Assembly: GCA_964362915.1 (NCBI GenBank)
Contig: CAYIGH010000001.1
Coordinates: 24,056-88,055, forward strand
Direction: 5' to 3'
Length of the DNA: 64,000 nucleotides
From: Candidatus Woesearchaeota archaeon
GTDB lineage: Archaea > Nanobdellota > Nanobdellia > Pacearchaeales > GW2011-AR1
Shown: piece after piece, positions 1 to 64,000 of the stretch
How positions within the stretch are numbered: the stretch's first letter is position 1
Layout: the number at the start of each line of letters is the position of its first letter
Notes under the pieces: model-generated
Databases searched by the model: none
Seen by the model: only the letters and a program-made list of their open reading frames with translations
Told to the model about the DNA's origin: nothing
Made by a program: the position numbers and the translations under genes

Positions 1-500
1 TCTGCCAAATTTTTTTTCTGCATTTCTGCTGTTCTGGCAAATGTTTTCCAGACTTTTAGAAGTATTCCTTTATACCATAAATCTAATTCTTTTTCAATTA
101 TTTTTATATCCTCTCCAGGATAATAGTTTTGTACTGTTGGTTTGCCTTCGCCATCTGTTTCTCCAGATATGTCAACAACATGTATAAAAGCATCGGCAGA
201 TGCCAAATCATTTAGAAATTCGTTACCAAGACCTTTTCCTTGACTGGCTCCTTCGACTAAACCTGCTACATCCATTAATTCAAATGGCACAAATCTCCAA
301 CTGCCTTTCATATATCCTTCTCTAGGATTGCTTTGCTTTCCGAATTCCTGCGCTAGATCAGGGATTTTTATGTATGCCATGCCTCTATTAGGCTTGATTG
401 TTGCAAATGGATAATTCGCGATAAGAACATCTGCCAGAGTCGCTGCTTTGAAAAATGTGCTTTTTCCACTGTTTGGGCGTCCTACAAGGCCTATTAACAT
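1..500 (-). CDS. Obg-like ATPase/GTPase (YchF/OLA1 family); N-terminal part, C-terminus lies beyond the window edge
   Basis: Reverse translation from the start codon at 498-500 gives MLIGLVGRPNSGKSTFFKAAT...DVAGLVEGASQGKGLGNEFL. This carries the P-loop and G3 motifs typical of YchF/OLA1. The ORF runs off the 5' edge of the window. Confidence 0.75.
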   Translation of the reverse strand, partial: MLIGLVGRPNSGKSTFFKAATLADVLIANYPFATIKPNRGMAYIKIPDLAQEFGKQSNPREGYMKGSWRFVPFELMDVAGLVEGASQGKGLGNEFLNDLASADAFIHVVDISGETDGEGKPTVQNYYPGEDIKIIEKELDLWYKGILLKVWKTFARTAEMQKKNLA

Positions 501-550
501 ATTAAAAATCGAAAACGAAACTTTAAATATCTTTATAAATTGGATTTTAT

Positions 551-723
551 GATCCCATAGCTCAGCCCGGTTTAGAGCACCGCTCTTATAAGACTATGGT
601 TCGTTGGAACTGTATTTTCAAGCTAAGAAGATTTAGAAAGTCTTCAAGCAAAGCAAGGGTGTTAAACACACTCTTCAAAGCTAAGAAAGGCGGGGGTCCG
701 GAGTTCAAATCTCCGTGGGATCA
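551..723 (+). tRNA. tRNA with apparent UAU anticodon (tRNA-Ile-like), carrying a ~97-nt intron at the canonical 37/38 position (approx 591-687)
   Basis: Acceptor GATCCCA pairs with TGGGATC and the discriminator is A. D-arm is GCTC-AGCCCGGTTTA-GAGC. Anticodon stem CCGCT/GGCGG pairs only after removing the insert. Loop is CTTATA|A, T-arm is CGGAG-TTCAAAT-CTCCG, and no CCA is encoded. Confidence 0.55.
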
Positions 724-1662
724 TCTCTTGCAAAAAACCAAGGCATATTCTTCTTCAGGATCTTTTATTAATTCCACATTGTCAAAATACATGTCACAGA
801 AGTCTCTTAATTCATCAGCATATAATTTATATTGAAACGCCACAATGATCTCGTCTCCTTTTTCTAATTGTACTTTTTTATTTTTCTGCTCGATTGTTTT
901 ATTTACTTTTATCTTATAGTATGCCTCCAACCTATTATGGGCGAATCTTGCATTATACTCTACTTCTTTGTCTTTGAAGCCAAGTTCTTTCATTAGATAT
1001 ATAAGCCATTCATTGAATAATGGGTGTTTGTATGTTTCTAAATTCGCAAACCTCTCGCCTTTCCTTATGCCGTTCCCTATTAATAAAACATCTCCTGGAA
1101 GCATAGACCTGCTCAAGTTGAATAGGTAATCATTAATATCAAAGCTGGCCAAAAGTGATCCAAGAAGAAGGAAAACATTTTTTTGGTATTTGTTGTTCCT
1201 TAATGCTGCTCCTATCTCATCTAGGCTCTTGAAATCTTTTGAAATTCTAGAAGCATAATCAATTATATTAAGAAAATTTTCTTTTTTTACATTTTCTAGA
1301 GCCAGTTTTACCAAGTATTCATTAACATTAATAGGGCAATATCTTAATTTTATTTCTTGAGGCAATTCTTTTATTATTGCTATCGCTTTTTCGCCGTTTG
1401 TGGTTCCCATATCTATTAGATTAAACTCGCAGTCACTTACACATTTAATAAAGCTTTTAATGTTCTCTTTTAGTAATTTTTTTTCTATGTCTATAACTAT
1501 TGCTTTATATCTAGGATGCTCACTTAGTCTTAGATATGCCTCTGCCATCTCTTTATTTATATATCTAAATGATCTGTCTGAAATATCCCAGATATTCACG
1601 CTATTTTCTACAGAATGCCCTTTCTTTATCAGCTCTTTAAAGAGTATTTCTTTCATTAGCAT
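721..1662 (-). CDS. SAM-dependent methyltransferase, EgtD-like (Methyltransf_33 family)
   Basis: 313-aa ORF. Motifs LIDMGTTNGEKA, FLLLGSLLASFD and LPGDVLLIGNGIRKG align to the EgtD-type histidine N-methyltransferase signature blocks. Confidence 0.6.
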   Translation of the reverse strand: MLMKEILFKELIKKGHSVENSVNIWDISDRSFRYINKEMAEAYLRLSEHPRYKAIVIDIEKKLLKENIKSFIKCVSDCEFNLIDMGTTNGEKAIAIIKELPQEIKLRYCPINVNEYLVKLALENVKKENFLNIIDYASRISKDFKSLDEIGAALRNNKYQKNVFLLLGSLLASFDINDYLFNLSRSMLPGDVLLIGNGIRKGERFANLETYKHPLFNEWLIYLMKELGFKDKEVEYNARFAHNRLEAYYKIKVNKTIEQKNKKVQLEKGDEIIVAFQYKLYADELRDFCDMYFDNVELIKDPEEEYALVFCKR

Positions 1663-1767
1663 ATTATATACATACTTTTTAACTTTTTAGTCTTTTCTAT
1701 TTTATTATGCCTTCTTTTTGTTTTTGAACAGGAAGGTTTAAAAGTGAATTCAATTTTAGTTTGATAT

Positions 1768-1932
1768 GCCCTTGTAGTCTAGAAGCCAAGGACGCGGCCC
1801 TTTCGCGGGGCAAGGAAACCTTCAACTCTTATGAGATTGAAGTTTTTCCTTAACCATCAACCTTCCTCTAAAATAGGATGTCGATGACCTCGAAGAACGG
1901 CCGAAACCCGGGTGCGAATCCCGGCAGGGGCA
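1768..1932 (+). tRNA. tRNA-Glu (anticodon UUC) with a ~92-nt intron at 37/38 (approx 1806-1897); T-loop TGCGAAT is noncanonical at position 55
   Basis: Acceptor GCCCTTG pairs with CAGGGGC (one G-U) and the discriminator is A. D-stem is GTCT/GGAC. Anticodon stem CGGCC/GGCCG is perfect only after excising 1806-1897. Loop is C-T-TTC-G, T-stem CCGGG/CCCGG, variable loop 4 nt. Confidence 0.6.
1919..1932. repeat. Copy 1 of the 14-nt GC-rich core CCCGGCAGGGGCAT (3' T-stem plus acceptor strand of tRNA-Glu)
   Basis: Exact 14-mer shared with 5071-5084, and 13 of 14 shared with 6274-6287. The background is AT-rich. Confidence 0.8.
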
Positions 1933-2082
1933 TGCATGCGTAAATTGGGCTATGCCCCATGGAGCATAAACAAAATAAAATTCGAATCGTGGGTGGGGCA
2001 TGGAATGTTGGGAAGTTCAAATCCCATCCGAGGAAGTGAAAAACAAAAAATAAAAAGTCAGAGAATTTAATGAAAAAGTAAA

Positions 2083-2553
2083 ATGAAAAAGAAATTTGAA
2101 TTTTTTTCAACTATTGCAGTGATATTAATAATTTTAACAGCTCTTGTGGATGTTACCCTATCTAATGTAGAAGAAGACTATCAGAATGAAATGTTAGATT
2201 TAATCCTTAAGGTAACAGTATTATATAATGATATGGTTTTGGCCCATAATGGAACTCCTTTGACCTTTGCTACAAGTACGCACGAAACTAACTTTGATGA
2301 AGTGGGAGTAGCTATAGGTTATAAAGAAGGAGAAGATACCTCAAGAATTTATGTTGTTGGAGCTAATTTAACAGCAGAACAAGTAGCTGGAGATATAAGG
2401 GACATTAAAGAAGAAAGAAGAGATAAATTATTCCTTATTAAAACATTAAAAACTCTTAAATGGATATTTGTGATTGCTTCTATTGTTTTATTACTTATCG
2501 CTATAAATAAAGGATTGCATAATATAAAATCCAACAATCAGCAAACTATTTAA
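2083..2553 (+). CDS. hypothetical membrane protein (N- and C-terminal TM helices)
   Basis: 156-aa ORF with hydrophobic segments at both ends. No recognisable family. Confidence 0.5.
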   Translation: MKKKFEFFSTIAVILIILTALVDVTLSNVEEDYQNEMLDLILKVTVLYNDMVLAHNGTPLTFATSTHETNFDEVGVAIGYKEGEDTSRIYVVGANLTAEQVAGDIRDIKEERRDKLFLIKTLKTLKWIFVIASIVLLLIAINKGLHNIKSNNQQTI

Positions 2554-2569
2554 ATCAAGTTTTATTATA

Positions 2570-2980
2570 TTGAACATGAAAAAAGAAATAATTATTGGAT
2601 TAGTTATTGGAATCATTGTAGGATTAATAATAGCTTTTATTTTGCCTATCTCTAATGTGATAAACAAGGAAGAGAAAACTATGACAAATGATGTCCCTTG
2701 GGAAAATATTGGTTATTTTTTAGTAGGTTTTGAGAATAGCGTTGAGGATGGAATAGAACTCTGGAAAACACATGAAATAACCTCTGCAAACTTTAGAATT
2801 AAAATAGATGGGAATCCAGGAACAATTTACATAAATGATTGTAGAGATGAATTTGAAAGGCTTAATTATCCTGCAGTAGAAAATGAGATTGGGAAACCAA
2901 TTAATTATTGTGGTATAACTCAAATTGGTGCTTACACGGATGGATATTTTGATTGTAAATGTTACTACCCACAAAAATAA
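2570..2980 (+). CDS. hypothetical secreted/membrane-anchored Cys-containing protein
   Basis: 136-aa ORF with an N-terminal TM/signal segment and a C-terminal Cys-rich region (CRDEF...CGITQ...CKC). Confidence 0.45.
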   Translation: MNMKKEIIIGLVIGIIVGLIIAFILPISNVINKEEKTMTNDVPWENIGYFLVGFENSVEDGIELWKTHEITSANFRIKIDGNPGTIYINDCRDEFERLNYPAVENEIGKPINYCGITQIGAYTDGYFDCKCYYPQK

Positions 2981-3100
2981 AAATCGGAGGAAAAACAAGA
3001 ATTAACTTGAAGTGACAACCCCCTCGCGATAACTTCTAAACAGAAAAATTTATAAATATTGGAATACCAATAATATTATTGGATAAACAATAATATTGAA

Positions 3101-3700
3101 ATGGTAGATGAAAATAAATTATCAGAAAATGAACTGAGAGTATTGAGTAGTTTTTTTCCGGAGGGAAAGGAAATAACAATAAAGATGATTCAGGAAAGAA
3201 CAAAATTATCTTATGAGCCCGCTCATAGAATAATAAAGCAATTACTTGAGAGAGAACTAGTTATTGAAAAGAAGTTTGGAAAGACTCTTGTTTATTCATT
3301 ATCTTTTTCAAAAGAAAAAATTAAAATTGGTTTTATCCTCTATGCAAATGAGAAAAAAGAGAGATTTGCAGAGAAATATGGAGTAATTTACAGAGCATTA
3401 TCGAAAATTAGCGAAGAAGATATTGATTTTTTAGCTGTCTTTGGCAGTTATTCGAAGGGGAATCCTACAAAAAAAAGTGATGTTGATGTGCTTTGTGTTA
3501 GTTCTAATAAGAATAAGGTTGAAAACGAAATAAAAGGATTAAGATATGAAACAAATATTGAATTTGCCCCTGTTGTAATATCAAAAACAGAGTTTGCAAA
3601 AATTAAAAATGAGAATAAACAATTTTGGAAGGATTTGGTGGACTATGGAATAATATTTAAGGGTTATGAACTATTTTACTATCATGCTTATTTAAAATGA
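3101..3700 (+). CDS. winged-HTH fused to a minimal nucleotidyltransferase (MNT/MntA-like antitoxin domain)
   Basis: The C-terminal half carries FGSYSKGNPTKKSDVDVLCV, the GS...DxD polymerase-beta-like NTase motif. The N-terminus looks like a wHTH. Confidence 0.6.
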   Translation: MVDENKLSENELRVLSSFFPEGKEITIKMIQERTKLSYEPAHRIIKQLLERELVIEKKFGKTLVYSLSFSKEKIKIGFILYANEKKERFAEKYGVIYRALSKISEEDIDFLAVFGSYSKGNPTKKSDVDVLCVSSNKNKVENEIKGLRYETNIEFAPVVISKTEFAKIKNENKQFWKDLVDYGIIFKGYELFYYHAYLK

Positions 3701-4218
3701 TGAAATCAATAAACTTTTACATAAAAAGAGAACTCCTAATTAGAGATGAGACTGTTAAAATTTTAGCTAATGAATATCTAACCAAATCTAAAAATAATCT
3801 TATTACGTTGAGAATATTAGATGAACTCCAAGATGACAAAGTGTTTAGAAAAAAGTATAATATTCCTAATGATTATTCAACTTATGAGTGGGTTGTAATC
3901 TGTGGATATTACGCCATGTATACTGCCGCAATTTCTTTACTAGCTAAGATCGGTTATAGAAGTAAGAATCATACAGCAACTTTATGTGTCTTAGAAGAAT
4001 TTTTTGTCAAAAAGAAAATTCTAGATGAAGATATTTTGCTGTTGCTCAAATCGGCAATGTTCCAAAAAGAAGAAATTGAAAAGTTATCTGATGCAAGACA
4101 TAAAAGAGAGATAGCTCAGTACAGTATTACAAAACAAACAACAAAATCAATTGCAGAAAAAATAAAAAAAGATGCTTATGATTTTATCAACAAATGTGAG
4201 GAGATAATTAAACAATAG
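3697..4218 (+). CDS. putative HEPN-like helical protein paired with the upstream MNT (toxin-antitoxin-like module)
   Basis: Start overlaps the MNT stop by 4 nt (ATGA). The 173-aa helical protein is the right size for a HEPN partner. No canonical Rx4-6H motif is evident, so the call rests on context. Confidence 0.35.
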   Translation: MMKSINFYIKRELLIRDETVKILANEYLTKSKNNLITLRILDELQDDKVFRKKYNIPNDYSTYEWVVICGYYAMYTAAISLLAKIGYRSKNHTATLCVLEEFFVKKKILDEDILLLLKSAMFQKEEIEKLSDARHKREIAQYSITKQTTKSIAEKIKKDAYDFINKCEEIIKQ

Positions 4219-4235
4219 AAGGGAAAATTAAGAAT

Positions 4236-4460
4236 ATGAATGAATCTTGTAAAACTTGTCGCAAAGAGTTTAATTCTGGAATTTGGTTAGCTCCAGAATT
4301 TGCAGATGAAAAGGTTCTTTTGTTCTGCTCTGAGAAATGTAAAGAGAAGTACCTTAAAATGAAACTTAATAGGATAAGAACACAATATCCTAGACACTAT
4401 AACAGGATAAAAGAGGGAAAGGTCAAGAGTATTTATAGCGAGGTTATGAAAAATGAATGA
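4236..4460 (+). CDS. small zinc-finger protein (CxxC...CxxxC)
   Basis: 74 aa with CKTCRKEF...CSEKCKEKY. Confidence 0.4.
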   Translation: MNESCKTCRKEFNSGIWLAPEFADEKVLLFCSEKCKEKYLKMKLNRIRTQYPRHYNRIKEGKVKSIYSEVMKNE

Positions 4461-4938
4461 TAAGGATAAACAAATTAAAGATGCGATTCGAAGTATGAAA
4501 GAGTTTGAAATGGCTTGGCAGGAATATTTCGAAGATAAGCCAGAGCCAGAAAATGATGAAGATGAGAAAAAAGAGCAGGAAGAATTTCATCATTGGTATA
4601 ATCATGTAAGAAAGCAAAGCGATACTGGAAAAACTCCTGCTGAAATGTATAAGGAGATTTATGGAAAAGAACCCCCTAAAAACCCAACAGAAATAAGCAG
4701 AATGATGAATTTTGAATGGGATGAATATACTGACGAAGAAGAAATTAATCCTTTAGCTAGATATTGTCCAGAGTGTGATGATTGGGGGCTTATAGTTACT
4801 GAAGATCCTAATGTATATGAATGTGAGATTTGTGGTTCAATCTGGAAAAGATTAAAACCACTAAATGATGGGACTAGAAACATGATTAATATGCCTGAAA
4901 AGTTGAAGAAGTCAATAAAAACTAGAAAAATAAAGTGA
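4453..4938 (+). CDS. zinc-ribbon domain protein, acidic N-terminus
   Basis: 161 aa with YCPECDDWG...YECEICGS, a four-Cys ribbon. Start overlaps the previous stop. Confidence 0.4.
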   Translation: MNDKDKQIKDAIRSMKEFEMAWQEYFEDKPEPENDEDEKKEQEEFHHWYNHVRKQSDTGKTPAEMYKEIYGKEPPKNPTEISRMMNFEWDEYTDEEEINPLARYCPECDDWGLIVTEDPNVYECEICGSIWKRLKPLNDGTRNMINMPEKLKKSIKTRKIK

Positions 4939-5070
4939 TTTCATTAATAATCATATTCACAAAGAGAGGAAAAAGCAAGAAGATGGCTTGAAGGGCAAAT
5001 CTCTCCTGAGGCATGGAACTAAAATATCATGCCCATATGGAGCATTGTCCAAAAAATGGCAAAGGCCACC

Positions 5071-5084
5071 CCCGGCAGGGGCAT
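5071..5084. repeat. Copy 2 of CCCGGCAGGGGCAT (direct repeat of the tRNA-Glu 3' end); candidate att-site remnant
   Basis: Exact match to 1919-1932, same orientation, lying in a 250-nt noncoding GC-rich stretch. Confidence 0.7.
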
Positions 5085-5187
5085 TCGCGCTAAAGACCAT
5101 AGGTTTGAGAGACATTCTACTTCATATATTCCTTACGTGAAAGAAACATAGGGAAAGGAAAGAGTCTTGAAGTTTTTGCAACATATT

Positions 5188-5325
5188 ATGGAGGATTATC
5201 AAGACACTTTATCAAAATATAATGGAAAGTGTGAAATCTGTGGAAAAGACACATGGAAAGGAAAGAAGTTGTGTTTGAAGTGTTACAAAGACAGAAGACC
5301 TAATAAAATACTGAAAAATCAGTAA
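5188..5325 (+). CDS. small zinc-ribbon protein (45 aa), not in the ORF track
   Basis: Translates to MEDYQDTLSKYNGKCEICGKDTWKGKKLCLKCYKDRRPNKILKNQ, with two CxxC pairs. Confidence 0.3.
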   Translation: MEDYQDTLSKYNGKCEICGKDTWKGKKLCLKCYKDRRPNKILKNQ

Positions 5326-5517
5326 TGTTACTGACAGAACAATAAAAAATATATACTTGAATAATCTAAATTTAAAATGGATGAATTAATCGGAATTATT
5401 GAGGATAAAGGGGATAGCGTGAAAGAAATTAAAGAACTAAGGAAAAAATTATCTAATGAATTTAATCGAAAAGAAAAGGGCAGAAAAACCTAAATATGTC
5501 TATTCTTTAATCCGTTC

Positions 5518-5859
5518 ATGATAAAAAATCATTCCGAAGAGGTGAAGAAACTAATTAATCAATACAAAAAGAAAATCGTCTTTGGAAAAGACATAGATTT
5601 TTTGATTAAAAGAATCAAAGTCTCAAAAGAAGAGATCGAGAAGGAAATACTAGAGTGTAAAAATCTCGTCTTAGCAGAAAAACAAATTAAAGACGGAGAA
5701 ACGAGATATGCTTTGTTTTTCACCTATAGCAAAAGAAAGGGAAGAAAATACGTGGTAACGTTTAGAGATAAGAATATAAGAATCATAACGATATTTCTGT
5801 TAGGTAGAAAAACCCTCAAAAGATATAAGAAAAAAGGTTTAAATACAAGGAGTAACTAA
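5518..5859 (+). CDS. hypothetical protein, possible DUF4258-like partner of the downstream DUF2283 gene
   Basis: 113-aa basic protein immediately upstream (8-nt gap) of a DUF2283-like ORF. The pairing is contextual only. Confidence 0.35.
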   Translation: MIKNHSEEVKKLINQYKKKIVFGKDIDFLIKRIKVSKEEIEKEILECKNLVLAEKQIKDGETRYALFFTYSKRKGRKYVVTFRDKNIRIITIFLLGRKTLKRYKKKGLNTRSN

Positions 5860-5866
5860 ATCTAAC

Positions 5867-6232
5867 ATGAAAGAACATAGATTTAATTATGATAATGTAA
5901 GTGACGTTTTGTATATTCAAAATGTCGTGAAAGATGTAGAGGAAAGTGTAGAGTTTTCTGAAGACATTGTTTTGGACTTAGACAAAAACGGAAATGTTAT
6001 TGGAGTAGAGATATTTTATGCTAGTGAATTTCTTGGTTTATTCAATAAAGAAATAAATAGAGAGTTTTTAGAAAACCTAAAAGAAGCATATATTGAATAC
6101 AGAGATTTTAGAAATATCTGGTTTGTTGTGTTAATGTTACAATCTAAAGATAAACAAATATCTCAGCCGTTGCCACCACTAAGAAAATCCGAGTATGTTA
6201 ACCCAATAGTTCAATATTTAAAAGCACAATAA
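5867..6232 (+). CDS. DUF2283-like protein
   Basis: N-terminus DVLYIQNV...VLDLDKNGNVIGVEI matches the DUF2283 signature (D.L.I......D.D..G.V.GIEI). Confidence 0.5.
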   Translation: MKEHRFNYDNVSDVLYIQNVVKDVEESVEFSEDIVLDLDKNGNVIGVEIFYASEFLGLFNKEINREFLENLKEAYIEYRDFRNIWFVVLMLQSKDKQISQPLPPLRKSEYVNPIVQYLKAQ

Positions 6233-6273
6233 AAATAATTCTCTCCCTCATAAATGTACTAAACTGGTCTAAG

Positions 6274-6287
6274 CTCGGCAGGGGCAT
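6274..6287. repeat. Copy 3 (CTCGGCAGGGGCAT) of the tRNA-Glu 3' end core
   Basis: 13/14 identity with the two other copies, same orientation, in an intergenic position. Confidence 0.6.
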
Positions 6288-6680
6288 GATATCTTTTTGA
6301 TGAATTTAGTGGGCATACAAAAGGCATACAAGTTATTTATAAGAATAACTCGCCTTGTTAAATCATGAAAATGTCTGTCACATACAAAACGAATCATGTT
6401 TATGTTTTACTTATGATAACTTTCAAAAAAGAGGGTAAAGAAGTTAATATTCCGATTCCATTGACAATCGGTTTAGGATATAAAGAACCAAAAAAAGATG
6501 TTTTGGTTTATAATTAATCACACTAAAACACAGGGGAAAAACAAAGTAGAAACTTCTTTAAATAGGGCTAAAAAATTTAATGAGGAGGTTAGAAAAATTT
6601 TATAATGTTGTAGTAATAAACTTAAATAATTTAGACAATAAATTCCCACAGTTTAAAAACTGTAGTTTCCTTATTAGAGT

Positions 6681-6911
6681 ATGAAAAAAATAAGAGTTAA
6701 TATAACTGTAGATAAGGATTTGCTGAATAGAGCCAAAACAAAATTGCAGCTGTTCGGAGGGAAATTAAGCACTTTATTTAATGCGTTTCTTTCTGATTTT
6801 GTTAATACATTGGGAAAAGACGCCTCAAGTGGATATAAAATTTTGCAAAAGAAGATGGATGATCTTGAACAAAGATTAATAAAACTAGAAAATAAATATA
6901 GCAGGTTATGA
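6681..6911 (+). CDS. small ribbon-helix-helix-like protein (putative antitoxin/DNA-binding)
   Basis: 76 aa. N-terminus RVNITVDKDLLNRAK is typical of RHH/CopG-type antitoxins. Confidence 0.35.
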   Translation: MKKIRVNITVDKDLLNRAKTKLQLFGGKLSTLFNAFLSDFVNTLGKDASSGYKILQKKMDDLEQRLIKLENKYSRL

Positions 6912-7206
6912 CAGGCAAGATCTCCTTATTAGAACTAAAAAGACGATTATGTAAAGGCCTAGAATAAATGGATTGTGAAAAATAATTATACCTAAAAGAG
7001 AAGATTTTACTTCATAGTTAGCTCCCTTTTCAATTGGTATTTTAATAAGATAAGAAAAAATTAGAAGAATAAAGATTCCTAAGAGCAGTTTCATCTTTGC
7101 CTTCATTGTTCAATTAATGTATTCTTGTATATAATTTTATCTAAATAATAATTTTATGCAGAAATGTTTATAAAGTCTTTTTTATAATAGTGCTTATAAT
7201 TAAAAA

Positions 7207-7392
7207 ATGGTAAAGTGCAGTTTTTGTAAAAAAGATATTGGAGAGGACTCTGTGTTTGAAGTATGCCAACCATGCGGACATAGGGTCTGGGGAGAAAAGA
7301 TGTTTAAAGCAATAAAAGGAAATATGGAAAAAGCGAGAGAAATTGGGGATCTATATCAAGGCTCTGTTAGTGATGACTTCAAGCCCGCATAA
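7207..7392 (+). CDS. small zinc-ribbon protein
   Basis: 61 aa with CSFCKKD...CQPCGH. Confidence 0.35.
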   Translation: MVKCSFCKKDIGEDSVFEVCQPCGHRVWGEKMFKAIKGNMEKAREIGDLYQGSVSDDFKPA

Positions 7393-7423
7393 CCTTTATA
7401 AACTAAGTCTTTTAGTTATTTCT

Positions 7424-7684
7424 ATGCTGAAAAGAAAAAAACCACGGACGAGAGGAAAAATCTCATTTAGTGATTACTTTCAAACATTTAAATCTGGAGA
7501 TAGAGTAGCTGTAGCCAGAGAGATTAGTGTACCATTTGGATATTCTAAAAGGGTTCAGGGAAGAACAGGAAGCGTTATAAAAAAACAAGGCGAAGCTTAT
7601 TATGTTGAGATAAATGACATTAAAAAAAAGAAGTACTATTTCATCAAACCAATTCATTTAAGAATGATAAAGGGAGAAAGATGA
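7424..7684 (+). CDS. rpl21e: 50S ribosomal protein L21e
   Basis: MLKRKKPRTRGKISFSDYFQTFKSGDRVAV...GRTGSV...HLRMIKGE matches archaeal L21e. The ORF track frame starts earlier (7343); an internal ATG at 7424 is the likely start. Confidence 0.75.
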   Translation: MLKRKKPRTRGKISFSDYFQTFKSGDRVAVAREISVPFGYSKRVQGRTGSVIKKQGEAYYVEINDIKKKKYYFIKPIHLRMIKGER

Positions 7685-7980
7685 TAATTAATAAAAAGCC
7701 TTTAACAATGGAAGAAGTTGCTGTATACATAAAAAATGCAAAAGAGAGCCAGCCCTTAAATGATTATCTAAAGAAATTTACGAAACTTTCCTTAGAAAAA
7801 GCCAATAAAATTAAAGAGTCTATTGCTGCATTGAACAATCCTAAAATTAAAGATGGGCATATTGTTAAGATAGTAGACTTCCTCCCGAAAGATCAAGAAG
7901 ATGTTAATAAAATTCTTATAGACACCAGTTTAAATGAAGAGGAATCTCGCGCTATCCTTGAAATTATTAAGAAAGACTGA
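7681..7980 (+). CDS. rpoF: DNA-directed RNA polymerase subunit F (Rpo4)-like
   Basis: 99-aa acidic protein in the conserved archaeal L21e-RpoF-DUF655 arrangement. Start overlaps the L21e stop. Confidence 0.55.
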   Translation: MIINKKPLTMEEVAVYIKNAKESQPLNDYLKKFTKLSLEKANKIKESIAALNNPKIKDGHIVKIVDFLPKDQEDVNKILIDTSLNEEESRAILEIIKKD

Positions 7981-7982
7981 AA

Positions 7983-8522
7983 ATGATGGAAAAAGATGAC
8001 TATGCAATTGTTCTAGATTACTTACCCTATGGCTACCCTATGAGCGGAAAGCCGATGCCTATAGCTCAAGCCATAGGCGAGAAAACATTGGTGCTGCTTG
8101 AGCTAATACCTAGAAGGGGGGCAGTTATAGTCCAAAAAGAAAAGGTTTATATAGGCCAAGATAAGAGAGATAAGATACATTATATAGTGGGAAGAATCCC
8201 ATTTGACAAGATCACAGAGACTGCGAAGATCCAACTGCAGGAGTTTGTAACCGGACTAGTTGCGGAGCAGGAAAAGAAATTTGTTGATTTCTTTAATAAA
8301 GCTCAGGCAATTAACACGCGCCTACATCAAATTGAACTTTTGACTGGATTTGGACAAAAGCATACTCAGGAAATAATAAAGACCAGAGAAGAAAAAGCTT
8401 TTGAGTCTTTTGAAGACATAAAGAAACGCGTGCCTAATATCCCGGATCCTAAAAAGGCCATAGAACGCAGGATTTTTGATGAACTTGCTCAAAAACAGAG
8501 ATATCACTTATTTGTAAAGTAA
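7983..8522 (+). CDS. DUF655 family RNA-binding protein
   Basis: N-terminus YAIVLDYLPYGYP is the DUF655 hallmark. Positional conservation after rpoF. Confidence 0.7.
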   Translation: MMEKDDYAIVLDYLPYGYPMSGKPMPIAQAIGEKTLVLLELIPRRGAVIVQKEKVYIGQDKRDKIHYIVGRIPFDKITETAKIQLQEFVTGLVAEQEKKFVDFFNKAQAINTRLHQIELLTGFGQKHTQEIIKTREEKAFESFEDIKKRVPNIPDPKKAIERRIFDELAQKQRYHLFVK

Positions 8523-8523
8523 A

Positions 8524-9033
8524 ATGACAGAAACAATAAAGATTCAGAAGAAAAACTCTGATATAGAAGCAGAACCGGAAATATTGGTAAGAATCTTAGG
8601 ATGCGACATTCCTGGTTCGAAAAATTTGTATCTTGGCTTGACTTATATTAAGGGAATATCGTGGGCTGTTTCTAATGCTATTTGTATCAAGTTGCATATT
8701 CCAAAATCGAAAAAAATATATGAATTATCAAAGGAAGAAATTCAACATATAGAAGAGTTTCTAAGAAAATTGCCTATTCCTGAATTTTTGAAGAACAGAA
8801 GATTTGACCAGGAAACAGGTGAAACTATACATTATTATGGTACTGATTTGGACATAAAGAAAGAGTTTGATATAAAGAGGCTAATAAAGATGAAGAGCTA
8901 TAGGGGAATAAGACATGCTACAGGACAGCCGGTAAGGGGGCAAAAAACAAGGTCACATTTTAGAAACAGAAAAAATAAAAAAACTGCTGGAATAAAAAAG
9001 AAGGAGAAAACTATAGAGGGTAAAGAAAAATGA
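8524..9033 (+). CDS. rps13: 30S ribosomal protein S13 (uS13)
   Basis: RILGCDIPGSK...YRGIRH..GQPVRGQKTRS matches S13 motifs. Confidence 0.85.
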   Translation: MTETIKIQKKNSDIEAEPEILVRILGCDIPGSKNLYLGLTYIKGISWAVSNAICIKLHIPKSKKIYELSKEEIQHIEEFLRKLPIPEFLKNRRFDQETGETIHYYGTDLDIKKEFDIKRLIKMKSYRGIRHATGQPVRGQKTRSHFRNRKNKKTAGIKKKEKTIEGKEK

Positions 9034-9542
9034 AGAGAAAAAAAAGATTATACAGTAGACCAATGAAGCTATATCAAAAGAGCAGAATAGAAGAAGAGAA
9101 TGTGCTAGTTAAAAAATATGGACTAAAGAATAAAAAAGAAATCTGGAAGACACTAGCCAGGATAAATTATTTTAGAAAGAGGGCTATGGCTCTTACCAAA
9201 GTGTCTGATGAAGAACAAAGAGTATTTTTTAGTAAATTGAAAAATATTGGACTAGACATTAAATCTATTCCAGATGTTTTAGCATTAAAAATTGAAGATC
9301 TATTAAGAAGGAGATTGCCTAGTATTGTTGTTTATAAAGGAATTGCTAATACTGTTAAGCAAGCCAGGCAAATGGTTGTTCATAAGAGGATTAGAGTTCA
9401 CGATAAGATTATCGATTCTCCTAGTTATATAGTGCCTGTTTATTTGGAAGATAAGATAACTATAAAAGAAAAAGCTCCTAAAAAATCTGAAACATTTAAA
9501 TCAGAAAATGACAGTGCTGTTCAGGCAGAGGCAGGCATCTAA
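9030..9542 (+). CDS. rps4: 30S ribosomal protein S4 (uS4)
   Basis: 170 aa. RLYSRP...KKYGLKNKKEIWK...S4 RNA-binding domain (QARQMVVHKRIRV). Confidence 0.85.
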   Translation: MKRKKRLYSRPMKLYQKSRIEEENVLVKKYGLKNKKEIWKTLARINYFRKRAMALTKVSDEEQRVFFSKLKNIGLDIKSIPDVLALKIEDLLRRRLPSIVVYKGIANTVKQARQMVVHKRIRVHDKIIDSPSYIVPVYLEDKITIKEKAPKKSETFKSENDSAVQAEAGI

Positions 9543-9991
9543 TGGAAAATATTGCAGAAGAAATAACTATGGGAGAAAGTAGAGAAAGGGAGGAAAAAGC
9601 GAGGAAAAAGGAGGAGAAAGATAGAATAGGAATCGCCTATGTTTATAGTTCTCCAAATAATACTATTGTTCATATTACTGATTTAGCTGGCAATACTTTG
9701 TCTCGTGTCAGTGGCGGAATGATAACTAAACATTCTAGATTGAAGTCGAACCCTACAATAGCAATGTTTGCTGCAAAGAAAGCTGCTGAAAGGCCGCGAG
9801 ATCTTGGGATTACAAGTTTATATATCAGAATGAGAGCCCAAACAGGGAGTTCGGGTCATGGCCCTGGAGCCCATGCTAGTATAAAAACGTTGGGAAAAGA
9901 AGGATTTAAGATTATAAGTGTTTTAGATACTACAAAAGTTCCTAGAGGAGGACCAAAAAAGAAAGGTGGCCGCAGAGGGAGGAGAGTGTAA
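9542..9991 (+). CDS. rps11: 30S ribosomal protein S11 (uS11)
   Basis: IAYVYSSPNNTIVHITDLAGNT...GSSGHGPGA...PRGGPKKKGGRRGRRV. Confidence 0.85.
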   Translation: MENIAEEITMGESREREEKARKKEEKDRIGIAYVYSSPNNTIVHITDLAGNTLSRVSGGMITKHSRLKSNPTIAMFAAKKAAERPRDLGITSLYIRMRAQTGSSGHGPGAHASIKTLGKEGFKIISVLDTTKVPRGGPKKKGGRRGRRV

Positions 9992-10022
9992 GATTTAAAA
10001 AATATCTTAACATCAAATTAAA

Positions 10023-10721
10023 ATGACTATTATTCAAAACACGCCTGAAAAGATTATAATAAGAATTGAGGCAAATGAGCCATTAGCTAACGCTATAAGA
10101 AGGAGTGTTAGTGAAATACCTGTTCTTGCAATAGACGAAGTAGAGGTCTTTAAGAATGACTCTGCCTTGTATGATGAGATTCTAGCACATAGACTTGGCC
10201 TTATTCTGTTAAAAACTGAAAAAAATATGAATGAAAAAACTAAAATAGAATTTAAATTAGTTAAGAATGGGCCCTGTGTGGTTTATGCGGAAGATTTAGA
10301 TGGGTCTGGCGAGGTTGTATACAAAAAGATGCCTCTTACTATTCTAGGAGATGATCATAAACTAGAATTGGTTGCGACTGCTATGCTTGGAAAAGGAATG
10401 GAACATGCGAAATATATTCCTGGACTTTGTTACTATAGGCATCTACTAGAAGTGAGCTCTTCTTCTCCTAAAATAGATCGAATTGTAGAACATTCTAAAG
10501 GCCTTATCAAACCTGAGAAAAGTGAGGGAAAATGGATATGTGATCTAAATGATTCTGAATTAGATGATATAGAAGCAGAAGATAAAGAAGCTATTAAAGA
10601 TTCTTCTGAAATGCTTCTTGTAATTGAATCTTTTGGCAATATGGCTGCTAAAGATATTTTATTAAAGGCAATTAATGCATTATCAGATAATTTAGATCTC
10701 TTTGAGAAGAAAATATCGTGA
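10023..10721 (+). CDS. rpoD: DNA-directed RNA polymerase subunit D (Rpo3)
   Basis: EPLANAIRRSVSEIPVLAIDEVEVFKNDSALYDEILAHRLGLI matches the Rpo3/RpoD dimerisation domain. Follows S11 as in the canonical archaeal operon. Confidence 0.8.
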   Translation: MTIIQNTPEKIIIRIEANEPLANAIRRSVSEIPVLAIDEVEVFKNDSALYDEILAHRLGLILLKTEKNMNEKTKIEFKLVKNGPCVVYAEDLDGSGEVVYKKMPLTILGDDHKLELVATAMLGKGMEHAKYIPGLCYYRHLLEVSSSSPKIDRIVEHSKGLIKPEKSEGKWICDLNDSELDDIEAEDKEAIKDSSEMLLVIESFGNMAAKDILLKAINALSDNLDLFEKKIS

Positions 10722-10870
10722 ATTCTAGTAATTGGAGTAAATTTCTGTCCAGAATTTCCGTAATAGATAATTCTCAAGAAACTATTCTAATCAAGAGAAT
10801 TATCTATAATGTAATTGTTCCTTGATTTTAGTAATCAAAAACGTTTATATATGATATTTTTTATTTCATT

Positions 10871-11353
10871 ATGATGGGGTCGCTAATTGGCCTATTAAAA
10901 AGAGGCAGTGCATATGCTTTTATTGCAGGGGCTTATGGAATAAGTATAATTAGTTTAGAAAAACTGAGCGAGGGCCCTGATGAAAATCCAACGAAACTAG
11001 AAGAAACTATTATTAATGAAAGAGATAGATATCCTTTATATTTTATTGATAGGGGCTTTATAGGAATACTCTTATCTGAAGGAAAGGGCAATAATATAGG
11101 AGATATAAACGGGGATTCTTTTTTTGATTTTTTAGAGATTATAGATAAGAAGATAGTTTATTTCCAAAATGATAAGAAAGGAAATTTTTACAGAAGAGAT
11201 ATAGCAATATTGAATGGTTTTATGAGATTGGATTATTCTTCAGAAAAAGGAAGCAGAATTGTAATAGATGACTTAAATGGTGATAAAAGAGCAGATATTA
11301 TTCTAATAGATTCATCAAGAAATGTCAGATTCTTTGAGAGAGCAAGGCAATAA
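10871..11353 (+). CDS. hypothetical protein with FG-GAP/VCBS-like Ca-binding repeats
   Basis: DINGDSFFDF and DDLNGDKRADIIL repeats. Confidence 0.4.
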   Translation: MMGSLIGLLKRGSAYAFIAGAYGISIISLEKLSEGPDENPTKLEETIINERDRYPLYFIDRGFIGILLSEGKGNNIGDINGDSFFDFLEIIDKKIVYFQNDKKGNFYRRDIAILNGFMRLDYSSEKGSRIVIDDLNGDKRADIILIDSSRNVRFFERARQ

Positions 11354-11385
11354 TCTTATAAACAGTTTAAGATTTTATGCAATGG

Positions 11386-11469
11386 GCGGGAGTGCCGGAG
11401 CGGTCAAACGGGCTGCCTTGAGGTGGCAGTGGCTCAGTGCCTGCGAAGGTTCGATTCCTTCCTCCCGCA
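11386..11469 (+). tRNA. tRNA-Leu (anticodon GAG), long variable arm
   Basis: Acceptor GCGGGAG pairs with CTCCCGC. Anticodon stem CTGCC/GGCAG, loop TTGAGGT, 15-nt variable arm, T-arm GAAGG-TTCGATT-CCTTC. Confidence 0.8.
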
Positions 11470-11507
11470 TTGGAAAAAAATAATAAATAACTTAAAACAT
11501 TTTAATT

Positions 11508-11894
11508 TTACCTGTATTGTGGCCGTATTTTTAGAGATACAGAGTATAGTATGAAAGAAAAGAATACTCCTATTGAATCTAAAAGAACATCAGAAAAAGA
11601 ACTACTTCTTCCTGGAACGAAATACTGATGAAATTCATCTAGAAGGCTATATGTAAATGATAATATGATTGCTAATGAAATTGAATCTTTATTTTTCCCC
11701 TTAACTAAAGATATTAAGAGAAAGAATGTCAAGAGAAAGAATATAATTATATGATAAATTATTGTGTTTGTTCCTGTGCCTCCTAGTTTAGGGGTTTTTT
11801 CGAATGATAGAGATGAAAAATAGAATATTATAAGTCCAATTGCTACTGTAATTGTCCAAGATATTTTATTATGCTTTTCAAACCATTTTATCAT
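11508..11894 (-). CDS. VanZ-like family membrane protein
   Basis: 128 aa, 3-4 TM helices, with LDEFHQYFVPGRSSSFSDVLLDSIG (VanZ motif). Confidence 0.6.
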   Translation of the reverse strand: MIKWFEKHNKISWTITVAIGLIIFYFSSLSFEKTPKLGGTGTNTIIYHIIIFFLLTFFLLISLVKGKNKDSISLAIILSFTYSLLDEFHQYFVPGRSSSFSDVLLDSIGVFFSFILYSVSLKIRPQYR

Positions 11895-11936
11895 ATTTTC
11901 GATAGATTTATTTAGGATATAAATTTATGCGATATA

Positions 11937-12533
11937 ATGAAGTTTAACTCTAGAGAAATAAAAGATTTATTTTTAGCAGGAATTATGATTTCATTAGCTT
12001 TTGCCATTCTTTTAGCAGGAGGATATAATTCTCTAATTTCATTTAATCCTGTTTTATTCTTAGCTTTTATTGTGGCTTTTTTTACAGCAGGAACTGGATT
12101 TTTATTGCACGAATTGATGCATAAATATCTTGCCCAAAGATATAAATTATTGGCTGAATTTCATGCTTTTTATAATATGTTATGGTTGGCCCTGCTCTTT
12201 TCTTTATTTGGCTTTATTATGGCTGCTCCTGGTGCAGTCTTTATTAGGGGCGCAATTAATAGGGGGAAAAATGGAAAAATATCTCTTGCTGGGCCTATGA
12301 CAAATATTATCTTAGGAATTATATTCTTGATTCTATTAATGGTAAATGGAAATGGAGGAATGCTGGGATTTTTTCTAGGTACTGGCTTGACAATTAACGC
12401 CTTGCTTGGGGCCTTTAATATGATTCCTTTAATGCCTTTTGATGGCGCTAAAGTCCTTGCTTGGAATAAGAGCGTTTATTGGCTTACAACTGGAGCCGCT
12501 ATTCTTTTGTTTTTATTTGCTCTTATTATATGA
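11937..12533 (+). CDS. site-2 protease family (M50) zinc metalloprotease
   Basis: HELMH (HExxH) inside a TM helix, plus the FNMIPLMPFDGAKV (LDG-type) motif. Confidence 0.7.
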   Translation: MKFNSREIKDLFLAGIMISLAFAILLAGGYNSLISFNPVLFLAFIVAFFTAGTGFLLHELMHKYLAQRYKLLAEFHAFYNMLWLALLFSLFGFIMAAPGAVFIRGAINRGKNGKISLAGPMTNIILGIIFLILLMVNGNGGMLGFFLGTGLTINALLGAFNMIPLMPFDGAKVLAWNKSVYWLTTGAAILLFLFALII

Positions 12534-12542
12534 GACTATTAC

Positions 12543-12950
12543 TTGCTTTGCACAAATGCTTATAAGGACTTTTTATTTATATCTAATATGGTTTGGAAAA
12601 GAGGAAAGAGAGGCAAATCATTATTTAATTTTTTATTTTTTTATAATAGTAGAACGGAGAATTTGGAGAATAAGACTAATGAGCGCGAACATTACGACAA
12701 TAAATTCCTTAAAGTCTTTGATAATTGTAATTACAAAATATGGGGAAAGAAACTGGAAAAACCTGTTGTTGCGGTTTTTGTCAAAGAGGCTAGAGATTAC
12801 TTGGCTATGGAAAAAGATCCGATAATTCTTTCTTTTATGATGTCTAGTTATTTTTTATATGCTGATCAATGCAAGAAAGAAGGATTAGAGCCAAAAATTG
12901 GGGAACTTAAATATCGAATAACCAGATACGATCCTCGGCTTTTTGTTTAA
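12543..12950 (+). CDS. hypothetical protein (true start probably downstream, e.g. the MVWKRGK codon)
   Basis: 135-aa ORF. It overlaps an alternative-frame ORF at 12439-12825 that is more likely spurious. Confidence 0.3.
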   Translation: MLCTNAYKDFLFISNMVWKRGKRGKSLFNFLFFYNSRTENLENKTNEREHYDNKFLKVFDNCNYKIWGKKLEKPVVAVFVKEARDYLAMEKDPIILSFMMSSYFLYADQCKKEGLEPKIGELKYRITRYDPRLFV

Positions 12951-13025
12951 AAAGCAAAACCTTAAAAACCTTTAATTTTTTAAAGAATTACTACTTCTTA
13001 ATATTGGGGGTAGTGGAGATCAGAA

Positions 13026-13526
13026 ATGATATTTATAGTAAAGGTAACAACTAATAAAGAAGACAAGGTTATAAATATGATTAGCGAGAGAGCTATTAAA
13101 AAAAATCTTTCTATTCTTTCTTTAGCCAGGCCACACGGATTAAAAGGATATATTATTTTAGAAGCAAGTGATAGAGATTCTGCAGAAGAGTGCGCATTTA
13201 ATTTGCCTTATGTAAAGGGCATTGTGAAGAAAACAGTTGAATATGAAGAAATCAAGAATATGCTAGAACCAAAGATAGAAGATTACAATATTGAAGTTGG
13301 AGATATTGTTGAGATGATTGGACAAACTTTCAAAGGAGAAAAGGCAAAAGTTATTAGAATTGACAAAACTAAAGGCGAAATAGTTGTTTCTCTTTTGGGC
13401 GCCTCTGTACCTATTCCTGTAACAGTTAAAATAGATAACGTAAAGGTCATAAGACGCGAAAAAGAAGATAGTGAAAGCAAGGAAGAAATAAAAGAGGAGG
13501 ATTTAGATTTAGAAAATGAAAGTTAA
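13026..13526 (+). CDS. spt5: transcription elongation factor Spt5 (NusG homolog)
   Basis: NGN-like N-terminus plus KOW motif GDIVEMIGQTFKGEKAKVIRID, immediately upstream of L11 as in other archaea. Confidence 0.75.
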   Translation: MIFIVKVTTNKEDKVINMISERAIKKNLSILSLARPHGLKGYIILEASDRDSAEECAFNLPYVKGIVKKTVEYEEIKNMLEPKIEDYNIEVGDIVEMIGQTFKGEKAKVIRIDKTKGEIVVSLLGASVPIPVTVKIDNVKVIRREKEDSESKEEIKEEDLDLENES

Positions 13527-14274
13527 ATTGATTGTTGATGGAGGAAAGATGCAGCCAGGACCAGCAGTAGCTCAGCAACTTGGGCCTATGGGAATAAATT
13601 TAGGAAAAGTTATTTCTGGTGTTAATGATGCTACAAAAGGATTTTCTGGGATGAAAGTTCCTGTGGAAATTGATGTTGATTCAAAAACTAAGGAGTTTAG
13701 CATAAATGTTTTCTCACCGCCTGTTGCAGAATTGATAAAGAAAGAGCTTGTATTGGAAAAAGGATCAGGCCAGCCACATACATTCAAAGTGGGGAATATT
13801 GCTTTAGAAAGAATTATTTTTATTGCAAAAACAAAAATGCCTAATTTATTGGCTAAGGATTTAAGGGCTGCTGTTAAACTTGTTGTGGGCACTTGCGTTT
13901 CTATGGGTGTAATGATTGATAATAAGGAGGCGAAAGAAGTTGAGAAAGATATCACAGGAGGAAAGTATGATAAAGAAATAAAAGATGAAATTACTGATGT
14001 TTCTAAAGATAAAAAAGAAAAATTAGAAAAATTCTTTGCTGTTAGAAAGGCCAAGCAGGAGAGAGATATTAAGGCTGCTGAAGAGGCAAAGGCTGCTGAA
14101 GAGGCTGCAGAGGCGGCAAAGAAAGCTGAAGCAGGAGCGGCGGCAGGGGCTGCGCCTGCTGGAGAAAGTGCTGTTGCTGAGACTGGAAAGAAAGCTGTTG
14201 CGCCTGCTGGAGGGAAGAAGGAAGAAGCTAAGAAAGAAGAGCCTGTGAAGAAGGCCGAAGGAAAGAAGAAGTAA
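13516..14274 (+). CDS. rpl11: 50S ribosomal protein L11 (uL11) with ~85-aa Ala/Lys/Glu-rich C-terminal extension
   Basis: KMQPGPAVAQQLGPMGINLGKV...VPVEIDVDSKTKEFSINVFSPPVAELIKKE is a canonical L11 core. The tail is KAAEEAKAAEEAAEAAKKAEAGAAAGAAPAG...KKEEAKKEEPVKKAEGKKK. Confidence 0.85.
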   Translation: MKVKLIVDGGKMQPGPAVAQQLGPMGINLGKVISGVNDATKGFSGMKVPVEIDVDSKTKEFSINVFSPPVAELIKKELVLEKGSGQPHTFKVGNIALERIIFIAKTKMPNLLAKDLRAAVKLVVGTCVSMGVMIDNKEAKEVEKDITGGKYDKEIKDEITDVSKDKKEKLEKFFAVRKAKQERDIKAAEEAKAAEEAAEAAKKAEAGAAAGAAPAGESAVAETGKKAVAPAGGKKEEAKKEEPVKKAEGKKK

Positions 14275-14355
14275 ACTACTTGAATATATATTCTCCATAA
14301 AGAATTTAGTGGTTTACGGAAAGATTAAAAAGCATAATTCTTTCAGAAATTATAT

Positions 14356-14429
14356 GGGGTCGTGGTGTAACCTGGTTAGCATTACAGGTTTGGGACCTGT
14401 CAGTCTGGGTTCAAATCCCAGCGATCCCA
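14356..14429 (+). tRNA. tRNA-Pro (anticodon UGG)
   Basis: Acceptor GGGGTCG pairs with CGATCCC. Anticodon stem ACAGG/CCTGT, loop TTTGGGA, T-arm CTGGG-TTCAAAT-CCCAG. Confidence 0.8.
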
Positions 14430-14470
14430 TTTATAGAACAATTTAAAAAGGTTGTAAAATAGGAAACTTT

Positions 14471-14695
14471 ATGGGAGCAAAAACAAAGAAAATTCAAAGT
14501 GCAGGAAAATTCGGAGCAGGATACGGAATCAGAGTTAGAAAGAATTATAATAAAATTGAAGATCTGCAAAGAAAAAGACAAATATCTCCTTTTTATGAAA
14601 AAGCAAGAGCAAAAAGAATCGCGGCTGGAATTTGGAAATGCTTGAAAACTGGGAAGATATTTGCTGGGCCTGCTTATTATTTGGAAAAGAAATAG
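14471..14695 (+). CDS. rpl37ae: 50S ribosomal protein L37Ae (eL43), variant lacking the zinc-finger cysteines
   Basis: GAKTKKIQSAGKFGAGYGIRVRK...AAGIWKC matches the L37ae N-terminus and GIW core. Only one Cys is present. Confidence 0.7.
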   Translation: MGAKTKKIQSAGKFGAGYGIRVRKNYNKIEDLQRKRQISPFYEKARAKRIAAGIWKCLKTGKIFAGPAYYLEKK

Positions 14696-14743
14696 CCTTA
14701 AGACAAAGCGAAAGTTTAAAAATCCTTTCTTCTGTATTGTGCC

Positions 14744-14881
14744 ATGGCTCAATACAAATGTTTCCAATGCGGAAAATCAATAAGCAGCAAGGCACTGGAA
14801 AAAAGATTTATCTGCCCGCATTGTGGCGCTAAAATATTTTATAAACCGAGAATGCAAAGCGTTAAGCTTAAGGCTGTTTAA
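14744..14881 (+). CDS. rpoP: DNA-directed RNA polymerase subunit P (Rpo12), 45 aa, not in the ORF track
   Basis: Translates to MAQYKCFQCGKSISSKALEKRFICPHCGAKIFYKPRMQSVKLKAV, with two CxxC pairs typical of RpoP. It sits in the conserved L37ae-RpoP adjacency. Confidence 0.7.
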   Translation: MAQYKCFQCGKSISSKALEKRFICPHCGAKIFYKPRMQSVKLKAV

Positions 14882-15223
14882 ATGGATATTTCTAATGATA
14901 ATGCAAAAACTATCGAAGAATTACATATTTTAGAGCACAATCTGCAAAATACTCTGGCTCAAAAACAAATGTTTCAAGTTGAATTACAAGAAGTAGAAAA
15001 TGCCTTATTGGAATTAAAAAAAACGAATGACGAAGTTTATAAGATTTTATCAGGAGTTATGATGAGGGCTGAAAAAGAAGATTTGATTAAGGAGCTGGAA
15101 GAAAAAAAGAGATTTTTGGAATTGAGAATAAGCTCTATAGAAAAACAAGAAAGAATATTGGGAGATAGAAGCACTAAACTAAGAGAAAAACTTAAGGTCT
15201 CTATAAATAAAGAGAGAAAATAA
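14882..15223 (+). CDS. pfdB: prefoldin beta subunit
   Basis: 113-aa coiled-coil protein with central beta-hairpin region. Position after rpoP. Confidence 0.6.
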   Translation: MDISNDNAKTIEELHILEHNLQNTLAQKQMFQVELQEVENALLELKKTNDEVYKILSGVMMRAEKEDLIKELEEKKRFLELRISSIEKQERILGDRSTKLREKLKVSINKERK

Positions 15224-15274
15224 AAATTGTTTTCTGACTACAGTAATATTTATATACTTATTAAAACACAAGTT

Positions 15275-15661
15275 CGCATGGGTTTAAATATAAGAAAACT
15301 ATTTGGTGGCTCAGATTCTGACGAAGATTATGTTGAAATTGATTTGGAGTCTGTTGAACCAAAACAAAATAAGGTTTTGGTAAAGCCTTTTGTACTAAGA
15401 AATTTTGATGATATAAATGATATTCTAAATTCCTTAAGAGATGGCTACACAATTGCAGTTATAGATATAAAACCATTGAAAACTAAAGATATTATAGAAT
15501 TAAAAAGGTCTATTGGAAAGATAAAAAAGACTATAGAGGCATTAGAAGGATCAATAGCTGGCTTTGGTGATAATATAATAATAGCTACCCCTTCTTTTGC
15601 TAAGATACATAGAGATCAGCAGGAAAATAAAAAAGAAAAAATAGATTTTATCAATGAATAA
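15275..15661 (+). CDS. sepF: cell division protein SepF homolog (DUF552)
   Basis: VLRNFDDINDILNSLRDGYTIAVIDIKPL...ALEGSIAGFGDNIIIATPS matches the SepF core. Likely start is the internal ATG (MGLNIRK). Confidence 0.65.
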   Translation, partial: RMGLNIRKLFGGSDSDEDYVEIDLESVEPKQNKVLVKPFVLRNFDDINDILNSLRDGYTIAVIDIKPLKTKDIIELKRSIGKIKKTIEALEGSIAGFGDNIIIATPSFAKIHRDQQENKKEKIDFINE

Positions 15662-15705
15662 TTCTAGTTGAAAAGGTTTATAAGTTTTTGATTGTTATAG
15701 CTTAA

Positions 15706-16344
15706 ATGAAAAGAGGACAGTTCTATCTTATTGCTGCTTTTGTAATTATTGTTATTATGACTGGGCTTGCTTATGTTTATATAAAAGTAGAAACGCCAGC
15801 TGAGAGTCTTAATATAAATGATTTGGCTGATGAAGTTCATTACGAGGCAAATAAAGTTGTAGATAATGGAGTTTTTAGCGGGCTAAATGAAGAGCAAATT
15901 TCTGATAACATAAAGAAATTAGCTGAATATTATATTGATAAATATTCTTACATTGACTTATTTATTGTATATGGTGATGAAAATAAAGTTTATATTATAG
16001 AGGTGGCTAAAGTTGTTTTATGCCATAATGGGGAAACTATCAGGGTTGATGAATCTGCACGCCAGAAACATTTGGATCACGGAGATATATTAGGGCCTTG
16101 TACAGGCAATGAAAATCCTGCTGAGTTTAAAGAAGAAAGGTGCGATCCAGAATTGATTAGATGCGAGGACGAATATCTTACCGAGAGGGCGACTAAAAAG
16201 TCTAGTGTTATACCAAGTGGAGGGATAATTATATTAAACTTAGATGATAAAAATATTGATCTTGAAATAAAAACAGGACAAGAAAATTTGTATGTTATAG
16301 CTGAAACACAAGAGGGAGAGGAGAAGAATTTTGTTATACGATAA
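15706..16344 (+). CDS. hypothetical membrane-anchored protein (N-terminal TM, Cys-containing ectodomain)
   Basis: 212 aa. N-terminus QFYLIAAFVIIVIMTGLAYVYI is hydrophobic. Confidence 0.45.
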   Translation: MKRGQFYLIAAFVIIVIMTGLAYVYIKVETPAESLNINDLADEVHYEANKVVDNGVFSGLNEEQISDNIKKLAEYYIDKYSYIDLFIVYGDENKVYIIEVAKVVLCHNGETIRVDESARQKHLDHGDILGPCTGNENPAEFKEERCDPELIRCEDEYLTERATKKSSVIPSGGIIILNLDDKNIDLEIKTGQENLYVIAETQEGEEKNFVIR

Positions 16345-16397
16345 TATTATACTCCCATTATATAAAACTTAATAAACATAGAGACTAATTTTGTTTA

Positions 16398-16853
16398 ATG
16401 GATAAATACTTCAAGATAATTTCTACTTTGTGTTATGTAAAGAGTAACAATAAGATATTAATGCTTTATAGAAACAAAAAAGATTCTCTTTCTAATAAGA
16501 GATATTATAGGGGCCTAGGAGGAAAAGTTGAGCAAGGAGAAAATCCTATAGAGGGTATTAAAAGAGAAGTAAAGGAAGAAGCAGGTATAGATATTAATCC
16601 TATATGGAGAGGAATCGTAACTTTTTCAAATCCATCTGGAATGGATTGGGAAGCCCATGTGTTTATCGCTGAAGGATATACTGGAGAAATTATTAGTTCG
16701 ACTGAAGGAGATCTTCATTGGATAAGTGAATTGGAGATTCTAAGTCTAGATATGCCAGAAGCCGATAAGAAGCTTATCCCTCTGCTTTTTCAGGAAGAGA
16801 GATTTCATGCTCATGTAAAATATGGAAGTATAGCAGAAGACAAAAATATTTGA
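16398..16853 (+). CDS. NUDIX hydrolase
   Basis: Nudix box GGKVEQGENPIEGIKREVKEEAGI. Confidence 0.8.
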   Translation: MDKYFKIISTLCYVKSNNKILMLYRNKKDSLSNKRYYRGLGGKVEQGENPIEGIKREVKEEAGIDINPIWRGIVTFSNPSGMDWEAHVFIAEGYTGEIISSTEGDLHWISELEILSLDMPEADKKLIPLLFQEERFHAHVKYGSIAEDKNI

Positions 16854-16963
16854 GCAGTTTTTTAGTCTTCCGCTAATAGTCAAAGACAAATTCTGCTCAA
16901 TTTTCAAAGTCTTTGACTATAATAAGAATTTAGTTAGTTTAAAAGTTGATGTGATTTGATAAA

Positions 16964-17332
16964 TTAGCTTTTAGCCAAAGAGAAAACGGTTTTTAATGCT
17001 ACAATTATTGTTGCTGGAACGAATAATACAAGTAGTGCACCAAGGATTGAGGCCACTATACTGCCTATATTAATTCCCATTACTGCAGCACTTAGTACAA
17101 GTCCTTGAATACCTGCGAAGCTTACGATCACTAAAGAAACTGAGGCAAGAAGAAATGTTTGAACATCTTTTTCTGATACAAAAAAACCTACGACAACTCC
17201 CAGCAATGCTAAAATCCCTAAAATCATAGGATTGGTTTTTGCCCCGGCAAAAAAACCGATAAGAACAGCCAAGACGATTCCGAAGAGAAATGCCCAGGCA
17301 GCTATTAAATTCTCTCTGGCTCTAATTGGCAT
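16964..17332 (-). CDS. hypothetical small integral membrane protein (4 TM)
   Basis: 122 aa, almost entirely hydrophobic. Confidence 0.5.
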   Translation of the reverse strand: MPIRARENLIAAWAFLFGIVLAVLIGFFAGAKTNPMILGILALLGVVVGFFVSEKDVQTFLLASVSLVIVSFAGIQGLVLSAAVMGINIGSIVASILGALLVLFVPATIIVALKTVFSLAKS

Positions 17333-17455
17333 ATTCTTTTTCTCCTATTTATGTATTGATATAGGTGATATATAAATCTTTATTAGTTAAAGAAAATAAT
17401 ATATCTGCTGGAGAAACGAAAAGTTTATAAACTGCTGTAATTCACGAGTTATAAC

Positions 17456-19390
17456 ATGAAAATTAGATTTAATGTTTTAATGTTTACATTATTAACGATA
17501 TTTGGTATATTTTTTGCAGGAATTGCTAGTGCAGCTTTAGAATTAAAGACTGTTACTGTGCCGACAACTGTTTCTCATAATCAAGGGGCTATTCCTATTG
17601 TATTTAGTTTGAATAATACTGGAGCATTACAAACTGGACTTGAATGGACTGGCACGCCTAATATTGGAAGCTGGAATCTCGCATCCTTGCCAACAACAAT
17701 AAATGCTGGAGCGCAAATTCAATTTACTGTTATATTGACTATTCCTAAAAATAGTGCAGGAACAATCCAAGCAAACTTAAATGTTGAGAGCAATGAGGGT
17801 GAATCTGATAGTTTAAACCAGCCACTGTCAATAATAATTACTAGAGAGGCCACATTGTCTATCACTAAAACACAAGAATTAACTAGTGAAAGAGACGGTA
17901 TAATCAGCGTAGCTAATACTGGAAATGTACAATTAAGTAATATAGAATTATCTTCTTCAGGTGATTTTACAGTTTCATTTTCCCAGAATAATATAAATCT
18001 ACTTCCTGGAAATTCTTTAAATGTAAATGTTATCAGAGGAAATATAACTGACTTGAAATTCGGTGCAAATAGTGTTACAATAATTGCAAAGGATTTGAAT
18101 GAGAATGTCTCTTCTAATAGTGTTAGTTTTTCTATTGGCAGCGGTTTCTGTAAATCAGGCGAGAAAGGAGAGTTAAATATAAATGATGTTAATATTGAAA
18201 GTGATGGGGAAGATGAAGATGTTTGGAAACCATTAGATACAATTACGATTGATGTAGAAATTGAAAATGATGGTGATGAGGAAATTCAAGATGTTATTGT
18301 TAAGTTGGGCTTGTTTGATTCTAATGGAAATGACTTTGCTGATGATTTAGATTTTGAAAATGAAGATGAGGAAAAGATAGATTTAGGAGATTTGGATGAT
18401 GGCGATGAGGAAACAGTCACATTCAAATTCACAATCCCTGCAGACTTTGATGAAAAGGGAGACTTTAAGCTGGCAATAAAGGCATATAGTGATGATGAAG
18501 GAGAAAATCAGCAATGCACTGACAGATCTTCTGATTTGAGCGATAATTTATTTGAAGATATAGAAATTGAAAGAGAAGATGACGAAGGGAAACTTATAGC
18601 ATTTGATAATATAAAGGCAGAACCTAGCGAAGTTCTATGCGGAGACAGCGTAAAAATAACTACAGACGTATTTAATCTAGGTGATGATGAACAAGATCAA
18701 GTCAAAGTTAATTTGATAAATAATAAACTTGGTATAGACCTTTCTAGAGAGATTAAAGAAGATTTAAGTGAAGGTGATAAGAAAGAAGTAAATTTCGAAT
18801 TTATAATTCCTAAGACATCAACTGACGGCAGTTATACTTTTGATCTTTCTGCAGAATATGATTATAGAAGAGGAACTTATAGAGAGAGCAGTGATGATAC
18901 GACACCTGTTATATTAAAAGTATTTGGATGCGGCGCTATTACTGATGGCAGAGATAAGCAAGTGTCTATTGCTGCTTCTTTGGAGTCTGAAGCAAAGGCA
19001 GGACAGGAATTGGTTGTGAAGACAGTAATAACAAATCTTGGCGCAGACCAGAGGGATTTTGCTGTAACAGCAAGCGGATATGAAAATTGGGCTAAGCTAG
19101 ATTCTATTTCAGATAGACTAATTAACTTAAAAAGTGGAGAGAGCAAGGAGGTAATTGTTAGATTGAATGTTAATTCTGATGCTGAAGGAGAAAAATCATT
19201 TATTATGGAAGCCAGATCAGGCGATAAATTGGAAACCAGAGAAATCGCAGTTAATATTGAGTCAGGGCAAAGGCCTGGGCTTGGAGGCCTTAATCTGGGT
19301 GGAAATAGTTTGGTGTGGATCATTGGAATAATAAACGTTATTTTAATAATTTTAATAATTGTTGTTGCTGCGAGGATTTCTAAGAGATAA
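17456..19390 (+). CDS. secreted acidic surface protein with CARDB-like domains and a C-terminal TM anchor
   Basis: Signal peptide (MKIRFNVLMFTLLTIFGIFFAGIASA). Asp/Glu-rich blocks and CARDB-like beta-sandwich segments. C-terminus is GGLNLGGNSLVWIIGIINVILIILIIVVAARISKR. Confidence 0.6.
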   Translation: MKIRFNVLMFTLLTIFGIFFAGIASAALELKTVTVPTTVSHNQGAIPIVFSLNNTGALQTGLEWTGTPNIGSWNLASLPTTINAGAQIQFTVILTIPKNSAGTIQANLNVESNEGESDSLNQPLSIIITREATLSITKTQELTSERDGIISVANTGNVQLSNIELSSSGDFTVSFSQNNINLLPGNSLNVNVIRGNITDLKFGANSVTIIAKDLNENVSSNSVSFSIGSGFCKSGEKGELNINDVNIESDGEDEDVWKPLDTITIDVEIENDGDEEIQDVIVKLGLFDSNGNDFADDLDFENEDEEKIDLGDLDDGDEETVTFKFTIPADFDEKGDFKLAIKAYSDDEGENQQCTDRSSDLSDNLFEDIEIEREDDEGKLIAFDNIKAEPSEVLCGDSVKITTDVFNLGDDEQDQVKVNLINNKLGIDLSREIKEDLSEGDKKEVNFEFIIPKTSTDGSYTFDLSAEYDYRRGTYRESSDDTTPVILKVFGCGAITDGRDKQVSIAASLESEAKAGQELVVKTVITNLGADQRDFAVTASGYENWAKLDSISDRLINLKSGESKEVIVRLNVNSDAEGEKSFIMEARSGDKLETREIAVNIESGQRPGLGGLNLGGNSLVWIIGIINVILIILIIVVAARISKR

Positions 19391-19442
19391 ATGAAATTTA
19401 AATATAATGAAATGATAGTTAAAAATATGGAAAGAGAAGAAA

Positions 19443-19757
19443 TTGCAGACCTTTTTGCGAAGGCATCAAGCTGGCTGGAAAGAGGCGCTTAGAATAGATG
19501 GGGCTAAGACTTTTAAAAGAAAAGCTCTTGGTCTTTGTGGAATGCAAACAGTTAGAACTCTTGATGAGATGACGGAACTATTACAAGAGACAGGAGTAGC
19601 ATCCTCTTTAGAGGAAGGAGAAAAAATAATGCAATCTCTTAAGGGGAAAGAAGTATCATATGGTTTGTGCAAAGTACTTTCTTTTGATGAAGTTGAAGAT
19701 TCATCAGGAAAAAAGGCATATAGAATATTTGCTTATACTTACAGTTCTTTAACCTGA
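19443..19757 (+). CDS. hypothetical protein (start uncertain; possibly frameshifted against an upstream ORF at 19391-19492)
   Basis: 104-aa ORF. An adjacent short ORF in another frame starts MKFKYNEMIVKNMEREEIADLFAKASSWLERGA. Confidence 0.25.
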   Translation: MQTFLRRHQAGWKEALRIDGAKTFKRKALGLCGMQTVRTLDEMTELLQETGVASSLEEGEKIMQSLKGKEVSYGLCKVLSFDEVEDSSGKKAYRIFAYTYSSLT

Positions 19758-19944
19758 TTCAACAATTCTTTACTAATCTTCTACTATATGATTTATTTTT
19801 ATAAACTCGTCATTAATGATAACTAATGAACCAAATAATCTATTCCTTATATCTATCATATAGAAGCTTAGTACCTGAAACTTTTAAATGTTTCTTTAAT
19901 TAAATAATCAATAACTTCTTAAATATTGGATATTAATTAACCTG

Positions 19945-20466
19945 ATGAAAAGGGAACAGGCAGTTTATTTATTTATTAGATATAGTATTTTAGTTGCTTT
20001 GGGATTTGGATTGGAATTTGTTTATAGAATTTTTACTCCGCTAACTATTTATCCTGTTTACTGGATTTTAAACAGTTTATATGGGGCTGTTTTAGTTGAT
20101 AATGACGCAATAGTTATAAAGGGAGTTTTTATTGAGCTAATACCTGCGTGTATAGCTGGTTCTGCATATTATTTATTATTAATATTAAATTTGTCAACAC
20201 CTATGGATATTGGGAAGAGATTAAAGAATATAGTTTATCTTATTTTTAGTTTTCTATTATTAAACATTTTAAGAATATTGGCTATGATCTGGATATTTTT
20301 TGCATTGTATAATTATTTTAATGTAACACACAGAATTGTATGGTATATTGGGAGCACAATAATGGTAGTTGTAATATGGTTTATTGGAGTTTATATATTT
20401 AATATAAAAGAGATTCCTATATACAGCGATATAAAAAATATTATAAAGGATATTAAAAAAAGATAA
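19945..20466 (+). CDS. archaeosortase/exosortase-family-like polytopic membrane protein
   Basis: 173 aa, 5-6 TM. Cys in TM context IPACIAGSAYY (ACxG-like) and a conserved-looking NILRI Arg motif, similar to exosortase/archaeosortase active-site motifs. Confidence 0.4.
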   Translation: MKREQAVYLFIRYSILVALGFGLEFVYRIFTPLTIYPVYWILNSLYGAVLVDNDAIVIKGVFIELIPACIAGSAYYLLLILNLSTPMDIGKRLKNIVYLIFSFLLLNILRILAMIWIFFALYNYFNVTHRIVWYIGSTIMVVVIWFIGVYIFNIKEIPIYSDIKNIIKDIKKR

Positions 20467-20467
20467 T

Positions 20468-21103
20468 ATGGGAATTATAAGTTCAGTTGTAGATTTTGTA
20501 TTGCATATGGATAAGTATTTTGATATTATTATTCAGAATTATGGTGTTTTTACTTATCTCATAATTTTTTTAGTAATTTTTTTTGAGACAGGATTGGTTA
20601 TAACTCCCTTTCTTCCGGGCGACTCTTTAATTTTTATTGCAGGCACTTTTGCAGCGCGAGGATCTTTGAATGTTTTGTTATTATTCTTCTTGCTTTCTGC
20701 TGCCGCGATAGTTGGTGACAGTCTTAATTATTGGATAGGGAATTATATTGGCGAAAGGATATTTACACATAATAGATTTGTAAAGAAAGAATACTTAGAC
20801 AGGACTAAGGAATTTTATAAAAAACATGGGGGGAAGACTATAATTTTAGCAAGATTTATCCCAATTATAAGAACATTTGCTCCGTTTGTTGCTGGCATAG
20901 GAAGAATGGATTATACTAGATTTCTCGGCTTTAATGTTTTTGGCGGAATGATTTGGGTAGGAATATTTGTCTTTGGTGGATATTATTTCGGGCAGCTGCC
21001 TTTTGTTCAGGAAAATTTAACATGGATTATCCTTTTCATTATATTCCTTTCTATAGTACCTGCTATTCTTAAATATTTCAGGAATAAAAAGCTAAAGAAT
21101 TAA
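20468..21103 (+). CDS. DedA/SNARE-associated (TVP38/TMEM64) family membrane protein
   Basis: FETGLVITPFLPGDSLIFIAGTF...GRMDYTRFLGFNVFGGMIWV matches DedA core motifs. Confidence 0.75.
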   Translation: MGIISSVVDFVLHMDKYFDIIIQNYGVFTYLIIFLVIFFETGLVITPFLPGDSLIFIAGTFAARGSLNVLLLFFLLSAAAIVGDSLNYWIGNYIGERIFTHNRFVKKEYLDRTKEFYKKHGGKTIILARFIPIIRTFAPFVAGIGRMDYTRFLGFNVFGGMIWVGIFVFGGYYFGQLPFVQENLTWIILFIIFLSIVPAILKYFRNKKLKN

Positions 21104-21831
21104 TTTTTATCTGCTTCTCTTCTTAGTTTTGCATCTAATATTGATTGAACTTCAAATTTCTCTATTGCCTCTAAAATTTCGCAGTTTGCTACGTTGATAA
21201 CATAACAGTTTTCTTTATCATGAACAATTTCTGTTTTATCACCTGCTTGCAAAACTATCACAGTGTCTTCTTCTCCATGTGGGCTAGTGTCACATGTTGC
21301 ATATATCACATTGGCTTCTTTTGCCAAATCTTCAAAGGGCGCTGCACCAACGACATTTAATTGATTATCTGCTAAAAAAGAAGCTAATGTTCCTATTCCT
21401 ACTCTTGTATATTCACATTGAGTTAAATCTTCTGGATTAACACTTAGATATATAAAATTTGAATTAAAAAATTCTATTCCATTATCAACTACTTTGCCTG
21501 TTAGTGGAATATTATTTTTTCTCGGGTCATTTCTTATATAGAGGTTATATTTTATTTGCGGAGTTATATAGTAATAATAATGAAAAACTGGAATTTCACC
21601 GAATTTTTCTTTTGTGAATGTTAGCCCTTCATATTCAAATGTGTTAGTTTTTGAAAAGAAATAGCTTGATAAAAAGAAGATTCCAATAAGTATCGCCAGA
21701 GTTCCTAGTATCCAATACAACTGGTGATATTTTTTTCTAGATTCTGTTTTTTTCTCAATGTTCTTTTCTATTAATATAGATTCTTCCAGCTTGGGAACTG
21801 CTTTCTCTTTTTTATTAGTCTTTTTTACCAT
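21100..21831 (-). CDS. hypothetical membrane-anchored protein
   Basis: 243 aa. Single TM after a basic N-terminus, extracytoplasmic domain with Cys. Confidence 0.4.
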   Translation of the reverse strand: MVKKTNKKEKAVPKLEESILIEKNIEKKTESRKKYHQLYWILGTLAILIGIFFLSSYFFSKTNTFEYEGLTFTKEKFGEIPVFHYYYYITPQIKYNLYIRNDPRKNNIPLTGKVVDNGIEFFNSNFIYLSVNPEDLTQCEYTRVGIGTLASFLADNQLNVVGAAPFEDLAKEANVIYATCDTSPHGEEDTVIVLQAGDKTEIVHDKENCYVINVANCEILEAIEKFEVQSILDAKLRREADKN

Positions 21832-21871
21832 ATTTTCTATATATATAAATAGATTATAAATATTTGTATTT

Positions 21872-22423
21872 TTAAGGATTAAATAATTTGTATAAAAATG
21901 CGTCAGCTGTAGTCATATCCCCCTCTATAAATACACAATTCTCTTCCTGAAAAACTCTTTTCTCCAATGAATGACTCCATATTATTAGATTGTCTGTACA
22001 ATTTTTTTCAGGCAGGTTTTCTTCGCATTTTTCATAACAAGCTTTTTGCACTCTGGAAACCAGCCCTTGAAGATTTAAAGCGATTTCTCTAAATATTCCC
22101 TCATTTGATGAAACTATATAGAGAGGTTTTCCCTGATATATTGCAGGAGTATTAGAAATATTTACAGCTATGCTTTCTACGTCATTATATGTACTTATTA
22201 AACTTATGCTTGAACCTTGGTATTCAAAATTGATTTTATCTGCTGGAGATTTATCTTTTTGCTTTTGCCGCCCATTATTATCTGTAGCTTGCCCAGGATT
22301 GGAAAAAAAAGCAAATCCTAATGTACTTAAGACTAAAATTGATAACATAAATATACTTAAAATAGTTGTTCTGATCTTTCTTTTTCTTTCTATTTCGCTT
22401 TGCGTTTCTATTCTTCTTATCAT
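21872..22423 (-). CDS. hypothetical membrane-anchored protein
   Basis: 183 aa with an N-terminal TM helix. Confidence 0.4.
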   Translation of the reverse strand: MIRRIETQSEIERKRKIRTTILSIFMLSILVLSTLGFAFFSNPGQATDNNGRQKQKDKSPADKINFEYQGSSISLISTYNDVESIAVNISNTPAIYQGKPLYIVSSNEGIFREIALNLQGLVSRVQKACYEKCEENLPEKNCTDNLIIWSHSLEKRVFQEENCVFIEGDMTTADAFLYKLFNP

Positions 22424-22505
22424 GCAAAGAGGTATTTGTTTATATTTAAAAATTTATGTTAAAAAAAGAAAAAGGAAGAAAAAAATAAAATCCCTTTTTT
22501 TGTTT

Positions 22506-25238
22506 TTAAGCTGTTGTAGTCGTTAACTCTGCGCTTGTTGCTGAAGTACCTTTGTACTTCTTGCCAACATCTGTCATTACATTTGCTTGTGTTGTTAAGT
22601 ATTTAGCAGCGTTTGTTGTGTCACCAGCATTGTATCCTGCAACAAGGGTAGCAACTTTTCCTCCTGTTCTGGAGAAAGTTTCTATTAAGAATTGACCTGC
22701 ACCGATACCTGTCTTTGCAGTGAAATCAGCGCCGCATGTCCTTGTGGATACGCTCAGTAATTGAGCAGCTACTGTATTAACACAGCTTCCGCCAATAACA
22801 ACCAAGTTCTTGCCTGCGACAGAGGTTGCTTCCGCATCAGTTACAGAAACAGAGCCAAGTGAAGTAGCTCCTGAGCCCCCTCCTCCTGTGCTTGTAGTTG
22901 TAATCTCTGCAGTGTTTTCTGCTAGGTAAATATTGGCATATACCTGCTCATTTGGATAACTTATTGTTGCTTTGTACTGGTCAGAATCTCCTTGATCAAT
23001 AGTTGCAATTGTACCGAACAAGTCTGCTTCTTTAGTCATCTTGCTATTACTAGCAAGAGCAATAGCATCCCATGTTCCGTCAGCCTGCCATGTTCTTTTT
23101 ACATCGTCAACACCAATTCCGTCATTACTGTCTCCGCCACTCTCTAATGTAACAACAAGAGCCTGATATAGTGAATTGTCATCTTTTTCCTCAAAGACAA
23201 TAATTGCTGGTAGAAGCACATTAGCTCCTCCATCAGGATTTTTTAAGTATAGATTAGTTGCGTTTCTTGTATTATCTCCAGCACCTGTAATGTTAAATGT
23301 AAGCGCCCCTATAGTGCCTGAAACAGAATTTCTATTAGCAGTTGCTCCTAAAGTAGATAGGTTCAACTGAGTTGTTGTGCTACCGAATGTAATGTTAACT
23401 GCTATATTTGCCGCATTACCATCAAAATTTGCTGTTGGAGTAGTAAATGTTATATCGGTAAAACTATCTCCATCTGGAATCTTTATCGTAGTTAACGCAT
23501 TAGTGCCAACGTCTCCATCCCAGTCATTAAGCGAGATGTTAAGCAAGGGCTCGTAGAAAGCTAACTTTGCGCCGCCTTTTGTTTGTATTGTGGGGTACGC
23601 AACTGCAGCGCCTGTTCCAGAGCTATCAGGGTAATTTAATGTTACCCAATTATTAGCATCGGATGATGTTCCATTGTATTTAACATCGTAAACTTTTCCA
23701 CCTATACTGGCGGTTCCTACTCCATCTGATGTAACAGTAGTTTCAATAGTATCTCCAGAGAAGACATCTATAAAGGTTGCCTTATCTCCGCTAATACCTG
23801 CTGTGGTTGAATTTGTAATTCCACTTACTCTGATTAGCCTGCCATTCTCTTCGTTGCCAACAACGACATAATCGTCTTTGAATAGATTTTGTTTTTCAAG
23901 AACAGTTATATTATGCCCATCGCTGTCTCTTTGCAGTTCAACTTGACCTGGTGTAGTCCAGTTTTTAGCAAACTGAATTGAAGCAGTTTTGCCGTCCTTA
24001 TTTGTAAAGGTGACTTCCATTTTATCGTCCCCGTTATAACCCATCTTTATATCTTCTCTATTTGCTGTATCATCGTCCTTAATGGACAAGCCTGAAAAAT
24101 CAAGTTTAAAGGATCCGAATACAGGGTCTTTCATTGATGTTCCTGCAACGACAGCATCCTTATCACTGTTAGGCGCACGTATGCTAACTATTATTTTAGT
24201 AGCTGCTGTTGTTCCACCTGTAATGGTTGTTGATGTGCCGTCAACTACGGTGTCTTCTTCACCCATAGTTACCGAGCTTCCTTGTGTTGTTGATAACTTG
24301 ACTTTCTCTGCGCCTGCAATAACGCTTGCAGATAGCTTGAGATTTGTCTCGTCAGCATTTGTAATTGCTATTGTAACACCGTTTATTTTTTTAGAAGCGT
24401 TTTCACTTACTTCTTTTGTTTCTGACTTTCCTTCACTATCTGTAACTTTAACAGTTGCAGCAGTATCTGATGCAGAAACTAATTCAACAGTATATGTTTT
24501 ACCAGTGATTGTTACTTCTGCTGAAGGATCGTCGCTACTTAAAGCAACTTTTTCTGCAGTTTTTAACAAGACTAATTCTGTATCGCTTGTTGCAGAAGCG
24601 ATTGTAAACTTCTGTCCAAACATTGTTATATCCTGGCCCTCTGAATCAGCATGCGTTAAATTTACGGCTTTGCTGAATGTTAGAGATGCATTGTAGATAT
24701 AATTTGCTGTTGTTGTACTTGTAGTAATTAAAAACTGAGGGTCTAGATCGCTTGTTGGCTGTTTGCCAGCATAGGTTATCTGAGGATTGAACCCTAGCTC
24801 AATTGTTTGTGTATAACTCGAGTCTACATTTCCTGAAAAACTACCATCTTTTAAGACAGTTGGAAGATCAGTTTTAGTCACAACAGATTTTACTGTATTT
24901 AATGTGTCATTAATGAAGAGTTTTGTCCCTCCAGAAAACAATGGAGCCGCTTCTCCTGTTACTGAAGTAGATGTTCCTGTGCCTCCGCCTTTTGCTGTAG
25001 CTTCAGCTAACTTAGTAGATAAATAACTACTAATATCTGTTACAGCAACAAGGTCAGTATATGCGGCATTTGCGCCGCCATGAACGATGGCAACATCAGC
25101 TGCACCTCCAGCTACGAATGGTGCTGGAAAGTTTGCTGCGGCAGCCAAAGCTACTGTAGAACTTAACATTGCAGTACTAGCAAGAACTGAACCTATTTTT
25201 TTGAATGAAAATCTCATTTTTTTTAAACCTCCTTTCAT
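22506..25238 (-). CDS. S-layer-like secreted surface protein (Thr/Ser/Gly/Ala-rich)
   Basis: 910 aa. Signal peptide MRFSFKKIGSVLASTAMLSSTVALAAAA. Low-complexity T/S/G-rich beta-rich sequence with many NxT/S sequons. Confidence 0.55.
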   Translation of the reverse strand: MKGGLKKMRFSFKKIGSVLASTAMLSSTVALAAAANFPAPFVAGGAADVAIVHGGANAAYTDLVAVTDISSYLSTKLAEATAKGGGTGTSTSVTGEAAPLFSGGTKLFINDTLNTVKSVVTKTDLPTVLKDGSFSGNVDSSYTQTIELGFNPQITYAGKQPTSDLDPQFLITTSTTTANYIYNASLTFSKAVNLTHADSEGQDITMFGQKFTIASATSDTELVLLKTAEKVALSSDDPSAEVTITGKTYTVELVSASDTAATVKVTDSEGKSETKEVSENASKKINGVTIAITNADETNLKLSASVIAGAEKVKLSTTQGSSVTMGEEDTVVDGTSTTITGGTTAATKIIVSIRAPNSDKDAVVAGTSMKDPVFGSFKLDFSGLSIKDDDTANREDIKMGYNGDDKMEVTFTNKDGKTASIQFAKNWTTPGQVELQRDSDGHNITVLEKQNLFKDDYVVVGNEENGRLIRVSGITNSTTAGISGDKATFIDVFSGDTIETTVTSDGVGTASIGGKVYDVKYNGTSSDANNWVTLNYPDSSGTGAAVAYPTIQTKGGAKLAFYEPLLNISLNDWDGDVGTNALTTIKIPDGDSFTDITFTTPTANFDGNAANIAVNITFGSTTTQLNLSTLGATANRNSVSGTIGALTFNITGAGDNTRNATNLYLKNPDGGANVLLPAIIVFEEKDDNSLYQALVVTLESGGDSNDGIGVDDVKRTWQADGTWDAIALASNSKMTKEADLFGTIATIDQGDSDQYKATISYPNEQVYANIYLAENTAEITTTSTGGGGSGATSLGSVSVTDAEATSVAGKNLVVIGGSCVNTVAAQLLSVSTRTCGADFTAKTGIGAGQFLIETFSRTGGKVATLVAGYNAGDTTNAAKYLTTQANVMTDVGKKYKGTSATSAELTTTTA

Positions 25239-25482
25239 CTTATTCTTCTTAGCGGCTTTTAGCCCCTCTTTGAGGAGATTGCACTTTTAATTAGCAATCT
25301 GCTATTTAAACTGAATTGAATGGAGAAAACTTATTTGATTTAAAAAGCTTTCTATTATTTTAAACTAGTTGAATGAAAAACACTCTTAGGACAGTTATTT
25401 ATTTATAAAGGTTGTGGTGTTACTATAACTTACAACAAGTTAATCTTTCTCTATAATATTTATTTTCCATCTTTAAATTTAG

Positions 25483-25583
25483 ATATGGGTTATTTTAAAA
25501 CCTATATTATAGATTAATTTATTATAGAAAACTATTTATATAGCGGTTCTCTATCAATATGGGTTATTTTAAAACCTATATTA
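25483..25583. repeat. Two direct copies of a 27-nt element ATATGGGTTATTTTAAAACCTATATTA (25483-25509 and 25557-25583), 74 nt apart, upstream of the regulator gene
   Basis: Exact duplication read directly. The second copy abuts the ATG of the 25587 ORF. Confidence 0.8.
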
Positions 25584-25586
25584 AAG

Positions 25587-25946
25587 ATGGCGCACAAATC
25601 AAAGACAAGGGAAATAACTATCGTCGAGAATGAAGGCGCTTTTAGTTTATTTTTCAAAAAATTCTCTGGAGAAAAAAAGGAATATGATTTTGAAGGTATT
25701 TCTGCTTTAAGAAGATTATTGTCAAATGAAAAAGCTCGATTGCTTCATACTATTAAGACTGAAAAACCTTTGTCTATTTATGAATTGGCTAAAATTTTGA
25801 ATAGGGATATAAAAGCGGTAAAAAAAGATATAAAACTTATGGAAAGATTTGGATTTATTGATTTAATTTATGAAAAAAAAGGCAAAAGAGAAAGACTTAG
25901 GCCCATAATTGTGGTTGATTCTATTTACATTAATCTAAAGATTTAA
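25587..25946 (+). CDS. putative winged-HTH transcriptional regulator
   Basis: 119 aa. LSIYELAKILNRDIKAVKKDIKLMERFGFIDL is an HTH-like segment. Confidence 0.45.
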   Translation: MAHKSKTREITIVENEGAFSLFFKKFSGEKKEYDFEGISALRRLLSNEKARLLHTIKTEKPLSIYELAKILNRDIKAVKKDIKLMERFGFIDLIYEKKGKRERLRPIIVVDSIYINLKI

Positions 25947-25952
25947 TTATAT

Positions 25953-26462
25953 TTATCCATAGCAAAGCTTTAATGTGGCAGAGATAGTTCCTGGATAGGC
26001 AGGTATTAATATTTCAGCTCCTCTTGCTGAATAAGAGCAATCGCCTTGATATATAATTATTATTTCTTTTGATATTGTATTTGTTGAATATATTGATTTA
26101 AATTCATATCCTTTGATATTAGCTTGCTCATTTACAAGAAAGCTCTTAGTTATAACATTGTTAAATGTCTTGTTTAATACTATGCATGGGTCTTCTCCTG
26201 AGATACACAAAGAAAGTCCGTTATTGCATTCTTTAATAAGTTCGTTTAATTTTAGATAGTTCGGTTCATAGGAAATAGAGCAGGAAGTTGTTAATTCCAT
26301 TGCACTTTCTAAAAATTGATGAATGTCTTTACTTTCTTGCACTAATGTATTATTGCCTCTGATTGAAAATCCCAGTATAATTGCTCCTACAATAGCAATT
26401 ATTACTACTATAAAAACGAATCCTACCATTTCTTCTTGGGCTTTTTTAAATTTTATTTTCAT
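25953..26462 (-). CDS. class III signal peptide (pilin-like) protein 4
   Basis: N-terminus MKIKFKKAQEEMVGFVFIVVIIAIVGAIILGF. Overlaps the upstream gene by 4 nt. Confidence 0.55.
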   Translation of the reverse strand: MKIKFKKAQEEMVGFVFIVVIIAIVGAIILGFSIRGNNTLVQESKDIHQFLESAMELTTSCSISYEPNYLKLNELIKECNNGLSLCISGEDPCIVLNKTFNNVITKSFLVNEQANIKGYEFKSIYSTNTISKEIIIIYQGDCSYSARGAEILIPAYPGTISATLKLCYG

Positions 26463-26986
26463 TTATCTATATTTTTGCCTGAGGCATAAATTCTGCCTAG
26501 TTCGCACTTTGTATATCCTCCCTTTTCTCTAGTCCAATAACAAATAGTAACAAAGGCACTCTTAGGAGAACCTATTTCTTCATTTTTAATTAAGGTTATT
26601 GTTTTACAATTTGGATAATTTGCTTTATCACATTCGTTTTTTTCTTCTGAATAAACATTTTCTATTTGAAGGAAATCTAGATTCCAAAACTCGTCATATG
26701 ATCTTCTCTCTTTTAATGAGAATGCTTTGTCTAAATCTATGCAATTAGAACATGTATGTGTTGTTAATACAAATTCAGGGGTTGATGCTAGTTTTCGTAC
26801 AGCCTCTAAAGCTTCTTCATCCTGCAAAGAAGAGGCTGTTTTTCTAATGTTCGATAAACTTATAGAAAAATAGAATAAAGCAACTATGGCTAAAAATATA
26901 ATTAAAGCAACTAAAACAAACGCCATCTGCTGTATTTTAAGCTGGGCTTTTTTATTATTAAAATAGCTTACATGAAAGTGCTTCAT
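26459..26986 (-). CDS. class III signal peptide (pilin-like) protein 3
   Basis: N-terminus ...NNKKAQLKIQQMAFVLVALIIFLAIVALF. Overlaps the upstream gene. Confidence 0.5.
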   Translation of the reverse strand: MKHFHVSYFNNKKAQLKIQQMAFVLVALIIFLAIVALFYFSISLSNIRKTASSLQDEEALEAVRKLASTPEFVLTTHTCSNCIDLDKAFSLKERRSYDEFWNLDFLQIENVYSEEKNECDKANYPNCKTITLIKNEEIGSPKSAFVTICYWTREKGGYTKCELGRIYASGKNIDK

Positions 26987-27914
26987 TTTTCCTCCTTATT
27001 ATTTCAGCATCAAAAAACAATTCTCTTAAATCTAACGAGCTATTAAAAGCAAATAGTTTATTTGTATATGATGATAAATCTACTTCTAAATTAGAAGCAC
27101 AACCTTTGGAATTTAATAATAAACTCTTCGAATAATAGAGTAAGCTTAATTCTGATGTTCTTTTCATTAATCTTTTTAGATGGCACTCATAAACTTCTGG
27201 AGAGGAAAAGATTGCAGCATATAAAAGAGCAGATGTTTCGAAGTAAACTCTATCTGCGAACTTCTTTTTTAGACTTCCTTTTATATTTCCGCTAGAATCA
27301 AGAGAAATATCAATATCGCAGCCAGAAGTTGTAAAACAAACCTTTTTTGCTTCTTTTTTGCATTCAGAAGCTGAAGAAGTTATATTTATGCTTATTCCTA
27401 AGTCTAATATTTCATCTTCTATCTCTCTTGGGGGATTAACAAAGCAGAAATTTTCATCAGATGGCCATAAATATATTAAATCAGCTATTTTAAATGGCAT
27501 ATTGAATGGTTTAGCAAAAACAAAATATTCCTTTCCTTCTATTACATCTTGGGAGAAGATATATTTATTATTAAATGTAGAAGGAAAACCTGGCTTGCCC
27601 CATTCATCATTTAATAGTTTGGTAGCGAGACTTATTTTTTGCGTTCCGAAAGTTCCCTGAGAGGATTTACATTCATTATAGATGCGCGTTTCTTCTGGAA
27701 TTGAAATTTTTGTTATCTTGCCTGTTTCTAAATTCGTTTCTATTGGTGTTAATATTATGCCCAGTTGTTTTCCAAGTACTGTATCTTGCTTTGTTTTTTC
27801 TGTCTTTATAAATTCTGTTGAGGCATATACTGCTAAAAATATAATTACTGCTCCTACTATTATTGCAAAAATCCAAGAAAAACTAAACTCAAGGGCTTTT
27901 TTGTTGAATATCAT
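26958..27914 (-). CDS. class III signal peptide (pilin-like) protein 2
   Basis: N-terminus MIFNKKALEFSFSWIFAIIVGAVIIFLAV. Two-nt gap from the upstream gene. Confidence 0.55.
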   Translation of the reverse strand: MIFNKKALEFSFSWIFAIIVGAVIIFLAVYASTEFIKTEKTKQDTVLGKQLGIILTPIETNLETGKITKISIPEETRIYNECKSSQGTFGTQKISLATKLLNDEWGKPGFPSTFNNKYIFSQDVIEGKEYFVFAKPFNMPFKIADLIYLWPSDENFCFVNPPREIEDEILDLGISINITSSASECKKEAKKVCFTTSGCDIDISLDSSGNIKGSLKKKFADRVYFETSALLYAAIFSSPEVYECHLKRLMKRTSELSLLYYSKSLLLNSKGCASNLEVDLSSYTNKLFAFNSSLDLRELFFDAEIIRRKNEALSCKLF

Positions 27915-27915
27915 T

Positions 27916-28404
27916 TTATCTGCTTAGAGTAACAAGTGCCTCAAATTGATCTCTTTTTGTCTTTAGTTCTATTCTATTCTCTCTAACTGGAATGCAAAAA
28001 AATTCATTAGTCTTTACATGCTCTAATTTTATTGAGGATAGCGAGGAATCGCAGGCCTTTTGAGGCGGATAGAGAAAAACATTTCCATTGCTATTTATAA
28101 ATGCTTTTTTTATATTATTATATTCTTGAGGGGCCTGAGCTATATTGCCGAAACATACTAACTCAATTCCTGAAGGGATTGTTGCAGGATATTTTTCATT
28201 GGGAAAGATGTCCTGATGAATTGTTGACTGCCATGCTTCTTCTATGTATTCTTCTAAATCATTATAGAAAAGGCTGATTTCTGTGCATTTACTAAGTGAA
28301 ATAAAGCTTCTAATTACATAGAAAGCAATTCCGACTATAGCAATTATAACGATTATTGAAAAAATCATACTAAAAGATATGCTAAACTGGCCTCTTTTTT
28401 GCAT
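27916..28404 (-). CDS. class III signal peptide (archaeal type IV pilin-like) protein 1
   Basis: N-terminus MQKRGQFSISFSMIFSIIVIIAIVGIAF, a KRG|Q prepilin-peptidase-type site followed by a hydrophobic helix. Confidence 0.6.
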   Translation of the reverse strand: MQKRGQFSISFSMIFSIIVIIAIVGIAFYVIRSFISLSKCTEISLFYNDLEEYIEEAWQSTIHQDIFPNEKYPATIPSGIELVCFGNIAQAPQEYNNIKKAFINSNGNVFLYPPQKACDSSLSSIKLEHVKTNEFFCIPVRENRIELKTKRDQFEALVTLSR

Positions 28405-28617
28405 GTTGGAAGAAGGCTGATAGGATAATTAAAGGTTTCGTGGGAAACATCAATCCTGGAATTAAGACAGCAATATGAACTGAATATCTAAGGATCTTCT
28501 TAGTTTAGGTTATGGGTGGAAAATTGAGCTATTTTAATAGACTATTTTGATACAACTAATTTAGAGGATTATGTAAGGAGAGAATTTACTAGTTAGATTA
28601 CTGAATTAGTTGTTAAT

Positions 28618-28893
28618 TTACATTGAAAGGCCTTTCAATGTTCCTGAAACTTTTAGGATTTTTATATTTGAATTTGATAGTTCTATTGCTGCTTTAATAT
28701 TATCTAATTCTTTTCTATTTATTGAGAGTATTACTTTATTAGATTTGTTTTTAATAAACATTGGTGATGCCTTGGCCCAACCCAATATGCCAATATAATC
28801 AAGAATTATTTTTTCTATTTTATCTTTAGAGTCTGCTTTAATTAATAGATAGCGTTTTTTTATTCTTGCGGAAGGTTTTAATTTCAGTTTCAT
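28618..28893 (-). CDS. rnp2: RNase P protein component 2 (Pop5/Rpp14 homolog)
   Basis: ARIKKRYLLIKADS...LGWAKASPMFIKNK...ILKVSGTLKGL closely parallels archaeal Pop5 (KKRYIAFKV...LGTAKAKPWFIKF...IKVLGVSGTIKRL). Confidence 0.75.
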   Translation of the reverse strand: MKLKLKPSARIKKRYLLIKADSKDKIEKIILDYIGILGWAKASPMFIKNKSNKVILSINRKELDNIKAAIELSNSNIKILKVSGTLKGLSM

Positions 28894-28894
28894 C

Positions 28895-29749
28895 TTATTC
28901 TATTATTTTTTTGCCTGCGATTGCATTAATTGACTCTCTTATAGAATTGCTTTCTAATGCAAATCCAAGACTTTCTGCATCACCAATTTTAAAGTTGTTG
29001 ATTCCTACTACCTCTCCTTGGGTATCTATTAGTGGGCCTCCTGAATTTCCTGGATTTAGGGAAACATCAGTTTGCACATATTCTTCCAATCCGTTTGGGC
29101 CTTCTCTATCAAGGCCCGAAATTATTCCTTCTGTAACTGTAAAAGATAATCCTAATGGATTGCCTATGGCAATTACCTTTCTTCCGACTTGGAGCGTATC
29201 TGAATCAGCTAGTTTCAGATAATCATATTGGTCTTCTATCTTTAATAAAGCTAAATCTCTCAACTTATCCACGCCTATTATTATTGCTTGAATTGGCTGT
29301 TTGTCATATGTTAGAATACGCACATTCTCTCTCCCTTGCACTACATGGTAATTTGTTACTATATAGCCATCTTGATTAACAAAGAATCCTGAACCAACTG
29401 AATTCTCTGTCATAACTGCCACAACGTTTTTAACAGATTTTTCAATAACTGCTGAAAAATCTTCTTTTGTTATTCTGAGAAGACTTATCTCTTCTTGAAA
29501 ACTTTTTTGCTGTGCTGCCTGTTTTGTAATTGCTAGAGAAAGGTCATTAAAATTTTGCTGATTTATTTCATTGTAATCATCTATCAGACCTGTAAAATGT
29601 TCTGAAAGGCCTTCTTTTACATTATTTACCTCTACGTCTATTTTTGAGTTTAATCTAGAAAATTGAATTGAAATAAAGACAAATGAAATTAGCTGAAAAA
29701 TTAGAAGGAATAAAACTAACACATATAATATATTTGCATGCCTCTCCAT
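28895..29749 (-). CDS. trypsin-like serine protease (HtrA/DegP family, membrane-anchored, no obvious PDZ)
   Basis: GSGFFVNQDGYIVTNYHVV (His), D, and GNSGGPLID (Ser) catalytic triad motifs. N-terminal TM helix. Confidence 0.75.
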   Translation of the reverse strand: MERHANILYVLVLFLLIFQLISFVFISIQFSRLNSKIDVEVNNVKEGLSEHFTGLIDDYNEINQQNFNDLSLAITKQAAQQKSFQEEISLLRITKEDFSAVIEKSVKNVVAVMTENSVGSGFFVNQDGYIVTNYHVVQGRENVRILTYDKQPIQAIIIGVDKLRDLALLKIEDQYDYLKLADSDTLQVGRKVIAIGNPLGLSFTVTEGIISGLDREGPNGLEEYVQTDVSLNPGNSGGPLIDTQGEVVGINNFKIGDAESLGFALESNSIRESINAIAGKKIIE

Positions 29750-29900
29750 TTTAGTATATCAAAAGAGGAATATTTATAGTTTTTGAATTTGTGAGCTTTA
29801 GCTACTTTGATGAATGACGAAAAAGAGATTGGTTTAAATATATTGAGTAAGTTATAAATCTTAAACTTCCAATAGATTAAATTCGATTAAATTCCAGATC

Positions 29901-30167
29901 CTAACTTGTTCTACCTATAAAATCCTCGATTTCTTTTTTCTTTTTGACGTTTAAAGAAACTTCTAAACCATAATGAGTAGGTTTTGATATTAAGAATCCT
30001 TCTTTAAGTAAATCATTTATTACTTTCTTAACTTCTTTTTTAGTTCTTAAATGATCTGGGAGGCCTTTTCTTAGATTATGTATGCTTGTATGCTTATGCA
30101 TCCAAATTCTATGTCTTACTAATTTTCTTAAGATGAACCTTTTTATATCATCCTCTATATTATTCAT
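29901..30167 (-). CDS. small basic putative DNA-binding (wHTH-like) protein
   Basis: 88 aa, Lys/Arg-rich. Confidence 0.3.
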   Translation of the reverse strand: MNNIEDDIKRFILRKLVRHRIWMHKHTSIHNLRKGLPDHLRTKKEVKKVINDLLKEGFLISKPTHYGLEVSLNVKKKKEIEDFIGRTS

Positions 30168-30292
30168 GCAATATTAGAATGGAAGTAATATATATCTTTT
30201 TCTCTTTAGAACTCCATTTTGATAATTATTGAAGCATAAACCTAGCTTTATAAAATAGAAATGTTTATAAATTCGATTTAGCTAAATAGTAT

Positions 30293-30649
30293 ATGGAAGG
30301 AAATGAGGAGCAAGAGTTTGAAGAAGAAACAAGAAGCATTTTTGTAGAATATTTTGGCAGTTCTCCTTATATAAAAATACTAGATTTTTTAATTCAAGGA
30401 CAAGATTTTGATTATAGTATGACAGAAGTGGCCAGAGGAGCTAAAGTTGGATGGAGTTCATTTACTAAAATTTGGGATAAACTATTAGATAAAAAGATAA
30501 TAGGACCAACAAGAAATATAGGAAACGCCAAACTATTCAAATTAAACAAGGAAAATGAGTTTGTAAAAAAATTGATTAGATTTGACTGGGAATTAACAAA
30601 GGCAGAAACTGATAAATTAGAAAAAGAAGAAATTAAAGTCGAACATTGA
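30293..30649 (+). CDS. putative winged-HTH transcriptional regulator
   Basis: 118 aa. Acidic N-terminus, central HTH-like MTEVARGAKVGWSSFTKIWDKL. Confidence 0.35.
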   Translation: MEGNEEQEFEEETRSIFVEYFGSSPYIKILDFLIQGQDFDYSMTEVARGAKVGWSSFTKIWDKLLDKKIIGPTRNIGNAKLFKLNKENEFVKKLIRFDWELTKAETDKLEKEEIKVEH

Positions 30650-30826
30650 TTTTCAGTGGTTACTACTTTGCTAAATAACAAAATTGGGAAAATTTAAACT
30701 ATAAAAATTTTTAACAAGGTCTTTCTATAATGTCTCGCAATAATTTCTTAGTATCACTGGAACAGCATTAATTCCTAAAAGAATAATCTCAAAAACCTAT
30801 TTAAACCTTTATTTCTTTTATAGAAT

Positions 30827-32161
30827 ATGAAGATTCATACAATAGGGGGATATAGTGAGGTGGGGAAAAATATGACTGCTTTAGAGATTAATGATGATGT
30901 TATTGTTTTTGATTCTGGTCTTTTTTTGCCTGCTATTGTTGGAGTTGCTGAAAGAGAAAGAATTCCTACAGAAAAAGGAATGAGAAATTTAGGTGCTTTA
31001 CCTGATGACCTATATTTGGAAAGAAAAGGACTTAGAGATAAAGTAAGGGCTTTATTGATTTCTCATGCACATTTAGATCATGTTGGAGCATTGCAATATA
31101 ATGCCTATAGGTATAAGGCTGAGATAATCGGAACGCCGTTTACAATGGAGGTTTTGAAGATTTTAGCGATAGATTCTGAGATGCAGCTAAGAAATAAAAT
31201 AGTAAGAGTAGAACCTAATTCTCATTATGTTATTAAAGGAAGAAATAGAAATTATAAGGCTGAATTTATCAATATGACTCATTCTACAATACAAAGTGCA
31301 ATTATTGCAGTTCATACTCCTGAGGGAATAGTTTTATATGCTAATGATTATAAATTAGATAATTCTCCGGTTTTGGGAGATAAACCGAATTATAAGCGCT
31401 TAAAAGAATTGTCGAGAATTGGAATTAAAGTATTAATTGTTGATTGTTTATATGCGCAGGACGATAGAAAGACACCAAGTGAAAAGATAGCCAGAGGATT
31501 ATTAGAAGATGTTCTCTTTGGAACAGACAATAGAAAAGCCGGTATAATAGTGACCACTTTTTCATCACATATAGCAAGATTAAAGTCAATAACTGAATTT
31601 GGCAGGAGACTTGGAAGGGAGGTTATTTTTTTAGGGAGGAGCCTTAATAAATATGTAACTGCTGCAAATAATATAGGAAAATTGCCATTTATGAAAGATA
31701 TTAAATTATTTACTTATAGAAAACAGCTAGATAAGGTTTTGAAAAGAATAAATAACAATAAGAGAAAATATCTTGTTGTGTGCACTGGGCATCAAGGAGA
31801 GCCCGGCTCTATTCTTGATAGAATTTCTCAAGGGCAATTAAATTTAAAACTTTCAGAAGAGGATCATGTAATATTCTCTTCTAAGACAATTCCTACTCCT
31901 ATAAATGAGCTGAACAAAGAACAACTGGAGAAAAAACTAAGAAAATATAAAGTAAGGATATTTGATAATGTGCATTGTAGCGGGCATGGAGGGCGCGAGG
32001 ATTTGCGGGATTTAATTAGATTAACAAATCCAAAACATATTATACCCTCACATGGGGATTTAAAAAAAACCACTGCAGGAGCAAGATTAGCAGAAGAAAT
32101 GGGATATAAATTAAATCAAACTGTTCATTTGGCACAAAATGGACAGGTCATAGAATTGTAA
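30827..32161 (+). CDS. rnj: beta-CASP metallo-beta-lactamase ribonuclease (archaeal RNase J)
   Basis: HAHLDHVGAL (HxHxDH) motif, ~444-aa length and beta-CASP C-terminal motifs (GHQGEPG..., SGHGG). Confidence 0.75.
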   Translation: MKIHTIGGYSEVGKNMTALEINDDVIVFDSGLFLPAIVGVAERERIPTEKGMRNLGALPDDLYLERKGLRDKVRALLISHAHLDHVGALQYNAYRYKAEIIGTPFTMEVLKILAIDSEMQLRNKIVRVEPNSHYVIKGRNRNYKAEFINMTHSTIQSAIIAVHTPEGIVLYANDYKLDNSPVLGDKPNYKRLKELSRIGIKVLIVDCLYAQDDRKTPSEKIARGLLEDVLFGTDNRKAGIIVTTFSSHIARLKSITEFGRRLGREVIFLGRSLNKYVTAANNIGKLPFMKDIKLFTYRKQLDKVLKRINNNKRKYLVVCTGHQGEPGSILDRISQGQLNLKLSEEDHVIFSSKTIPTPINELNKEQLEKKLRKYKVRIFDNVHCSGHGGREDLRDLIRLTNPKHIIPSHGDLKKTTAGARLAEEMGYKLNQTVHLAQNGQVIEL

Positions 32162-32172
32162 TAAGAATTTAG

Positions 32173-33048
32173 TTATTTTTTGCCTAAGAAAAGTGAATTG
32201 AGCGTATAAATTGGATCAGAAAGATCAATCCTTTCATCAATATTAGCATCGGCTGCTTCGATGCACATAGGTCTAGGGCCACCCAAAAAAAGCCAATTTA
32301 AAGTAAAAGAAACATCTGAGATATTAATTTTTTCATCTGAATTTGAATCTCCTCTTATAAAATTTTCACATTCCCCAGCTCTATCATAAGATACAAGGAA
32401 ATTATTAAAATAAGTAATAGAAGAAAAATTTTCGATTGTGCTATCATACACGCCAAGTCCAATTCTTCCTTCAATAACTGATGGTAAATAAATATTTAAT
32501 AATCTTGTTTTTTCGCTATCTAATTCCCTCTCGTTAATAGAAAAATGCCAGCCTTGATTATCATAACATATTCCTAGTGTATTAATGCCATTTAAAATAA
32601 TATTATTAGTTAAATCATTTGCATAAGTAAAACTATCTCTGGAAGATTGTCTATTTAACCAATATTGTTGATTAGTTTCTGAATACCCGTTTACACCAAA
32701 TTCAAAGTACGCCTCTCCAATATCTCCAAAAATTAAACTAATTCTATCGCCTTGTATCCAATTAGATCTTCTAAAATCCACGCTGATACAGAGGTTCTCC
32801 ATATTACTATAATTTCTATCTGTAAAGAGGAATCGTAAATAACCAGATTTTTCTTCAAAGTCTCTAGCTTCTAAATTGTCCGATGTAGTAACCCAATTCT
32901 CACTGGGCATTGCAATATACTCTCTATTAATTTTACCTTCAAAACTTTCTTTCCATGTTGCCCTTTCTTGTGCTTCAGATGTAGGATACACAAAATTTGA
33001 TAATCCAAATCCGGCTATCGCTACTAAATTTCTTAATGATTTTCTCAT
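32173..33048 (-). CDS. secreted protein with C-terminal type-I dockerin-like double Ca-binding repeat
   Basis: Signal peptide. C-terminus DSNSDEKINISDVSFTLNWLFLG and DANIDERIDLSDPIYTLNSLFLG fit the dockerin D-x-N-x-D-x-x-I-N/D-x-x-D EF-hand-like pattern twice. Confidence 0.6.
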   Translation of the reverse strand: MRKSLRNLVAIAGFGLSNFVYPTSEAQERATWKESFEGKINREYIAMPSENWVTTSDNLEARDFEEKSGYLRFLFTDRNYSNMENLCISVDFRRSNWIQGDRISLIFGDIGEAYFEFGVNGYSETNQQYWLNRQSSRDSFTYANDLTNNIILNGINTLGICYDNQGWHFSINERELDSEKTRLLNIYLPSVIEGRIGLGVYDSTIENFSSITYFNNFLVSYDRAGECENFIRGDSNSDEKINISDVSFTLNWLFLGGPRPMCIEAADANIDERIDLSDPIYTLNSLFLGKK

Positions 33049-33176
33049 AAAGATTTATATCTTATTAGATATATAAATTTTTATATTATGCAGTGTAAAT
33101 CTTCAAAAAGGTATATATACTACTTTTTCTTCAAGAAATATACAAGATGTTATAATAAGATGGGTGAAATTTTAAA

Positions 33177-35474
33177 ATGGATAAAATAGCAAATATAACT
33201 CTATTCTCTTTTATAGGATTAATATCTTTTATAATCATATTTTCTATCTTCTTTGCCACTTCTCAACAAACAACCATCGAAGAAGAGATTTTTGTTCCTT
33301 CTGTACAAAATAACCAAGAGATTATCTATTATGATTATAAATTTTCAAATACGTCTGGAGTTATTATATTAACGAAAAGAGAAGCATCTTGTTTTTGGAA
33401 ACCTGACGATATTGACGATGGTTGGAAAAATTGCGAATCCATCTTTGAAATAGAGAATCAAAAGGGGGATAAGCCTATTATAAGTTTTCCCTTCATTAAT
33501 TTTAGTTTTGCTAAAAATAATGTTAGAAACCATAGTATATATTTCTCAAACACATATACAATAATAAATGAAACATATAATAATTTTTCAAAAACTTATT
33601 TTGGAGATGTTATTGAGGAGGTTATACAACTTAAAAAGAGACAATTTGTGAATTTTACTTCTCTACCGAACTATCTCGATACTTCAAAACCTTTTGCTAT
33701 CAAATTAACATTTGAGGTTCCAAAATATGAAGAAAATATATTTAATTTTACTATTTCAGGAGAAGAATTTATTGGTTTTATAGACCCGGATATTAATAGC
33801 TGTAGTTTCTTAGGGGTCCCCAATACAGTTTATACATTAGTCATTAATGTTAGTTCGTTAGGCACATGTTTTACGATACTGGCAAATAATATTACATTAA
33901 ATGGTAACGGTTATCATATTAATTATAGTGTAGCGGGAACTAGTAATAGATATGGGATTTATATAAAAGGCGCAAATCAAACTACTATAAAGAATTTTAG
34001 AAAAATATTTGAGGAGAATAGTAATGGAATTCATAAGTATGGAATATATTTTGATAAAGCGCATGAAGGGATCGTAAATAATGTTACTATAGAAACAATT
34101 GGAATTTCAAGTGATGGTATAAGAATAAATAATGGTAATGATACAAAAATAAACAATACTAAAGTAATTACTCTTGGAGATAGTGCGGTGGGCATTTATT
34201 TATACGGCTCGAGCTCATCAATTATAAATAATAATAATATCACCACCAATAAGACTTCTGCGAGAGGAATTGAACTTGGTGCAAGATCAAACTTTAATAA
34301 ATTAAGCAATAATATAATTACTACAGAGGGCAATGAATCAACGGGTATTTTATTAGATTCTTCTTCAATAAATATTATCAATAATAACATTATTAGAACA
34401 TTCAATAATAATGCGGAGGGCATCAACTTTGCTGATGCACAAAATAATACAATAAATTATAGTATTGTTACAACTCTTAGTAATAATGCAAGTGGAATTT
34501 TTATAGGCGGTTCGTCAGATGGTAATCTAATTTATAACTCTTTCTTCAATTCATCTTTAGCAAATGATATTTTATTCTTTTGGACCTCTGCTGGAACTCT
34601 TAACCTTACTAATGTAACACTTGCTAATAACAATGTAAACTTTAACCCATTATCAACATCACGACTTAATGTTCACTGGTACTTTGATGCACAAGTTAAT
34701 GATAGCTCGAAAAATCCTCTTGAAAATGTGAATGTTTCTGCATGGGATATTAATAATGTACTAAGATTTAGTGATTTAACAAATAATATCGGTAGGATAA
34801 AACAGCAAGCCCTCCTAGAGTATGTACAGAACAATACTCAAAAAATATATCATACCAATTATACGATAAATGCAACAAAAGATGGTTTCACAGAATCAAA
34901 AAGCGTTAATCTAACTGCAAATACATTTATGACATTTATTCTTCCAACTACCATCATTCTTACATCGGATAATATTGTAGAAGACGGTGATATTAACTAT
35001 GAAATTAGCTCCGGATTATACAAAAGAGATAAAACTTCTATTACTATAGAAATAGGAAATGCATACTATTATATCTCTAGAAGCTATATTGAATTTAATA
35101 CGTCTTCAATTCCAGATAGTGCTATAATCAAAAATGTATCTTTAAATATATCTTTTGATACATTAGGTACTAGGAATTGTACTATTAATGAAGTAAGTGA
35201 ACAACCTTCCATTATATCAAATCAGACTCTTTATATAGATATTGGTAATGGTACTACATATATAAATAATGATGACTTTTGTAGGACAGGTTCGTCAACT
35301 AAATCAAAAGTTGATCTTGGAGCTAGTGCCAATATTGATCTTGAAAATTTACTTTCATCAAATTGGTTTGGTATAGGTATTAAATGGGATAATGAAATAA
35401 CTGCGGCTACTACTGCTTTAACTAATGCTTCTGAAAGCTCCTCATCACCACTCCTTACTGTAAGTTATATTTAA
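33177..35474 (+). CDS. membrane-anchored surface protein with right-handed parallel beta-helix (PbH1) repeats
   Basis: N-terminal TM. Asn-rich repeated ~22-aa units (NNVTIETIGISSDGIRINNGNDTKINNTKVI...GIELGARSNFNKLSNNIITTEG...). Confidence 0.6.
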   Translation: MDKIANITLFSFIGLISFIIIFSIFFATSQQTTIEEEIFVPSVQNNQEIIYYDYKFSNTSGVIILTKREASCFWKPDDIDDGWKNCESIFEIENQKGDKPIISFPFINFSFAKNNVRNHSIYFSNTYTIINETYNNFSKTYFGDVIEEVIQLKKRQFVNFTSLPNYLDTSKPFAIKLTFEVPKYEENIFNFTISGEEFIGFIDPDINSCSFLGVPNTVYTLVINVSSLGTCFTILANNITLNGNGYHINYSVAGTSNRYGIYIKGANQTTIKNFRKIFEENSNGIHKYGIYFDKAHEGIVNNVTIETIGISSDGIRINNGNDTKINNTKVITLGDSAVGIYLYGSSSSIINNNNITTNKTSARGIELGARSNFNKLSNNIITTEGNESTGILLDSSSINIINNNIIRTFNNNAEGINFADAQNNTINYSIVTTLSNNASGIFIGGSSDGNLIYNSFFNSSLANDILFFWTSAGTLNLTNVTLANNNVNFNPLSTSRLNVHWYFDAQVNDSSKNPLENVNVSAWDINNVLRFSDLTNNIGRIKQQALLEYVQNNTQKIYHTNYTINATKDGFTESKSVNLTANTFMTFILPTTIILTSDNIVEDGDINYEISSGLYKRDKTSITIEIGNAYYYISRSYIEFNTSSIPDSAIIKNVSLNISFDTLGTRNCTINEVSEQPSIISNQTLYIDIGNGTTYINNDDFCRTGSSTKSKVDLGASANIDLENLLSSNWFGIGIKWDNEITAATTALTNASESSSSPLLTVSYI

Positions 35475-35504
35475 ATTTATAATAATCCAAAATAAACTAA
35501 GTAA

Positions 35505-35885
35505 ATGATAGAAGAAATTTCTGGGGGATTGAGAAACGCTTTAGAGAGAGGAGCCAGTCTCGAAGAGGCTGTACAAAGTTTCATAAAAGCAGGATATAAT
35601 CCTATAGAAGTAAGACAAGCAGCACAGAGCCTTTCATATCTTCCACAAACAATGAGGCCTGTTGCTGAACAAGTTCAGGAAGGTTATAAAATGTCTGCAT
35701 TGCCAAGTTTACCAAATCAGCAGCCCCAGAAAACAAATTATTCCTTAACTTCATCAAGGAGCAAGCCAAGAGCTAAAAAGAATATACTGGTGATTATTCT
35801 TATTCTTCTTTTACTTATCTTGGTTGGTGGTTTGGTTTATTTTATCTTTTTTGGGAAGGAACTTTTAGACTCTTTCTTGGGATAA
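35505..35885 (+). CDS. hypothetical protein with C-terminal TM helix
   Basis: 126 aa with hydrophobic C-terminus ILVIILILLLLILVGGLVYFIFF. Confidence 0.4.
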   Translation: MIEEISGGLRNALERGASLEEAVQSFIKAGYNPIEVRQAAQSLSYLPQTMRPVAEQVQEGYKMSALPSLPNQQPQKTNYSLTSSRSKPRAKKNILVIILILLLLILVGGLVYFIFFGKELLDSFLG

Positions 35886-35889
35886 CAAA

Positions 35890-36615
35890 ATGAGAAATGG
35901 TGCTTTTATTAAAATATTTAAAAAATCTTTTTACGATTATTGCAAAAATCCTATAATAATTGCGCCTGGTTTTAGTTTGCTAATATTTTTTATTGTTTTT
36001 TCAAAACTGTCTGTTAAAATTAACTATGGCCTTCAAAATACGCCTGCGTTGACCTTGTGGCTTATATTTTTTAGTATTATTTCGCTTTTAGTTATTTCTT
36101 TAATTTTATCTGGATTAATAGGAATGACTTCAGATATAATGAAAAAAAAGGATGGAATCAAATCATTTCTTTATAATTGTAGAAAGTTTTGGTTTGGCAA
36201 TTTTATTATTATTTTAATAATCATATTAGCATTTAATATTATAAGATATGTTGCTCATAATTTAGCGTTTTTTTTAGGCAGGTCTTTAAATCTTGAAGTA
36301 GATATTGCGGCAGCTTTATTCTTTTTATTATATTTTGGAGGAATTTTATCAAGCTTGATTTTTTTAACATTTGCTAATATTTCTTTAATCGTCTATAAGA
36401 AAAGTATTTTAGAAAGCATGAGAAAATCTTTTTATATTGTAAAGAAAAATTATATAGAAACCTTATTAATCTTAATTTTATTTTTTGTTGTGAATGAGAT
36501 TTTAATAAGATTTATCCCTAGTTATGGGATTGAATTAATAAATGCTATTTTTATTGTGCCTTACTATGCTTTGATATTAACTAGGTTTGTTATCGAATCT
36601 GAAGGAATAAAATGA
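35890..36615 (+). CDS. hypothetical polytopic membrane protein
   Basis: 241 aa, ~6 TM segments. Confidence 0.45.
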   Translation: MRNGAFIKIFKKSFYDYCKNPIIIAPGFSLLIFFIVFSKLSVKINYGLQNTPALTLWLIFFSIISLLVISLILSGLIGMTSDIMKKKDGIKSFLYNCRKFWFGNFIIILIIILAFNIIRYVAHNLAFFLGRSLNLEVDIAAALFFLLYFGGILSSLIFLTFANISLIVYKKSILESMRKSFYIVKKNYIETLLILILFFVVNEILIRFIPSYGIELINAIFIVPYYALILTRFVIESEGIK

Positions 36616-37148
36616 TTTATGAATCCGCTGAAGATTCTTATCTTTTGAGAGAAGAAGTTCTAAACTATTCTAAGGGAAAAAGAGTTTTAGATGTGGGAAG
36701 TGGTTCTGGGATTCAGGCTCAAGCAGCCTCAGATGCAGGGGCTAAATCTGTTTTGGCTGTTGATATTGACGAAGAAGCTGTTAATGAATTAAAAAAGAAA
36801 GGAATTAAAGTGAGAAAGTCTGATTTATTTTCAAATGTGAAAGGTAAATTTGATTTGGTTGTTTTTAATCCTCCTTATTTGCCTATGGATAAAAGAGAGG
36901 ATAAAGCAAGTGCATTGAATACTTCTGGCGGAAAGAAAGGAGATGAAATTATAATTAGATTTTTGAGAAATGTTAAAAAATATTTAAATAAAGATGGAAT
37001 TGTGCTGATTGTTATTTCTTCTTTGACTCCTAGAAAGAAGATATTGGGGGTTTTGAAAAGAGAAGGATTGAAAAAACAAATTGTTTCAGAAAAGAAACTT
37101 TTTATGGAGAGTTTGGAAGTTTGGGAGATAAGTCGTTTAGAGTTTTAA
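36612..37148 (+). CDS. HemK/PrmC-like N5-glutamine methyltransferase (Mtq2-type)
   Basis: VLDVGSGSGIQAQAAS (motif I) and VVFNPPYLP (NPPY) motifs. Confidence 0.7.
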   Translation: MIYESAEDSYLLREEVLNYSKGKRVLDVGSGSGIQAQAASDAGAKSVLAVDIDEEAVNELKKKGIKVRKSDLFSNVKGKFDLVVFNPPYLPMDKREDKASALNTSGGKKGDEIIIRFLRNVKKYLNKDGIVLIVISSLTPRKKILGVLKREGLKKQIVSEKKLFMESLEVWEISRLEF

Positions 37149-37508
37149 TCTGTGAATCGCCTGATCCTGCCAGAGCTTTCTATAAAAATAAAGATAGTAT
37201 GAAAGTTCTGAAGAGCTTTTTGCAAAGATTATTTTGTTATTTGTTATTATTTCATTTTTTATATAAAGTGGGAGCAATTCAAATATATGGATGTCGTATT
37301 TTGGATTTTTTGCCTGAATTGATAGTGTTTTTTGATAAATTTCTTTTGCTTTTTTTATATTTCCAGTAACAATGCATATATCAATGTCGCTCCTTTGTGT
37401 TGATTTTCCGTTTATATAAGAGCCATAAAGAAGAACTGCAAGAACTTTATTTTTAAATTTGCCAAAATCTGTTTTGATTTGCTCTATAATTTCAGATTGC
37501 ATTTTCAA
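37137..37508 (-). CDS. nucleotidyltransferase-domain protein (MntA-type antitoxin)
   Basis: LAVLLYGSYINGKSTQRSDIDICIV, the GS...DxD motif. Confidence 0.65.
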   Translation of the reverse strand: MKMQSEIIEQIKTDFGKFKNKVLAVLLYGSYINGKSTQRSDIDICIVTGNIKKAKEIYQKTLSIQAKNPKYDIHIFELLPLYIKNEIITNNKIIFAKSSSELSYYLYFYRKLWQDQAIHRLKL

Positions 37509-37884
37509 GTTTTTTTAATATTTTTTTAATTTGGGGAAGGAGGATTTGAATTGATTCTTTAGCTATTATATCGTCTGTTTTGTTGTATTTATGAATAATC
37601 CTGTTTCTTAAGCCATTTGCATCTTCAAGGATTTTTGCTTCATTATCTCCTATAATTTTAAGCTGCATTAATTTTTCAATATTTTTATAGTCATCCTCTA
37701 CTAATTTCTCCTTGTCTTTTAGAAGCATGGCGGCTATATCTGAAATTACTTCTACAATCTCTTGAAATGCTTTATATGATGCTAGCTTAGATTTTTCATC
37801 CTGAGAAGAAATCCATTCTTCTATTTCTATTATCCTCTTTTCTGCTAATTCAATTTTTTCCAGGTATCTTTTCTTTCTCTCCAT
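37492..37884 (-). CDS. HEPN-domain protein (HepT/DUF86-type toxin)
   Basis: R-x4-H motif GLRNRIIHKY. Overlaps the downstream MNT gene by 17 nt. Confidence 0.6.
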   Translation of the reverse strand: MERKKRYLEKIELAEKRIIEIEEWISSQDEKSKLASYKAFQEIVEVISDIAAMLLKDKEKLVEDDYKNIEKLMQLKIIGDNEAKILEDANGLRNRIIHKYNKTDDIIAKESIQILLPQIKKILKKLENAI

Positions 37885-37973
37885 CTTTTCTATATGCGGA
37901 GATTATATTTAAACTATTCTTTTTACAAAAATTAGAGGTTTGGAAAATAAGACTTGGCTCATGAAGAGGCAAT

Positions 37974-38768
37974 CTATCTTAACTCAGATTCAATAGCTTG
38001 TTGAAATGCAGAGAAAGGCTGGGCTCCGCTTATAAGCCTTCCATTGATAAAGAAAGCAGGTGTACCTTGAACCCCGTCACGCTGTCCTTCATCCATGTCT
38101 TTCTTAACAAGAGCTGCCATTTTTCCAGATTGAAGACAGGAATCAAATTGCTGAATATTTAACCCTATTTCATTAGCCCATTGTCTAAAACTTCCTATAC
38201 TTAAGGCTTGCTGATTTTCAAATATTTTATCATGCATTGCCCAATATCCGTCGTTTCCTTTTTGTTCCCCTGCACATCTTGCAGCCTCAGCAGCCTTTTG
38301 TGCATTAGGATGAAAACTTAAAGGAAAATCCTTATACACTAATTTTACTTTCCCGCTAGTGATATATTCACTCTCAATCTGAGGCAATGTTTCAGCATAA
38401 AATTTCCCGCAGAAAGGGCATTCATAGTCAGAATATTCAACCATAATTACAGGAGCATTTTCATTTCCTTTATAAGGCGCACCTTCAATATTTATTTTAG
38501 CCATGGCGGGCTCTGATGGGGGCTCTTGGATAGATGGATTAACTATATTCTCTTCTTGGATAACATTTCCTGTTATACTTCCGCCATTTCCAGAAAAGAA
38601 AACCCCATAGCTATTAATCAAAGTTAAAATAAATGTAGCAGAAACAAGAACAGTTAGCAATTTCATTCTGTCAAGATTTTTTAAATTATAAAAAAAATTG
38701 CTGTTTACTTTAACATTAGATGTGTCTGCTATAATTGATTCTTTAGCTTCTATTCTTTCTTCTTCCAT
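37974..38768 (-). CDS. DsbA-like thiol:disulfide oxidoreductase, membrane-anchored
   Basis: CPFC active site inside a thioredoxin-fold context (YSDYECPFCGKFY). N-terminal TM. Confidence 0.75.
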   Translation of the reverse strand: MEEERIEAKESIIADTSNVKVNSNFFYNLKNLDRMKLLTVLVSATFILTLINSYGVFFSGNGGSITGNVIQEENIVNPSIQEPPSEPAMAKINIEGAPYKGNENAPVIMVEYSDYECPFCGKFYAETLPQIESEYITSGKVKLVYKDFPLSFHPNAQKAAEAARCAGEQKGNDGYWAMHDKIFENQQALSIGSFRQWANEIGLNIQQFDSCLQSGKMAALVKKDMDEGQRDGVQGTPAFFINGRLISGAQPFSAFQQAIESELR

Positions 38769-38806
38769 TAAATTATACTAAAATGCCCCTTTTTATATTT
38801 TTTTGC

Positions 38807-41800
38807 TTAATATCCCATAAATATCTTTCTTCTCATATGTACTTTTAAATAAATAACCACAATGACAGCAACTACAATCAATGATAAACTAATCCATATT
38901 ATGCCACTAAGTGCTCCTCTGTTCTCAGAAGGTATTTTTTCCTGCTCTCCTGCTTCAGAGCCACTATCTACCCCTTTTTCTCCGCTTTCTATTGGTGGTT
39001 GACTTAATTCTCCCTCTGATTCAGATGTTGTTGCATTCTCTTTCTTTGGTTTTGAAACACTGGCCCCTCCAGAGCCCCCACCACTACTACTTCCTCCAGA
39101 ACTTCCTCCTGAAGAAGTGGATTCTCTATATGTGGAAAACTCGCAGAATGGAATCTGCCATATGCAATTTGTCGAATCAATTAAAGTTGCTTCAGATGTT
39201 CTATCAACACAATTTGCTCCATTATTATCACAATGAAACAATTGATTACATGTTCCGCTAAATGGTATCTTTACTCTGCAGACCTCTGGATATAAGTTAT
39301 TTATTATCTTGTCTCTTGTCTCAGAAGTTAATCCTGCGTATGTTGAAGTATTAATAATTGAACCTGCCGTGCTAATTGTCCTAACCTTATCATTCAATCC
39401 TGTTTTAGTCAATGAGGCATTAATAAATTCAAAGTAATTACTACCATCGGTATTATTGAGCTTAATATTAATACGTCTTCCTTCTGTATAGTTAGTTTTC
39501 CTGCCAGCATTAGCTCCACATACTTGTCCTTGTATATGCTCATAAACGTTATTTTGATCAATATCATATGATACTGTCCAGCCAGATGGTGCCTTAATCC
39601 TAGTCACAAAACTGCAGAAACCGCATTTATTATTTAGGGTAGCAGTGACGAATGAACTACATTTGCTAATAGCGCATTTATTTTTGTCATCACAAGCTTT
39701 TAGCTTATAATAATAAGTCGTCCCATTAACTAGATTATAGCGCAACGAACGAACTCCGCCGTCATTGTAAATATCTGCTTTATGCCATAACTTATAATCT
39801 CTTACATTGGTGCTAAGCACTCCAACATCATTAATTGTTGCATTTAATGTAATACATCTTGAATCATTTCCGTAAAACTCAAGGCTCCCATTTGCAGGCT
39901 TATTGGTATCATACATAATTAAAGCAGAGTCTGGATATTCTTCTATCTTAACGCCTACAACTTGCGGCGTTTTAGTATCAGTATAATTCGCGGCATTTAC
40001 ACCTGTGCTAGAGCATACAGATAGAAAATCACAATCCCAATCAAAGCAATCTATATTGCCGTCGTTATCATTGTCTATATTATCAAAGCAATCCTCATAT
40101 TGCACATATCCCTTCCTTAATATGTCCTCAAACTTTGCTGCGTCTGCTCCATAGTCAAAACAGCCTGCAATTTCAAAGTCAACAGCTCCAGGTGTAGTAT
40201 AACCAGGGCCAGCTGTATCAGTTGGAAATGTAACATTGCCAGTTCCAGGATTCCCAATTGTTGCAGCATATACTCTCATATCTTTTGTTGAATCATATAA
40301 TGTAGGGAATCTATTCAAGTCTGCCTTTTGTACAGCTATCATAGGCCCGCCAATTTCAGAACACATTAGCTTCTTCCATACATTTAATTTGATATCACTA
40401 GCTGCCCACTGGGAATTTTCGCATGTATAAGCATTAAATGTTTCTACTGCTTTTTCTTTAGTAGCATTCCATTCAGAGGCATATCTAAATCTAAATTCGT
40501 ACCCTTTAGCAGAAGAATTATGGTTTAATTCACATCCTCCGCTAGTTAAACCATCTGTATCCAAATAAACAAAGAATATTACTGTATCATTTCCGTTGCC
40601 AATTCTTTCAATTCCGTAACTCGTTAATTTTTCTTTGTTGCATAAAGAGGCATTAGTAAAGTCCAACATATTAGCTCCAAATCCAAATCCATCTCCCATA
40701 TCTTTCATTCCAATACCACAAATATCTACACTTCTTTGACTTATCCCTGCCTCAGGACAATTATCTACTGCTATTGGCACAGGAGCCCCTGTTTCTATAC
40801 TATTAAATGATTCAACTGTTCCAGCTGTATTGCACCATCCAGTAACCCATTTGCATCCACTTCCACATGCTCCCTGAGTTGTAGCATTAAAGCAGGTTGG
40901 CTCACATCCATAAGAAGTAGCATTACAATATAGATTTGCGTTACATAATGTGGCATTATTTACTAAAGTTGTATTGCTCCAGCATTGGTCCATGACATTA
41001 GTACAGTAATTTCCATTAGAATTCCACCAACATCCATTAGTAGCATTACATCCTACAGCCACAGATGTATAACTCCAGCATTCTTTGCTCCAATCAACTT
41101 CGCATCTTGGGTTAGATTCTGGGAACCATCCGCAACTGATATTTATAATAGTCTTATTCGTGCAGAATGTTTGATTACCATTATATTTCCAGCATTCAGC
41201 CCCGGATGCTCCTCCAACTCCACCTCCTCCCACAACGGAGCCTCCAGAAAATCCTCCTCCTTTAGGATCACACCATCCAGGATTATTCCACTTACATCCT
41301 GATATTGCTGCGCAATTTGTTTGGTTATTAGAACTTGTTGCATTATAGCAAGTATTTGATTGCTGTTCTTCACACCAGCCATTTTCTGCCTTCCATAAAC
41401 ATCCTGAAGTAGTTGTACAGCTAGTTGAAGAAGTTATATTAAAGCATGCTGGCTCACATGTTCCGCCTCCTCCTCCATAATCTCTCCAATTGCAGCTAAC
41501 TTGAGTAACACCATTACAACTAGCTTTAGTTGTTTGGCTCCAGCATCTGTCAAAATTATTTGCACACCATGCGCTGTTAATTCCTCCAAATGTTTCATTT
41601 CTCCACCAACACCCGTTATTTTCACAATTTGATTGAGCATTATAATTCCAACAACTAGTGCTCCAGTTTACTTCACAATGGGGTTGTGACCATGTATCAA
41701 CTCTCCAACTGCATCCAGCAGTAGTGCTACATGAGGAATTTTCATATTTCTGCCAACAACTCTTTGGCTTGAAATCATTATGGTCACACCATCCTCCATC

Positions 41801-44740
41801 TGTTTTACACCATTCAGTTCCTTTTCCAAATCCATCACACCATGTGTCATTTGTCCAGCCACAATCAGTAGTGCTATAACATTGACTTTGATTCAAATTA
41901 AAGCACTTTTCTCCTATACTCCAGTCTCTTTCACACCAACCGCTTCCTGTTCCATTGTTCCATTCACAATTAGAACTTTTATTAGCATAGAACCTAAAAC
42001 TAACATAATAAATATCATTTGAGCCTCCTCCGCCAACCATATATGTATTGTTAGTAAAGTTAATTGTTTGTCTCGTATAATCTGCTGTAAAGTTTCCACT
42101 GCCTAGAATAGTCCCGCTTTTATTTGTCATATTTACGCTTCCGCTTATCCATCCTGTTCCCAAATTACCTAACTGGAATGTCTTGCTTTGATTTATATTG
42201 TTTGCAGACAATCTTGCAGATGATATATTTAACGTTTCATTAATAACAGTAGTATCTCCTAAACATTCTACTTCAGAATTGTCATATCTCCAACAAGAAC
42301 TTCCTTTAAAATCACACCATCCTTTTGGATTCCATGTATCATTTACCCATTCACAACTATTAGTTTCACATTGAGATTTAGTTGTCCAGCCAAAACAATC
42401 TCCTTCTACAAATCCGCACCATGTATCTGAATAACAACTTGGATCGCCACAATCTACTAGTGCATTATTATTGTTGTCTATACCATCCCAGCATATTTCA
42501 ACGTCCTCTCCAATATTTTGCACACAGCTCCCATCATTATCAGTTCCCTGCCATTTACAGCTTCCAGTAGAATTCAACGCGCTTCTCCCTTCATTAGCAC
42601 ACTTATCTCTTGTCTTGCATCTGTCACATGCGTCAAGGCATGTTTTTTCTCCTTTATCTGCGCAATATCCACCTGTTAAGGTGCTATTCTCTATAATCCA
42701 TTTACATCCTCCACCATTTGAATTTGCTTTGCTCTCTGAACAGAAGCATGCTGGAGTCAAACAATTTCCTGCAGAACTTCTTGAGGCATTATTCTTAGAA
42801 TCTCCAAGAAATGTACAATCTCCACATACTGAATTACAATCACCAGCCAAACCTTTTTTCCATTGTTCTTTTGCTTTGCAATATCCTATTCTATTTGGAG
42901 CACTAGTATCTGCTTCAAATTCACAATATCCTAATTTGCTTCCTATACAAGCTGATTTAGCATTTGTTGCATTAACTAAATTACCGTTACCATCTTTTAT
43001 TTCGCATGCAAAGCAAGCTTTATCACAATTTTCTTCATCATCAAATTTGTATTCGCATCTCCCTGTAGGAACAGAAACACTTCCCTCACAATAATTCTCT
43101 ATAATCCACTTTCCTCCAGCAGCCTCACAATTCCTTTGATTTTCAATCTTTACAATATTCTGTGTACTATTCCCAAAAACATCAGTTACTTTGAATTCGC
43201 ATTTGTTTGTTGAATTATTCCATTTACAAGGCATGTACCAAGGGTCTCCTGCAATTTTCTCGCAATTTGAGCTTGTTTCTGCATCTTCACATGCCTTCTC
43301 GCCATTTGGAGTCTGATCCAATTGATCAAAACAGCTCCTTGACTGCCTGTTCTCCGCACAAGTTCCATTCTGCCAGCTGCAACAAGTGCTTAAAGAAGCG
43401 ACATTGTTGCATAAATCAGATTCATTTATTTGATAACAAAATATACCCTTTGCATTAATTGCAGTTCCATTCACCTCATTTGTATTTTTGCATAAACTGC
43501 TAGTATAATTACACCCTATTACGCTATTGCACTTTGTAGAATTTGTATCAAAAATGTAACATCCTGGATTCCATTCATTTAAAATGCTACCATTGATATT
43601 CACAAAATCGCCGCTTCCAAAAGTCGGAGTTGTGCAATTTCCTCCTTTAGTTGAATCCTTCCAATCATTCGCCTGCCACCAACAATAAAATGTATCATAA
43701 CATGCTTTTTCTGTGGTTACATTAGCACAGCTTGTAGAAGAAACCTCCTTATAGCACCATCCATTTGTCGTATTTCCAGTTGGATTACCACTCCATTTAC
43801 ATGTAATACCATAAGAGTTTTGCTCGCATTTAGACTGATTTCCTAGTTTAAAAGAGTCCCAATTCCAGCAATTAACCTCTTCGCATGATCCTGTAGTATT
43901 ATAAGATTGCCATAGACAGTTTTTTTTGTCCTTACAACTAGATTCTGTATTCATATCATAGCAAGAATCTGTAACGCACAAATTATTGATACTCTGCCAT
44001 TTACAAGATTCTCCTAGAGTATTATTTACGCAAGCTGTTTGATTAGTATAATCGAAACTCGAACAGCCTTTTTGTTGACAAGATCCCCATTTCCATTCAC
44101 AATTTATCCCTTGAGCAGATTCACATGCTGTTTTATTCGAATATAATGTACTATCCCAACAATTATTTTCTCTACAATAACTTCCAGAAGCACCCCATGT
44201 ACAATTAATTCCTCTCCAATCTAGCCCTGAGTTACAAGCTGATTGTGACGTATAAATATTACAGCCTTTTTCAATACATTGTCCCCATCCGCATCCTGTT
44301 GTATTCTTGCATGCTGCTTCAGTAGCAATACCCCAACACCCTACATTCAGGCCACCTGTAACTTGATAGCATTGCCCGCTCCAACTACACGATTTGTTAA
44401 AGTAATTATTCTCACATTGAGTTTGATTAGTAGCTGAGAAAGCCCAACAACTTGCAGTTGTACACCAAGAACTAGCTGTTCCATTTGTCCATGTACAATT
44501 TTTCCCTGCAATGGTTGTTGTCGTACATGAAGACTGATTAGCCAAACTCCAGCAATTTAATTCTTCACACCAGCTTCCCCAAGTATCATTTCTCCACAAA
44601 CATCCATTTGAAAGCGTGCAAGTGGATGAAGAAGTATAAGTCCAGCAACTTGCAGCGATAACAAAACTCAAAGATAAAATTATACCAACTGTTATAAAAG
44701 ATAGGATTGTAAAAAATCTAGACTCTTTTAACACCATCAA
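38807..44740 (-). CDS. giant (1977 aa) Cys/Trp-rich extracellular protein with N-terminal signal/TM and C-terminal TM anchor
   Basis: Recurring C-x-W / NCW / CxWxxxxW motifs and very dense NxS/T sequons. Gly/Ser linker near the C-terminus followed by TM IIWISLSLIVVAVIVVIYL and a basic tail. Confidence 0.65.
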   Translation of the reverse strand: MMVLKESRFFTILSFITVGIILSLSFVIAASCWTYTSSSTCTLSNGCLWRNDTWGSWCEELNCWSLANQSSCTTTTIAGKNCTWTNGTASSWCTTASCWAFSATNQTQCENNYFNKSCSWSGQCYQVTGGLNVGCWGIATEAACKNTTGCGWGQCIEKGCNIYTSQSACNSGLDWRGINCTWGASGSYCRENNCWDSTLYSNKTACESAQGINCEWKWGSCQQKGCSSFDYTNQTACVNNTLGESCKWQSINNLCVTDSCYDMNTESSCKDKKNCLWQSYNTTGSCEEVNCWNWDSFKLGNQSKCEQNSYGITCKWSGNPTGNTTNGWCYKEVSSTSCANVTTEKACYDTFYCWWQANDWKDSTKGGNCTTPTFGSGDFVNINGSILNEWNPGCYIFDTNSTKCNSVIGCNYTSSLCKNTNEVNGTAINAKGIFCYQINESDLCNNVASLSTCCSWQNGTCAENRQSRSCFDQLDQTPNGEKACEDAETSSNCEKIAGDPWYMPCKWNNSTNKCEFKVTDVFGNSTQNIVKIENQRNCEAAGGKWIIENYCEGSVSVPTGRCEYKFDDEENCDKACFACEIKDGNGNLVNATNAKSACIGSKLGYCEFEADTSAPNRIGYCKAKEQWKKGLAGDCNSVCGDCTFLGDSKNNASRSSAGNCLTPACFCSESKANSNGGGCKWIIENSTLTGGYCADKGEKTCLDACDRCKTRDKCANEGRSALNSTGSCKWQGTDNDGSCVQNIGEDVEICWDGIDNNNNALVDCGDPSCYSDTWCGFVEGDCFGWTTKSQCETNSCEWVNDTWNPKGWCDFKGSSCWRYDNSEVECLGDTTVINETLNISSARLSANNINQSKTFQLGNLGTGWISGSVNMTNKSGTILGSGNFTADYTRQTINFTNNTYMVGGGGSNDIYYVSFRFYANKSSNCEWNNGTGSGWCERDWSIGEKCFNLNQSQCYSTTDCGWTNDTWCDGFGKGTEWCKTDGGWCDHNDFKPKSCWQKYENSSCSTTAGCSWRVDTWSQPHCEVNWSTSCWNYNAQSNCENNGCWWRNETFGGINSAWCANNFDRCWSQTTKASCNGVTQVSCNWRDYGGGGGTCEPACFNITSSTSCTTTSGCLWKAENGWCEEQQSNTCYNATSSNNQTNCAAISGCKWNNPGWCDPKGGGFSGGSVVGGGGVGGASGAECWKYNGNQTFCTNKTIINISCGWFPESNPRCEVDWSKECWSYTSVAVGCNATNGCWWNSNGNYCTNVMDQCWSNTTLVNNATLCNANLYCNATSYGCEPTCFNATTQGACGSGCKWVTGWCNTAGTVESFNSIETGAPVPIAVDNCPEAGISQRSVDICGIGMKDMGDGFGFGANMLDFTNASLCNKEKLTSYGIERIGNGNDTVIFFVYLDTDGLTSGGCELNHNSSAKGYEFRFRYASEWNATKEKAVETFNAYTCENSQWAASDIKLNVWKKLMCSEIGGPMIAVQKADLNRFPTLYDSTKDMRVYAATIGNPGTGNVTFPTDTAGPGYTTPGAVDFEIAGCFDYGADAAKFEDILRKGYVQYEDCFDNIDNDNDGNIDCFDWDCDFLSVCSSTGVNAANYTDTKTPQVVGVKIEEYPDSALIMYDTNKPANGSLEFYGNDSRCITLNATINDVGVLSTNVRDYKLWHKADIYNDGGVRSLRYNLVNGTTYYYKLKACDDKNKCAISKCSSFVTATLNNKCGFCSFVTRIKAPSGWTVSYDIDQNNVYEHIQGQVCGANAGRKTNYTEGRRINIKLNNTDGSNYFEFINASLTKTGLNDKVRTISTAGSIINTSTYAGLTSETRDKIINNLYPEVCRVKIPFSGTCNQLFHCDNNGANCVDRTSEATLIDSTNCIWQIPFCEFSTYRESTSSGGSSGGSSSGGGSGGASVSKPKKENATTSESEGELSQPPIESGEKGVDSGSEAGEQEKIPSENRGALSGIIWISLSLIVVAVIVVIYLKVHMRRKIFMGY

Positions 44741-44939
44741 TTACCCTCTTTTTCCTAATGTTTAATCGATTTGTTAATATATAAATCTATTTGTTCTTTT
44801 GGCTTTGAGATTAATTATGCTCTGTATATGAATTGAAAACTTTAATGATGTTGTCTATATCTTTGATAGTCTACTTCGAAGATAGAAATATTCTTAATCC
44901 TTTGGGATGATAATTCAAAAGGTTTAAAACCTTTATTTC

Positions 44940-45332
44940 TTGAGAAAGCATATGAATGAGGAAATGGTCTTAAAGGCTGCTGAAATTGAAAACCGAGCTA
45001 GGCAGTTAGAAGAGAGTTTGCAGATAATTGATAATCAAATATCAGAGCTTGATAGTTTTATAGATGGCTTGGATAACTTTGCTAAATCAAAAGAAAATGA
45101 AATGTTATCTGGTTTTGGGAGGCGGGTTTATGTTAAAACCAAAATAGAGGATAAGGAAAATCTGTTTGTTGAAGTTGGAGCAGGGATTATTGTAAAAAAA
45201 ACGCCGCAAGATACATTGGAGATTGCTAAAGACCAGATTGCTAGATTGCAAGAGGCGAGAATACAAATTTTATCTAAGCTTGAAGAATATCATGCGCAAT
45301 TGCAAGAGTTTCTTGAGGTTATGAAAAACTGA
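44940..45332 (+). CDS. pfdA: prefoldin alpha subunit
   Basis: 130-aa coiled-coil protein with two beta-hairpin segments (GRRVYVKTKI...LFVEVGAGIIVKKT). Confidence 0.55.
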   Translation: MRKHMNEEMVLKAAEIENRARQLEESLQIIDNQISELDSFIDGLDNFAKSKENEMLSGFGRRVYVKTKIEDKENLFVEVGAGIIVKKTPQDTLEIAKDQIARLQEARIQILSKLEEYHAQLQEFLEVMKN

Positions 45333-45382
45333 TAGCAAAACTATTTAAGGAATATAATCCAGCTTAGTTAAGTTAGAGGAGA

Positions 45383-46246
45383 GTGAATATGCTTGAGATG
45401 CTTATTAATCCGCGCAAGGCTGAAAGAAAATCATGGGAGTTATTTTTTGTAGGGGCTTTTTATGCTAGTTTGTCTATATTACTAGTAAACTGGATTTTCT
45501 CACAGGATGCTGTTCTCTCTAGATATTCTGGAATATTGGTTGTTACATTTACTGTCATGCTGTCTATTCCATTTGTTTATTACACTATAAGACTGGAAGA
45601 AGGCAAGGTATCTGCATCCAGTGGGACAATTGCACTTTTGAAAGAGCATAAAAAGGCAATATACGCATTTCTATGGCTTTTTATAGGATTTGTTATAGCT
45701 CTTTCTTTTTGGTATATGATTCTATCTTCGAATGAAAGTTTTCGAGCTCAAATTGAGACTTATTGTTTAATTAATAGGCCTGCTAATTTTGAGGCATGTG
45801 TTAATCAATATTCTATTACAGAAACCTCTGGAGCGACCATCTTTTTGTCTAATACAGAAAGATTATTTTTAATATTTACTAATAATATTTATGTTTTAAT
45901 ATTCACTTTAATATTCTCATTGATATTTGGCGCAGGAGTAATCTTTGTTTTGGCCTGGAATGCGAGCGTTATTGCTGCGGCCATAGGCATATTTACTAAA
46001 TCTGAATTGAGTGCTCTTCCTATAGCACTAGTCAGATATCTGATTCATGGGATTCCTGAAATCGCCTCTTATTTTATAGTTGCTTTAGCAGGAGGCATGA
46101 TTTCTATTGCTGTGATAAAGCATGAAACAGGAACCGACAAATTCTGGGACGTATTGCAGGACTCTCTTAATTTGATTATTATTGCCATAATTGTTTTATT
46201 TATCGCTGCCTTGGTGGAAGTTTTTGTTACTCCCTTATTGTTTTAA
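45383..46246 (+). CDS. SpoIIM/DUF95 family membrane protein
   Basis: 287 aa. TM pattern and LIFTNNIYVLIFT...FGAGVIFVLAWNASVIAAAIG are typical of DUF95. Confidence 0.5.
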   Translation: MNMLEMLINPRKAERKSWELFFVGAFYASLSILLVNWIFSQDAVLSRYSGILVVTFTVMLSIPFVYYTIRLEEGKVSASSGTIALLKEHKKAIYAFLWLFIGFVIALSFWYMILSSNESFRAQIETYCLINRPANFEACVNQYSITETSGATIFLSNTERLFLIFTNNIYVLIFTLIFSLIFGAGVIFVLAWNASVIAAAIGIFTKSELSALPIALVRYLIHGIPEIASYFIVALAGGMISIAVIKHETGTDKFWDVLQDSLNLIIIAIIVLFIAALVEVFVTPLLF

Positions 46247-46412
46247 ATATATGTTTATTTTAAAGTGTTGGAACTAGGAGATATTTTTTAACAGACGTCT
46301 CTGGCTTAGTTAATGGACGTCCTAAAAACAAAGAGGTCATGGTGTATTATATTCCTTTATATAGATAAGAAAATCTAGTTGTAGAGCTTTGAAAAGATAA
46401 ACATTTATAAAA

Positions 46413-49187
46413 GTGGTTTTCATATCAGAGCATATTAAAATGGAAGAGATAACTGAAAAAAAAGAGTTCTTGGGAGATAAAGCTGGAGAGGCAGCACCAG
46501 CTCAATATGAAATTATTAAAATAAGAAAAGATAAAGTTATTAAATTTTTGAAAACCGGATATAATTGGCTCAGTTATATTGCTTTGGCTTTTATCGTCTT
46601 TCTAGCTGTGAAAATTAGAACGAGAAATCTTCCTGGCTTAAAAGATGTAACCACTGGGACATGGACTTTAGGGCCTGATCTAGACCCCTTTCTATTTTTA
46701 AGATGGGCAGAATATATTGTTGAACATGGTAAATTGTTTGCTGTTGATACAATGAGATACGTGCCTTTGTTTTATAAAACAGGTAATGAGCTTTTATTTC
46801 ATCCGTATATGATCGCTTGGTTTCATAAAATTGCTGTTTTATTCGGCAGTGAATCAGTGACGCATTCTGCAGTATTATATCCTGTTTTTATGTTTGCTCT
46901 AACTGTTATTGCTTTTTTCTTATTAACTAGAATAATATTTGTTGATTCTATAGGAAAATTAAATGCAAATATAATTGCTTTGATTGCTTCATTTTTTTTA
47001 ACTGTGCTGCCTATCTTCCTTCCAAGAACAATTGCCGGTATCCCTGAAAAAGAATCTCCGGCATTTCTATTTATGTTTCTGGCTCTTTATTTCTTCCTTT
47101 TTGCATGGAAATCGCAAAATATTAAGATTAGATTATTAATGGCTATTTTAGCTGGATTTTCTGCTGGAGGGATGGCTTTGATTTGGGGAGGTTATAATTA
47201 TTTATTTCTTATATTAAGCGTTTCTATTTTCTTTGCTTTTCTTTTAGGAAGTGTTGATAAAAAAAGATTTTATGTGTATTTAACTTGGATAATCTCCACT
47301 TCTTTCGTAATGTGGTATTTCTCTGTCCGATACCCGCTACTTTCTTTAATGACAAGGGGAACTGTCATAGTCGCCTTTATAATTTTAGTTCACTTTATAA
47401 TCTTTAATACACAACTGAAGAAATATTTTGAATCAGATAGATTTTCAAAATTTCCACCAAATATTATAAGCATAATTATTGCTATTATTATTCTGGCTGT
47501 AATGGCTTCTTTTGTCTTTGGATTTAATTATGTCCCGAATACTGTTAAGGGAATTGTAGATAGCTTGATCAGTCCTATAAATACGAGGCTTATCCAGACT
47601 GTTGCAGAGAACAGGTCCCCTTTCTTTTCAGAATGGGTTGGTAGTTTTGGGCCTTTTTTGAGGAATATTCCTATATTTTTCTGGCTATTTTTTCTAGGGT
47701 CTATAATTCTTTTTTATCAATCAATAGATATGCTGCGCAAGAAAGAGCGTTTTTATCTTACAAGCGCCTATATTTTTTTAGTTTCTGCTATTACTTTTAG
47801 CAAATATTCTGGAAATAGCAGATTCAATGGTGAAAATGGCATCAGCCTAACTTTCTACGCGTTAGGATTTATTATATTTTTAGTCATTGCTGGATTTTAT
47901 TATTATAATTATTATAAAAGAAAAGAAATTGATAAATTAAAGAATTTTGAACTTGGCTTTCTATTTGTTCTAACATTCTTTTTATTAACACTTGTTTCTC
48001 TAAGGGGAGGAATTAGACTCGTCATGGTACTGACTCCTTCGATTTCTATTATTGTGGCTTATTTTATGGTGGCTAGCTTTGATTATGCCAGAAAAATGAA
48101 AGGAGATATTTTAAAGATTCTTGTATGGGGTCTTGCTGGCATAATTATATTGGCTGGCGTATTTTCTGGCTGGAAATTTTATAATGAAATAAATGCACAA
48201 GCCGCTGTTTATATTCCATCAATTTACACGCAACAATGGCAGAAGGCAATGGCTTGGGTGAGAGAAAACACTCCTGAGAATGCTGTTTTTGGTCATTGGT
48301 GGGATTATGGATATTGGCTGCAATCTATCGGAAGGAGAGCTACCATATTAGATGGGGGCAATGCGCAAGGTTATTGGAATCATTTGATGGGAAGATATGC
48401 ATTAACAGGACATAATGAGAGAGAGGCACTTGAGTTTTTATATGCCCATAATGCAACTCATTTTCTAATTGACTCAACAGATATCGGGAAATATAGTGCA
48501 TTTTCCAGTATAGGAAGTGACACAAATTATGATAGAGCTAGCTGGTTGCCTGTATTTGTAAAAGATAAGAATCAAGTCCAGGAAACTAAGAATTCAACTA
48601 TTTTTATTTATGGCGGAGGAACTTCTCTTGACTGGGATATAAAATACCAGATCAATGAAACTAATGTATTTTTGCCAGAAGGAAAAGCAGGGTTGGGAGC
48701 TATATTAATTGAACAAAATAGCAATGGCGAATTAGCAACCCAACCAGTTGGAATATTTGTATATCAAAATCAGCAATATAGGCTTCCTCTGCGATATGCT
48801 TTTGCTAATGGCAAGCTTTATGATTCTGATTCTGGAATAGAGTCTGGTGTTTTCTTGATGCCTGTTGTTAATCAAGATGGACAGGGTCTTAGTATAGAAA
48901 AAGATGGGGCATTAATTTATCTTTCCAAAAAAACTGTTAAATCACAACTTGCCAGGCTTTATTTATATAAAGAAAATGGTCCTTATTTCAAATTAGTACA
49001 TAGTGAAGATGATGCTGTTGTTGCTTGGCTCAAAACTCAGAATCCTGGTGTCGAGGACATCGTACTTTTCAATGGTATAAGGGGACCAATAAGAATCTGG
49101 GAAATAAATTATCCATCTGATATTGAATTAAAAGATGAGTATTTAAGCACAGTTTATCCTACTAAAGAATTGGAACTTTTAAGATGA
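46413..49187 (+). CDS. aglB: oligosaccharyltransferase AglB (STT3 homolog)
   Basis: 924 aa with a 13-TM N-terminus and the WWDYGYW catalytic motif. Confidence 0.85.
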   Translation: MVFISEHIKMEEITEKKEFLGDKAGEAAPAQYEIIKIRKDKVIKFLKTGYNWLSYIALAFIVFLAVKIRTRNLPGLKDVTTGTWTLGPDLDPFLFLRWAEYIVEHGKLFAVDTMRYVPLFYKTGNELLFHPYMIAWFHKIAVLFGSESVTHSAVLYPVFMFALTVIAFFLLTRIIFVDSIGKLNANIIALIASFFLTVLPIFLPRTIAGIPEKESPAFLFMFLALYFFLFAWKSQNIKIRLLMAILAGFSAGGMALIWGGYNYLFLILSVSIFFAFLLGSVDKKRFYVYLTWIISTSFVMWYFSVRYPLLSLMTRGTVIVAFIILVHFIIFNTQLKKYFESDRFSKFPPNIISIIIAIIILAVMASFVFGFNYVPNTVKGIVDSLISPINTRLIQTVAENRSPFFSEWVGSFGPFLRNIPIFFWLFFLGSIILFYQSIDMLRKKERFYLTSAYIFLVSAITFSKYSGNSRFNGENGISLTFYALGFIIFLVIAGFYYYNYYKRKEIDKLKNFELGFLFVLTFFLLTLVSLRGGIRLVMVLTPSISIIVAYFMVASFDYARKMKGDILKILVWGLAGIIILAGVFSGWKFYNEINAQAAVYIPSIYTQQWQKAMAWVRENTPENAVFGHWWDYGYWLQSIGRRATILDGGNAQGYWNHLMGRYALTGHNEREALEFLYAHNATHFLIDSTDIGKYSAFSSIGSDTNYDRASWLPVFVKDKNQVQETKNSTIFIYGGGTSLDWDIKYQINETNVFLPEGKAGLGAILIEQNSNGELATQPVGIFVYQNQQYRLPLRYAFANGKLYDSDSGIESGVFLMPVVNQDGQGLSIEKDGALIYLSKKTVKSQLARLYLYKENGPYFKLVHSEDDAVVAWLKTQNPGVEDIVLFNGIRGPIRIWEINYPSDIELKDEYLSTVYPTKELELLR

Positions 49188-50200
49188 GTATAAGTATTTT
49201 ATTTGTACCAATCCTGGCAAGTTTTTTTGTAACTCTATTCATAATACCTTTTTGGATTAGAAAGGCAAAACAAATAGGCTTAGTCTGGACTGATATTAAT
49301 AAATTAAATAGCCAGAAGGTAGCAGGGTCTGGTGGAATTATGGCTATGTGCGGTTTTGTTGTTGGTGTACTTTTGTATATTGCTTATGTTGTATTTATTC
49401 TTGCAAATTATAATTCGCATTTAATAGAAACTCTGGCTCTATTGAGCGTTATATTAATTCTAACAGGAGTAGGATTAGTTGATGATTTATTAGGATGGAG
49501 AAAGGGCGGATTATCAAGGAGGTCTAGAATAATAATGGTATGTTTCGCTGCTATTCCTTTAATTGTTATTAATGCTGGAAAGAGTATCGTGGCTATTCCT
49601 TTTATAGGAACAATTGACTTGGGTCTTATTTATCCTTTAATTATTATCCCCATAGGAATTATTGGTGCGACAACTACCTTTAATTTTCTTGCGGGTTTTA
49701 ATGGTTTGGAAGCTGGTCAGGGAATTCTATTGCTAACGGCTTCTGCATTAGTATCTTATTTTATGGGGAACAGCTGGCTTAGTGTTATTGCTTTGTGTAT
49801 GGTGGCATCTTTAATAGCATTCATATTTTATAATTTTGATCCTGCTATTGTATTTCCTGGCGATTCTCTAACCTATAGCGTTGGAGGATTGATAGCTGCT
49901 GTTTCTATATTGGGAAACTTTGAAAGAGTTGCAGTATTTTTCTTTATACCTTATATTATTGAATTTGTATTGAAAACTAGAGGGAGATTGATAAAGCAAA
50001 GTTTCGGAAAACCTCAAAAAGATGGAAGTTTGGATTTAAGATATGATAAGTTGTATGGACTAGGGCATGTTGCCATAGTTGGCTTGAAAAAAACAGGTAT
50101 AAAGCCAACTGAAAAGAAAGTTGTATTCTCAATCTGGATATTTCAAATTATAATTATAATTCTAGGATTTATTATATTTAAAAGAGGAATATTTGGATAA
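49184..50200 (+). CDS. glycosyltransferase family 4 (MraY/WecA/GPT-like) dolichyl-phosphate sugar-1-phosphate transferase
   Basis: Polytopic. DD motif (VDDLLGW) in a cytoplasmic loop. Translationally coupled to aglB. Confidence 0.5.
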   Translation: MSISILFVPILASFFVTLFIIPFWIRKAKQIGLVWTDINKLNSQKVAGSGGIMAMCGFVVGVLLYIAYVVFILANYNSHLIETLALLSVILILTGVGLVDDLLGWRKGGLSRRSRIIMVCFAAIPLIVINAGKSIVAIPFIGTIDLGLIYPLIIIPIGIIGATTTFNFLAGFNGLEAGQGILLLTASALVSYFMGNSWLSVIALCMVASLIAFIFYNFDPAIVFPGDSLTYSVGGLIAAVSILGNFERVAVFFFIPYIIEFVLKTRGRLIKQSFGKPQKDGSLDLRYDKLYGLGHVAIVGLKKTGIKPTEKKVVFSIWIFQIIIIILGFIIFKRGIFG

Positions 50201-51405
50201 TGTTGATTAATAAGGGTCTTCTAAGGGGGAGTCTGATTCTATTGATAGCTTTTAATGTTTATAATGCTCTTAATTTCTTTTTTCATTTTGCAATGGTTAG
50301 ATTATTGAGTGTTGTTGAATATGGTATTCTTGCTTCTTTATACTCTATTATATATGTGCTTGCTGTATTTACAGAGTCTATTCAAACAGTTATTACTAAG
50401 TATACAACAAAAGAAGAAAATAAAGGAAAATTGAAAAATATTTTGAAAAAAGGAATCAAAAAATCTTTCTTTGTTTCTTCAGGACTCTTTATCTTATATC
50501 TCATAATTTCTATACCTCTCTCTTTTATGCTAAGGATTAGCTATCCTTTAATGGCCCTGAATGGTTTAATGATTCTATTGGCATTTTTAACGCCTGTGAG
50601 CAGAGGAGTTTTACAAGGAAAGAAAAGATTTGGCTTTCTTGGAATAAATATGATTGGTGAAGCTTCTATAAAATTTATTTTATCATTAATTCTTGTAATG
50701 GTTGGCTGGGCTGTTTATGGTGCTATTTTAGGAACGATAGTTGGGATTAGTATTTCATTAATTCTGTCCTTCGATGGTTTAAAAGATATAATAAGAACAA
50801 AAGAAGAAAAGGCCGATACTGAAGGAATTTATGGATATACTAGGCCTGCTTTTTTCATAATATTTGTAATATTGGCATTTTACAGTATTGATATTCTTAT
50901 AGCTAGGATTTTTTTCTCAGAAGAAATGGCTGGCTCTTATGCTATTGCGTCTATTCTTGCTAAGACAATATTTTTTGGAACTCAGCCAATAAGCAGGGCA
51001 ATGTTTCCTATATCTGCCGAGAATTCAATGGAAAAAAGTAAGTCAGATAACATATTTATGAATGCATTAGCTATCTTCTGTGTAGGAATAGTTATTGTAT
51101 TGGCCTTATTTTATTTCTTTCCTGATTTTATTTTAAAAATATTTTCTGGAAAAGAAATTCCTGAATCCGTAAGCATTTTATTTTATTTAGGTATAGCAGT
51201 TAGTTTAATTTCATTCGCAAATTTGGTTTTGTTGCATAAACTATCTTTGGGAAAAGTCAAAGGATATATATATTTGTTTATTTTCCTTATTTTAGAAATA
51301 TTCTTGTTAAGCTGGTTTTCTAAAGATTTGATGCAGTTTTCCATCGCTTTTATTACCGCGTCTGCTGCTTTTCTGTGGGGAAGTGTTGTTTTGATTAGCG
51401 AATGA
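50200..51405 (+). CDS. polysaccharide biosynthesis/flippase (MOP/Wzx-like) membrane protein
   Basis: 401 aa with ~12 TM segments. Sits in the glycosylation cluster. Confidence 0.5.
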   Translation: MLINKGLLRGSLILLIAFNVYNALNFFFHFAMVRLLSVVEYGILASLYSIIYVLAVFTESIQTVITKYTTKEENKGKLKNILKKGIKKSFFVSSGLFILYLIISIPLSFMLRISYPLMALNGLMILLAFLTPVSRGVLQGKKRFGFLGINMIGEASIKFILSLILVMVGWAVYGAILGTIVGISISLILSFDGLKDIIRTKEEKADTEGIYGYTRPAFFIIFVILAFYSIDILIARIFFSEEMAGSYAIASILAKTIFFGTQPISRAMFPISAENSMEKSKSDNIFMNALAIFCVGIVIVLALFYFFPDFILKIFSGKEIPESVSILFYLGIAVSLISFANLVLLHKLSLGKVKGYIYLFIFLILEIFLLSWFSKDLMQFSIAFITASAAFLWGSVVLISE

Positions 51406-51550
51406 TGTTATTTACTACTCTGTTAAATAAAGATTATTATGATGAAGTATATTAAATCGCGAATTGTGTGAGGCATTATCTTTTATAGAAAATAATAAAG
51501 ATTCAATCTCTAAACCTCCAATAAATCAAAGTCCAAATAGTCTCTAACCT

Positions 51551-52921
51551 TTACGCATCCAATAGAGCTAGAAAAATTGACAATGGGATTATTTTTTGTT
51601 TTGGTTCAAAGATTTTCTTAGATAGTACAAAAAAATCTTTCATTTTTCCTATAATTAGTTTTATTTGTTTTGCGGATTTTCCCCATTTTACTTCAAATCC
51701 GACTGCCTTTTCTTTTGTCCTTATAATAGCATCTACTTCTGTACTATTCCTCCAGTAAAACACCTCATCAGCAAATATTTCTGAAGATTTTGAAAATCTT
51801 AGCAGATGATATGCTAATATATTTTCTGCTTTTTTATTTTCTTTTTCTTTTACTTCAATTAAACACCATTCCTCAAAAAGCTCGTAAAAGATAGGGTCTC
51901 CTAAATGTATTTTTTTGTTTTTTCCAAATTCTATTGTTAAATTGTTAAGATTAATATAATGACTTATAGCGATTAAAAACATCTCTTCAAATGTATGGGC
52001 ATAAGAGTTTATTGTTTTAGGAGACTTAATTGATGTCTCTTTAGCTATGCCTTCCCAGCTCATAGGGTTAGGAATCTTCTGAATTATTGATTTCATAATC
52101 TCTCTTGCTATCTCAGGGCTTCTGTTTACCTTTACAAGATCGCCTTTAATCCAGCTAATATAAGTTTCTTTTACCGAAGAGCTTATTCCTTTAGTTTCTG
52201 CATATGAATTAATTGCAAGAGGAAAGCCCCCTATTTTTAAGTAAATGGAAAATAGTTTATCTAATTCGTTAAAATAAGGAAATGTCTTTATTGATTTTTC
52301 TATTATTTCTTTTTCGCTTAAAGAAGAAAGTTTTAATAGTTTTTTGTAAAGACCCTCATTCATAATTTTTATAAACTCTCTAAAGGATAATGGGCGAAGA
52401 AGATAATCTTTTCCTCCGCCTCTTCTTCCAGGGAAGTATTCAATCTCTTTTTTGATTTCTAAAGATACAGAACCACTAATAAATACTATATCTTCTTTAA
52501 ATTTGCCCTCATCAATCAAACTTTTTATTGTTCTAAACCATTCTTCAGCAAAAGTAATTTCATCTAAAAAAATGTGCGAGCTTTTAACGTCAAACTCTTC
52601 GCGAATGCTAAAATAGGTTTCTAGGAGATCGTGAAGTTCTTTATAATCTTTTAGTTCGTCACATTTAAAATAAAAAATTTGTTCTGGTTTTACCTCTTTT
52701 TCCAATAACTTTTGTATCATTAGTTTTATTAGTGTTGTCTTCCCTACTTGCCTTGGCCCAAATAGGAAATGAAGAGAAAAAGGCTTAAAAGTTATTTCTG
52801 ATAACAATTTTGGTTGCCACTTTATTTTTTTTTCTTCCCATTTCTTGAACTCTTCATCTTCTTTGAAGTGTTCTTTTCCTTTCCACCAGGGGTTTTTTGC
52901 TAATAATACAGTTCTTTCCAT
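51551..52921 (-). CDS. AAA+ ATPase (AAA_14/DUF4143-type)
   Basis: Walker A GPRQVGKTT plus a C-terminal DUF4143-like region. Confidence 0.65.
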   Translation of the reverse strand: MERTVLLAKNPWWKGKEHFKEDEEFKKWEEKKIKWQPKLLSEITFKPFSLHFLFGPRQVGKTTLIKLMIQKLLEKEVKPEQIFYFKCDELKDYKELHDLLETYFSIREEFDVKSSHIFLDEITFAEEWFRTIKSLIDEGKFKEDIVFISGSVSLEIKKEIEYFPGRRGGGKDYLLRPLSFREFIKIMNEGLYKKLLKLSSLSEKEIIEKSIKTFPYFNELDKLFSIYLKIGGFPLAINSYAETKGISSSVKETYISWIKGDLVKVNRSPEIAREIMKSIIQKIPNPMSWEGIAKETSIKSPKTINSYAHTFEEMFLIAISHYINLNNLTIEFGKNKKIHLGDPIFYELFEEWCLIEVKEKENKKAENILAYHLLRFSKSSEIFADEVFYWRNSTEVDAIIRTKEKAVGFEVKWGKSAKQIKLIIGKMKDFFVLSKKIFEPKQKIIPLSIFLALLDA

Positions 52922-53073
52922 CGGTATTCTAGATAATGCTTATTTATAAATGTATCGGTATTTAGAATACTTAAGTTTTAGTTAACTTTTATTCATTAAT
53001 TTACAGTAATTACTACTTCAAAAAATAACAAAATTTGGAGAAGGTTTAAATAGTTGAAAAGTCTGAAAATTTT

Positions 53074-53487
53074 ATGGAACAAACAAGATGGCCAAATATA
53101 GATGAAGAAACACCTGTGACTGAAGGTATCTTTGAGGTAAGAAGAGAAAAAGTAGATTACTGGGACAGAACATTACATACAACAGAGGGGATAATTAGGG
53201 GGATAGAGGAAAAAGAAGTAGAATATCCTTCTCCAACAAGCTTTAGAAAAGGAGAGAAAAAAGATGGAGTTCATATAACATTAGAAAATGCATTAGGAAC
53301 TGCTCAAGTCGAGTTTCCAAGAAGATTAGGTTTCGCTGAAAAAGTTCTTCTTGGTCAAAAAGTAAGATATAGTAAATTTCATGAACTGTACGATGATGGT
53401 GGTGCCCTTTATAGAAACAAATATAATTTGAGTATATTAACAGGCCCTTTAGCAGGAGAGGAAATTGAAGAAGAAATATTATCCTAA
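53074..53487 (+). CDS. hypothetical protein
   Basis: 137-aa ORF with no recognisable motif. Confidence 0.35.
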   Translation: MEQTRWPNIDEETPVTEGIFEVRREKVDYWDRTLHTTEGIIRGIEEKEVEYPSPTSFRKGEKKDGVHITLENALGTAQVEFPRRLGFAEKVLLGQKVRYSKFHELYDDGGALYRNKYNLSILTGPLAGEEIEEEILS

Positions 53488-53490
53488 CAT

Positions 53491-54216
53491 CTAATTCTTA
53501 AACTTCCAATAGAGCAAAGTCCAAATGGCTTGGAGGCCGTCTTTCCAATTTATCTTCTTGCCTTCCTCTATTGATCTTGGATTATAGGAGATAGGAATTT
53601 CTTTTATTTTAATACCTTGTTTAAGAATTCTTGCTGTTACTTCTGGTTCGAAATCAAAGTGATTTGCCTTTATATCAATTTTCTTTATTATTCCTGATTT
53701 GAAAACCTTATAGCAGGTTTCCATATCTGTTATTTTCGAATTGTATAGGATTTTAGTTAAAAATGATAAGAATTTATTTCCTAGAAAGTATATTTTATAC
53801 ATTGGCTTGTGTTCTTTTAAAAATCTAGAACCATAGATGACCTTTGCTCGATTATTAATTATTGGCTTTATTAGTTTTTTATAATCTTCTGGATCATATT
53901 CAAGATCAGCGTCCTGAATTGTTATCATATGTCCTGTTGCTAATTTTATCCCTTCTTTAATTGCTGAGCCTTTTCCCCCATTTTCTTTCGAGATTAGTTT
54001 GTATTCTTCTGTTTTATTTTTCTTTTTGTTTTTTATATATTTTTCAATTACTCTTTTTGAACCATCTTTGCTGCCGTCGTCAACTATGATTATTTCTTTT
54101 TTTATCTTTAGATTTACTTTGGACAGCTTATCTAAAATTTTTTCTATTGTTTTTTCTTCGTTATAAACTGGGACTATTATTGATATTTTCATTTTTGAAG
54201 GCAAGATAAAGGGCAA
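53491..54216 (-). CDS. glycosyltransferase family 2 (dolichyl-phosphate sugar synthase-like)
   Basis: ISIIVPVYNEEKTIEKIL...IVDDGSKDGS. The real start is probably the internal MKISII codon (~54192). It still overlaps the upstream gene's 3' end slightly. Confidence 0.75.
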   Translation of the reverse strand: MPFILPSKMKISIIVPVYNEEKTIEKILDKLSKVNLKIKKEIIIVDDGSKDGSKRVIEKYIKNKKKNKTEEYKLISKENGGKGSAIKEGIKLATGHMITIQDADLEYDPEDYKKLIKPIINNRAKVIYGSRFLKEHKPMYKIYFLGNKFLSFLTKILYNSKITDMETCYKVFKSGIIKKIDIKANHFDFEPEVTARILKQGIKIKEIPISYNPRSIEEGKKINWKDGLQAIWTLLYWKFKN

Positions 54217-56086
54217 AGAAAATGCTAAAGAATGAAAGGATTAATGCAATTGTGACTATGAAATGGGCTAACTTATCTAGAGATTTATCTATAATATTGC
54301 TTGTTTTATAGTAATCGAATTGTTTTTCAATTGGTTGATATCCTATATCATATAAAAACCAATTCTTTGGTTGAGATGCTATTGGAATAATAGAGTCTTT
54401 TACAGTTACTTTGGCTTGATATATGCTAATCATGTCTTCTCTTTCTCCGCCGATAATCGGATAATAAGTCTTTCCTTCTATTGGCATTGATATTGTTTTT
54501 ACAGGTTTGCCGCTTTTTTTAAAAAGATCAATTAAAGATTCCATAGTATTGTTTAGATCTGGCTGGTTTTTAACTGTACCCCATCCGCAATCATCTTTTA
54601 TACATTCGAAAAAGAAGGCATCAATAGATACATCTTTTCCTGGCAGTTCATCTTTTTTGTTTAATATATTGATGAATTCTATTCCTTCCAAATAAGGCCT
54701 GCCTTGAAATGCCCAATTTAAATTTCCCCTATAAATTCTGCTATCTGCTATAATGAGTGCATTTTGTGGGATGTTTTTTTCTTTGAACTCCATAGCCTGG
54801 GCCATGTAGCTTTTTCCATAAAAAGAATACATATTTGGACCATACCAATAAGAAATGCCCGGAAGGCCTAAGATGATTAGAGCAATTATTAGAATTATTA
54901 AGATAATTAATGCTGCTGACTTTCTCGAAAATTTAGATAGTTTGCTATTTAATTCTTTTAGTGTGCTGGCTCCAAAAGGGATTAATAACAATTCAAGAAA
55001 GATATAATGTTTAGGCAGGAGAATTATTGATGCTAAAAATGGAAGAACGAATAGTATACTTAATAAAAAGAATATTATGTAATCGCGATTATCCCTCTTA
55101 TGAAGAAAGATAATTAATAATCCTATAATTCCTAGATAGAAATTAATTGGATCTGTTATTCTGATAAAATCTATTGCAGATATCAATGTCGGTATTTTAT
55201 TTGCTGAGTTTGTTGACTCTCCAAAGATTAGACCTAACCAATCATTTTTTGCATTGAATTGATGATCCCATGCATAGTATTGGGCAGATATATCTTTTCC
55301 TAAGCCCAATGTTCTTGTAAACTGCAAATCCATAAATCCTTTGTATTTATACAATAGATAATTGTGCGTCAGAACTGGTAAAGTAAATATAAATATTGCT
55401 ATTAAGAAAATTATGATAAATCTAAAATTATTTTTAGTTAATATCTCTTTTTTTTCTCTTTTATTCCAGTACAAAAAGAATAAAAGGAGGGAAGGAATGA
55501 ATAGCAAGGGGTAGACTTTAGTATATATTGCAAGGCCTAAAAATATTCCGCTTAGTAAATAGAAGTATTTTTTATTTGTTTTTAAAGCTTTAATAAAAAA
55601 GAGCATTGCTAGAAGAACGAAGAATATTGCCATAACATCCATTTCAGCCATTGTGTTTTGTATATGAAATGGTGCTACAGCTAAAAGGAATGAGGCAAAA
55701 ATGGCTGTTCTCTCATTAAAGAATTCTTTTGTCAATAAATAGATCAATAAAATACTCAAAGATCCAAATATCAAGGCAGCCATTCTTGAAGCTAATTGGG
55801 TTGTTCCAAGAGATTTATAGATAATACTTGTAAAGGCATGCCATAATCCTGAAGACTGATCATATGTAATAAGCCTGTCTGCTGAATAAAAATTTATTGC
55901 GTGGGTGACATGATGCATATCGTCTGCAGAAACTGACAGATTAATCGCCGCAATTAATCGCAATATAAATCCGATTAATAGAATTAATATTAAATAAAAC
56001 TTATTCTTATTTATTGAGAATAAAAAATCTATTATCTTGTCTAAAAAATCTTTTTTTGATTCCTCTTCCATTGTGGTTAGTTGCAT
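54161..56086 (-). CDS. GT-C fold membrane glycosyltransferase (ArnT/PMT, family 39/83-like)
   Basis: 641 aa. N-terminal ~11 TM region with extracytoplasmic-loop acidic motif, plus a C-terminal soluble domain. Confidence 0.6.
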   Translation of the reverse strand: MQLTTMEEESKKDFLDKIIDFLFSINKNKFYLILILLIGFILRLIAAINLSVSADDMHHVTHAINFYSADRLITYDQSSGLWHAFTSIIYKSLGTTQLASRMAALIFGSLSILLIYLLTKEFFNERTAIFASFLLAVAPFHIQNTMAEMDVMAIFFVLLAMLFFIKALKTNKKYFYLLSGIFLGLAIYTKVYPLLFIPSLLLFFLYWNKREKKEILTKNNFRFIIIFLIAIFIFTLPVLTHNYLLYKYKGFMDLQFTRTLGLGKDISAQYYAWDHQFNAKNDWLGLIFGESTNSANKIPTLISAIDFIRITDPINFYLGIIGLLIIFLHKRDNRDYIIFFLLSILFVLPFLASIILLPKHYIFLELLLIPFGASTLKELNSKLSKFSRKSAALIILIILIIALIILGLPGISYWYGPNMYSFYGKSYMAQAMEFKEKNIPQNALIIADSRIYRGNLNWAFQGRPYLEGIEFINILNKKDELPGKDVSIDAFFFECIKDDCGWGTVKNQPDLNNTMESLIDLFKKSGKPVKTISMPIEGKTYYPIIGGEREDMISIYQAKVTVKDSIIPIASQPKNWFLYDIGYQPIEKQFDYYKTSNIIDKSLDKLAHFIVTIALILSFFSIFFALYLAFKNENINNSPSL

Positions 56087-56145
56087 TTCCCATATATAAA
56101 CCCTATTGTATATATATTTAAAATGAATGAATTAAATGATTTCTT

Positions 56146-56922
56146 ATGGATAGGGCTTCTATAATAATGCCTGCGTATAACGAAGAAAAAAGGATTGGAA
56201 AAACATTGGAGACATATTCTAATTATTTTAATAAACTGGAAATGGATAAAAAATTAGATTATGAGATTTTGGTAGTTATAAATAATACAAGGGATAAAAC
56301 TGAAGAGATAGTTAAGAAATATGCAAAGATAAATAAAAATATCAAATACCTTAATTTTAAACAAGGAGGCAAAGGTTTTGCTGTGATTGAGGGATTTAAA
56401 GATGCTTTAAGAAGAGAGAATAATATAATTGGATTTGTTGACGCTGACATGGCGACAACCCCTGAATATTTTTATAAATTAATTGAAAATATAGGAAGTT
56501 ATGACGGGGCTATTGCAAGCAGATACATAAAGGGCTCTGTTATAGAGCCAAAACCAAATATTCAAAGACTTATTGCAAAAAAATTTTTCAATATGCTAGT
56601 TAGAATTCTGCTTTTTTTGCCGTACAAAGATACGCAATGTGGAGCTAAAGTATTTAGGAGAGAATGTATAGAAAATGTATTAAATAATATTGCTATGTCA
56701 CAATGGGCTTTTGATGTTGATTTGTTGTATTCTATGAGAAAAGCAGGATTTAGAATAAAAGAAGTTCAGACAAAATGGGCTGATAAAGAATACTCAAAAA
56801 TCAATTTTTGGAAGGCAGGTCCCTGGATGGTATTAGGAGTTTTAAGATTAAGAATATTTAACTCTCCTATGAAAAGATTTATAAGAATTTACGATAAGTT
56901 TTTAAGAGTGTTGCAAAAATGA
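56146..56922 (+). CDS. glycosyltransferase family 2
   Basis: IIMPAYNEEKRIGKTLETY...DADM. Confidence 0.75.
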   Translation: MDRASIIMPAYNEEKRIGKTLETYSNYFNKLEMDKKLDYEILVVINNTRDKTEEIVKKYAKINKNIKYLNFKQGGKGFAVIEGFKDALRRENNIIGFVDADMATTPEYFYKLIENIGSYDGAIASRYIKGSVIEPKPNIQRLIAKKFFNMLVRILLFLPYKDTQCGAKVFRRECIENVLNNIAMSQWAFDVDLLYSMRKAGFRIKEVQTKWADKEYSKINFWKAGPWMVLGVLRLRIFNSPMKRFIRIYDKFLRVLQK

Positions 56923-57434
56923 AAAAATTAAATCTGGGGGCGGGATTAGACATAAAAAATGGCTATATAAATGCGGATATTGTGAAACTTCGCGGAATTG
57001 ATGTTGTGCATGATTTTAATAAATTACCTTATCCTTTTAAAGATAATGAATTTGATGAGATTTATACGAGCCATGTCCTAGAGCATTTGGATGATTTAAT
57101 AAAGATAATGGGGGAATTAAAAAGAATATGCAAGAATAAAGCAAGAATTGTGATAAGAGTCCCTCATTTTTCATGTGGTGTGAGTTATAGAGACCCAACC
57201 CACAAGAGATTATTTAGTTATTTTACTTTTGATTATTTTACTGATGAATGTTTTTATGGGCTGCCTAAGTTTAAAATTGTAGGTAGAAAACTTAATTTTA
57301 CTAGATGGGCATTTCCTTTTTTAAATAAGATATTCAATCCTATAATTAATATTAATCCTGCAATTTACGAGAGATTTCTTTGCTGGATTCTGCCATGTTC
57401 AGAGGTTTTATTTGAACTGGAAGTTAAAAAATGA
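56919..57434 (+). CDS. class I SAM-dependent methyltransferase (type 11-like)
   Basis: LNLGAGLDIKNGYINAD...YTSHVLEHLDD. Confidence 0.65.
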   Translation: MKKLNLGAGLDIKNGYINADIVKLRGIDVVHDFNKLPYPFKDNEFDEIYTSHVLEHLDDLIKIMGELKRICKNKARIVIRVPHFSCGVSYRDPTHKRLFSYFTFDYFTDECFYGLPKFKIVGRKLNFTRWAFPFLNKIFNPIININPAIYERFLCWILPCSEVLFELEVKK

Positions 57435-58336
57435 AAAAAATAAGCGTAGTTGTTCCACTTGCCCCTGATAGGGATCTAGAAATCTTAGAAAGTTTCAATC
57501 GATATAAAAAGGATATAAAGCTTATTGTTGAGACTGGTATAAACCCTTCGAGAAATAGAAATAAAGGGGCTGAGAAAAGCAATACTTGGCTGGTGGCCTT
57601 TTTGAATGCCCATTCTATTCTAACTGAAAATTGGGCAAAAGAGGTTAAGAAATTCTTTAAAGAGCATCCGGATATTGATATTGTTGGAGGACCGCAACTT
57701 ACTTTAAAAGATGACCCTATTTTTGAACGAGCCAGTGGTTATGCTTTAAGCTCAATTTTTGGAGCTGGAGAGGTTAGGTATAGATACAAGATAAAAGCTC
57801 TAAATCTAAATGCAAACGAAAAGCACTTAACTTCTGCAAATCTTATTTGCAGGAGACATGTCTTAAAAAAAATTAGATTTGATGAAGAATTGTGGCCAAG
57901 TGAGGACCCTAAATTTATATCTGATGCTATAAATGCCGGCTTTAAAGTTGCATATTCTCCAGATATTACTGTTTATCATAAAAGAAGGGGTAATTTATCA
58001 AGTTTAATTAAACAGATATTTAATTACGGCTTTACGCGAACAAGAAAAGAGGCACTTAGTGAGACATTGAAGAAACCTACTTTTTTAGTACCTGGCTTAT
58101 TTATTCTTTATTTGTTATTTATTCCTACTCTTGCTCTATTAAATCGGTATTTGCTAATTCCTCTTTTATTATATATTTCGCTGAATCTTTTCTTTAGCTT
58201 GTCTGAAGGCTTGAGAAATAAAGATAGCAAGACTATATTTTTATTGCCTTTATTGTTTTTCAGCATTCATGCTAGTTATGGCATTGGATTTTTATATGGT
58301 ACATTGACTAAAATTAATGCTGAAAAGAATATATAA
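57431..58336 (+). CDS. glycosyltransferase family 2 with C-terminal TM segments
   Basis: ISVVVPLAP... GT-A fold N-terminus. Three C-terminal TM helices. Confidence 0.55.
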   Translation: MKKISVVVPLAPDRDLEILESFNRYKKDIKLIVETGINPSRNRNKGAEKSNTWLVAFLNAHSILTENWAKEVKKFFKEHPDIDIVGGPQLTLKDDPIFERASGYALSSIFGAGEVRYRYKIKALNLNANEKHLTSANLICRRHVLKKIRFDEELWPSEDPKFISDAINAGFKVAYSPDITVYHKRRGNLSSLIKQIFNYGFTRTRKEALSETLKKPTFLVPGLFILYLLFIPTLALLNRYLLIPLLLYISLNLFFSLSEGLRNKDSKTIFLLPLLFFSIHASYGIGFLYGTLTKINAEKNI

Positions 58337-58366
58337 CTTTTTAAAGAAAAGAATGATTTAAATTAA

Positions 58367-59332
58367 ATGAAGGGCATTAGCATTATTATACCTACATATA
58401 ATGAGGAAAGAAATATAGGAAGTTGTCTAAAATCTATTTTTAATCAAAACTATCCGAAAAATAAGTTACAAGTGATTGTTGCAGATGGCGGTTCAACTGA
58501 TAGAACAGTTGAGATTGCAAAATCCCTTGGCGCTGATGTTTTGCATAACAAATTTAAGGTAGAGGAAAGAGGCAAACCTTATGCAATTAAGACAAAAGCC
58601 AATGGTGAAATAATTGGATTGATTGATGCGGATAATATTATTCCTGATGAAAAAGATTGGCTAAAGAGGATGATAAAACCTTTTGACGATAGGGAAATTT
58701 TTGCTAGCGATACGCTATATTATACTTATAGGAATTATGATAATTTAATAACAAAATATAATGCTTTAATTGGTGGTGACGACCCTATCGCATCATATTT
58801 CGGCATTAATGATAGATACTGTTATTTTACAGGAAAATGGACCGGAATGCCTCATCAAGAAATAGACAGAGGGGAATATATAGAAGTAACGTTCAATGAA
58901 GATAAAGTGCCTGCTTCTGGCTCAAATGGATTTTTTTTCAGAAAAAATATTTTTAATAAAGTTCAAAATGATCCCTTTGTACATCCTATTTTTATAAAAA
59001 ATCTAGTTAAAAAAGGATATAAAAAAATGGCAAAAATTAAGCAGGGGCTGATTCATGTACAAAATGGAAGCATAAAAACATTTTTTAAAAAAAAGTTAAG
59101 GAGAATAAGAAGGAGATATAATGGCAATATTAAGTGGGATGATAATTATAATATTGAAAAAAGAGATGTTATAAAGAATGTGATGTATATTTCTACTCTG
59201 ATATTGCCTATAAAAGATATGGTTCTTGGATTTTATAGAAAGCCCGATCTTAGCTGGATGTTTCATCCTTTTGCAACTTTTAGCTTATACTTTATTTATG
59301 GATACTATATAATTAAAGGCATGAAATATTAA
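58367..59332 (+). CDS. glycosyltransferase family 2
   Basis: ISIIIPTYNEERNIGSCLKSI...VADGGSTD. Confidence 0.75.
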   Translation: MKGISIIIPTYNEERNIGSCLKSIFNQNYPKNKLQVIVADGGSTDRTVEIAKSLGADVLHNKFKVEERGKPYAIKTKANGEIIGLIDADNIIPDEKDWLKRMIKPFDDREIFASDTLYYTYRNYDNLITKYNALIGGDDPIASYFGINDRYCYFTGKWTGMPHQEIDRGEYIEVTFNEDKVPASGSNGFFFRKNIFNKVQNDPFVHPIFIKNLVKKGYKKMAKIKQGLIHVQNGSIKTFFKKKLRRIRRRYNGNIKWDDNYNIEKRDVIKNVMYISTLILPIKDMVLGFYRKPDLSWMFHPFATFSLYFIYGYYIIKGMKY

Positions 59333-59397
59333 TTGAATAGTGATTAGATATATTTCAATATAGCAACCTTTTTATACAAAATCTTTGTCTAATACCA

Positions 59398-60255
59398 ATG
59401 AAAAAAAGAATAGCAATAATTGGGTCTAATGGGCAGATTGGACGCGAGCTTGTTAATAGGTTGCATAAGCATGATTTGATTTTATTTACACGTAAGGAAT
59501 TGGATATTACAAATTTTGAAGTTACAAGACATAATTTAAAGAACATAAATCCAGACGTTGTTATAAACACGGCCGCTTATCATAAGGTAGATGAATGTGA
59601 GAGAAACTCTGAGATGGCATATTTTGTTAACGCATCTGCTGTGAAAAATCTAGCAGATATCTGCAATGATTGCAACATTTGCTTAGTTCATTTTAGCAGC
59701 GATTATGTTTTTGATGGCAATAAAGGAAAGCCTTATACTGAAGATGATATTCCAAACCCTCTTAACATATATGGCAAGTCTAAATTAGAAGGGGAAAATT
59801 ATGCAAGACATGTAAGAAGACATTTATTAATAAGGACATCCTATGTTTTTGGAATAGGGGGAAGTAGTCAAAAGAGAACAAATCTTGTTGAGACCTTATT
59901 AAATGCCGGAATGAAAGGAGAAGTAAAAGCAGTTAATGATCATTTTTTCAGCCCAACATATGCTAGAGATCTTGCAGAAAAGATAGGTGAATTATTGGAA
60001 AAAGATAATTATGGCCTATACCATCTTACAAATTCTGGAGAATGCTCTGTTTACAATTTTGCAAGAAAGATATGCGAATTTAGCGAAATTAACTCAAAAA
60101 TTAATGCTATAAGCTTGGATGAGACTAATTCTGATCAGAAAAAAGCGAAGCGTCCGTATTATAGCGTATTAACTAGCATAAATCTTAAAAAGAGCGATAT
60201 ATCTCCAATGCAAGAATGGGAAAGTGCTTTAAAAGAATATCTAAAAGAAAGGTAA
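59398..60255 (+). CDS. rfbD: dTDP-4-dehydrorhamnose reductase
   Basis: MKKRIAIIGSNGQIGREL..., YxxxK (YGKSK), ~285 aa. Neighbours rfbC and rfbA. Confidence 0.7.
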   Translation: MKKRIAIIGSNGQIGRELVNRLHKHDLILFTRKELDITNFEVTRHNLKNINPDVVINTAAYHKVDECERNSEMAYFVNASAVKNLADICNDCNICLVHFSSDYVFDGNKGKPYTEDDIPNPLNIYGKSKLEGENYARHVRRHLLIRTSYVFGIGGSSQKRTNLVETLLNAGMKGEVKAVNDHFFSPTYARDLAEKIGELLEKDNYGLYHLTNSGECSVYNFARKICEFSEINSKINAISLDETNSDQKKAKRPYYSVLTSINLKKSDISPMQEWESALKEYLKER

Positions 60256-60258
60256 AAA

Positions 60259-60831
60259 ATGGAGTTTAAAAAGGAAAAGGAAATATTGAACGGGATCGTG
60301 GTGCTAGTCCCTGAAATATCTATAGATGAAAGAGGTTTTTTTATGGAGGCATATAGGAAAGATAAATTAAAAGAATTAGGTATTGAAGAGGAATTTGTGC
60401 AGGATAATCATTCCGGATCTGTTAAAAATGTTTTGAGGGGGATGCATTTTCAATGGGATCCTCCCATGGGAAAGTTAATGAGAGTATCTAAAGGAGAGGC
60501 TTATTTAGCAGCGGTTGATATAAGAAAGGACTCTCCGACATTTGGCAGATGGTATGGAGAGGTCGTCTCTGATAAAAATAGGAGACAAATCTGGGCTCCT
60601 GCAGGATTTGCAAGGGGTTTCTGTGCATTATCAGATTATATTGAAATCCAGTATAAATGCACAGGCATTTATAATCAAAGAGCCGAATCTGGAATATTAT
60701 GGAACGATGCAGGCATTAATATTGATTGGCCTATAAAAAATCCTATTCTTTCTCCTAAAGACAAAAATGCGCAGACTCTTTCTGAATGGCTGGAAAAGGA
60801 GGAATCTAATTGTTTTAGGTTTATAAAATGA
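60259..60831 (+). CDS. rfbC: dTDP-4-dehydrorhamnose 3,5-epimerase
   Basis: Cupin-type RmlC motifs (RGMHFQ, ...W.P.GFA.GF). Confidence 0.75.
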   Translation: MEFKKEKEILNGIVVLVPEISIDERGFFMEAYRKDKLKELGIEEEFVQDNHSGSVKNVLRGMHFQWDPPMGKLMRVSKGEAYLAAVDIRKDSPTFGRWYGEVVSDKNRRQIWAPAGFARGFCALSDYIEIQYKCTGIYNQRAESGILWNDAGINIDWPIKNPILSPKDKNAQTLSEWLEKEESNCFRFIK

Positions 60832-61883
60832 AAGTTTTAGTTAGTGGGGGAGCAGGATATATAGGAAGTGTTTTAATCCAAGAATTATTGGGGAGAGGAT
60901 ATGCTGTTAAAGTTTTTGACAAAATGTATTTTGGTAAAAAACATCTAGAAAATGGCGGATATGGAAGCAGGATTGAATTTGTACAGGGAGATATTAGAAA
61001 TTTCGATGCTTCTATTCTTAATGATGTTGGTGCTGTTATACATTTAGCAGGGCTTTCGAATGATCCTACTGCTGAATTTAATCCTAAAGCTAATATGGAG
61101 ATGAATTGCAACGGAACTAATGTTCTTGCTGAGGCGTGTATAGAAAAAGGAGTTTGTAAGTTTACCTATGCTTCCAGCGCTTCTGTCTATGACAAGGGCT
61201 TAATAGGGGAGAATGAACTACTTAATGAGGAAAGTAAAGTAGAGCCGATAGCTGCTTATTCTCAATCAAAATATTTAGGAGAGAGAATTCTACTTGATTT
61301 ATCAGAGAAAAACGACCGGTTTTGCCCAGTTATTTTAAGGCAGGGGACTGTATATGGGCAGAGTCCTAGGATGAGATATGACCTTGTTGTGAATACTATG
61401 GTGAAGAATGCTTTTATAAATGGGAGAATGAAAGTATTTTGCGGGGGAATGCAATGGCGTCCTTTAGTGGATGTCAGAGATGTTGCCAGAGCGCACATAG
61501 CTTGTCTTGAGGCAAAAGTAGAAGATGTGAAAGGAGAGATATTTAATATCGTATACGACAATTATCCAATTTTGGATTTAGCTCATAGAGTTAAAGAATC
61601 AATAAGAGGGATTAAGGATGTTGAGGTTGATGTAGATTATACTGGTGGGAGAATAGACCGAAGCTATAAAATATCTAAAGACAAGATAGAAGAAAAATTA
61701 AGGTTTAGATATCATGTTTCTGTAGAAAATTCAGCTAAAAATATGGCTCAGAACATTAAAAATTTCTTAGATAAGGGAGGAAAAACGAGTGATTTAGAAG
61801 ATGATTTTTATTATAATATTAAATGGATGGAGCATCTTGTAGATATGGAAAAGAGATTAAAAGAAATAGGTAATATTTTTTGA
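60828..61883 (+). CDS. NAD-dependent epimerase/dehydratase (putative dTDP-glucose 4,6-dehydratase or sugar 4-epimerase)
   Basis: GGAGYIGS Rossmann motif and YSQSK (YxxxK). Confidence 0.6.
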   Translation: MKVLVSGGAGYIGSVLIQELLGRGYAVKVFDKMYFGKKHLENGGYGSRIEFVQGDIRNFDASILNDVGAVIHLAGLSNDPTAEFNPKANMEMNCNGTNVLAEACIEKGVCKFTYASSASVYDKGLIGENELLNEESKVEPIAAYSQSKYLGERILLDLSEKNDRFCPVILRQGTVYGQSPRMRYDLVVNTMVKNAFINGRMKVFCGGMQWRPLVDVRDVARAHIACLEAKVEDVKGEIFNIVYDNYPILDLAHRVKESIRGIKDVEVDVDYTGGRIDRSYKISKDKIEEKLRFRYHVSVENSAKNMAQNIKNFLDKGGKTSDLEDDFYYNIKWMEHLVDMEKRLKEIGNIF

Positions 61884-62611
61884 CATTAATTAAAATGAAA
61901 GGTGTGATATTAGCAGGCGGAAGAGGAAGCAGACTCTCTAGCTTGACAAAAAGTATTGGAAAGCATTTGCTTCCTATATATGATAAGCCAATGATATTCT
62001 ATCCTCTTGAATTAATAAAAAAATTATTGATAAAAGATACACTTGTAGTGCTAAATAAAGAGTCTGCAGGAAAAACAATAGAACTTTTAGGAAATGGGGA
62101 AAATTTTGGCTTGGATTTATATTATAAAATTCAAGAACAGCCGAAGGGCATGGCACATGCTCTGTCTCTAGCTGAAAATTTTGCTAACGGGGGCAATATA
62201 GCGGTGCTGGTATGTGATAATGTTTTTGAAGACATTCCTGATATATCAAATTTTAAAGATGGTGCTAGAATCTTTTTAAAAGAAACTCAGGATGCTAATA
62301 AGTTTACAGTAGCTGGGTTATTTCAAGATAAGATATTAAGATTTGAAGAAAAACCTAATAAACCAAAATCAAACTATGCTGTTACAGGATTTTATTTATA
62401 TGATTCTAAAGTATTTGATTATATTAAAAAAGTAAAACCTTCTCCTAGAGGAGAATTGGAACTAGTAGATGTATTCAATGAATATGTCAAAGATGGAAAA
62501 ATTGATTATAGAATTTCATCTGGTTTTTGGACAGATACAGGCTCATTCGAGTCTTTATATAAAGCATCTGAATTTGTTAAAAATAATCCTAATATATTCA
62601 AATATGACTAA
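61880..62611 (+). CDS. rfbA: glucose-1-phosphate nucleotidyltransferase (RfbA/RmlA-like)
   Basis: MKGVILAGGRGSRLSSLTKSIGKHLLPIYDKPMIFYPL, the G-x-G-x-R-L motif. Confidence 0.75.
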   Translation: MTLIKMKGVILAGGRGSRLSSLTKSIGKHLLPIYDKPMIFYPLELIKKLLIKDTLVVLNKESAGKTIELLGNGENFGLDLYYKIQEQPKGMAHALSLAENFANGGNIAVLVCDNVFEDIPDISNFKDGARIFLKETQDANKFTVAGLFQDKILRFEEKPNKPKSNYAVTGFYLYDSKVFDYIKKVKPSPRGELELVDVFNEYVKDGKIDYRISSGFWTDTGSFESLYKASEFVKNNPNIFKYD

Positions 62612-63001
62612 ATTACTTTTTAATATTGCTCCTAAATCTAGTAGAGACTATATATACTGTTGCTGCTGAGATTATTCCTAAACTATTAAGAAATAAATCG
62701 AAAAGAGAAGGAACTCTGCCTGGGACAAATGACTGGTGGATTTCATCCGAAATGCCATAAATAATAGCAAGTATTATTGATAAAAAGGCCAGATTTATCT
62801 TTTTTCCTTTTATTAAAGATATAGATAAAAAAATGCGAGTAAGAAAAACATTATTATATGATATAATAATGCCCTATACCCTATTCCCCTGCTGCCCCCA
62901 TAAGACTCGAATGTTAATGAAGAAATATAAAATATTGCAGCAGCTATTATAACTGTAATTGCCCAAGAGATTTTATTATGCTTCTCAAACCAAGCTACCA
63001 T
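62612..63001 (-). pseudogene. disrupted paralog of the VanZ-like gene at 11508-11894 (N-terminal 62 aa in one frame, VanZ motif segment in another)
   Basis: ORF 62813-63001 starts MVAWFEKHNKISWAITV, near-identical to the start of 11508-11894. Reverse translation of ~62612-62800 in a different frame gives ...GISDEIHQSFVPGRVPSLFDLFLNSLGII (VanZ motif). Stop codons lie between the two frames. Confidence 0.5.
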
Positions 63002-64000
63002 TTTCCCTCTTTATTTCATATATGAACACGTCTTGCTTTATGTCTAAAAGATTAAATGTTGCGCCTTCTAAAGTCTTTGTGCGCTTTATATCCTGTTGGC
63101 CCGTAGAGAAATCTATTTTAGTATCCATGAATTTTATTTCCCACCCTGCAACTTGACCGTTATTGCCATAAGCTCTAGCCATCCAGTCAGGAGTTCCTGT
63201 CTGAGAAAATGAGATAAGTAAATATCTTGCATAGGGAAAATTCTTTAATCCATTAATAAAATCATCAAGGGGAAGTTGTTCCCCCGCCCCTGTCCAGCCA
63301 GCGATCTTATCAGGCTGTACAACATTCCTTTCTGCGTAATAAATAACTTGGGGAACTGCGACACTGATTATAACATCTTCTTGATTAGATAATTCCTTAA
63401 GATATATACTGGCTTGCCTAATGCCCTCGAAAGATCCCCCTTTATTTTTTATAATTGCATCTGCCTGAATAATTTCGTAATATCCGCCAAGAATAATTAG
63501 AATAAAAAGTGCAGCATATGCAAAGTACTTATTGTATTTTCTAAAAAAGTCCGTTATAAAGATTGAAGATCTGGCTATACAGACAAAAGAGCCCAATGCT
63601 AAAGGAAAGAACCATCTTCCTTCTCCAAAAACATCCTGAGTTCTTATTATTAATATAAAGAAAGCTAATGTTATCAAAATTGTAAATAGATTGAATAAAT
63701 CTGCCCTTACCGTTGTTTTTGTTAATTTTTTTAAATAGCCCAAAGATAAAAATATATTGGCTATTAATATGATGAAGCCTATCCAGTATAAGTAAAGAAG
63801 GATGCTTGGAATTGAGGTTGTTGAGCTGAAATAGGCAGGGAATACTCCTAAAGGAAGCAGATTTATTTTATTTTCAGGATGAAAATAGGCTCCAGACACT
63901 CCCTGTATCCTAGAAATAAATATTGACTTTTCCGCAAGAAAGAAAAGTAGGACACCTAGACTTAATGCTATCCAATTATATTTATCCTTTATAAGCTCTG
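62985..64000 (-). CDS. polytopic membrane protein, likely GT-C type glycosyltransferase; N-terminus lies beyond the window edge
   Basis: The reading frame stays open upstream of the listed start to position 64000 (hydrophobic ...LGVLLFFLAEKSIFISRIQGVSGAYF...). C-terminal soluble domain. Confidence 0.45.
   Translation of the reverse strand, partial: ELIKDKYNWIALSLGVLLFFLAEKSIFISRIQGVSGAYFHPENKINLLPLGVFPAYFSSTTSIPSILLYLYWIGFIILIANIFLSLGYLKKLTKTTVRADLFNLFTILITLAFFILIIRTQDVFGEGRWFFPLALGSFVCIARSSIFITDFFRKYNKYFAYAALFILIILGGYYEIIQADAIIKNKGGSFEGIRQASIYLKELSNQEDVIISVAVPQVIYYAERNVVQPDKIAGWTGAGEQLPLDDFINGLKNFPYARYLLISFSQTGTPDWMARAYGNNGQVAGWEIKFMDTKIDFSTGQQDIKRTKTLEGATFNLLDIKQDVFIYEIKRENGSLV

Follow-up and report, generated by a model that had tools for sequence, protein, structure and literature searches.

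The gene for ribosomal protein uL11 (rpl11) studied here, from a tiny-celled (DPANN) archaeon, is located on the forward strand of the window, by which we mean the whole 64-kb stretch of DNA that was analysed. At its 5′ end it overlaps with the gene for Spt5/NusG, and downstream it is followed by a tRNA gene and the genes for L37ae, RpoP and prefoldin beta. The features of the locus are:

13026..13526 (+): Spt5/NusG gene with an acidic C-terminal tail (PF03439 and KOW); its last 11 nt are shared with the start of L11
13516..14274 (+): uL11 (rpl11) gene, 252 aa plus stop codon (ORF, Pfam, phmmer, AF2)
13522..13698 (+): L11 N-terminal domain, residues 3-61 (PF03946, Ribosomal_L11_N, E = 6e-17)
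13714..13917 (+): L11 rRNA-binding C-terminal domain, residues 67-134 (PF00298, Ribosomal_L11, E = 1.4e-20)
13918..13989 (+): short C-terminal helices common to archaeal L11s, residues 135-158, the canonical end (alignment; AF2 helices 139-147 and 152-156)
13990..14139 (+): extension part 1, residues 159-208, an "I-T-E/D-V-S" lead-in (159-163) followed by a long alpha-helix (164-208) (AF2, alignment)
14071..14105 (+): 18-nt tandem duplication inside the tail, KAAEEA x2 (TRF: period 18, 1.9 copies, 100% match)
14140..14271 (+): extension part 2, residues 209-252, disordered: Ala/Gly/Pro linker, then a lysine-rich end (KKEE...KKK) (AF2, alignment)
13572..14054 (-): spurious ORF, 160 aa (ORF list)
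14023..14298 (-): spurious antisense ORF, 91 aa (ORF list)
14036..14248 (+): spurious ORF in another frame, 70 aa (ORF list)
14355..14430 (+): tRNA-Pro (TGG), directly 3′ of L11 (ARAGORN; Rfam tRNA, 58.9 bits)
14471..14695 (+): L37ae gene, at the site where L1 is expected (PF01780, E = 6e-20)
14744..14881 (+): RpoP (Pfam)
14882..15223 (+): prefoldin beta (Pfam)

Gene neighbourhood of uL11

The upstream half of the archaeal operon order (SecE)-Spt5/NusG-L11-L1-L10-L12 is kept at this locus and the downstream half is absent. The first-pass annotation of the window had observed correctly that L1, L10 and L12 do not follow L11 and that tRNA-Pro and L37ae are found there instead. The Spt5 gene is located directly 5′ of L11 in related loci as well (L002, L003, L005, L006, L007, L013, L019 and L022), and in L020 two genes lie between them. 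Homologues of L37ae are likewise found 3′ of L11 (L002, L003, L005, L006, L009 and L013), and the order L37ae-RpoP-prefoldin beta recurs in relatives. The operon context is typical of the uL11 family rather than defining for it, and relatives show the same break.

Genes for L1, P0 and P1 gave no tblastn match in the 64-kb window, neither with Pyrococcus and Methanocaldococcus queries nor with lineage-specific queries taken from relatives, and the window contains no rRNA gene. The L1-P0-P1 cluster is present in relatives whose L11 carries the same extension (L003, L005, L006 and L007), either 7-10 kb from L11 on the opposite strand or ~1 kb downstream. Since these relatives keep the three genes elsewhere, a loss of the stalk is ruled out and the missing genes represent a lineage-typical rearrangement.

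The canonical core of the protein

The uL11 ORF is one unbroken frame, and its matches to both L11 domain families exceed the gathering scores. In a phmmer search of PDB sequences, residues 3-154 matched L11 of P. furiosus with E = 4e-43. The solved archaeal L11s from M. jannaschii (5col, 161 aa) and P. furiosus (4v6u, 164 aa) cover query residues 3-158 only, with the alignments stopping at query residues 154-158, and the identity to canonical archaeal L11s amounts to 43-52%. The core of the AF2 model agrees with M. jannaschii L11 (5d8h_C) at a TM score of 0.90 and an rmsd of 1.6 Å over 153 columns (Foldseek).

As the solved archaeal L11s (158-164 aa) stop at query residue 158, ~94 residues (159-252) are extra. 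A tail of ~85 residues starting at about residue 165 had been described initially; the extension itself is confirmed, but the alignment with solved L11s moves its boundary to residue 159. The protein shares with canonical archaeal uL11 (M. jannaschii 5D8H/5COL; P. furiosus 4V6U) the two domains, the short C-terminal helices, the fold and the gene position right after Spt5/NusG, but it differs by the added C-terminal residues and by the detachment of its gene from L1-P0-P1. There is hardly any doubt about identity and anatomy: the protein is a true uL11, and the extension at its C-terminus is specific to the lineage.

Anatomy and composition of the extension

The extension falls into two parts of different character. 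The helix of the first part spans 45 residues (~68 Å) at AF2 pLDDT values of 76-86, its proximal stretch KLEKFFAV being amphipathic and its distal stretch rich in Ala, Glu and Lys. Residues Q181, K186, A187, E189, A191 and E196 are invariant in an alignment of 46 sequences, the motif EEAKAA[EA]E is present in 100/120 close homologues, and the lead-in TEVSxEKKxxL is kept even at 35-45% core identity. The distal part is poorly conserved in sequence, and pLDDT is below 50 for residues 211-252. The second part varies in length and retains its block order, ending in a K-rich stretch in 119 of the 120 close homologues.

The tail as a whole is composed of 28% Ala, 23% Lys and 17% Glu, has a net charge of +5 and terminates in KKAEGKKK, so that the Ala/Lys/Glu-rich character noted at first reading is real. 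Its designation as low complexity is appropriate for this composition, but not for the first half, which is a conserved and confidently predicted helix with invariant residues. In a scan of the whole 64-kb window for segments with at least 80% A/K/E/G/P across 30 residues, the tail was the sole segment found, and no comparable tail is present on the window's five other ribosomal proteins. Local GC content reaches 0.59 at the tail versus ~0.32 in the flanks.

Searched alone against Pfam at E-values up to 10, the tail gave a chance match only, and a PDB fold search with the AF2 model of uL11 returned matches confined to the core, none of them over the tail. The helix was also compared with single alpha-helix (SAH) domains, which are long, isolated, E/K/R-rich helices with a surplus of opposite-charge pairs. 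It is 53% charged and 31% Ala, and it has 15 opposite-charge pairs at i to i+3/i+4 versus a shuffle mean of 11.9; this is no significant excess (p = 0.17).

Occurrence of the tail among relatives

The extension is not restricted to the window. All 120 closest homologues from Pacearchaeota/Nanoarchaeota are tailed (67-99 aa), as are all 120 best homologues of the Woesearchaeota type (47-110 aa), with core identities of 30-85% in these 240 sequences. In addition, 12/12 DPANN genome loci (L002-L013) have a tailed L11, and ~56 of the 108 nearest L11 clusters at 50% identity are tailed, counting clusters that reach the core end. Judged from these alignments, the extension is common to Pacearchaeota and Woesearchaeota (GTDB Nanoarchaeota), with hundreds of relatives. 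The comparison with archaeal L11s and relatives proposed in the first-pass annotation thus shows an extension common to all close homologues. That annotation had also allowed for a tail already described in the lineage; it is indeed common there, but full-text literature searches retrieved no published description of the tail, and L11 does not figure in a 2026 preprint that deals with insertions in universal proteins of DPANN.

The composition of the tail differs by sub-lineage and is A/P/K-rich, E/K-rich or acidic. Tails of the Woese type frequently are acidic or close to neutrality, with a median net charge of +1; P0157, P0159 and P0212 are examples of neutral or strongly acidic tails among Woese-type and other members. 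The tails of L009-L012 terminate in AKPAAKPAAKK-type repeats. L11 of L022 has 158 aa and no tail. Some database representatives (P0124, P0126, P0128 and P0134) look chimeric.

An identical 252-aa protein is encoded on a 1.4-kb contig from run ERR3858114, a run possibly not independent of the source of the window. A frameshift, sequencing or assembly error or chimeric fusion could account for the unusual length, and the few chimeric-looking representatives would fit it. However, the frame is unbroken, the identical protein comes from a contig that was assembled separately, and the same architecture recurs in hundreds of homologues taken from varied samples and sources; an artefact is thereby ruled out for all practical purposes, which also disposes of the frameshift or sequencing error considered at first. 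The tail holds up as real and, as far as sequence comparison can tell, as being under selection, given its universal presence in the homologues, the invariant helix residues and the Ala-rich codons kept at a 32% GC background.

The stalk in lineages with tailed uL11

P1 of the relatives is normal and ends in SAAGLSALFG. Their Pace-type P0 has 260-325 aa, ends in GLxxLF in none of 120 sequences, aligns to P. horikoshii P0 up to residue 252 only and has two C-terminal spine helices in AF2 models. The stalk in the tailed lineages is therefore reduced, with a normal P1 and a P0 that lacks the C-terminal factor-binding tail. A split of P0 into two genes was considered and rejected, as the small ORFs between P0 and P1 (L005, L006 and L007) are unrelated to the P0 tail. 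P0 of L022 (274 aa) is also devoid of the C-terminal motif, so that the tail-less L11 of this locus occurs together with a motif-less P0 and a strict pairing of tailed L11 with tail-less P0 does not exist.

The disordered half of the tail and the P1 hinge are alike in composition and in block order, an Ala/Pro-rich block preceding a KKEE-rich one. When the whole tail was shuffled, 0/2000 shuffles reached the score observed against P1 of L005. Block-wise shuffles against four P1 hinges gave p = 0.002, 0.08, 0.73 and 0.007. Looking significant under whole-tail shuffling but giving inconsistent values under block-wise shuffling, the likeness is taken as one of composition rather than demonstrable homology. 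The GLxxLFG/D tip is absent from the fully read L11 tails (the first 60 close homologues, the 46-sequence alignment and the loci), and the tail has no match to PF00428 (Ribosomal_60s). Likewise, the idea that the tail helix is a copy of the Pace-type P0 spine helix was dropped at an hhalign probability of 0.2%.

Compared with the hinges of archaeal/eukaryotic P1/P2/P0 (Ribosomal_60s), the tail has in common the flexible Ala/Pro/Gly-rich part followed by a KKEE-rich part and the location in the GTPase-associated centre, but the N-terminal dimerisation domain, the terminal GLxxLFG and PF00428 of these proteins are all missing, and it ends in KKK. The resemblance to stalk-protein hinges that had been suggested is thus retained for the composition and block order of the disordered half, and abandoned with respect to the tip and the Pfam family. 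By its sequence features, the tail would best be termed hinge-like, and not a stalk protein.

Flexible low-complexity segments rich in Ala, Pro and Lys are attached to folded domains associated with ribosomes or nucleic acids in several other systems, such as the hinge of bacterial bL12 and the tails of histone H1 and actinobacterial HU. The H1/HU tails belong to other host proteins and are strongly basic and Glu-poor, whereas the uL11 tail starts with a long conserved helix and contains Glu in the proportion given above. Given this Glu content, the modest net charge (+5) and the absence of PAKK repeats, the H1-like tail proposed initially is not what is found here. A precedent for a lineage-specific disordered extension of uL11 is known from eukaryotes, where the N-terminal MPPKFDP motif is flexible, contacts the P-complex and affects translation elongation (PMC9122527). 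That motif is located at the opposite terminus, is defined, comprises ~7-10 residues and has experimental support, whereas the tail in the window is C-terminal and 94 residues long, and its role is a proposed one.

Possible functions of the tail

In the GTPase-associated centre, uL11 occupies the base of the P-stalk. The best overall explanation, to which we assign a little less than an even chance, is that the lineage-specific extension forms a flexible appendage at the stalk base. From its position and composition, a functional role can be proposed tentatively. The helix would project from the stalk base as a semi-rigid spacer, and the conserved amphipathic KLEKFFAV would dock on a neighbour, which might be rRNA, P0 or the C-terminal domain of L11. 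Behind it, the hinge-like, positive string could then sweep the space near the factor-binding site and touch the acidic stalk, incoming factor-tRNA complexes or rRNA through short-lived electrostatic interactions. In this way the tail might help to position the reduced stalk or raise the local factor concentration. A purely "positive tentacle" model misfits some members, since Woese-type tails are often neutral or acidic. Further points against the proposed role are the lack of the hydrophobic tip with which stalk proteins bind aEF1A/aEF2, the poor conservation of the distal tail sequence, and L022, where a reduced P0 occurs without a tailed L11.

Many rRNA-binding and assembly extensions are present in eukaryotic, mitochondrial and actinobacterial ribosomal proteins. 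The tail could likewise be structural glue, laid against rRNA in the vicinity of H42-H44 or of the sarcin-ricin loop, that stabilises a fast-evolving, reduced ribosome, with no direct recruitment of factors. The nearly universal Lys-rich end in Pace-type sequences, the positive net charge of the tail, the conserved amphipathic proximal helix that suggests a fixed docking site and the genome-reduced DPANN lineages agree with this idea, but AF2 shows no order for the last 42 residues, the linker is variable in length and sequence, and the many neutral or strongly acidic tails of Woese-type and other members fit poorly to RNA binding; we regard it as unlikely. The same low standing is given to a largely neutral low-complexity expansion by replication slippage, which would have no specific function or serve as an entropic spacer at most and would be tolerated, as the C-terminus of uL11 faces the solvent. 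Internal tandem duplications, the variation of the distal part in length and sequence and the differing compositions of the sub-lineages count in its favour. It accounts less well for a tail kept in 240/240 homologues across such a range of core identity, for the invariant helix residues and the conserved TEVSxEKKxxL, for GC-rich Ala codons maintained in an AT-rich genome and for the lack of a comparable tail in any other protein of the 64 kb.

A further proposal turns the tail into a surrogate stalk arm that recruits translational GTPases, or its helix into an extra dock for P1 dimers, replacing the lost spine helix and tail of P0. The shortened, tail-less P0 in genomes with tailed L11 and the P1-hinge-like disordered half with its whole-tail shuffle result speak for such a replacement, but it is hard to reconcile with tails that lack the hydrophobic tip, with the failed helix comparison, with the inconsistent block-wise shuffles, with the retention of a normal P1 and with L022, where P0 is tail-less without a tailed L11. 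We therefore consider it quite improbable. Still more so is an extra-ribosomal role in which the Ala/Lys/Pro-rich tail of L11 molecules not bound to ribosomes attaches to DNA or some other polyanion. The AKPAAKPAAKK-type repeats at the ends of the L009-L012 tails do recall the tails of H1 and actinobacterial HU, but those are Glu-poor, unlike the tail in the window, many homologous tails are acidic, and the gene context gives no hint of chromatin.

Beyond the flexible appendage preferred here, a more far-reaching idea is that the GTPase-associated centre has been rewired, P0 having lost its C-terminal arm and, in the tailed lineages, the third spine helix, after which uL11 gained a helix-plus-hinge appendage that took over part of the stalk job, whether it anchors or positions P1 dimers or itself captures factors or tRNA. 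This is improbable on present evidence; if true, it would represent a functional transfer between neighbouring ribosomal proteins unseen in characterised ribosomes.

Significance for translation and annotation

Together, uL11 and the P-stalk are the recruitment and activation site for every translational GTPase and usually belong to the most conserved parts of the ribosome. A conserved uL11 appendage of ~94 residues and a tail-less P0 span one of the largest uncultured archaeal radiations, which suggests that the apparatus recruiting factors for elongation in Pacearchaeota/Woesearchaeota is built differently.

In phylogenetics, where L11 is a standard marker, the variable tail has to be trimmed off first; whether or not L11 is tailed could itself be used to mark clades within DPANN in a simple way. 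In gene calling, the GC-rich repetitive tail codons give false antisense ORFs. The first-pass annotation had anticipated this effect, and three antisense or off-frame ORFs (91, 160 and 70 aa) were found at the locus. They were judged to lie fully within the conserved, homologue-supported L11 coding frame and hence to be spurious products of the repetitive, GAA/GCT-rich codons of the tail.

The C-terminal extension of uL11

The gene for ribosomal protein uL11 is an uninterrupted ORF, the product of which begins with MKVKLIVDGG. Its domains and the ORFs overlapping it in the ORF listing are:

13516-14274 (+): uL11, 252 aa
Residues 3-61 (+): L11 N-terminal domain (Pfam)
Residues 67-134 (+): L11 rRNA-binding domain (Pfam)
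14023-14298 (-): antisense ORF
13572-14054 (-): antisense ORF
14036-14248 (+): off-frame ORF

The top PDB sequence matches are archaeal L11 proteins, namely those of P. furiosus (4v6u, 164 aa, E = 4e-43) and M. jannaschii (5col, 161 aa), and the alignments cover query residues 3 to 154-158 because the solved archaeal L11 proteins end there. Therefore, residues 159-252 (94 aa) are extra. Structurally, the core matches M. jannaschii L11 of the P-stalk base crystal structure (5d8h_C) with a TM score of 0.90, and by all features tested the protein is uL11. The first-pass annotation had described a tail of ~85 aa starting around residue 165, close to the boundary found here, and had rightly expected spurious antisense ORFs, which are accompanied by one off-frame ORF.

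The tail is rich in Ala (28%), Lys (23%) and Glu (17%) with a net charge of +5, and among all ORFs of the 64-kb window it is the sole stretch with at least 80% A/K/E/G/P over 30 residues. Its GC content is 0.59 versus 0.27-0.39 in the rest of the region. When this L11 is aligned with 45 homologues, conservation is high over the first half of the tail (consensus EVSxEKKxKLExFFAVRKAKQEKxxKALEEAKAAEEAAKAAAA, with Q181, K186, A187, E189, A191 and E196 invariant); next come an Ala/Pro/Gly segment that varies in length and a KKEE...KKK end. The “TEVSxEKKxxL” lead-in and a helical hydrophobic stripe are retained down to 30-45% core identity. AlphaFold2, run on this alignment, predicted the core with a pLDDT of ~90, a single continuous helix at residues 164-208 (pLDDT 76-86) and disorder from residue 211 to the end. 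The predicted helix is ~68 Å long, 53% charged and 31% Ala; charge pairs at i to i+3/i+4 are not above those in shuffled sequences, so no bona fide SAH domain is claimed. A PDB fold search returned no chain covering the tail, and Pfam holds no family for it.

Distribution of the extension

Among 5.8 billion clustered proteins searched, the best 120 homologues are all 225-274 aa long and all carry tails (67-99 aa, median 88), with a Lys-rich end in 119 and EEAKAA[EA]E in 100 of them; named sources are “Nanoarchaeota archaeon”, “Candidatus Pacearchaeota archaeon” and unclassified “archaeon” MAGs. A scan of GTDB species genomes gave 12 DPANN loci (L002-L013, labelled Nanoarchaeota, Pacearchaeota, Woesearchaeota or “archaeon”), every one with a tailed L11, and a Methanobacteriota locus (L014) with a tail-less one. 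An exhaustive HMMER search covered 1.84 billion 50%-identity representatives; among the best 150 matches, 108 reach the core end, ~56 of them with long tails of helical or low-complexity sequence and 44 ending no more than 25 residues on. A profile from 27 divergent tailed representatives retrieved a further 120 proteins, which are 208-271 aa long, all tailed (47-110 aa) and carry the names “Candidatus Woesearchaeota” or “Nanoarchaeota”. The extension thus characterises the Pace/Woesearchaeota radiation as a whole. An artefact can be rejected, since tails are very common in the lineage and a 1.4-kb contig in an assembly of run ERR3858114 encodes an identical protein.

In a sub-family of Woese-type tails (database proteins P0153, P0161 and P0268 as representatives), an additional conserved and apparently structured motif, AK(M/L)LEAKIPxxxIxELxP, lies within the tail; the extension has therefore diversified.

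Gene neighbourhood and stalk genes

The genes around L11 are ordered as follows:

Further upstream: L21e, RpoF, S13, S4, S11, RpoD
13026-13526 (+): Spt5/NusG, directly upstream
Downstream: tRNA-Pro(TGG), L37ae (14471-14695, +), RpoP, prefoldin beta, SepF

The last 11 nt of Spt5 overlap the start codon region of L11, which suggests translational coupling of both genes. Spt5/NusG closes with an acidic tail (REKEDSESKEEIKEEDLDLENES). The L37ae protein is only 74 aa long with a single cysteine (SPFY / WKCLKTG) and appears to have lost the usual four-Cys zinc ribbon; a “CPF” motif is kept in the more distant relatives L006, L009 and L013. The order L11-L37ae-prefoldin-SepF recurs in L002, L003, L005 and L013, sometimes with inserted genes, and L006 and L009 share at least L37ae directly downstream of L11.

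It had been remarked earlier that the stalk genes expected after L11 do not follow. This holds true: tRNA-Pro and L37ae stand in their place, and tblastn with lineage-specific queries and with Pyrococcus and Methanocaldococcus queries detected no L1, P0 (uL10) or P1 in the window. It does not amount to loss of the stalk, as relatives with tailed L11 (L003, L005, L006, L007) keep L1-P0-P1, always clustered, either 7-10 kb upstream of L11 on the opposite strand (L005, L006, L003) or ~1 kb downstream (L007). Two Woesearchaeota contigs (L019, L020) also show no stalk genes within 10 kb of L11; both carry FKBP and FtsZ upstream of Spt5 and L11, and L020 additionally SecE and two genes between Spt5 and L11. 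The arrangement is a lineage-typical rearrangement.

Stalk proteins in lineages with tailed L11

P0 of Pacearchaeota and Woesearchaeota is short and has neither the hinge nor the conserved GLxxLFG factor-binding motif at its C-terminus, and P1 at the loci below is normal. The P0 genes and the small ORFs beside them in three relatives are:

L005:1136-1957 (-): short P0/uL10
L006:380-1300 (-): short P0/uL10
L007:12311-13129 (+): short P0/uL10
L005:927-1139 (-): small ORF between P0 and P1
L006:162-365 (-): small ORF between P0 and P1
L007:13095-13562 (+): small ORF between P0 and P1

P1 is ordinary in both L005 and L007, at 94-95 aa with an Ala/Pro hinge, a KKEE block and a SAAGLSALFG ending. 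The small ORFs (67-155 aa) are mutually unrelated and also unrelated to the P0 tail, so a P0 split into two genes was rejected. In P. horikoshii P0, three spine helices each carry one P1 dimer; beyond them lie a hinge and the shared motif at the C-terminus. The P0 of L005 aligns to this protein (3a1y_G) only as far as residue 252, and AlphaFold2 predicted only two C-terminal helices for it (215-235 and 241-272). Its closest 120 homologues (P0393-P0512) are 260-325 aa long with L10 and RL10P_insert as the only Pfam domains, and none of the 120 has a GLxxLF-type C-terminal motif. Cultured archaea with solved ribosomes show the reverse pattern, with L11 of 161-164 aa and P0 of 339-348 aa.

Seven tailed L11 proteins were paired with tail-less P0 proteins by identical longest-contig sizes (e.g. 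638,991, 70,662 and 34,329 bp), which is suggestive only. The coupling is not strict: the related locus L022, with the same FKBP-FtsZ-Spt5-L11 context, encodes an L11 of 158 aa that has no tail, and after it come L1, a P0 of 274 aa lacking the motif and a normal P1. Therefore, loss of the P0 tail seems broader, and is possibly older, than gain of the L11 tail. In L015, from a GC-rich unclassified archaeon, L11 (5408-6013, +) has a shorter, acidic tail (...ELKAYEEAKAAEEAEKAEREAAKE...) and P0 (8818-9825, +; 335 aa) an acidic C-terminus without GLxxLF; this pair may be an independent or divergent case of the pattern.

Possible role of the extension

The stalk-base protein bears an appended conserved helix and a disordered, hinge-like string with a Lys-rich tip. 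Its amphipathic proximal helix may dock on a neighbour, and the distal Ala/Glu/Lys helix and linker would project the charged tip with a reach comparable to that of stalk hinges. Through transient contacts, the tip could then assist in positioning the reduced stalk, or could enrich factors or tRNA. The flexible motif at the N-terminus of uL11 that is specific to eukaryotes offers a precedent: it touches the P-complex and is required for full poly-Phe activity (PMC9122527).

Other explanations can be envisaged. The tail could act as rRNA-binding glue, but many tails are neutral or acidic, against simple RNA binding. It might be a largely neutral product of slippage, and it does contain short tandem duplications, e.g. 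an 18-nt unit coding for KAAEEA present twice; the conservation of the tail argues against neutrality. An extra-ribosomal, H1-like role is a further candidate.

Regarding a surrogate stalk arm, the disordered half resembles P1 hinges in composition and block order, but likeness beyond this is unsupported, as results of block-wise shuffling were inconsistent (p = 0.002, 0.08, 0.73, 0.007). Equivalence of the tail helix to a P0 spine helix is likewise unsupported (hhalign probability 0.2%). Moreover, stalk P-proteins end in a hydrophobic GTPase-binding tip, whereas the L11 tail has none, and this L11 falls outside the P-protein family, as it shows neither the defining C-terminal motif nor a profile match.

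That ribosomal proteins can carry lineage-specific extensions is well known. Full-text literature searches found no account of archaeal uL11 with a long, conserved extension of its C-terminus at the GTPase-associated centre; a 2026 preprint screening DPANN universal proteins for indels does not mention the tail either, and such proteins appear in databases under the plain name “50S ribosomal protein L11”. The tail is real, widespread and placed at a functionally central site, with a putative role in uncultured organisms.

Other features of the window

Two further features were recorded:

551-723 (+): tRNA over 173 nt (Rfam, 46.6 bits), missed by ARAGORN
38807-44740 (-): giant ORF, 1977 aa

The tRNA looks to be interrupted by a putative intron of ~100 nt after the anticodon loop.

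Follow-up and report, generated by a model that had tools for sequence, protein, structure and literature searches.

A pacearchaeosortase and its predicted partner protein in an envelope gene cluster of a probable Pacearchaeota-type DPANN archaeon

The archaeosortase ArtA (TIGR04125) of Haloferax volcanii cleaves the PGF-CTERM signal of its substrates, after which a lipid is attached, with archaetidylethanolamine as the proposed nucleophile (PMC7157517, PMC6098224). The signal is tripartite, with a motif, a transmembrane (TM) helix and a basic end, and is carried by a major surface protein (PMC6098224). A second and closer system exists in NCBIfam, which holds curated models of a pacearchaeosortase (NF033505) and of a partner protein named "PACE-CTERM-PROT, putative S-layer protein" (NF033506). 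Our literature search on pacearchaeosortase and PACE-CTERM returned no publication and no experimental work, and the system is one of few clues to envelope building in uncultivated Pacearchaeota.

Here we analyze a window of 64,000 nucleotides of archaeal DNA (GC ~32%) in which a polytopic membrane protein is encoded next to an acidic surface protein. The original prediction, made from the sequence alone, proposed that the two form an uncharacterised sortase/substrate pairing. The pairing itself agrees with our results, and "uncharacterised" applies to it experimentally; in databases the pair is already known as curated NCBIfam families and is not new. Reading a sequence without other help can therefore recover a real sortase/substrate system, and a look at NCBIfam is enough to settle the matter immediately. 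Both window proteins match their NCBIfam models over the full length and far above the cut-offs, and gene order and the lineage of the relatives agree. At family level the window shows no difference, and what is specific to it is a 554-bp gap between the two genes compared with a median of 67 bp. The features of the pair are as follows.

17456–19390, + strand: PACE-CTERM protein, 644 aa; predicted secreted acidic surface protein with multiple Ig-like domains (NF033506 match, Pfam domains, pI)
17456–17533, + strand: signal-peptide-like N-terminus of the 644-aa protein, aa 1–26, MKIRFNVLMFTLLTIFGIFFAGIASA, read from the sequence
19292–19387, + strand: putative C-terminal sorting signal, aa 613–644, NLGGNSLVWIIGIINVILIILIIVVAARISKR, from a profile of 63 tails
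19391–19944, no strand: spacer between substrate and sortase genes, 554 bp, unusually long (median 67 bp in relatives)
19945–20466, + strand: pacearchaeosortase, 173 aa; predicted minimal polytopic enzyme of the exosortase/archaeosortase family (NF033505 match)

A minimal member of the exosortase/archaeosortase superfamily

The open reading frame at 19945–20466 codes for 173 aa as previously described, and its product matches NF033505 at 193.9 bits (curated cut-off 80 bits), with residues 7–171 aligned to positions 2–167 of the 167-position model. The superfamily signature model TIGR04178 gives 21.1 bits for residues 66–148 (E 2.8e-4; slightly short of its cut-off, 23) and is matched by 29 of 30 relatives at E≤0.01 (best 8.1e-9). 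These profile matches support membership in the exosortase/archaeosortase superfamily, as the original prediction had proposed. Relatives of the sortase carry the name pacearchaeosortase in NCBI annotation, and its homologues fall into 1441 clusters and occur in 455 species genomes. A Pfam search of the 173-aa protein returned no match at E≤1, and only NCBIfam identifies the sortase.

Conserved residues in the protein resemble a sortase-like catalytic set. The sole cysteine, Cys69 (codon 20149–20151), lies in the context IPACIAG (A-C-x-A-G), and the N..R motif reads N107-I-L-R110 (Arg110 codon 20272–20274), bearing out the ACxG-like context and N..R motif noticed earlier. Residues C69, N107, R110 and H129 (His129 codon 20329–20331) are invariant among 30 sequences 47–61% identical to the query, and all four lie inside the TIGR04178-matched region. 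A conserved cysteine, an arginine and a third polar residue (C69/R110/H129) are thus present in a polytopic membrane protein, which the AlphaFold2 model (pLDDT 88) depicts as five long helices, a beta-hairpin and a C-terminal helix. Searches of the Protein Data Bank by sequence and with Foldseek found no relative (best E 0.21), and the family is without a solved structure.

Comparison with ArtA reveals a shared superfamily signature region along with several differences. Cys173 and Arg214 of ArtA, which are critical for activity (PMC9263693), lie 41 residues apart, as do Cys69 and Arg110 of the window sortase, an equivalence drawn by spacing only. ArtA Arg253 has no counterpart that we could find in the window sortase, where the third invariant residue is His129. 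The ArtA model does not match the window protein at E≤1 and weakly matches only 7 of 30 relatives, and the window sortase has 173 aa; in H. volcanii, artA is a gene of 912 bp (PMC7157517). The systems also differ in motif, GxNxxLWxIGxxN here and PGF in ArtA substrates, and in substrate number, one adjacent here and 1–52 dispersed with ArtA (PMC6098224). The best secondary match is heimdallarchaeosortase (NF045528; 36.3 bits, E 5.5e-9, residues 65–154; cut-off 130), which 28 of 30 relatives also match, while ArtE (TIGR04124) scores 18.7 bits (cut-off 95) and is matched by 24 of 30. These two models are similarly small, with 199 and 153 positions, but their lineage and cognate signal differ from those of the window system.

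The partner protein and its C-terminal signal

The adjacent open reading frame, 17456–19390, codes for 644 aa, again as previously described, and its product matches NF033506 at 573.7 bits over profile positions 5–627 of 627 (cut-off 110 bits). Pfam detects CARDB, NPCBM_assoc and Wzt_C domains, which are Ig-like, and the protein is strongly acidic (pI 4.21; 113 D+E and 53 K+R). In 25 homologues the N-terminus follows the consensus MKxK...L...SA with A26 invariant, and the position of signal-peptide cleavage is inferred from sequence. The protein ends in ...GLGGLNLGGNSLVWIIGIINVILIILIIVVAARISKR, a Gly-rich stretch followed by a TM helix and a basic tail. Its acidity, its CARDB domain and this tripartite ending are all as originally proposed.

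Genomic linkage of the two proteins holds in both directions. Among 66 related loci with enough sequence, a homologue of the 644-aa protein lies directly upstream of the sortase gene on the same strand in 64 (median gap 67 bp), although shared descent explains part of the synteny within one archaeal lineage and the loci are thus not independent observations. Searching in the opposite direction, from the substrate, gave 21 metagenome loci, and each of them contains a sortase, directly downstream in 19 and nearby on the other strand in 2. All 80 related loci come from records labelled as metagenome-assembled genomes of Pacearchaeota, Nanoarchaeota or "Woesearchaeota". The NF033506 score and this two-way adjacency support the 644-aa protein as the catalogued partner of the 173-aa sortase, and the co-occurrence that the original prediction suggested checking is seen in relatives. 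The long spacer in the window contains small, unconserved open reading frames of 33 aa (at 19392) and 104 aa (TTG start, 19443–19757). For the latter, neither a homologue among the 80 loci nor a match at DNA level was found, and the spacer itself (19391–19944) has no Rfam, Pfam or NCBIfam match.

Conservation in the substrate peaks in its last 32 residues, with a mean column identity of 68% over the 32 tail columns compared with 33% for the whole protein. In the profile built from 63 tails, the consensus is …GGNxL[IL]WIIGIINVILIILIIVVAVRxSRR-COOH, with no variation at W, N(+6) and L(+9). The 644-aa protein follows this layout: a lead-in rich in Gly and Asn, then a TM helix whose start is marked by the invariant W621 and N627, and finally the basic end RISKR. 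As originally noted, the motif is distinct from PGF-CTERM; the tail contains no PGF. Against the tail profile the 644-aa protein scores 50.3–55.3 bits, and a search of 1.84 billion representative sequences returned 619 hits, with the match always at the extreme C-terminus among the best 150 of the 619. Of the 133 tail hits that exceed 100 aa, 130 have a body homologous to the 644-aa protein. A word-indexed protein search with a 48-aa tail profile recovered only 17 short gene fragments and was uninformative on other architectures. At none of the 80 loci does a second tail score above 25 bits. The motif thus appears essentially confined to one protein family, and since the profile is found almost only there, the system, judged from loci and representative sequences, appears to pair a single enzyme with a single substrate. 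We accordingly list the 644-aa protein as the predicted sole substrate of the sortase.

A conserved envelope gene cluster

The sortase–substrate pair lies inside a conserved seven-gene envelope cluster that includes a gene for a probable Methanococcus-type S-layer protein (22506–25238) and usually a DedA gene. The five further genes are as follows.

16964–17332, − strand: 122-aa multi-TM protein, conserved, of no named family; divergent from the substrate gene
20468–21103, + strand: DedA-family membrane protein, 211 aa (NF008102 252.6 bits, cut-off 236; Pfam VTT_dom)
21100–21831, − strand: 243-aa conserved protein with an N-terminal TM anchor, present in 59 of 60 loci
21872–22423, − strand: 183-aa conserved protein with an N-terminal TM anchor, present in 57 of 60 loci
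22506–25238, − strand: 910-aa secreted protein without a TM anchor, present in 45 of 50 loci

The DedA gene starts one base past the sortase stop. A DedA gene is the commonest downstream neighbor, following the sortase immediately on the same strand in 45 of 76 loci, and this slot is filled by two deeply diverged DedA subfamilies; the protein is a possible lipid-transport partner of the sortase. The 122-aa protein, present in 53 of 59 loci with enough upstream sequence, is the best-conserved member of the cluster (median identity 65%). Neither it nor the 243-aa and 183-aa proteins match a Pfam or NCBIfam family. We also considered the 243-aa and 183-aa proteins as paralogues, an idea left unsupported by BLASTP, which detects no relation.

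Full-length homologues of the 910-aa protein, 50–64% identical to it, pass Pfam PF05124 (S_layer_C; cut-off 23.9 bits) at 56.3, 41.6, 27.3 and 26.2 bits. Its AlphaFold2 model (pLDDT 79) matches the S-layer anchoring domain of M. voltae (9fsa, probability 0.98) and the M. acetivorans S-layer protein (3u2g, probability 0.96). Homology and model together indicate that the 910-aa protein is probably a lattice-forming S-layer protein of the Methanococcus type. The presence of a gene for such a protein in the cluster makes the NF033506 label "putative S-layer protein" doubtful for the 644-aa protein. Three features of the system should be useful to later study: a sorting signal confined to a single family, a cluster uniting an S-layer gene with three unnamed membrane proteins, and two DedA subfamilies in one slot; they also suggest caution over the database name.

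Proposed mechanism and alternatives

We think it probable that the locus encodes the pacearchaeosortase system of Pacearchaeota-type DPANN archaea, in which a minimal enzyme would act on a single dedicated substrate by ArtA-like helix removal and lipid transfer. The 644-aa protein would be exported through the Sec pathway using its N-terminal signal peptide, and its C-terminal helix would keep it transiently in the membrane, with RISKR on the cytoplasmic side. The sortase would then recognize the helix by the signature conserved at its outer end, G-[GDN]-N-x-[LYF]-[IL]-W-[IV]-I-G-x-x-N. By analogy with Haloferax ArtA, Cys69, Arg110 and His129 may cut off the helix via a thioester intermediate and join the freed C-terminus to an amine nucleophile, for which a membrane lipid bearing ethanolamine is the likeliest candidate. 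The outcome would be an acidic Ig-domain surface protein with a lipid anchor. Cleavage, its site and the acceptor are what we infer from this analogy.

Competing readings differ in what they make of the enzyme and of the tail. The enzyme might only cleave, releasing the 644-aa protein to the envelope or medium, or might transfer it to something other than a lipid, for instance a glycan or the neighboring S-layer protein. An acceptor of the latter kind is available in the anchorless S-layer protein of the same conserved cluster, and the general view that DPANN archaea rely on lipids from their hosts also speaks for this reading. Proteolysis is moreover the sole activity directly demonstrated for the family, in ArtA, with the lipid link still a model (PMC6098224, PMC7157517). 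Against it, ArtA substrates are lipid-modified in a manner dependent on ArtA and on the motif (PMC5744192, PMC6098224), and the gene most often found downstream codes for a DedA lipid transporter; we regard a system that leaves no lipid anchor as improbable. Another reading is a permanent C-terminal anchor, with the sortase-like protein in a non-catalytic role, for example as an assembly factor or as a chaperone that binds the helix, and with helix–helix packing accounting for tail conservation. Tail conservation and gene adjacency, taken alone, would suit such a stable membrane complex, but the Cys/Arg/His set typical of a catalytic family is invariant in relatives just 47–61% identical, Cys69 is the only cysteine of the sortase, and the terminal basic cluster and outer-edge motif suit the tripartite sorting-signal pattern (PMC6098224), all of which makes this reading very improbable.

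The idea that the sortase serves several substrates in the genome, among them a giant cysteine-rich protein of 1977 aa (38807–44740, − strand), is largely refuted, and we give it the least credence of all. The giant protein was originally said to end in the same way as the 644-aa protein, and the generic shape does agree: a linker rich in Gly and Ser precedes a TM helix, basic residues cluster after it (…SGIIWISLSLIVVAVIVVIYLKVHMRRKIFMGY), and a Trp lies close to where the helix begins. ArtA genomes, too, may carry up to the 52 substrates cited above (range 1–52; PMC6098224). The conserved motif, however, is missing from the giant protein, whose tail scores −6.4 bits, on par with other TM-ended proteins of the window (−7 to +2) and far from the 55.3 bits of the 644-aa protein. 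It also has 14 residues past the helix rather than 5–6 and lacks the invariant G and N, and we rejected it as a second substrate. No open reading frame of the window other than that of the 644-aa protein matches the tail profile, none of the 80 loci has a second matching frame, and among the 1.84 billion representatives the tail is essentially limited to a single family.

Beyond the preferred ArtA-like processing of the 644-aa protein, its place in the envelope may be sketched tentatively. Rather than forming a lattice, the 644-aa protein could be a sortase-processed, lipid-anchored acidic pillar that tethers the anchorless S-layer protein, with DedA bringing an ethanolamine lipid or a polyprenyl phosphate to the outer leaflet as acceptor, so that the seven genes would make up a self-contained envelope-assembly module in archaea probably unable to make their own lipids; we rate this as rather unlikely. 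A functional analogy, and only that, exists in the Sulfolobales proteins SlaA and SlaB, where an anchorless lattice protein is likewise encoded close to a protein anchored by a C-terminal TM helix, but SlaB retains its helix and Sulfolobales are without archaeosortases (PMC6098224).

A pacearchaeosortase and its PACE-CTERM partner

Both open reading frames named in the original prediction are present in the window sequence exactly as described, within AT-rich DNA (GC ~29–39%):

19945–20466 (+), sortase, 173 aa, matching NF033505
17456–19390 (+), substrate, 644 aa, matching NF033506

The sortase is a basic protein (pI 9.5) that is recognised by no Pfam family. It scores 193.9 bits against the NCBIfam 'pacearchaeosortase' model (NF033505; cut-off 80) across model positions 2–167 of 167, with weaker NCBIfam matches to heimdallarchaeosortase (36.3 bits) and ArtE (18.7 bits), and its residues 66–148 score 21.1 bits against the TIGR04178 exosortase/archaeosortase signature, slightly under the cut-off of 23. 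In an alignment of 30 sequences with 47–61% identity to the window sortase as query, TIGR04178 matches 29, heimdallarchaeosortase 28 and ArtE 24; together with the NF033505 score, these matches support the predicted exosortase/archaeosortase assignment. Homologues form 1,441 clusters in the protein database, several carrying the NCBI name 'pacearchaeosortase', and a relative is encoded in 455 species-level genomes. All 80 fetched sortase-seeded loci come from MAGs labelled Pacearchaeota, Nanoarchaeota or 'Woesearchaeota'.

The substrate is highly acidic (pI 4.21; 113 D+E versus 53 K+R), opens with a signal-peptide-like stretch, carries Ig-like domains of the Pfam CARDB, NPCBM_assoc and Wzt_C types, and ends in GLGGLNLGGNSLVWIIGIINVILIILIIVVAARISKR. 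Against the whole of NCBIfam model NF033506 (cut-off 110), which is named 'PACE-CTERM-PROT, putative S-layer protein', it scores 573.7 bits. Both partners therefore belong to already curated families and the pairing is known as a database system, so that the proposal of an uncharacterised sortase/substrate pair stands as to the pair and falls as to its novelty; a literature search turned up neither papers with 'pacearchaeosortase' or 'PACE-CTERM' as a name nor experiments with any of these proteins.

A single cysteine, Cys69, lies in the sortase context IPACIAG, followed by an N107-I-L-R110 motif. Residues C69, N107, R110 and H129 are invariant across the 30-sequence alignment, and further invariant positions include R12, Y13, P32, R92, W133 and S137. 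A confident AlphaFold2 model (pLDDT 88, pTM 0.76) contains helices at residues 3–20, 23–46, 67–84, 89–120, 122–151 and 158–172 and a beta-hairpin at 49–64, and neither sequence nor fold comparison turned up a similar solved structure (best Foldseek E 0.21). Basic charge is highest in the loop at ~88–95 and in the C-terminal tail, and under the positive-inside rule C69, R110 and H129 would then lie towards the outside of the membrane.

Gene linkage and the C-terminal signal

A substrate homologue lies directly upstream of the sortase on the same strand in 74 of the 80 sortase-seeded loci, and in 64 of 66 once loci with less than 2.2 kb of sequence on that side are set aside, with a median gap of 67 bp in relatives. 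In a reverse test of 32 substrate-seeded metagenome loci, 21 have at least 1.5 kb downstream; in 19 of these the sortase is the next gene downstream in the same orientation, and in the remaining two it lies nearby on the opposite strand, so all 21 hold a sortase. Co-occurrence across related genomes thus bears out the pairing, which is real and was soundly reasoned.

The last 32 residues of the substrate (aa 613–644) are its best-conserved part, with a mean column identity of 68% versus 33% for the whole protein. The consensus of 63 tails is x-[LF]-G-[GDN]-N-x-[LYF]-[IL]-W-[IV]-I-G-[IA]-[IV]-N-V-[IV]-L-I-I-L-I-I-V-V-A-V-[RK]-x-[SA]-[RK]-[RK]-COOH, in which W, N and L positions are without variation. 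The remainder of the substrate is fast-evolving, and this pattern is what would be expected of a recognition signal and not of a plain anchor. We searched an HMM profile of the tails against 1.84 billion representative proteins and obtained 619 matches at E<=1e-3, and each of the top 150 falls at the extreme C-terminus. Full-length tail-bearing proteins span 520–725 aa, and after tail removal the body is homologous to the window substrate body in 130 of 133 matches longer than 100 aa. The tail is thus almost confined to a single protein family, and no second ORF matching it was found in the window or the 80 loci. The pacearchaeosortase system therefore seems to pair a single enzyme with a single substrate. 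This accounts for the NCBIfam substrate model being a full-length family and not a C-terminal domain.

Proposed mechanism and alternatives

The closest experimental precedent for a pacearchaeosortase mechanism is the Haloferax ArtA system: ArtA cuts the S-layer glycoprotein's PGF-CTERM signal, a lipid is then attached, and in the current model archaetidylethanolamine resolves a Cys thioester through its amine group (PMC7157517, PMC6098224). ArtA activity depends critically on Cys173, Arg214 and Arg253 (PMC9263693). The 41-residue Cys-to-Arg spacing of the sortase equals that of Cys173–Arg214, a likeness by spacing alone, and no counterpart of Arg253 was found in the sortase. We propose ArtA-like chemistry, in which C69, R110 and H129 would act on the GxNxxLWxIGxxN signal of the substrate. 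The analysis shows that the proteins belong to these families, that the residues are invariant, that the signal is conserved and all but exclusive to this substrate, and that the genes are adjacent; we infer substrate export and cleavage, together with the cleavage site and the acceptor.

An enzyme that only cleaves, or that uses a non-lipid acceptor, is an improbable alternative to this ArtA-like scheme. It is very unlikely that the sortase-like protein instead has no catalytic role and partners a permanent anchor, and least credible of all is a system of several substrates with the giant protein among them:

38807–44740 (−), giant protein, 1977 aa

The giant protein was predicted to end in the same way as the substrate. 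It does share the TM-plus-basic shape, with a Gly/Ser linker, a TM helix and then KVHMRRKIFMGY, a basic cluster. The tail signal itself is absent: the profile scores −6.4 bits versus 55.3 bits for the substrate, in the range of other TM-ended window proteins (−7 to +2 bits). This score and the lack of a second tail-bearing ORF in the window and the 80 loci argue against multiple substrates, and we rejected the giant protein as a second one; its end is a generic type I membrane anchor shape without that signal. The protein contains 155 Cys and 71 N-glycosylation sequons (N-x-S/T) and has no Pfam family, and the NCBIfam acidic double-disulfide repeat NF033662 scores below threshold (33 bits, cut-off 41). 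Repeated C...W modules are visible, and the exact sequence, called from a TTG start, is absent from a collection of 15 billion proteins.

A conserved envelope cluster

Reviews describe DPANN envelopes as almost wholly uncharacterised (PMC5744192, PMC6098224), and the new points that remain here are a conserved envelope cluster, a probable misnaming of the substrate and a recurrent DedA neighbour. The cluster order is 122-aa (−), substrate (+), sortase (+), often DedA (+), 243-aa (−), 183-aa (−) and 910-aa (−), with all seven genes in 26 loci and the same order minus DedA in 13. Neighbour genes of the pair are as follows, with counts covering loci with enough sequence:

16964–17332 (−), 122-aa multi-TM membrane protein, 53 of 59 loci
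20468–21103 (+), DedA, directly downstream of the sortase in 45 of 76 loci
21100–21831 (−), 243-aa protein, 59 of 60 loci
21872–22423 (−), 183-aa protein, 57 of 60 loci
22506–25238 (−), 910-aa secreted protein, 45 of 50 loci

The best-conserved cluster gene encodes the 122-aa protein (median identity 65%, up to 89%), which has no Pfam or NCBIfam family and is transcribed divergently from the substrate gene. The 910-aa protein is without a TM anchor, and its full-length homologues (50–64% identical) pass Pfam PF05124 S_layer_C. Its AlphaFold2 model (pLDDT 79) matches the Methanococcus voltae S-layer anchoring domain 9fsa (probability 0.98), described in PMC11410804, and the Methanosarcina acetivorans S-layer domain 3u2g (probability 0.96). 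The 910-aa protein is therefore probably the lattice-forming S-layer protein and a better candidate than the substrate, which makes 'putative S-layer protein' a doubtful NCBIfam name for the 644-aa family.

In the window, DedA starts one base past the sortase stop. Its slot holds two subfamilies only ~27% identical to each other, the PRK10847 type found in the window (14 loci) and a UptA-like type (34 loci), and this recurrence may point to a functional association with lipid transport. Bacterial DedA proteins act in transmembrane movement of undecaprenyl phosphate (PMC11474028) and phosphatidylethanolamine (PMC10193950).

Several minor features accompany the cluster. The 243-aa and 183-aa proteins, of no known family, each have an N-terminal TM anchor and four Cys and have in common FEY[EQ]G directly after the TM helix; BLASTP detected no paralogy between them. 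The substrate–sortase spacer in the window (19391–19944) measures 554 bp versus the 67-bp median of relatives and contains two small ORFs, one of 33 aa and one of 104 aa that starts at TTG; the latter has no homologue among the 80 genome loci. The spacer, which has no Rfam match, could represent a gene in decay or an insertion specific to this lineage. At loci L050, L057 and L059 the position next to the sortase on its upstream side is taken by a shorter substrate paralogue with a different tail (for example ...MPWALGVAIIFLLALIIIFAFVRRPRARHAPRSS... and then a long extension), which could be either a degenerating copy or a second substrate that has diverged; at L050 a canonical substrate is also present further upstream. 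Two further genes precede the cluster in the window:

15706–16344 (+), 212-aa membrane-anchored protein, beside the cluster in 4 of 80 loci
16398–16853 (+), 151-aa protein, beside the cluster in 1 of 80 loci

Given their rarity beside the cluster, the conserved block starts on its left side at ~16960.

Follow-up and report, generated by a model that had tools for sequence, protein, structure and literature searches.

A conserved operon of four candidate type IV pilin-like families in Pacearchaeota

Pilin-like gene sets and their relation to the new locus

Four different pilin-like genes gathered in one operon encode GspH-I-J-K of type II secretion systems and FimU-PilV-W-X of type IVa pili. 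The members of these bacterial minor (pseudo)pilin quartets have only the N-terminal helix in common, act as a tip or priming complex and include one large protein (GspK, ~320 aa). [quoted passage not shown] As regards processing, archaeal prepilin peptidases need G, A or S at position -1 of the cleavage site together with a charge at -2, and EppA requires Gln at +1, its known sites being KGQV, KGQL, KGQI and RAQI (PMC4371748, PMC3875500). The pilin-like set of Methanococcus, in which the Epd pilins of Methanococcus maripaludis (EpdA-E and other DUF361 proteins) are processed by EppA, comprises several different minor proteins, some of them large and some unlinked to assembly genes (PMC4371748, PMC3875500). 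Archaeal pilin genes are often unlinked to pilB/pilC, and class III signal peptide proteins encoded away from these genes include Haloferax PilA1-6 and the sugar-binding proteins of the Sulfolobus bindosome (PMC4371748; bioRxiv 10.64898/2026.04.22.720090). Finally, type IV pilus loci with CpaF, TadC, PilA and FlaF have been reported across cluster-2 DPANN archaea, including Pacearchaeota (Hamm et al. 2024, PMC11291902), and a preprint describes type IV pilus components as missing in DPANN genomes (10.1101/2020.05.14.094862).

The locus considered here is an operon of four genes, g1-g4. When compared with the Epd pilins, g1, g3 and g4 are alike in their short basic leader, K/R at -2, G/A at -1 and Gln at +1, whereas g2 carries Phe, Leu or Ile in place of Gln. 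Unlike the Epd pilins, none of the four families has the conserved Glu at +5 that EppA substrates and bacterial pilins typically carry (acidic residues are confined to +2/+3 of g2 and g4), none matches DUF361 or Class_IIIsignal, and their globular domains are unrelated. The likeness to GspHIJK and FimU-PilVWX is organisational only, without homology and without the GFxxxE/N_methyl motif; as a positive control, real T2SSJ and T2SSK were recognised by Pfam, whereas g1-g4 were not. With the Haloferax and Sulfolobus class III proteins the locus shares the pilin-like N-terminus and the distance from pilB/pilC, but the site types of those proteins differ (RAVS, DAVS or KG-L), and g1-g4, four distinct families in an operon of fixed composition, have no transporter or binding-protein domains. 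The cluster-2 DPANN loci belong to the same lineage and would supply an ATPase, a platform and possibly a major pilin; the proteins that define them, namely CpaF, TadC and coiled-coil proteins, were found neither in the analysed DNA nor, in 78 of 80 species, beside the operon. ArlF and ArlG resemble g1-g4 in architecture and, thematically, in the link to the S-layer; stators of this kind were considered and rejected, as g1-g4 match no archaellin or ArlF/G family or fold and no archaellum genes lie nearby (none in the window by Pfam scans).

Layout, promoter and conservation of the operon

The contig comes from Hainich groundwater, and a pacearchaeosortase and a PACE-CTERM protein, both markers of Pacearchaeota (DPANN), were found. 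The window, i.e. the whole 64 kb stretch of DNA that was analysed, contains four consecutive minus-strand ORFs which completely occupy positions 25953-28404; the preliminary description, which had reported four such ORFs each opening with a basic segment and a hydrophobic helix, was right on this point, since the ORF list shows exactly four. The first gene, g1 (27916-28404), encodes 162 aa with the leader MQKRG, followed by QFSISFSMIFSIIVIIAIVGIAFYVI and a small Cys-containing alpha/beta domain. The large subunit, g2 (26958-27914), has 318 aa, with the leader MIFNKKA followed by LEFSFSWIFAIIVGAVIIFLAVYA. In g3 (26459-26986; 175 aa) the leader MKHFHVSYFNNKKA, ending in NNKKA, precedes QLKIQQMAFVLVALIIFLAIVALFYF, and in g4 (25953-26462; 169 aa) the leader MKIKFKKA precedes QEEMVGFVFIVVIIAIVGAIILGF. 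The predicted cleavage sites are KRG↓Q in g1, KKA↓L in g2 and KKA↓Q in both g3 and g4, each with a hydrophobic helix downstream. The leaders are short (5-14 residues) and lie ahead of, not behind, the hydrophobic domain, as they do in the orthologues, and the H-domain comprises 22-26 uncharged residues after the first few positions past the site. The sole further ORF in the window with an N-terminus of this kind lies at 15706-16344. As to spacing, g2 and g3 overlap by 29 nt, the start of g3 lying inside the end of g2, and g3 and g4 overlap by 4 nt; the overlaps described earlier are thus present, but the gap between g1 and g2 measures 1 nt rather than 2. Likewise, the 160-318 aa formerly given for the mature domains are precursor lengths (162-318 aa), and removal of the leaders would leave 157-311 aa.

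Upstream of g1, a BRE/TATA-like element (GAAACCTTTAATTA; 28426-28439, minus strand) places TTTAA 29 nt before the g1 ATG. The motif RAAR-NN-TTTAAYTA recurs upstream of g1 in 34 of 70 orthologous loci, compared with a background of 0.018 per 150 nt, and in 27 of the 34 motif-bearing loci TTTAA begins 28 nt before the ATG. The four genes form one operon, conserved in relatives, with the element as its putative own promoter, and the short distance between TTTAA and the start codon suggests a transcript that is leaderless or nearly so.

Relatives were examined as cluster loci with ±10 kb of flanking DNA from 80 species. The order g1-g2-g3-g4 is kept in 70 of these 80 species-level genomes; the other loci lack at least one tblastn match, and in some of them the contig clearly ends there. 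Spurious ORFs or chance are rejected by this conservation across species, and the four-gene set is more than a coincidence because the fixed order is accompanied by a [KR][GA] site before the hydrophobic segment in 267 of 303 g1-g4 orthologues, as against 5 of 82 members of two neighbouring N-terminally anchored families (p183 and p243), which served as a control. The families are unannotated: all 33 homologues of g1 are without a name, none of 861 homologues of g2 has a Pfam domain, and the g2 family comprises 1667 representatives at E<=1e-3, all of ~300-340 aa. In some relatives the start of g3 has been truncated by gene callers, the motif being present in frame upstream.

N-termini, mature domains and the S-layer neighbourhood

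All four proteins display the features sought by FlaFind-type predictors, namely a basic leader, G/A/S at -1, a charged -2 and an uncharged H-domain of ~20 residues. Among the orthologues of g1, K/R is found at -2 in 52 of 71, G/A at -1 in 62 of 71 and Q at +1 in 43 of 71, within the motif [KR][GA]Q-xx-(L/I/M)SFGMIFSII. For g2, with the consensus KKG↓FEFSFGWIFAIIVGA, the corresponding counts are 60/77 for K/R at -2 and 67/77 for G/A at -1, with Glu at +2 in 70/77 and E9 conserved in at least 90%. The g3 site shows K/R at -2 in 67/77, A/G at -1 in 75/77 (77/77 when two Ser are included) and Q at +1 in 77/77, and is followed by a conserved xKIQ(Q/E)MAF. The g4 site is the strictest, with K/R at -2 in 70/74 and G/A/S at -1, Q at +1, E at +3 and G at +6 in all 74. 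Since these -2, -1 and +1 residues coincide with the published requirements of prepilin peptidases, the alignments support the view that the N-termini of g1-g4 differ from generic signal anchors.

The archaeal prepilin signature proposed in the preliminary description therefore holds as far as the site residues are concerned, which are kept over ~70 species, but finds no counterpart in any known pilin or class III HMM. No pilin or class III model of Pfam or NCBIfam was matched by g1-g4 at threshold, and a scan of 146 orthologous N-termini at E<=1 gave no match to Class_IIIsignal, Pilin_N, N_methyl or their NCBIfam equivalents; a sub-threshold trace of TIGR04205 appeared in 10 members (best E 0.002), the rest being transmembrane-type noise. 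Against PDB sequences, the g1 and g4 profiles yielded nothing significant, PilE1 appearing at E 0.6 only.

When the four families are compared with one another by profile-profile alignment, their similarity is confined to the N-terminal ~45-55 residues (g1-g2, probability 96%, E 1e-9; g1-g4, 90%; g3-g4, 77%), which bears out the earlier statement that the mature domains are very different. The AlphaFold (AF2) model of g1 (pLDDT 87) comprises a helix at 11-59 followed by beta strands forming a small beta domain, and that of g2 (pLDDT 92) a helix at 12-59, a beta domain and a C-terminal helical bundle. Both models open with the long N-terminal helix expected of pilins (~48 residues); in the comparison with known pilins, which had been suggested as a check, neither of the two matched a solved pilin- or archaellin-type fold. 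Each protein has 4-8 conserved Cys in the orthologue alignments (eight in g2, six in g3, four invariant in g4), which speaks for an extracellular location. Taken together, g1-g4 would be four distinct, disulfide-rich extracellular proteins whose sole common feature is the pilin-like N-terminus.

On the far side of g4, the plus strand carries a gene for an HTH regulator of the HVO_A0114 family (25587-25946; Pfam PF25212, E 2.5e-18), which is not a pilin; it forms a convergent pair with g4 and a divergent pair with an S-layer-like gene at 22506-25238. Of the 72 loci whose sequence extends this far, 71 have the HTH gene next to g4 on the other strand, with a median gap of 10 bp between the two, and in 65 loci the S-layer-like gene comes next after the HTH gene, the neighbours upstream of the operon being less conserved than those on this side. 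This setting invites a different reading, possible though on the unlikely side, according to which g1-g4 are uncleaved bitopic proteins (N-in, C-out). Together they would make up a pseudoperiplasmic complex with a part in tethering or spacing the S-layer or in building it, and the N-terminal motif would serve helix packing or membrane insertion instead of recognition by a peptidase. Such a role would suit not only the position of the operon, which in 65-71 of ~72 loci is separated from the main S-layer-like gene by the HTH gene alone, but also the 910-aa S-layer-like protein itself, which would need a membrane partner because its C-terminal end bears no transmembrane anchor; the lack of a pilin HMM or fold match and of assembly machinery near the operon in 78 of 80 species point the same way. 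The details of the N-termini are harder to accommodate: a plain anchor needs neither a small, almost invariant residue at -1 nor a basic one at -2 and Gln at +1, and the conserved charges at +2/+3, in the start of the helix, are atypical of simple anchors. Moreover, p183 and p243, the anchored proteins encoded nearby, lack the site (5/82); their genes are co-oriented with the S-layer gene, and they are the better candidates for anchoring its product.

Assembly machinery and possible role

Consistent with the earlier claim that the window holds neither an assembly ATPase nor a platform gene, Pfam scans of the larger and membrane ORFs, a Walker-A regular expression and local T2SSE, T2SSF and A24 HMMs all came back empty for ATPase, platform and prepilin peptidase, and a GxGD regular expression gave no peptidase match. 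Beside the cluster, no ATPase, platform or peptidase gene occurs in 78 of the 80 species. In the other two, a T2SSE-family ATPase lies near the cluster, in one case (locus L030) directly beside g1; two ATPases in 1.21 Mb are about what random placement would give. The nearest relatives of the PilB-like ATPase of L030 are found in Patescibacteria, and the related copies in DPANN stand as orphans among housekeeping genes; one match (L174/175) proved to belong to a bacterial pseudopilin locus. The local HMMs were built from bacterial PilB loci of a metagenome scan with the ATPase alignment, in which generic bacterial PilB loci were among the matches listed and which gave no lead for DPANN. No T2SSF or A24 gene was detected in 1.47 Mb of related loci with these bacterial-derived HMMs of limited sensitivity, a weak negative, since the ATPase of L069, a weak archaeal-type one, also escaped these models. 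The absence of a nearby ATPase is real, yet it is not unusual, because archaeal pilin genes are commonly unlinked to pilB/pilC.

We lean, by a little, towards g1-g4 being new type IV pilin-like families, probably resembling minor pilins and assembled by machinery encoded elsewhere. The precursors would be inserted into the membrane by the Sec pathway, and a class III signal (prepilin) peptidase of EppA-like K-G/A↓Q specificity would cut the leader at the cytoplasmic face. The hydrophobic N-terminal helices could then bring the mature subunits together, and a type IV filament ATPase and platform from elsewhere in the genome would raise them, as a small heteromeric assembly, out of the membrane. 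The product may act as a tip or priming complex akin to those of minor pilins or pseudopilins, or as a short fibre, located at the S-layer or passing through it, and may be used for adhesion or envelope contact in a host-dependent archaeon. The tight, overlapping packing of the genes fits a roughly equal stoichiometry, as would be expected of a complex and not of one major filament subunit. A bolder version, which we regard as rather unlikely, would see in the quartet a lineage-wide, self-contained envelope organelle of Pacearchaeales, genetically coupled to the S-layer gene. It would be a counterpart, evolved independently and made of four new folds, of the bacterial four-minor-pilin priming or tip complex, and would either depend for assembly on something unusual (an orphan PilB-like ATPase, such as the one inserted beside g1 in L030, or no partner whatever) or be the very device by which these obligate episymbionts touch their hosts.

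The class III signal peptides could also be real without g1-g4 being filament subunits, if the four were surface proteins put on display, such as binding proteins or enzymes (cf. the Sulfolobus bindosome). Non-pilins that bear class III signal peptides and are encoded away from type IV filament loci occur widely among archaea (bioRxiv 10.64898/2026.04.22.720090), and the globular domains of g1-g4 are all different and novel; we nevertheless judge this improbable, given that no binding-protein or enzyme domain was detected in them with Pfam or NCBIfam, that Pfam scans revealed no ABC transporter adjoining the operon, and that a fixed, stoichiometric four-gene operon with overlapping genes in ~70 species points to a complex. 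That each gene encodes an alternative major pilin with its own filament, as unlinked pilins of H. volcanii can (PMC4371748), is very improbable, since the H-domains of the Haloferax PilA1-6 paralogues are nearly identical whereas those of g1-g4 differ, each belonging to its own orthologous family, and since sizes of 162-318 aa in a strict one-copy-each operon are unlike interchangeable major subunits.

As pilin-like families served by machinery encoded elsewhere, g1-g4 are uncharacterised but not exotic: pilin genes apart from their assembly machinery are common in archaea, so that nothing is overturned. The four sizeable unannotated families, of which g2 alone has more than 1600 representatives, would join the repertoire of type IV filament proteins. 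Pacearchaeota, which are abundant though uncultivated and have very small genomes, apparently live attached to hosts. The operon is a concrete candidate for an attachment or envelope apparatus of these archaea, because it is near-universal in the relatives examined, lies next to an S-layer gene and encodes proteins with a pilin-type processing signal.

Gene layout and conservation

Positions 25953-28404 are exactly occupied by four consecutive ORFs on the minus strand: g1 (28404-27916, 162 aa), g2 (27914-26958, 318 aa), g3 (26986-26459, 175 aa) and g4 (26462-25953, 169 aa). The ORF listing bears out the coordinates and N-termini given in a preliminary description made from the sequence, which had also reported overlaps or 2-nt gaps; the overlaps stand (29 nt for g2/g3, 4 nt for g3/g4), whereas the g1/g2 gap is 1 nt. 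Among 80 related loci, taken from one genome per species (MAGs labelled Pacearchaeota, Nanoarchaeota or Woesearchaeota), tblastn finds the order g1-g2-g3-g4 kept in 70, the others missing one or more matches, in some cases owing to contig ends. Downstream of the operon, 71/72 loci have an HVO_A0114-family HTH gene convergent with g4 (median gap 10 bp), and in 65 loci an S-layer-like gene comes next. The upstream side is less constant: 37/68 loci have Pop5 and 24/68 an HtrA-like protease. A motif search across loci revealed a conserved BRE/TATA-like element, GAAACCTTTAATTA, upstream of g1 (28439-28426), which 34/70 loci possess (background 0.018 per 150 nt), its TTTAA beginning 28 nt before the g1 ATG in 27 of those 34. 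From the conserved gene order, the layout of the neighbours and this promoter element, we infer that the four genes are transcribed as a single operon from a promoter of their own, into an mRNA that is leaderless or nearly so.

The word-indexed search returned 861 homologues of g2, all unnamed and none with a Pfam domain, and the exhaustive profile search 1667 representatives, nearly all of 300-340 aa; for g1, 33 homologues are detectable. The four genes represent four unannotated families, conserved across the sampled related genomes and without recognisable resemblance to any domain described so far.

N-terminal signal and predicted folds

The N-termini read MQKRG↓Q (g1), MIFNKKA↓L (g2), NNKKA↓Q (g3, end of the leader) and MKIKFKKA↓Q (g4), where the arrow marks the putative class III signal peptidase site, followed in each by 22-26 uncharged residues. 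Across species, the orthologue motifs are [KR][GA]Q-xx-(L/I/M)SFGMIFSII for g1, KK[GA]-FEFSFxWIFAIIVGA for g2, [KR][AG]Q-xKIQ(Q/E)MAF for g3 and [KR][GA]QEE(I/M)VGF for g4. Position -1 is G/A in 62/71 g1 and 67/77 g2 proteins, and G/A/S in 77/77 g3 and 74/74 g4 proteins; position -2 is K/R in 52/71, 60/77, 67/77 and 70/74, respectively; and Gln occupies +1 in 43/71 g1, 77/77 g3 and 74/74 g4 proteins, being replaced by F/L/I in g2. In some relatives the gene callers truncated the g3 start, and the motif lies in frame just 5' of it. By the same crude rule, [KR][GA] stands near the hydrophobic domain in 267/303 sequences of g1-g4, versus 5/82 of two neighbouring N-terminally anchored families (orthologues of 21872-22423 and 21100-21831). 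The earlier claim of a class III-type N-terminus rather than an ordinary anchor is supported by a site that is conserved across species and that the anchored neighbours lack. Archaeal prepilin peptidase substrates carry G/A/S at -1 and a charged residue at -2, and EppA, a second peptidase, additionally needs Gln at +1, with sites KGQV, KGQL, KGQI and RAQI (PMC4371748, PMC3875500). The Pacearchaeota proteins agree with these substrates at -1, -2 and +1 (F/L/I at +1 in g2) but lack the +5 Glu of EppA substrates, Glu being kept at +2/+3 in g2 and g4.

A window-wide scan found one further ORF of this N-terminal type, 15706-16344 (plus strand, 212 aa), which starts MKRG↓QFYLIAAFVIIVIMTGLAYVYI. Neither Pfam nor NCBIfam matches it, a single relative is detectable among the related loci (L025, 33% over 90 aa), and its product may be an additional pilin-like subunit, perhaps a major one.

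Type IV pilin-like proteins usually share a common N-terminus and differ in unrelated globular domains. In profile-profile comparison, similarity among g1-g4 is confined to the first ~45-55 residues (g1-g2, probability 96%, E 1e-9, 43 columns; g1-g4, 90%; g3-g4, 77%). Outside that segment the four proteins form separate families of 4-8 conserved cysteines each, suggestive of extracellular domains with disulfide bonds. The window also encodes an N-terminally extended DsbA-like thioredoxin (37974-38768, minus strand, Pfam E 2e-39), compatible with extracytoplasmic disulfide formation in the many Cys-rich surface proteins of the window. In the AlphaFold2 model of g2 (70-sequence alignment, pLDDT 92), a helix spanning residues 12-59 leads into a beta-rich middle and, at the C-terminus, a helical bundle; in that of g1 (34 sequences, pLDDT 87), a helix spanning 11-59 precedes a small alpha/beta domain. 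The predicted N-terminal helix of ~48 residues has the length expected for pilin alpha-1. Foldseek gave no PDB match to the g2 model below E 0.2, profile searches of PDB sequences returned nothing, and Pfam/NCBIfam pilin models matched neither g1-g4 nor 146 orthologous N-termini, the sole trace being sub-threshold TIGR04205 ('class III signal peptide') in 10 members. By these models, then, the proteins do not qualify as members of known pilin families, and the pilin-like assignment rests on the signal-peptide architecture and its conservation.

Assembly machinery

As the preliminary description had it, no secretion ATPase or platform was found within the 64-kb window, nor an A24 peptidase. The missing ATPase, which it stressed, is nothing unusual: several pilin genes of Haloferax and Methanococcus likewise do not lie beside pilB/pilC, and orphan PilB homologues have been described (PMC4371748). 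The 80 related loci, 1.21 Mb in all, contain only two T2SSE-family ATPases: a 609-aa PilB/GspE-type protein at L030, a locus of a Pacearchaeota MAG (7492-9321, minus strand, Pfam E 3e-109), inserted between Pop5 and g1 and divergent from g1, and a weakly matching 758-aa protein at L069. The former is closest to Patescibacteria PilB proteins; syntenic archaeal genes on both its flanks led us to reject an assembly chimera. With genomes of ~0.7 Mb (PMC8407392), two ATPases are roughly the number expected if each genome had about one such gene at a random position, and indicate such ATPases in the clade rather than linkage to the operon. PilB-like T2SSE ATPases of ~600-640 aa, devoid of the usual N-terminal domain, are orphans among housekeeping genes (ribosomal, FtsZ, fibrillarin) on DPANN contigs (L090, 10001-11821; L091, 5101-6954; L173, 10001-11911), with no adjoining platform or pilin genes. 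Neither platform nor peptidase was found in 1.47 Mb of related loci by local bacterial PilC/PilD HMMs; as these also missed the L069 ATPase, this negative carries little weight. A bacterial contig, L174 (11884-18029, minus strand), encodes a PilB-like ATPase adjacent to three classical pseudopilins (165, 367 and 186 aa; N-termini G↓F(T/S)LLE) and a 1329-aa protein, and resembles the archaeal quartet in organisation only.

The literature is divided: type IV pilus components have been said to be missing in DPANN (preprint 10.1101/2020.05.14.094862), whereas Hamm et al. describe two conserved type IV pilus-like loci (CpaF, TadC, PilA, FlaF) in cluster-2 DPANN, including Pacearchaeota (PMC11291902), and a 2026 survey reports TFF systems in some DPANN (10.64898/2026.04.22.720090).

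Envelope context and interpretation

The window encodes a PACE-CTERM putative S-layer protein (17456-19390, plus strand, NCBIfam E 6e-172) and a pacearchaeosortase (19945-20466, plus strand, NCBIfam E 2e-57), a sorting system that places the host, with its ~30% G+C, in the Pacearchaeota (DPANN). The window also carries archaeal Pop5, AglB/STT3 and glycosylation genes, and its DNA recurs on contigs obtained from 0.1 µm filters of Hainich groundwater. The region 21100-25238 (minus strand) encodes an S-layer-like protein of 910 aa that has a signal peptide and lacks a membrane anchor at its C-terminus; the window copy has no Pfam match, while orthologues carry S_layer_C. Two conserved N-terminally anchored proteins follow (183 and 243 aa), which lack the pilin-type site and are candidate membrane partners of the S-layer-like protein. 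Another BRE/TATA-like match, AAAGCTTTTTAAAT (25338-25351, minus strand), lies ~100 nt upstream of the S-layer-like gene, between it and the divergent HTH regulator. A large glycosylation neighbourhood (46413-51405 and 53491-62611) comprises AglB/STT3, a second STT3/PMT_2-like protein, GT2 and GT4 transferases, a flippase-like protein and dTDP-sugar enzymes. If the S-layer and sortase genes are counted in, a large share of the window is given over to the cell envelope. A secreted, very Cys- and Trp-rich protein of 1977 aa (38807-44740, minus strand), with no Pfam match, is possibly a giant surface protein or adhesin. Two nucleotidyltransferase/HEPN (HepT-like) toxin-antitoxin-type pairs lie at 3101-4218 (plus strand) and 37137-37884 (minus strand).

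By kind, g1-g4 belong to a well-known class, the archaeal type IV pilin-like proteins, as new members. We lean towards reading them as four class III-processed subunits that machinery encoded elsewhere assembles into a small heteromeric adhesion or envelope unit. As to processing, assembly and function, we infer that a K-G/A↓Q-specific class III signal peptidase would process the products, and that the assembled unit would be either a short fibre or a tip or priming complex of the minor-pilin or pseudopilin kind, positioned at the S-layer and acting in adhesion or envelope contact. The main alternative, which we regard as less likely, is that the four proteins stay uncleaved and form a membrane-anchored envelope complex connected to the S-layer. 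It draws on the tight genetic association of the operon with the S-layer gene and on the missing pilin fold match; the conserved -2/-1/+1 site, absent from neighbouring anchored proteins, counts against it. That the class III signal merely displays functional, non-filament proteins is a minor possibility, as is a set of four alternative major pilins; overlapping genes, in one copy each, favour a stoichiometric complex. The operon is a good and testable candidate for an attachment or envelope apparatus of this uncultivated symbiont lineage.
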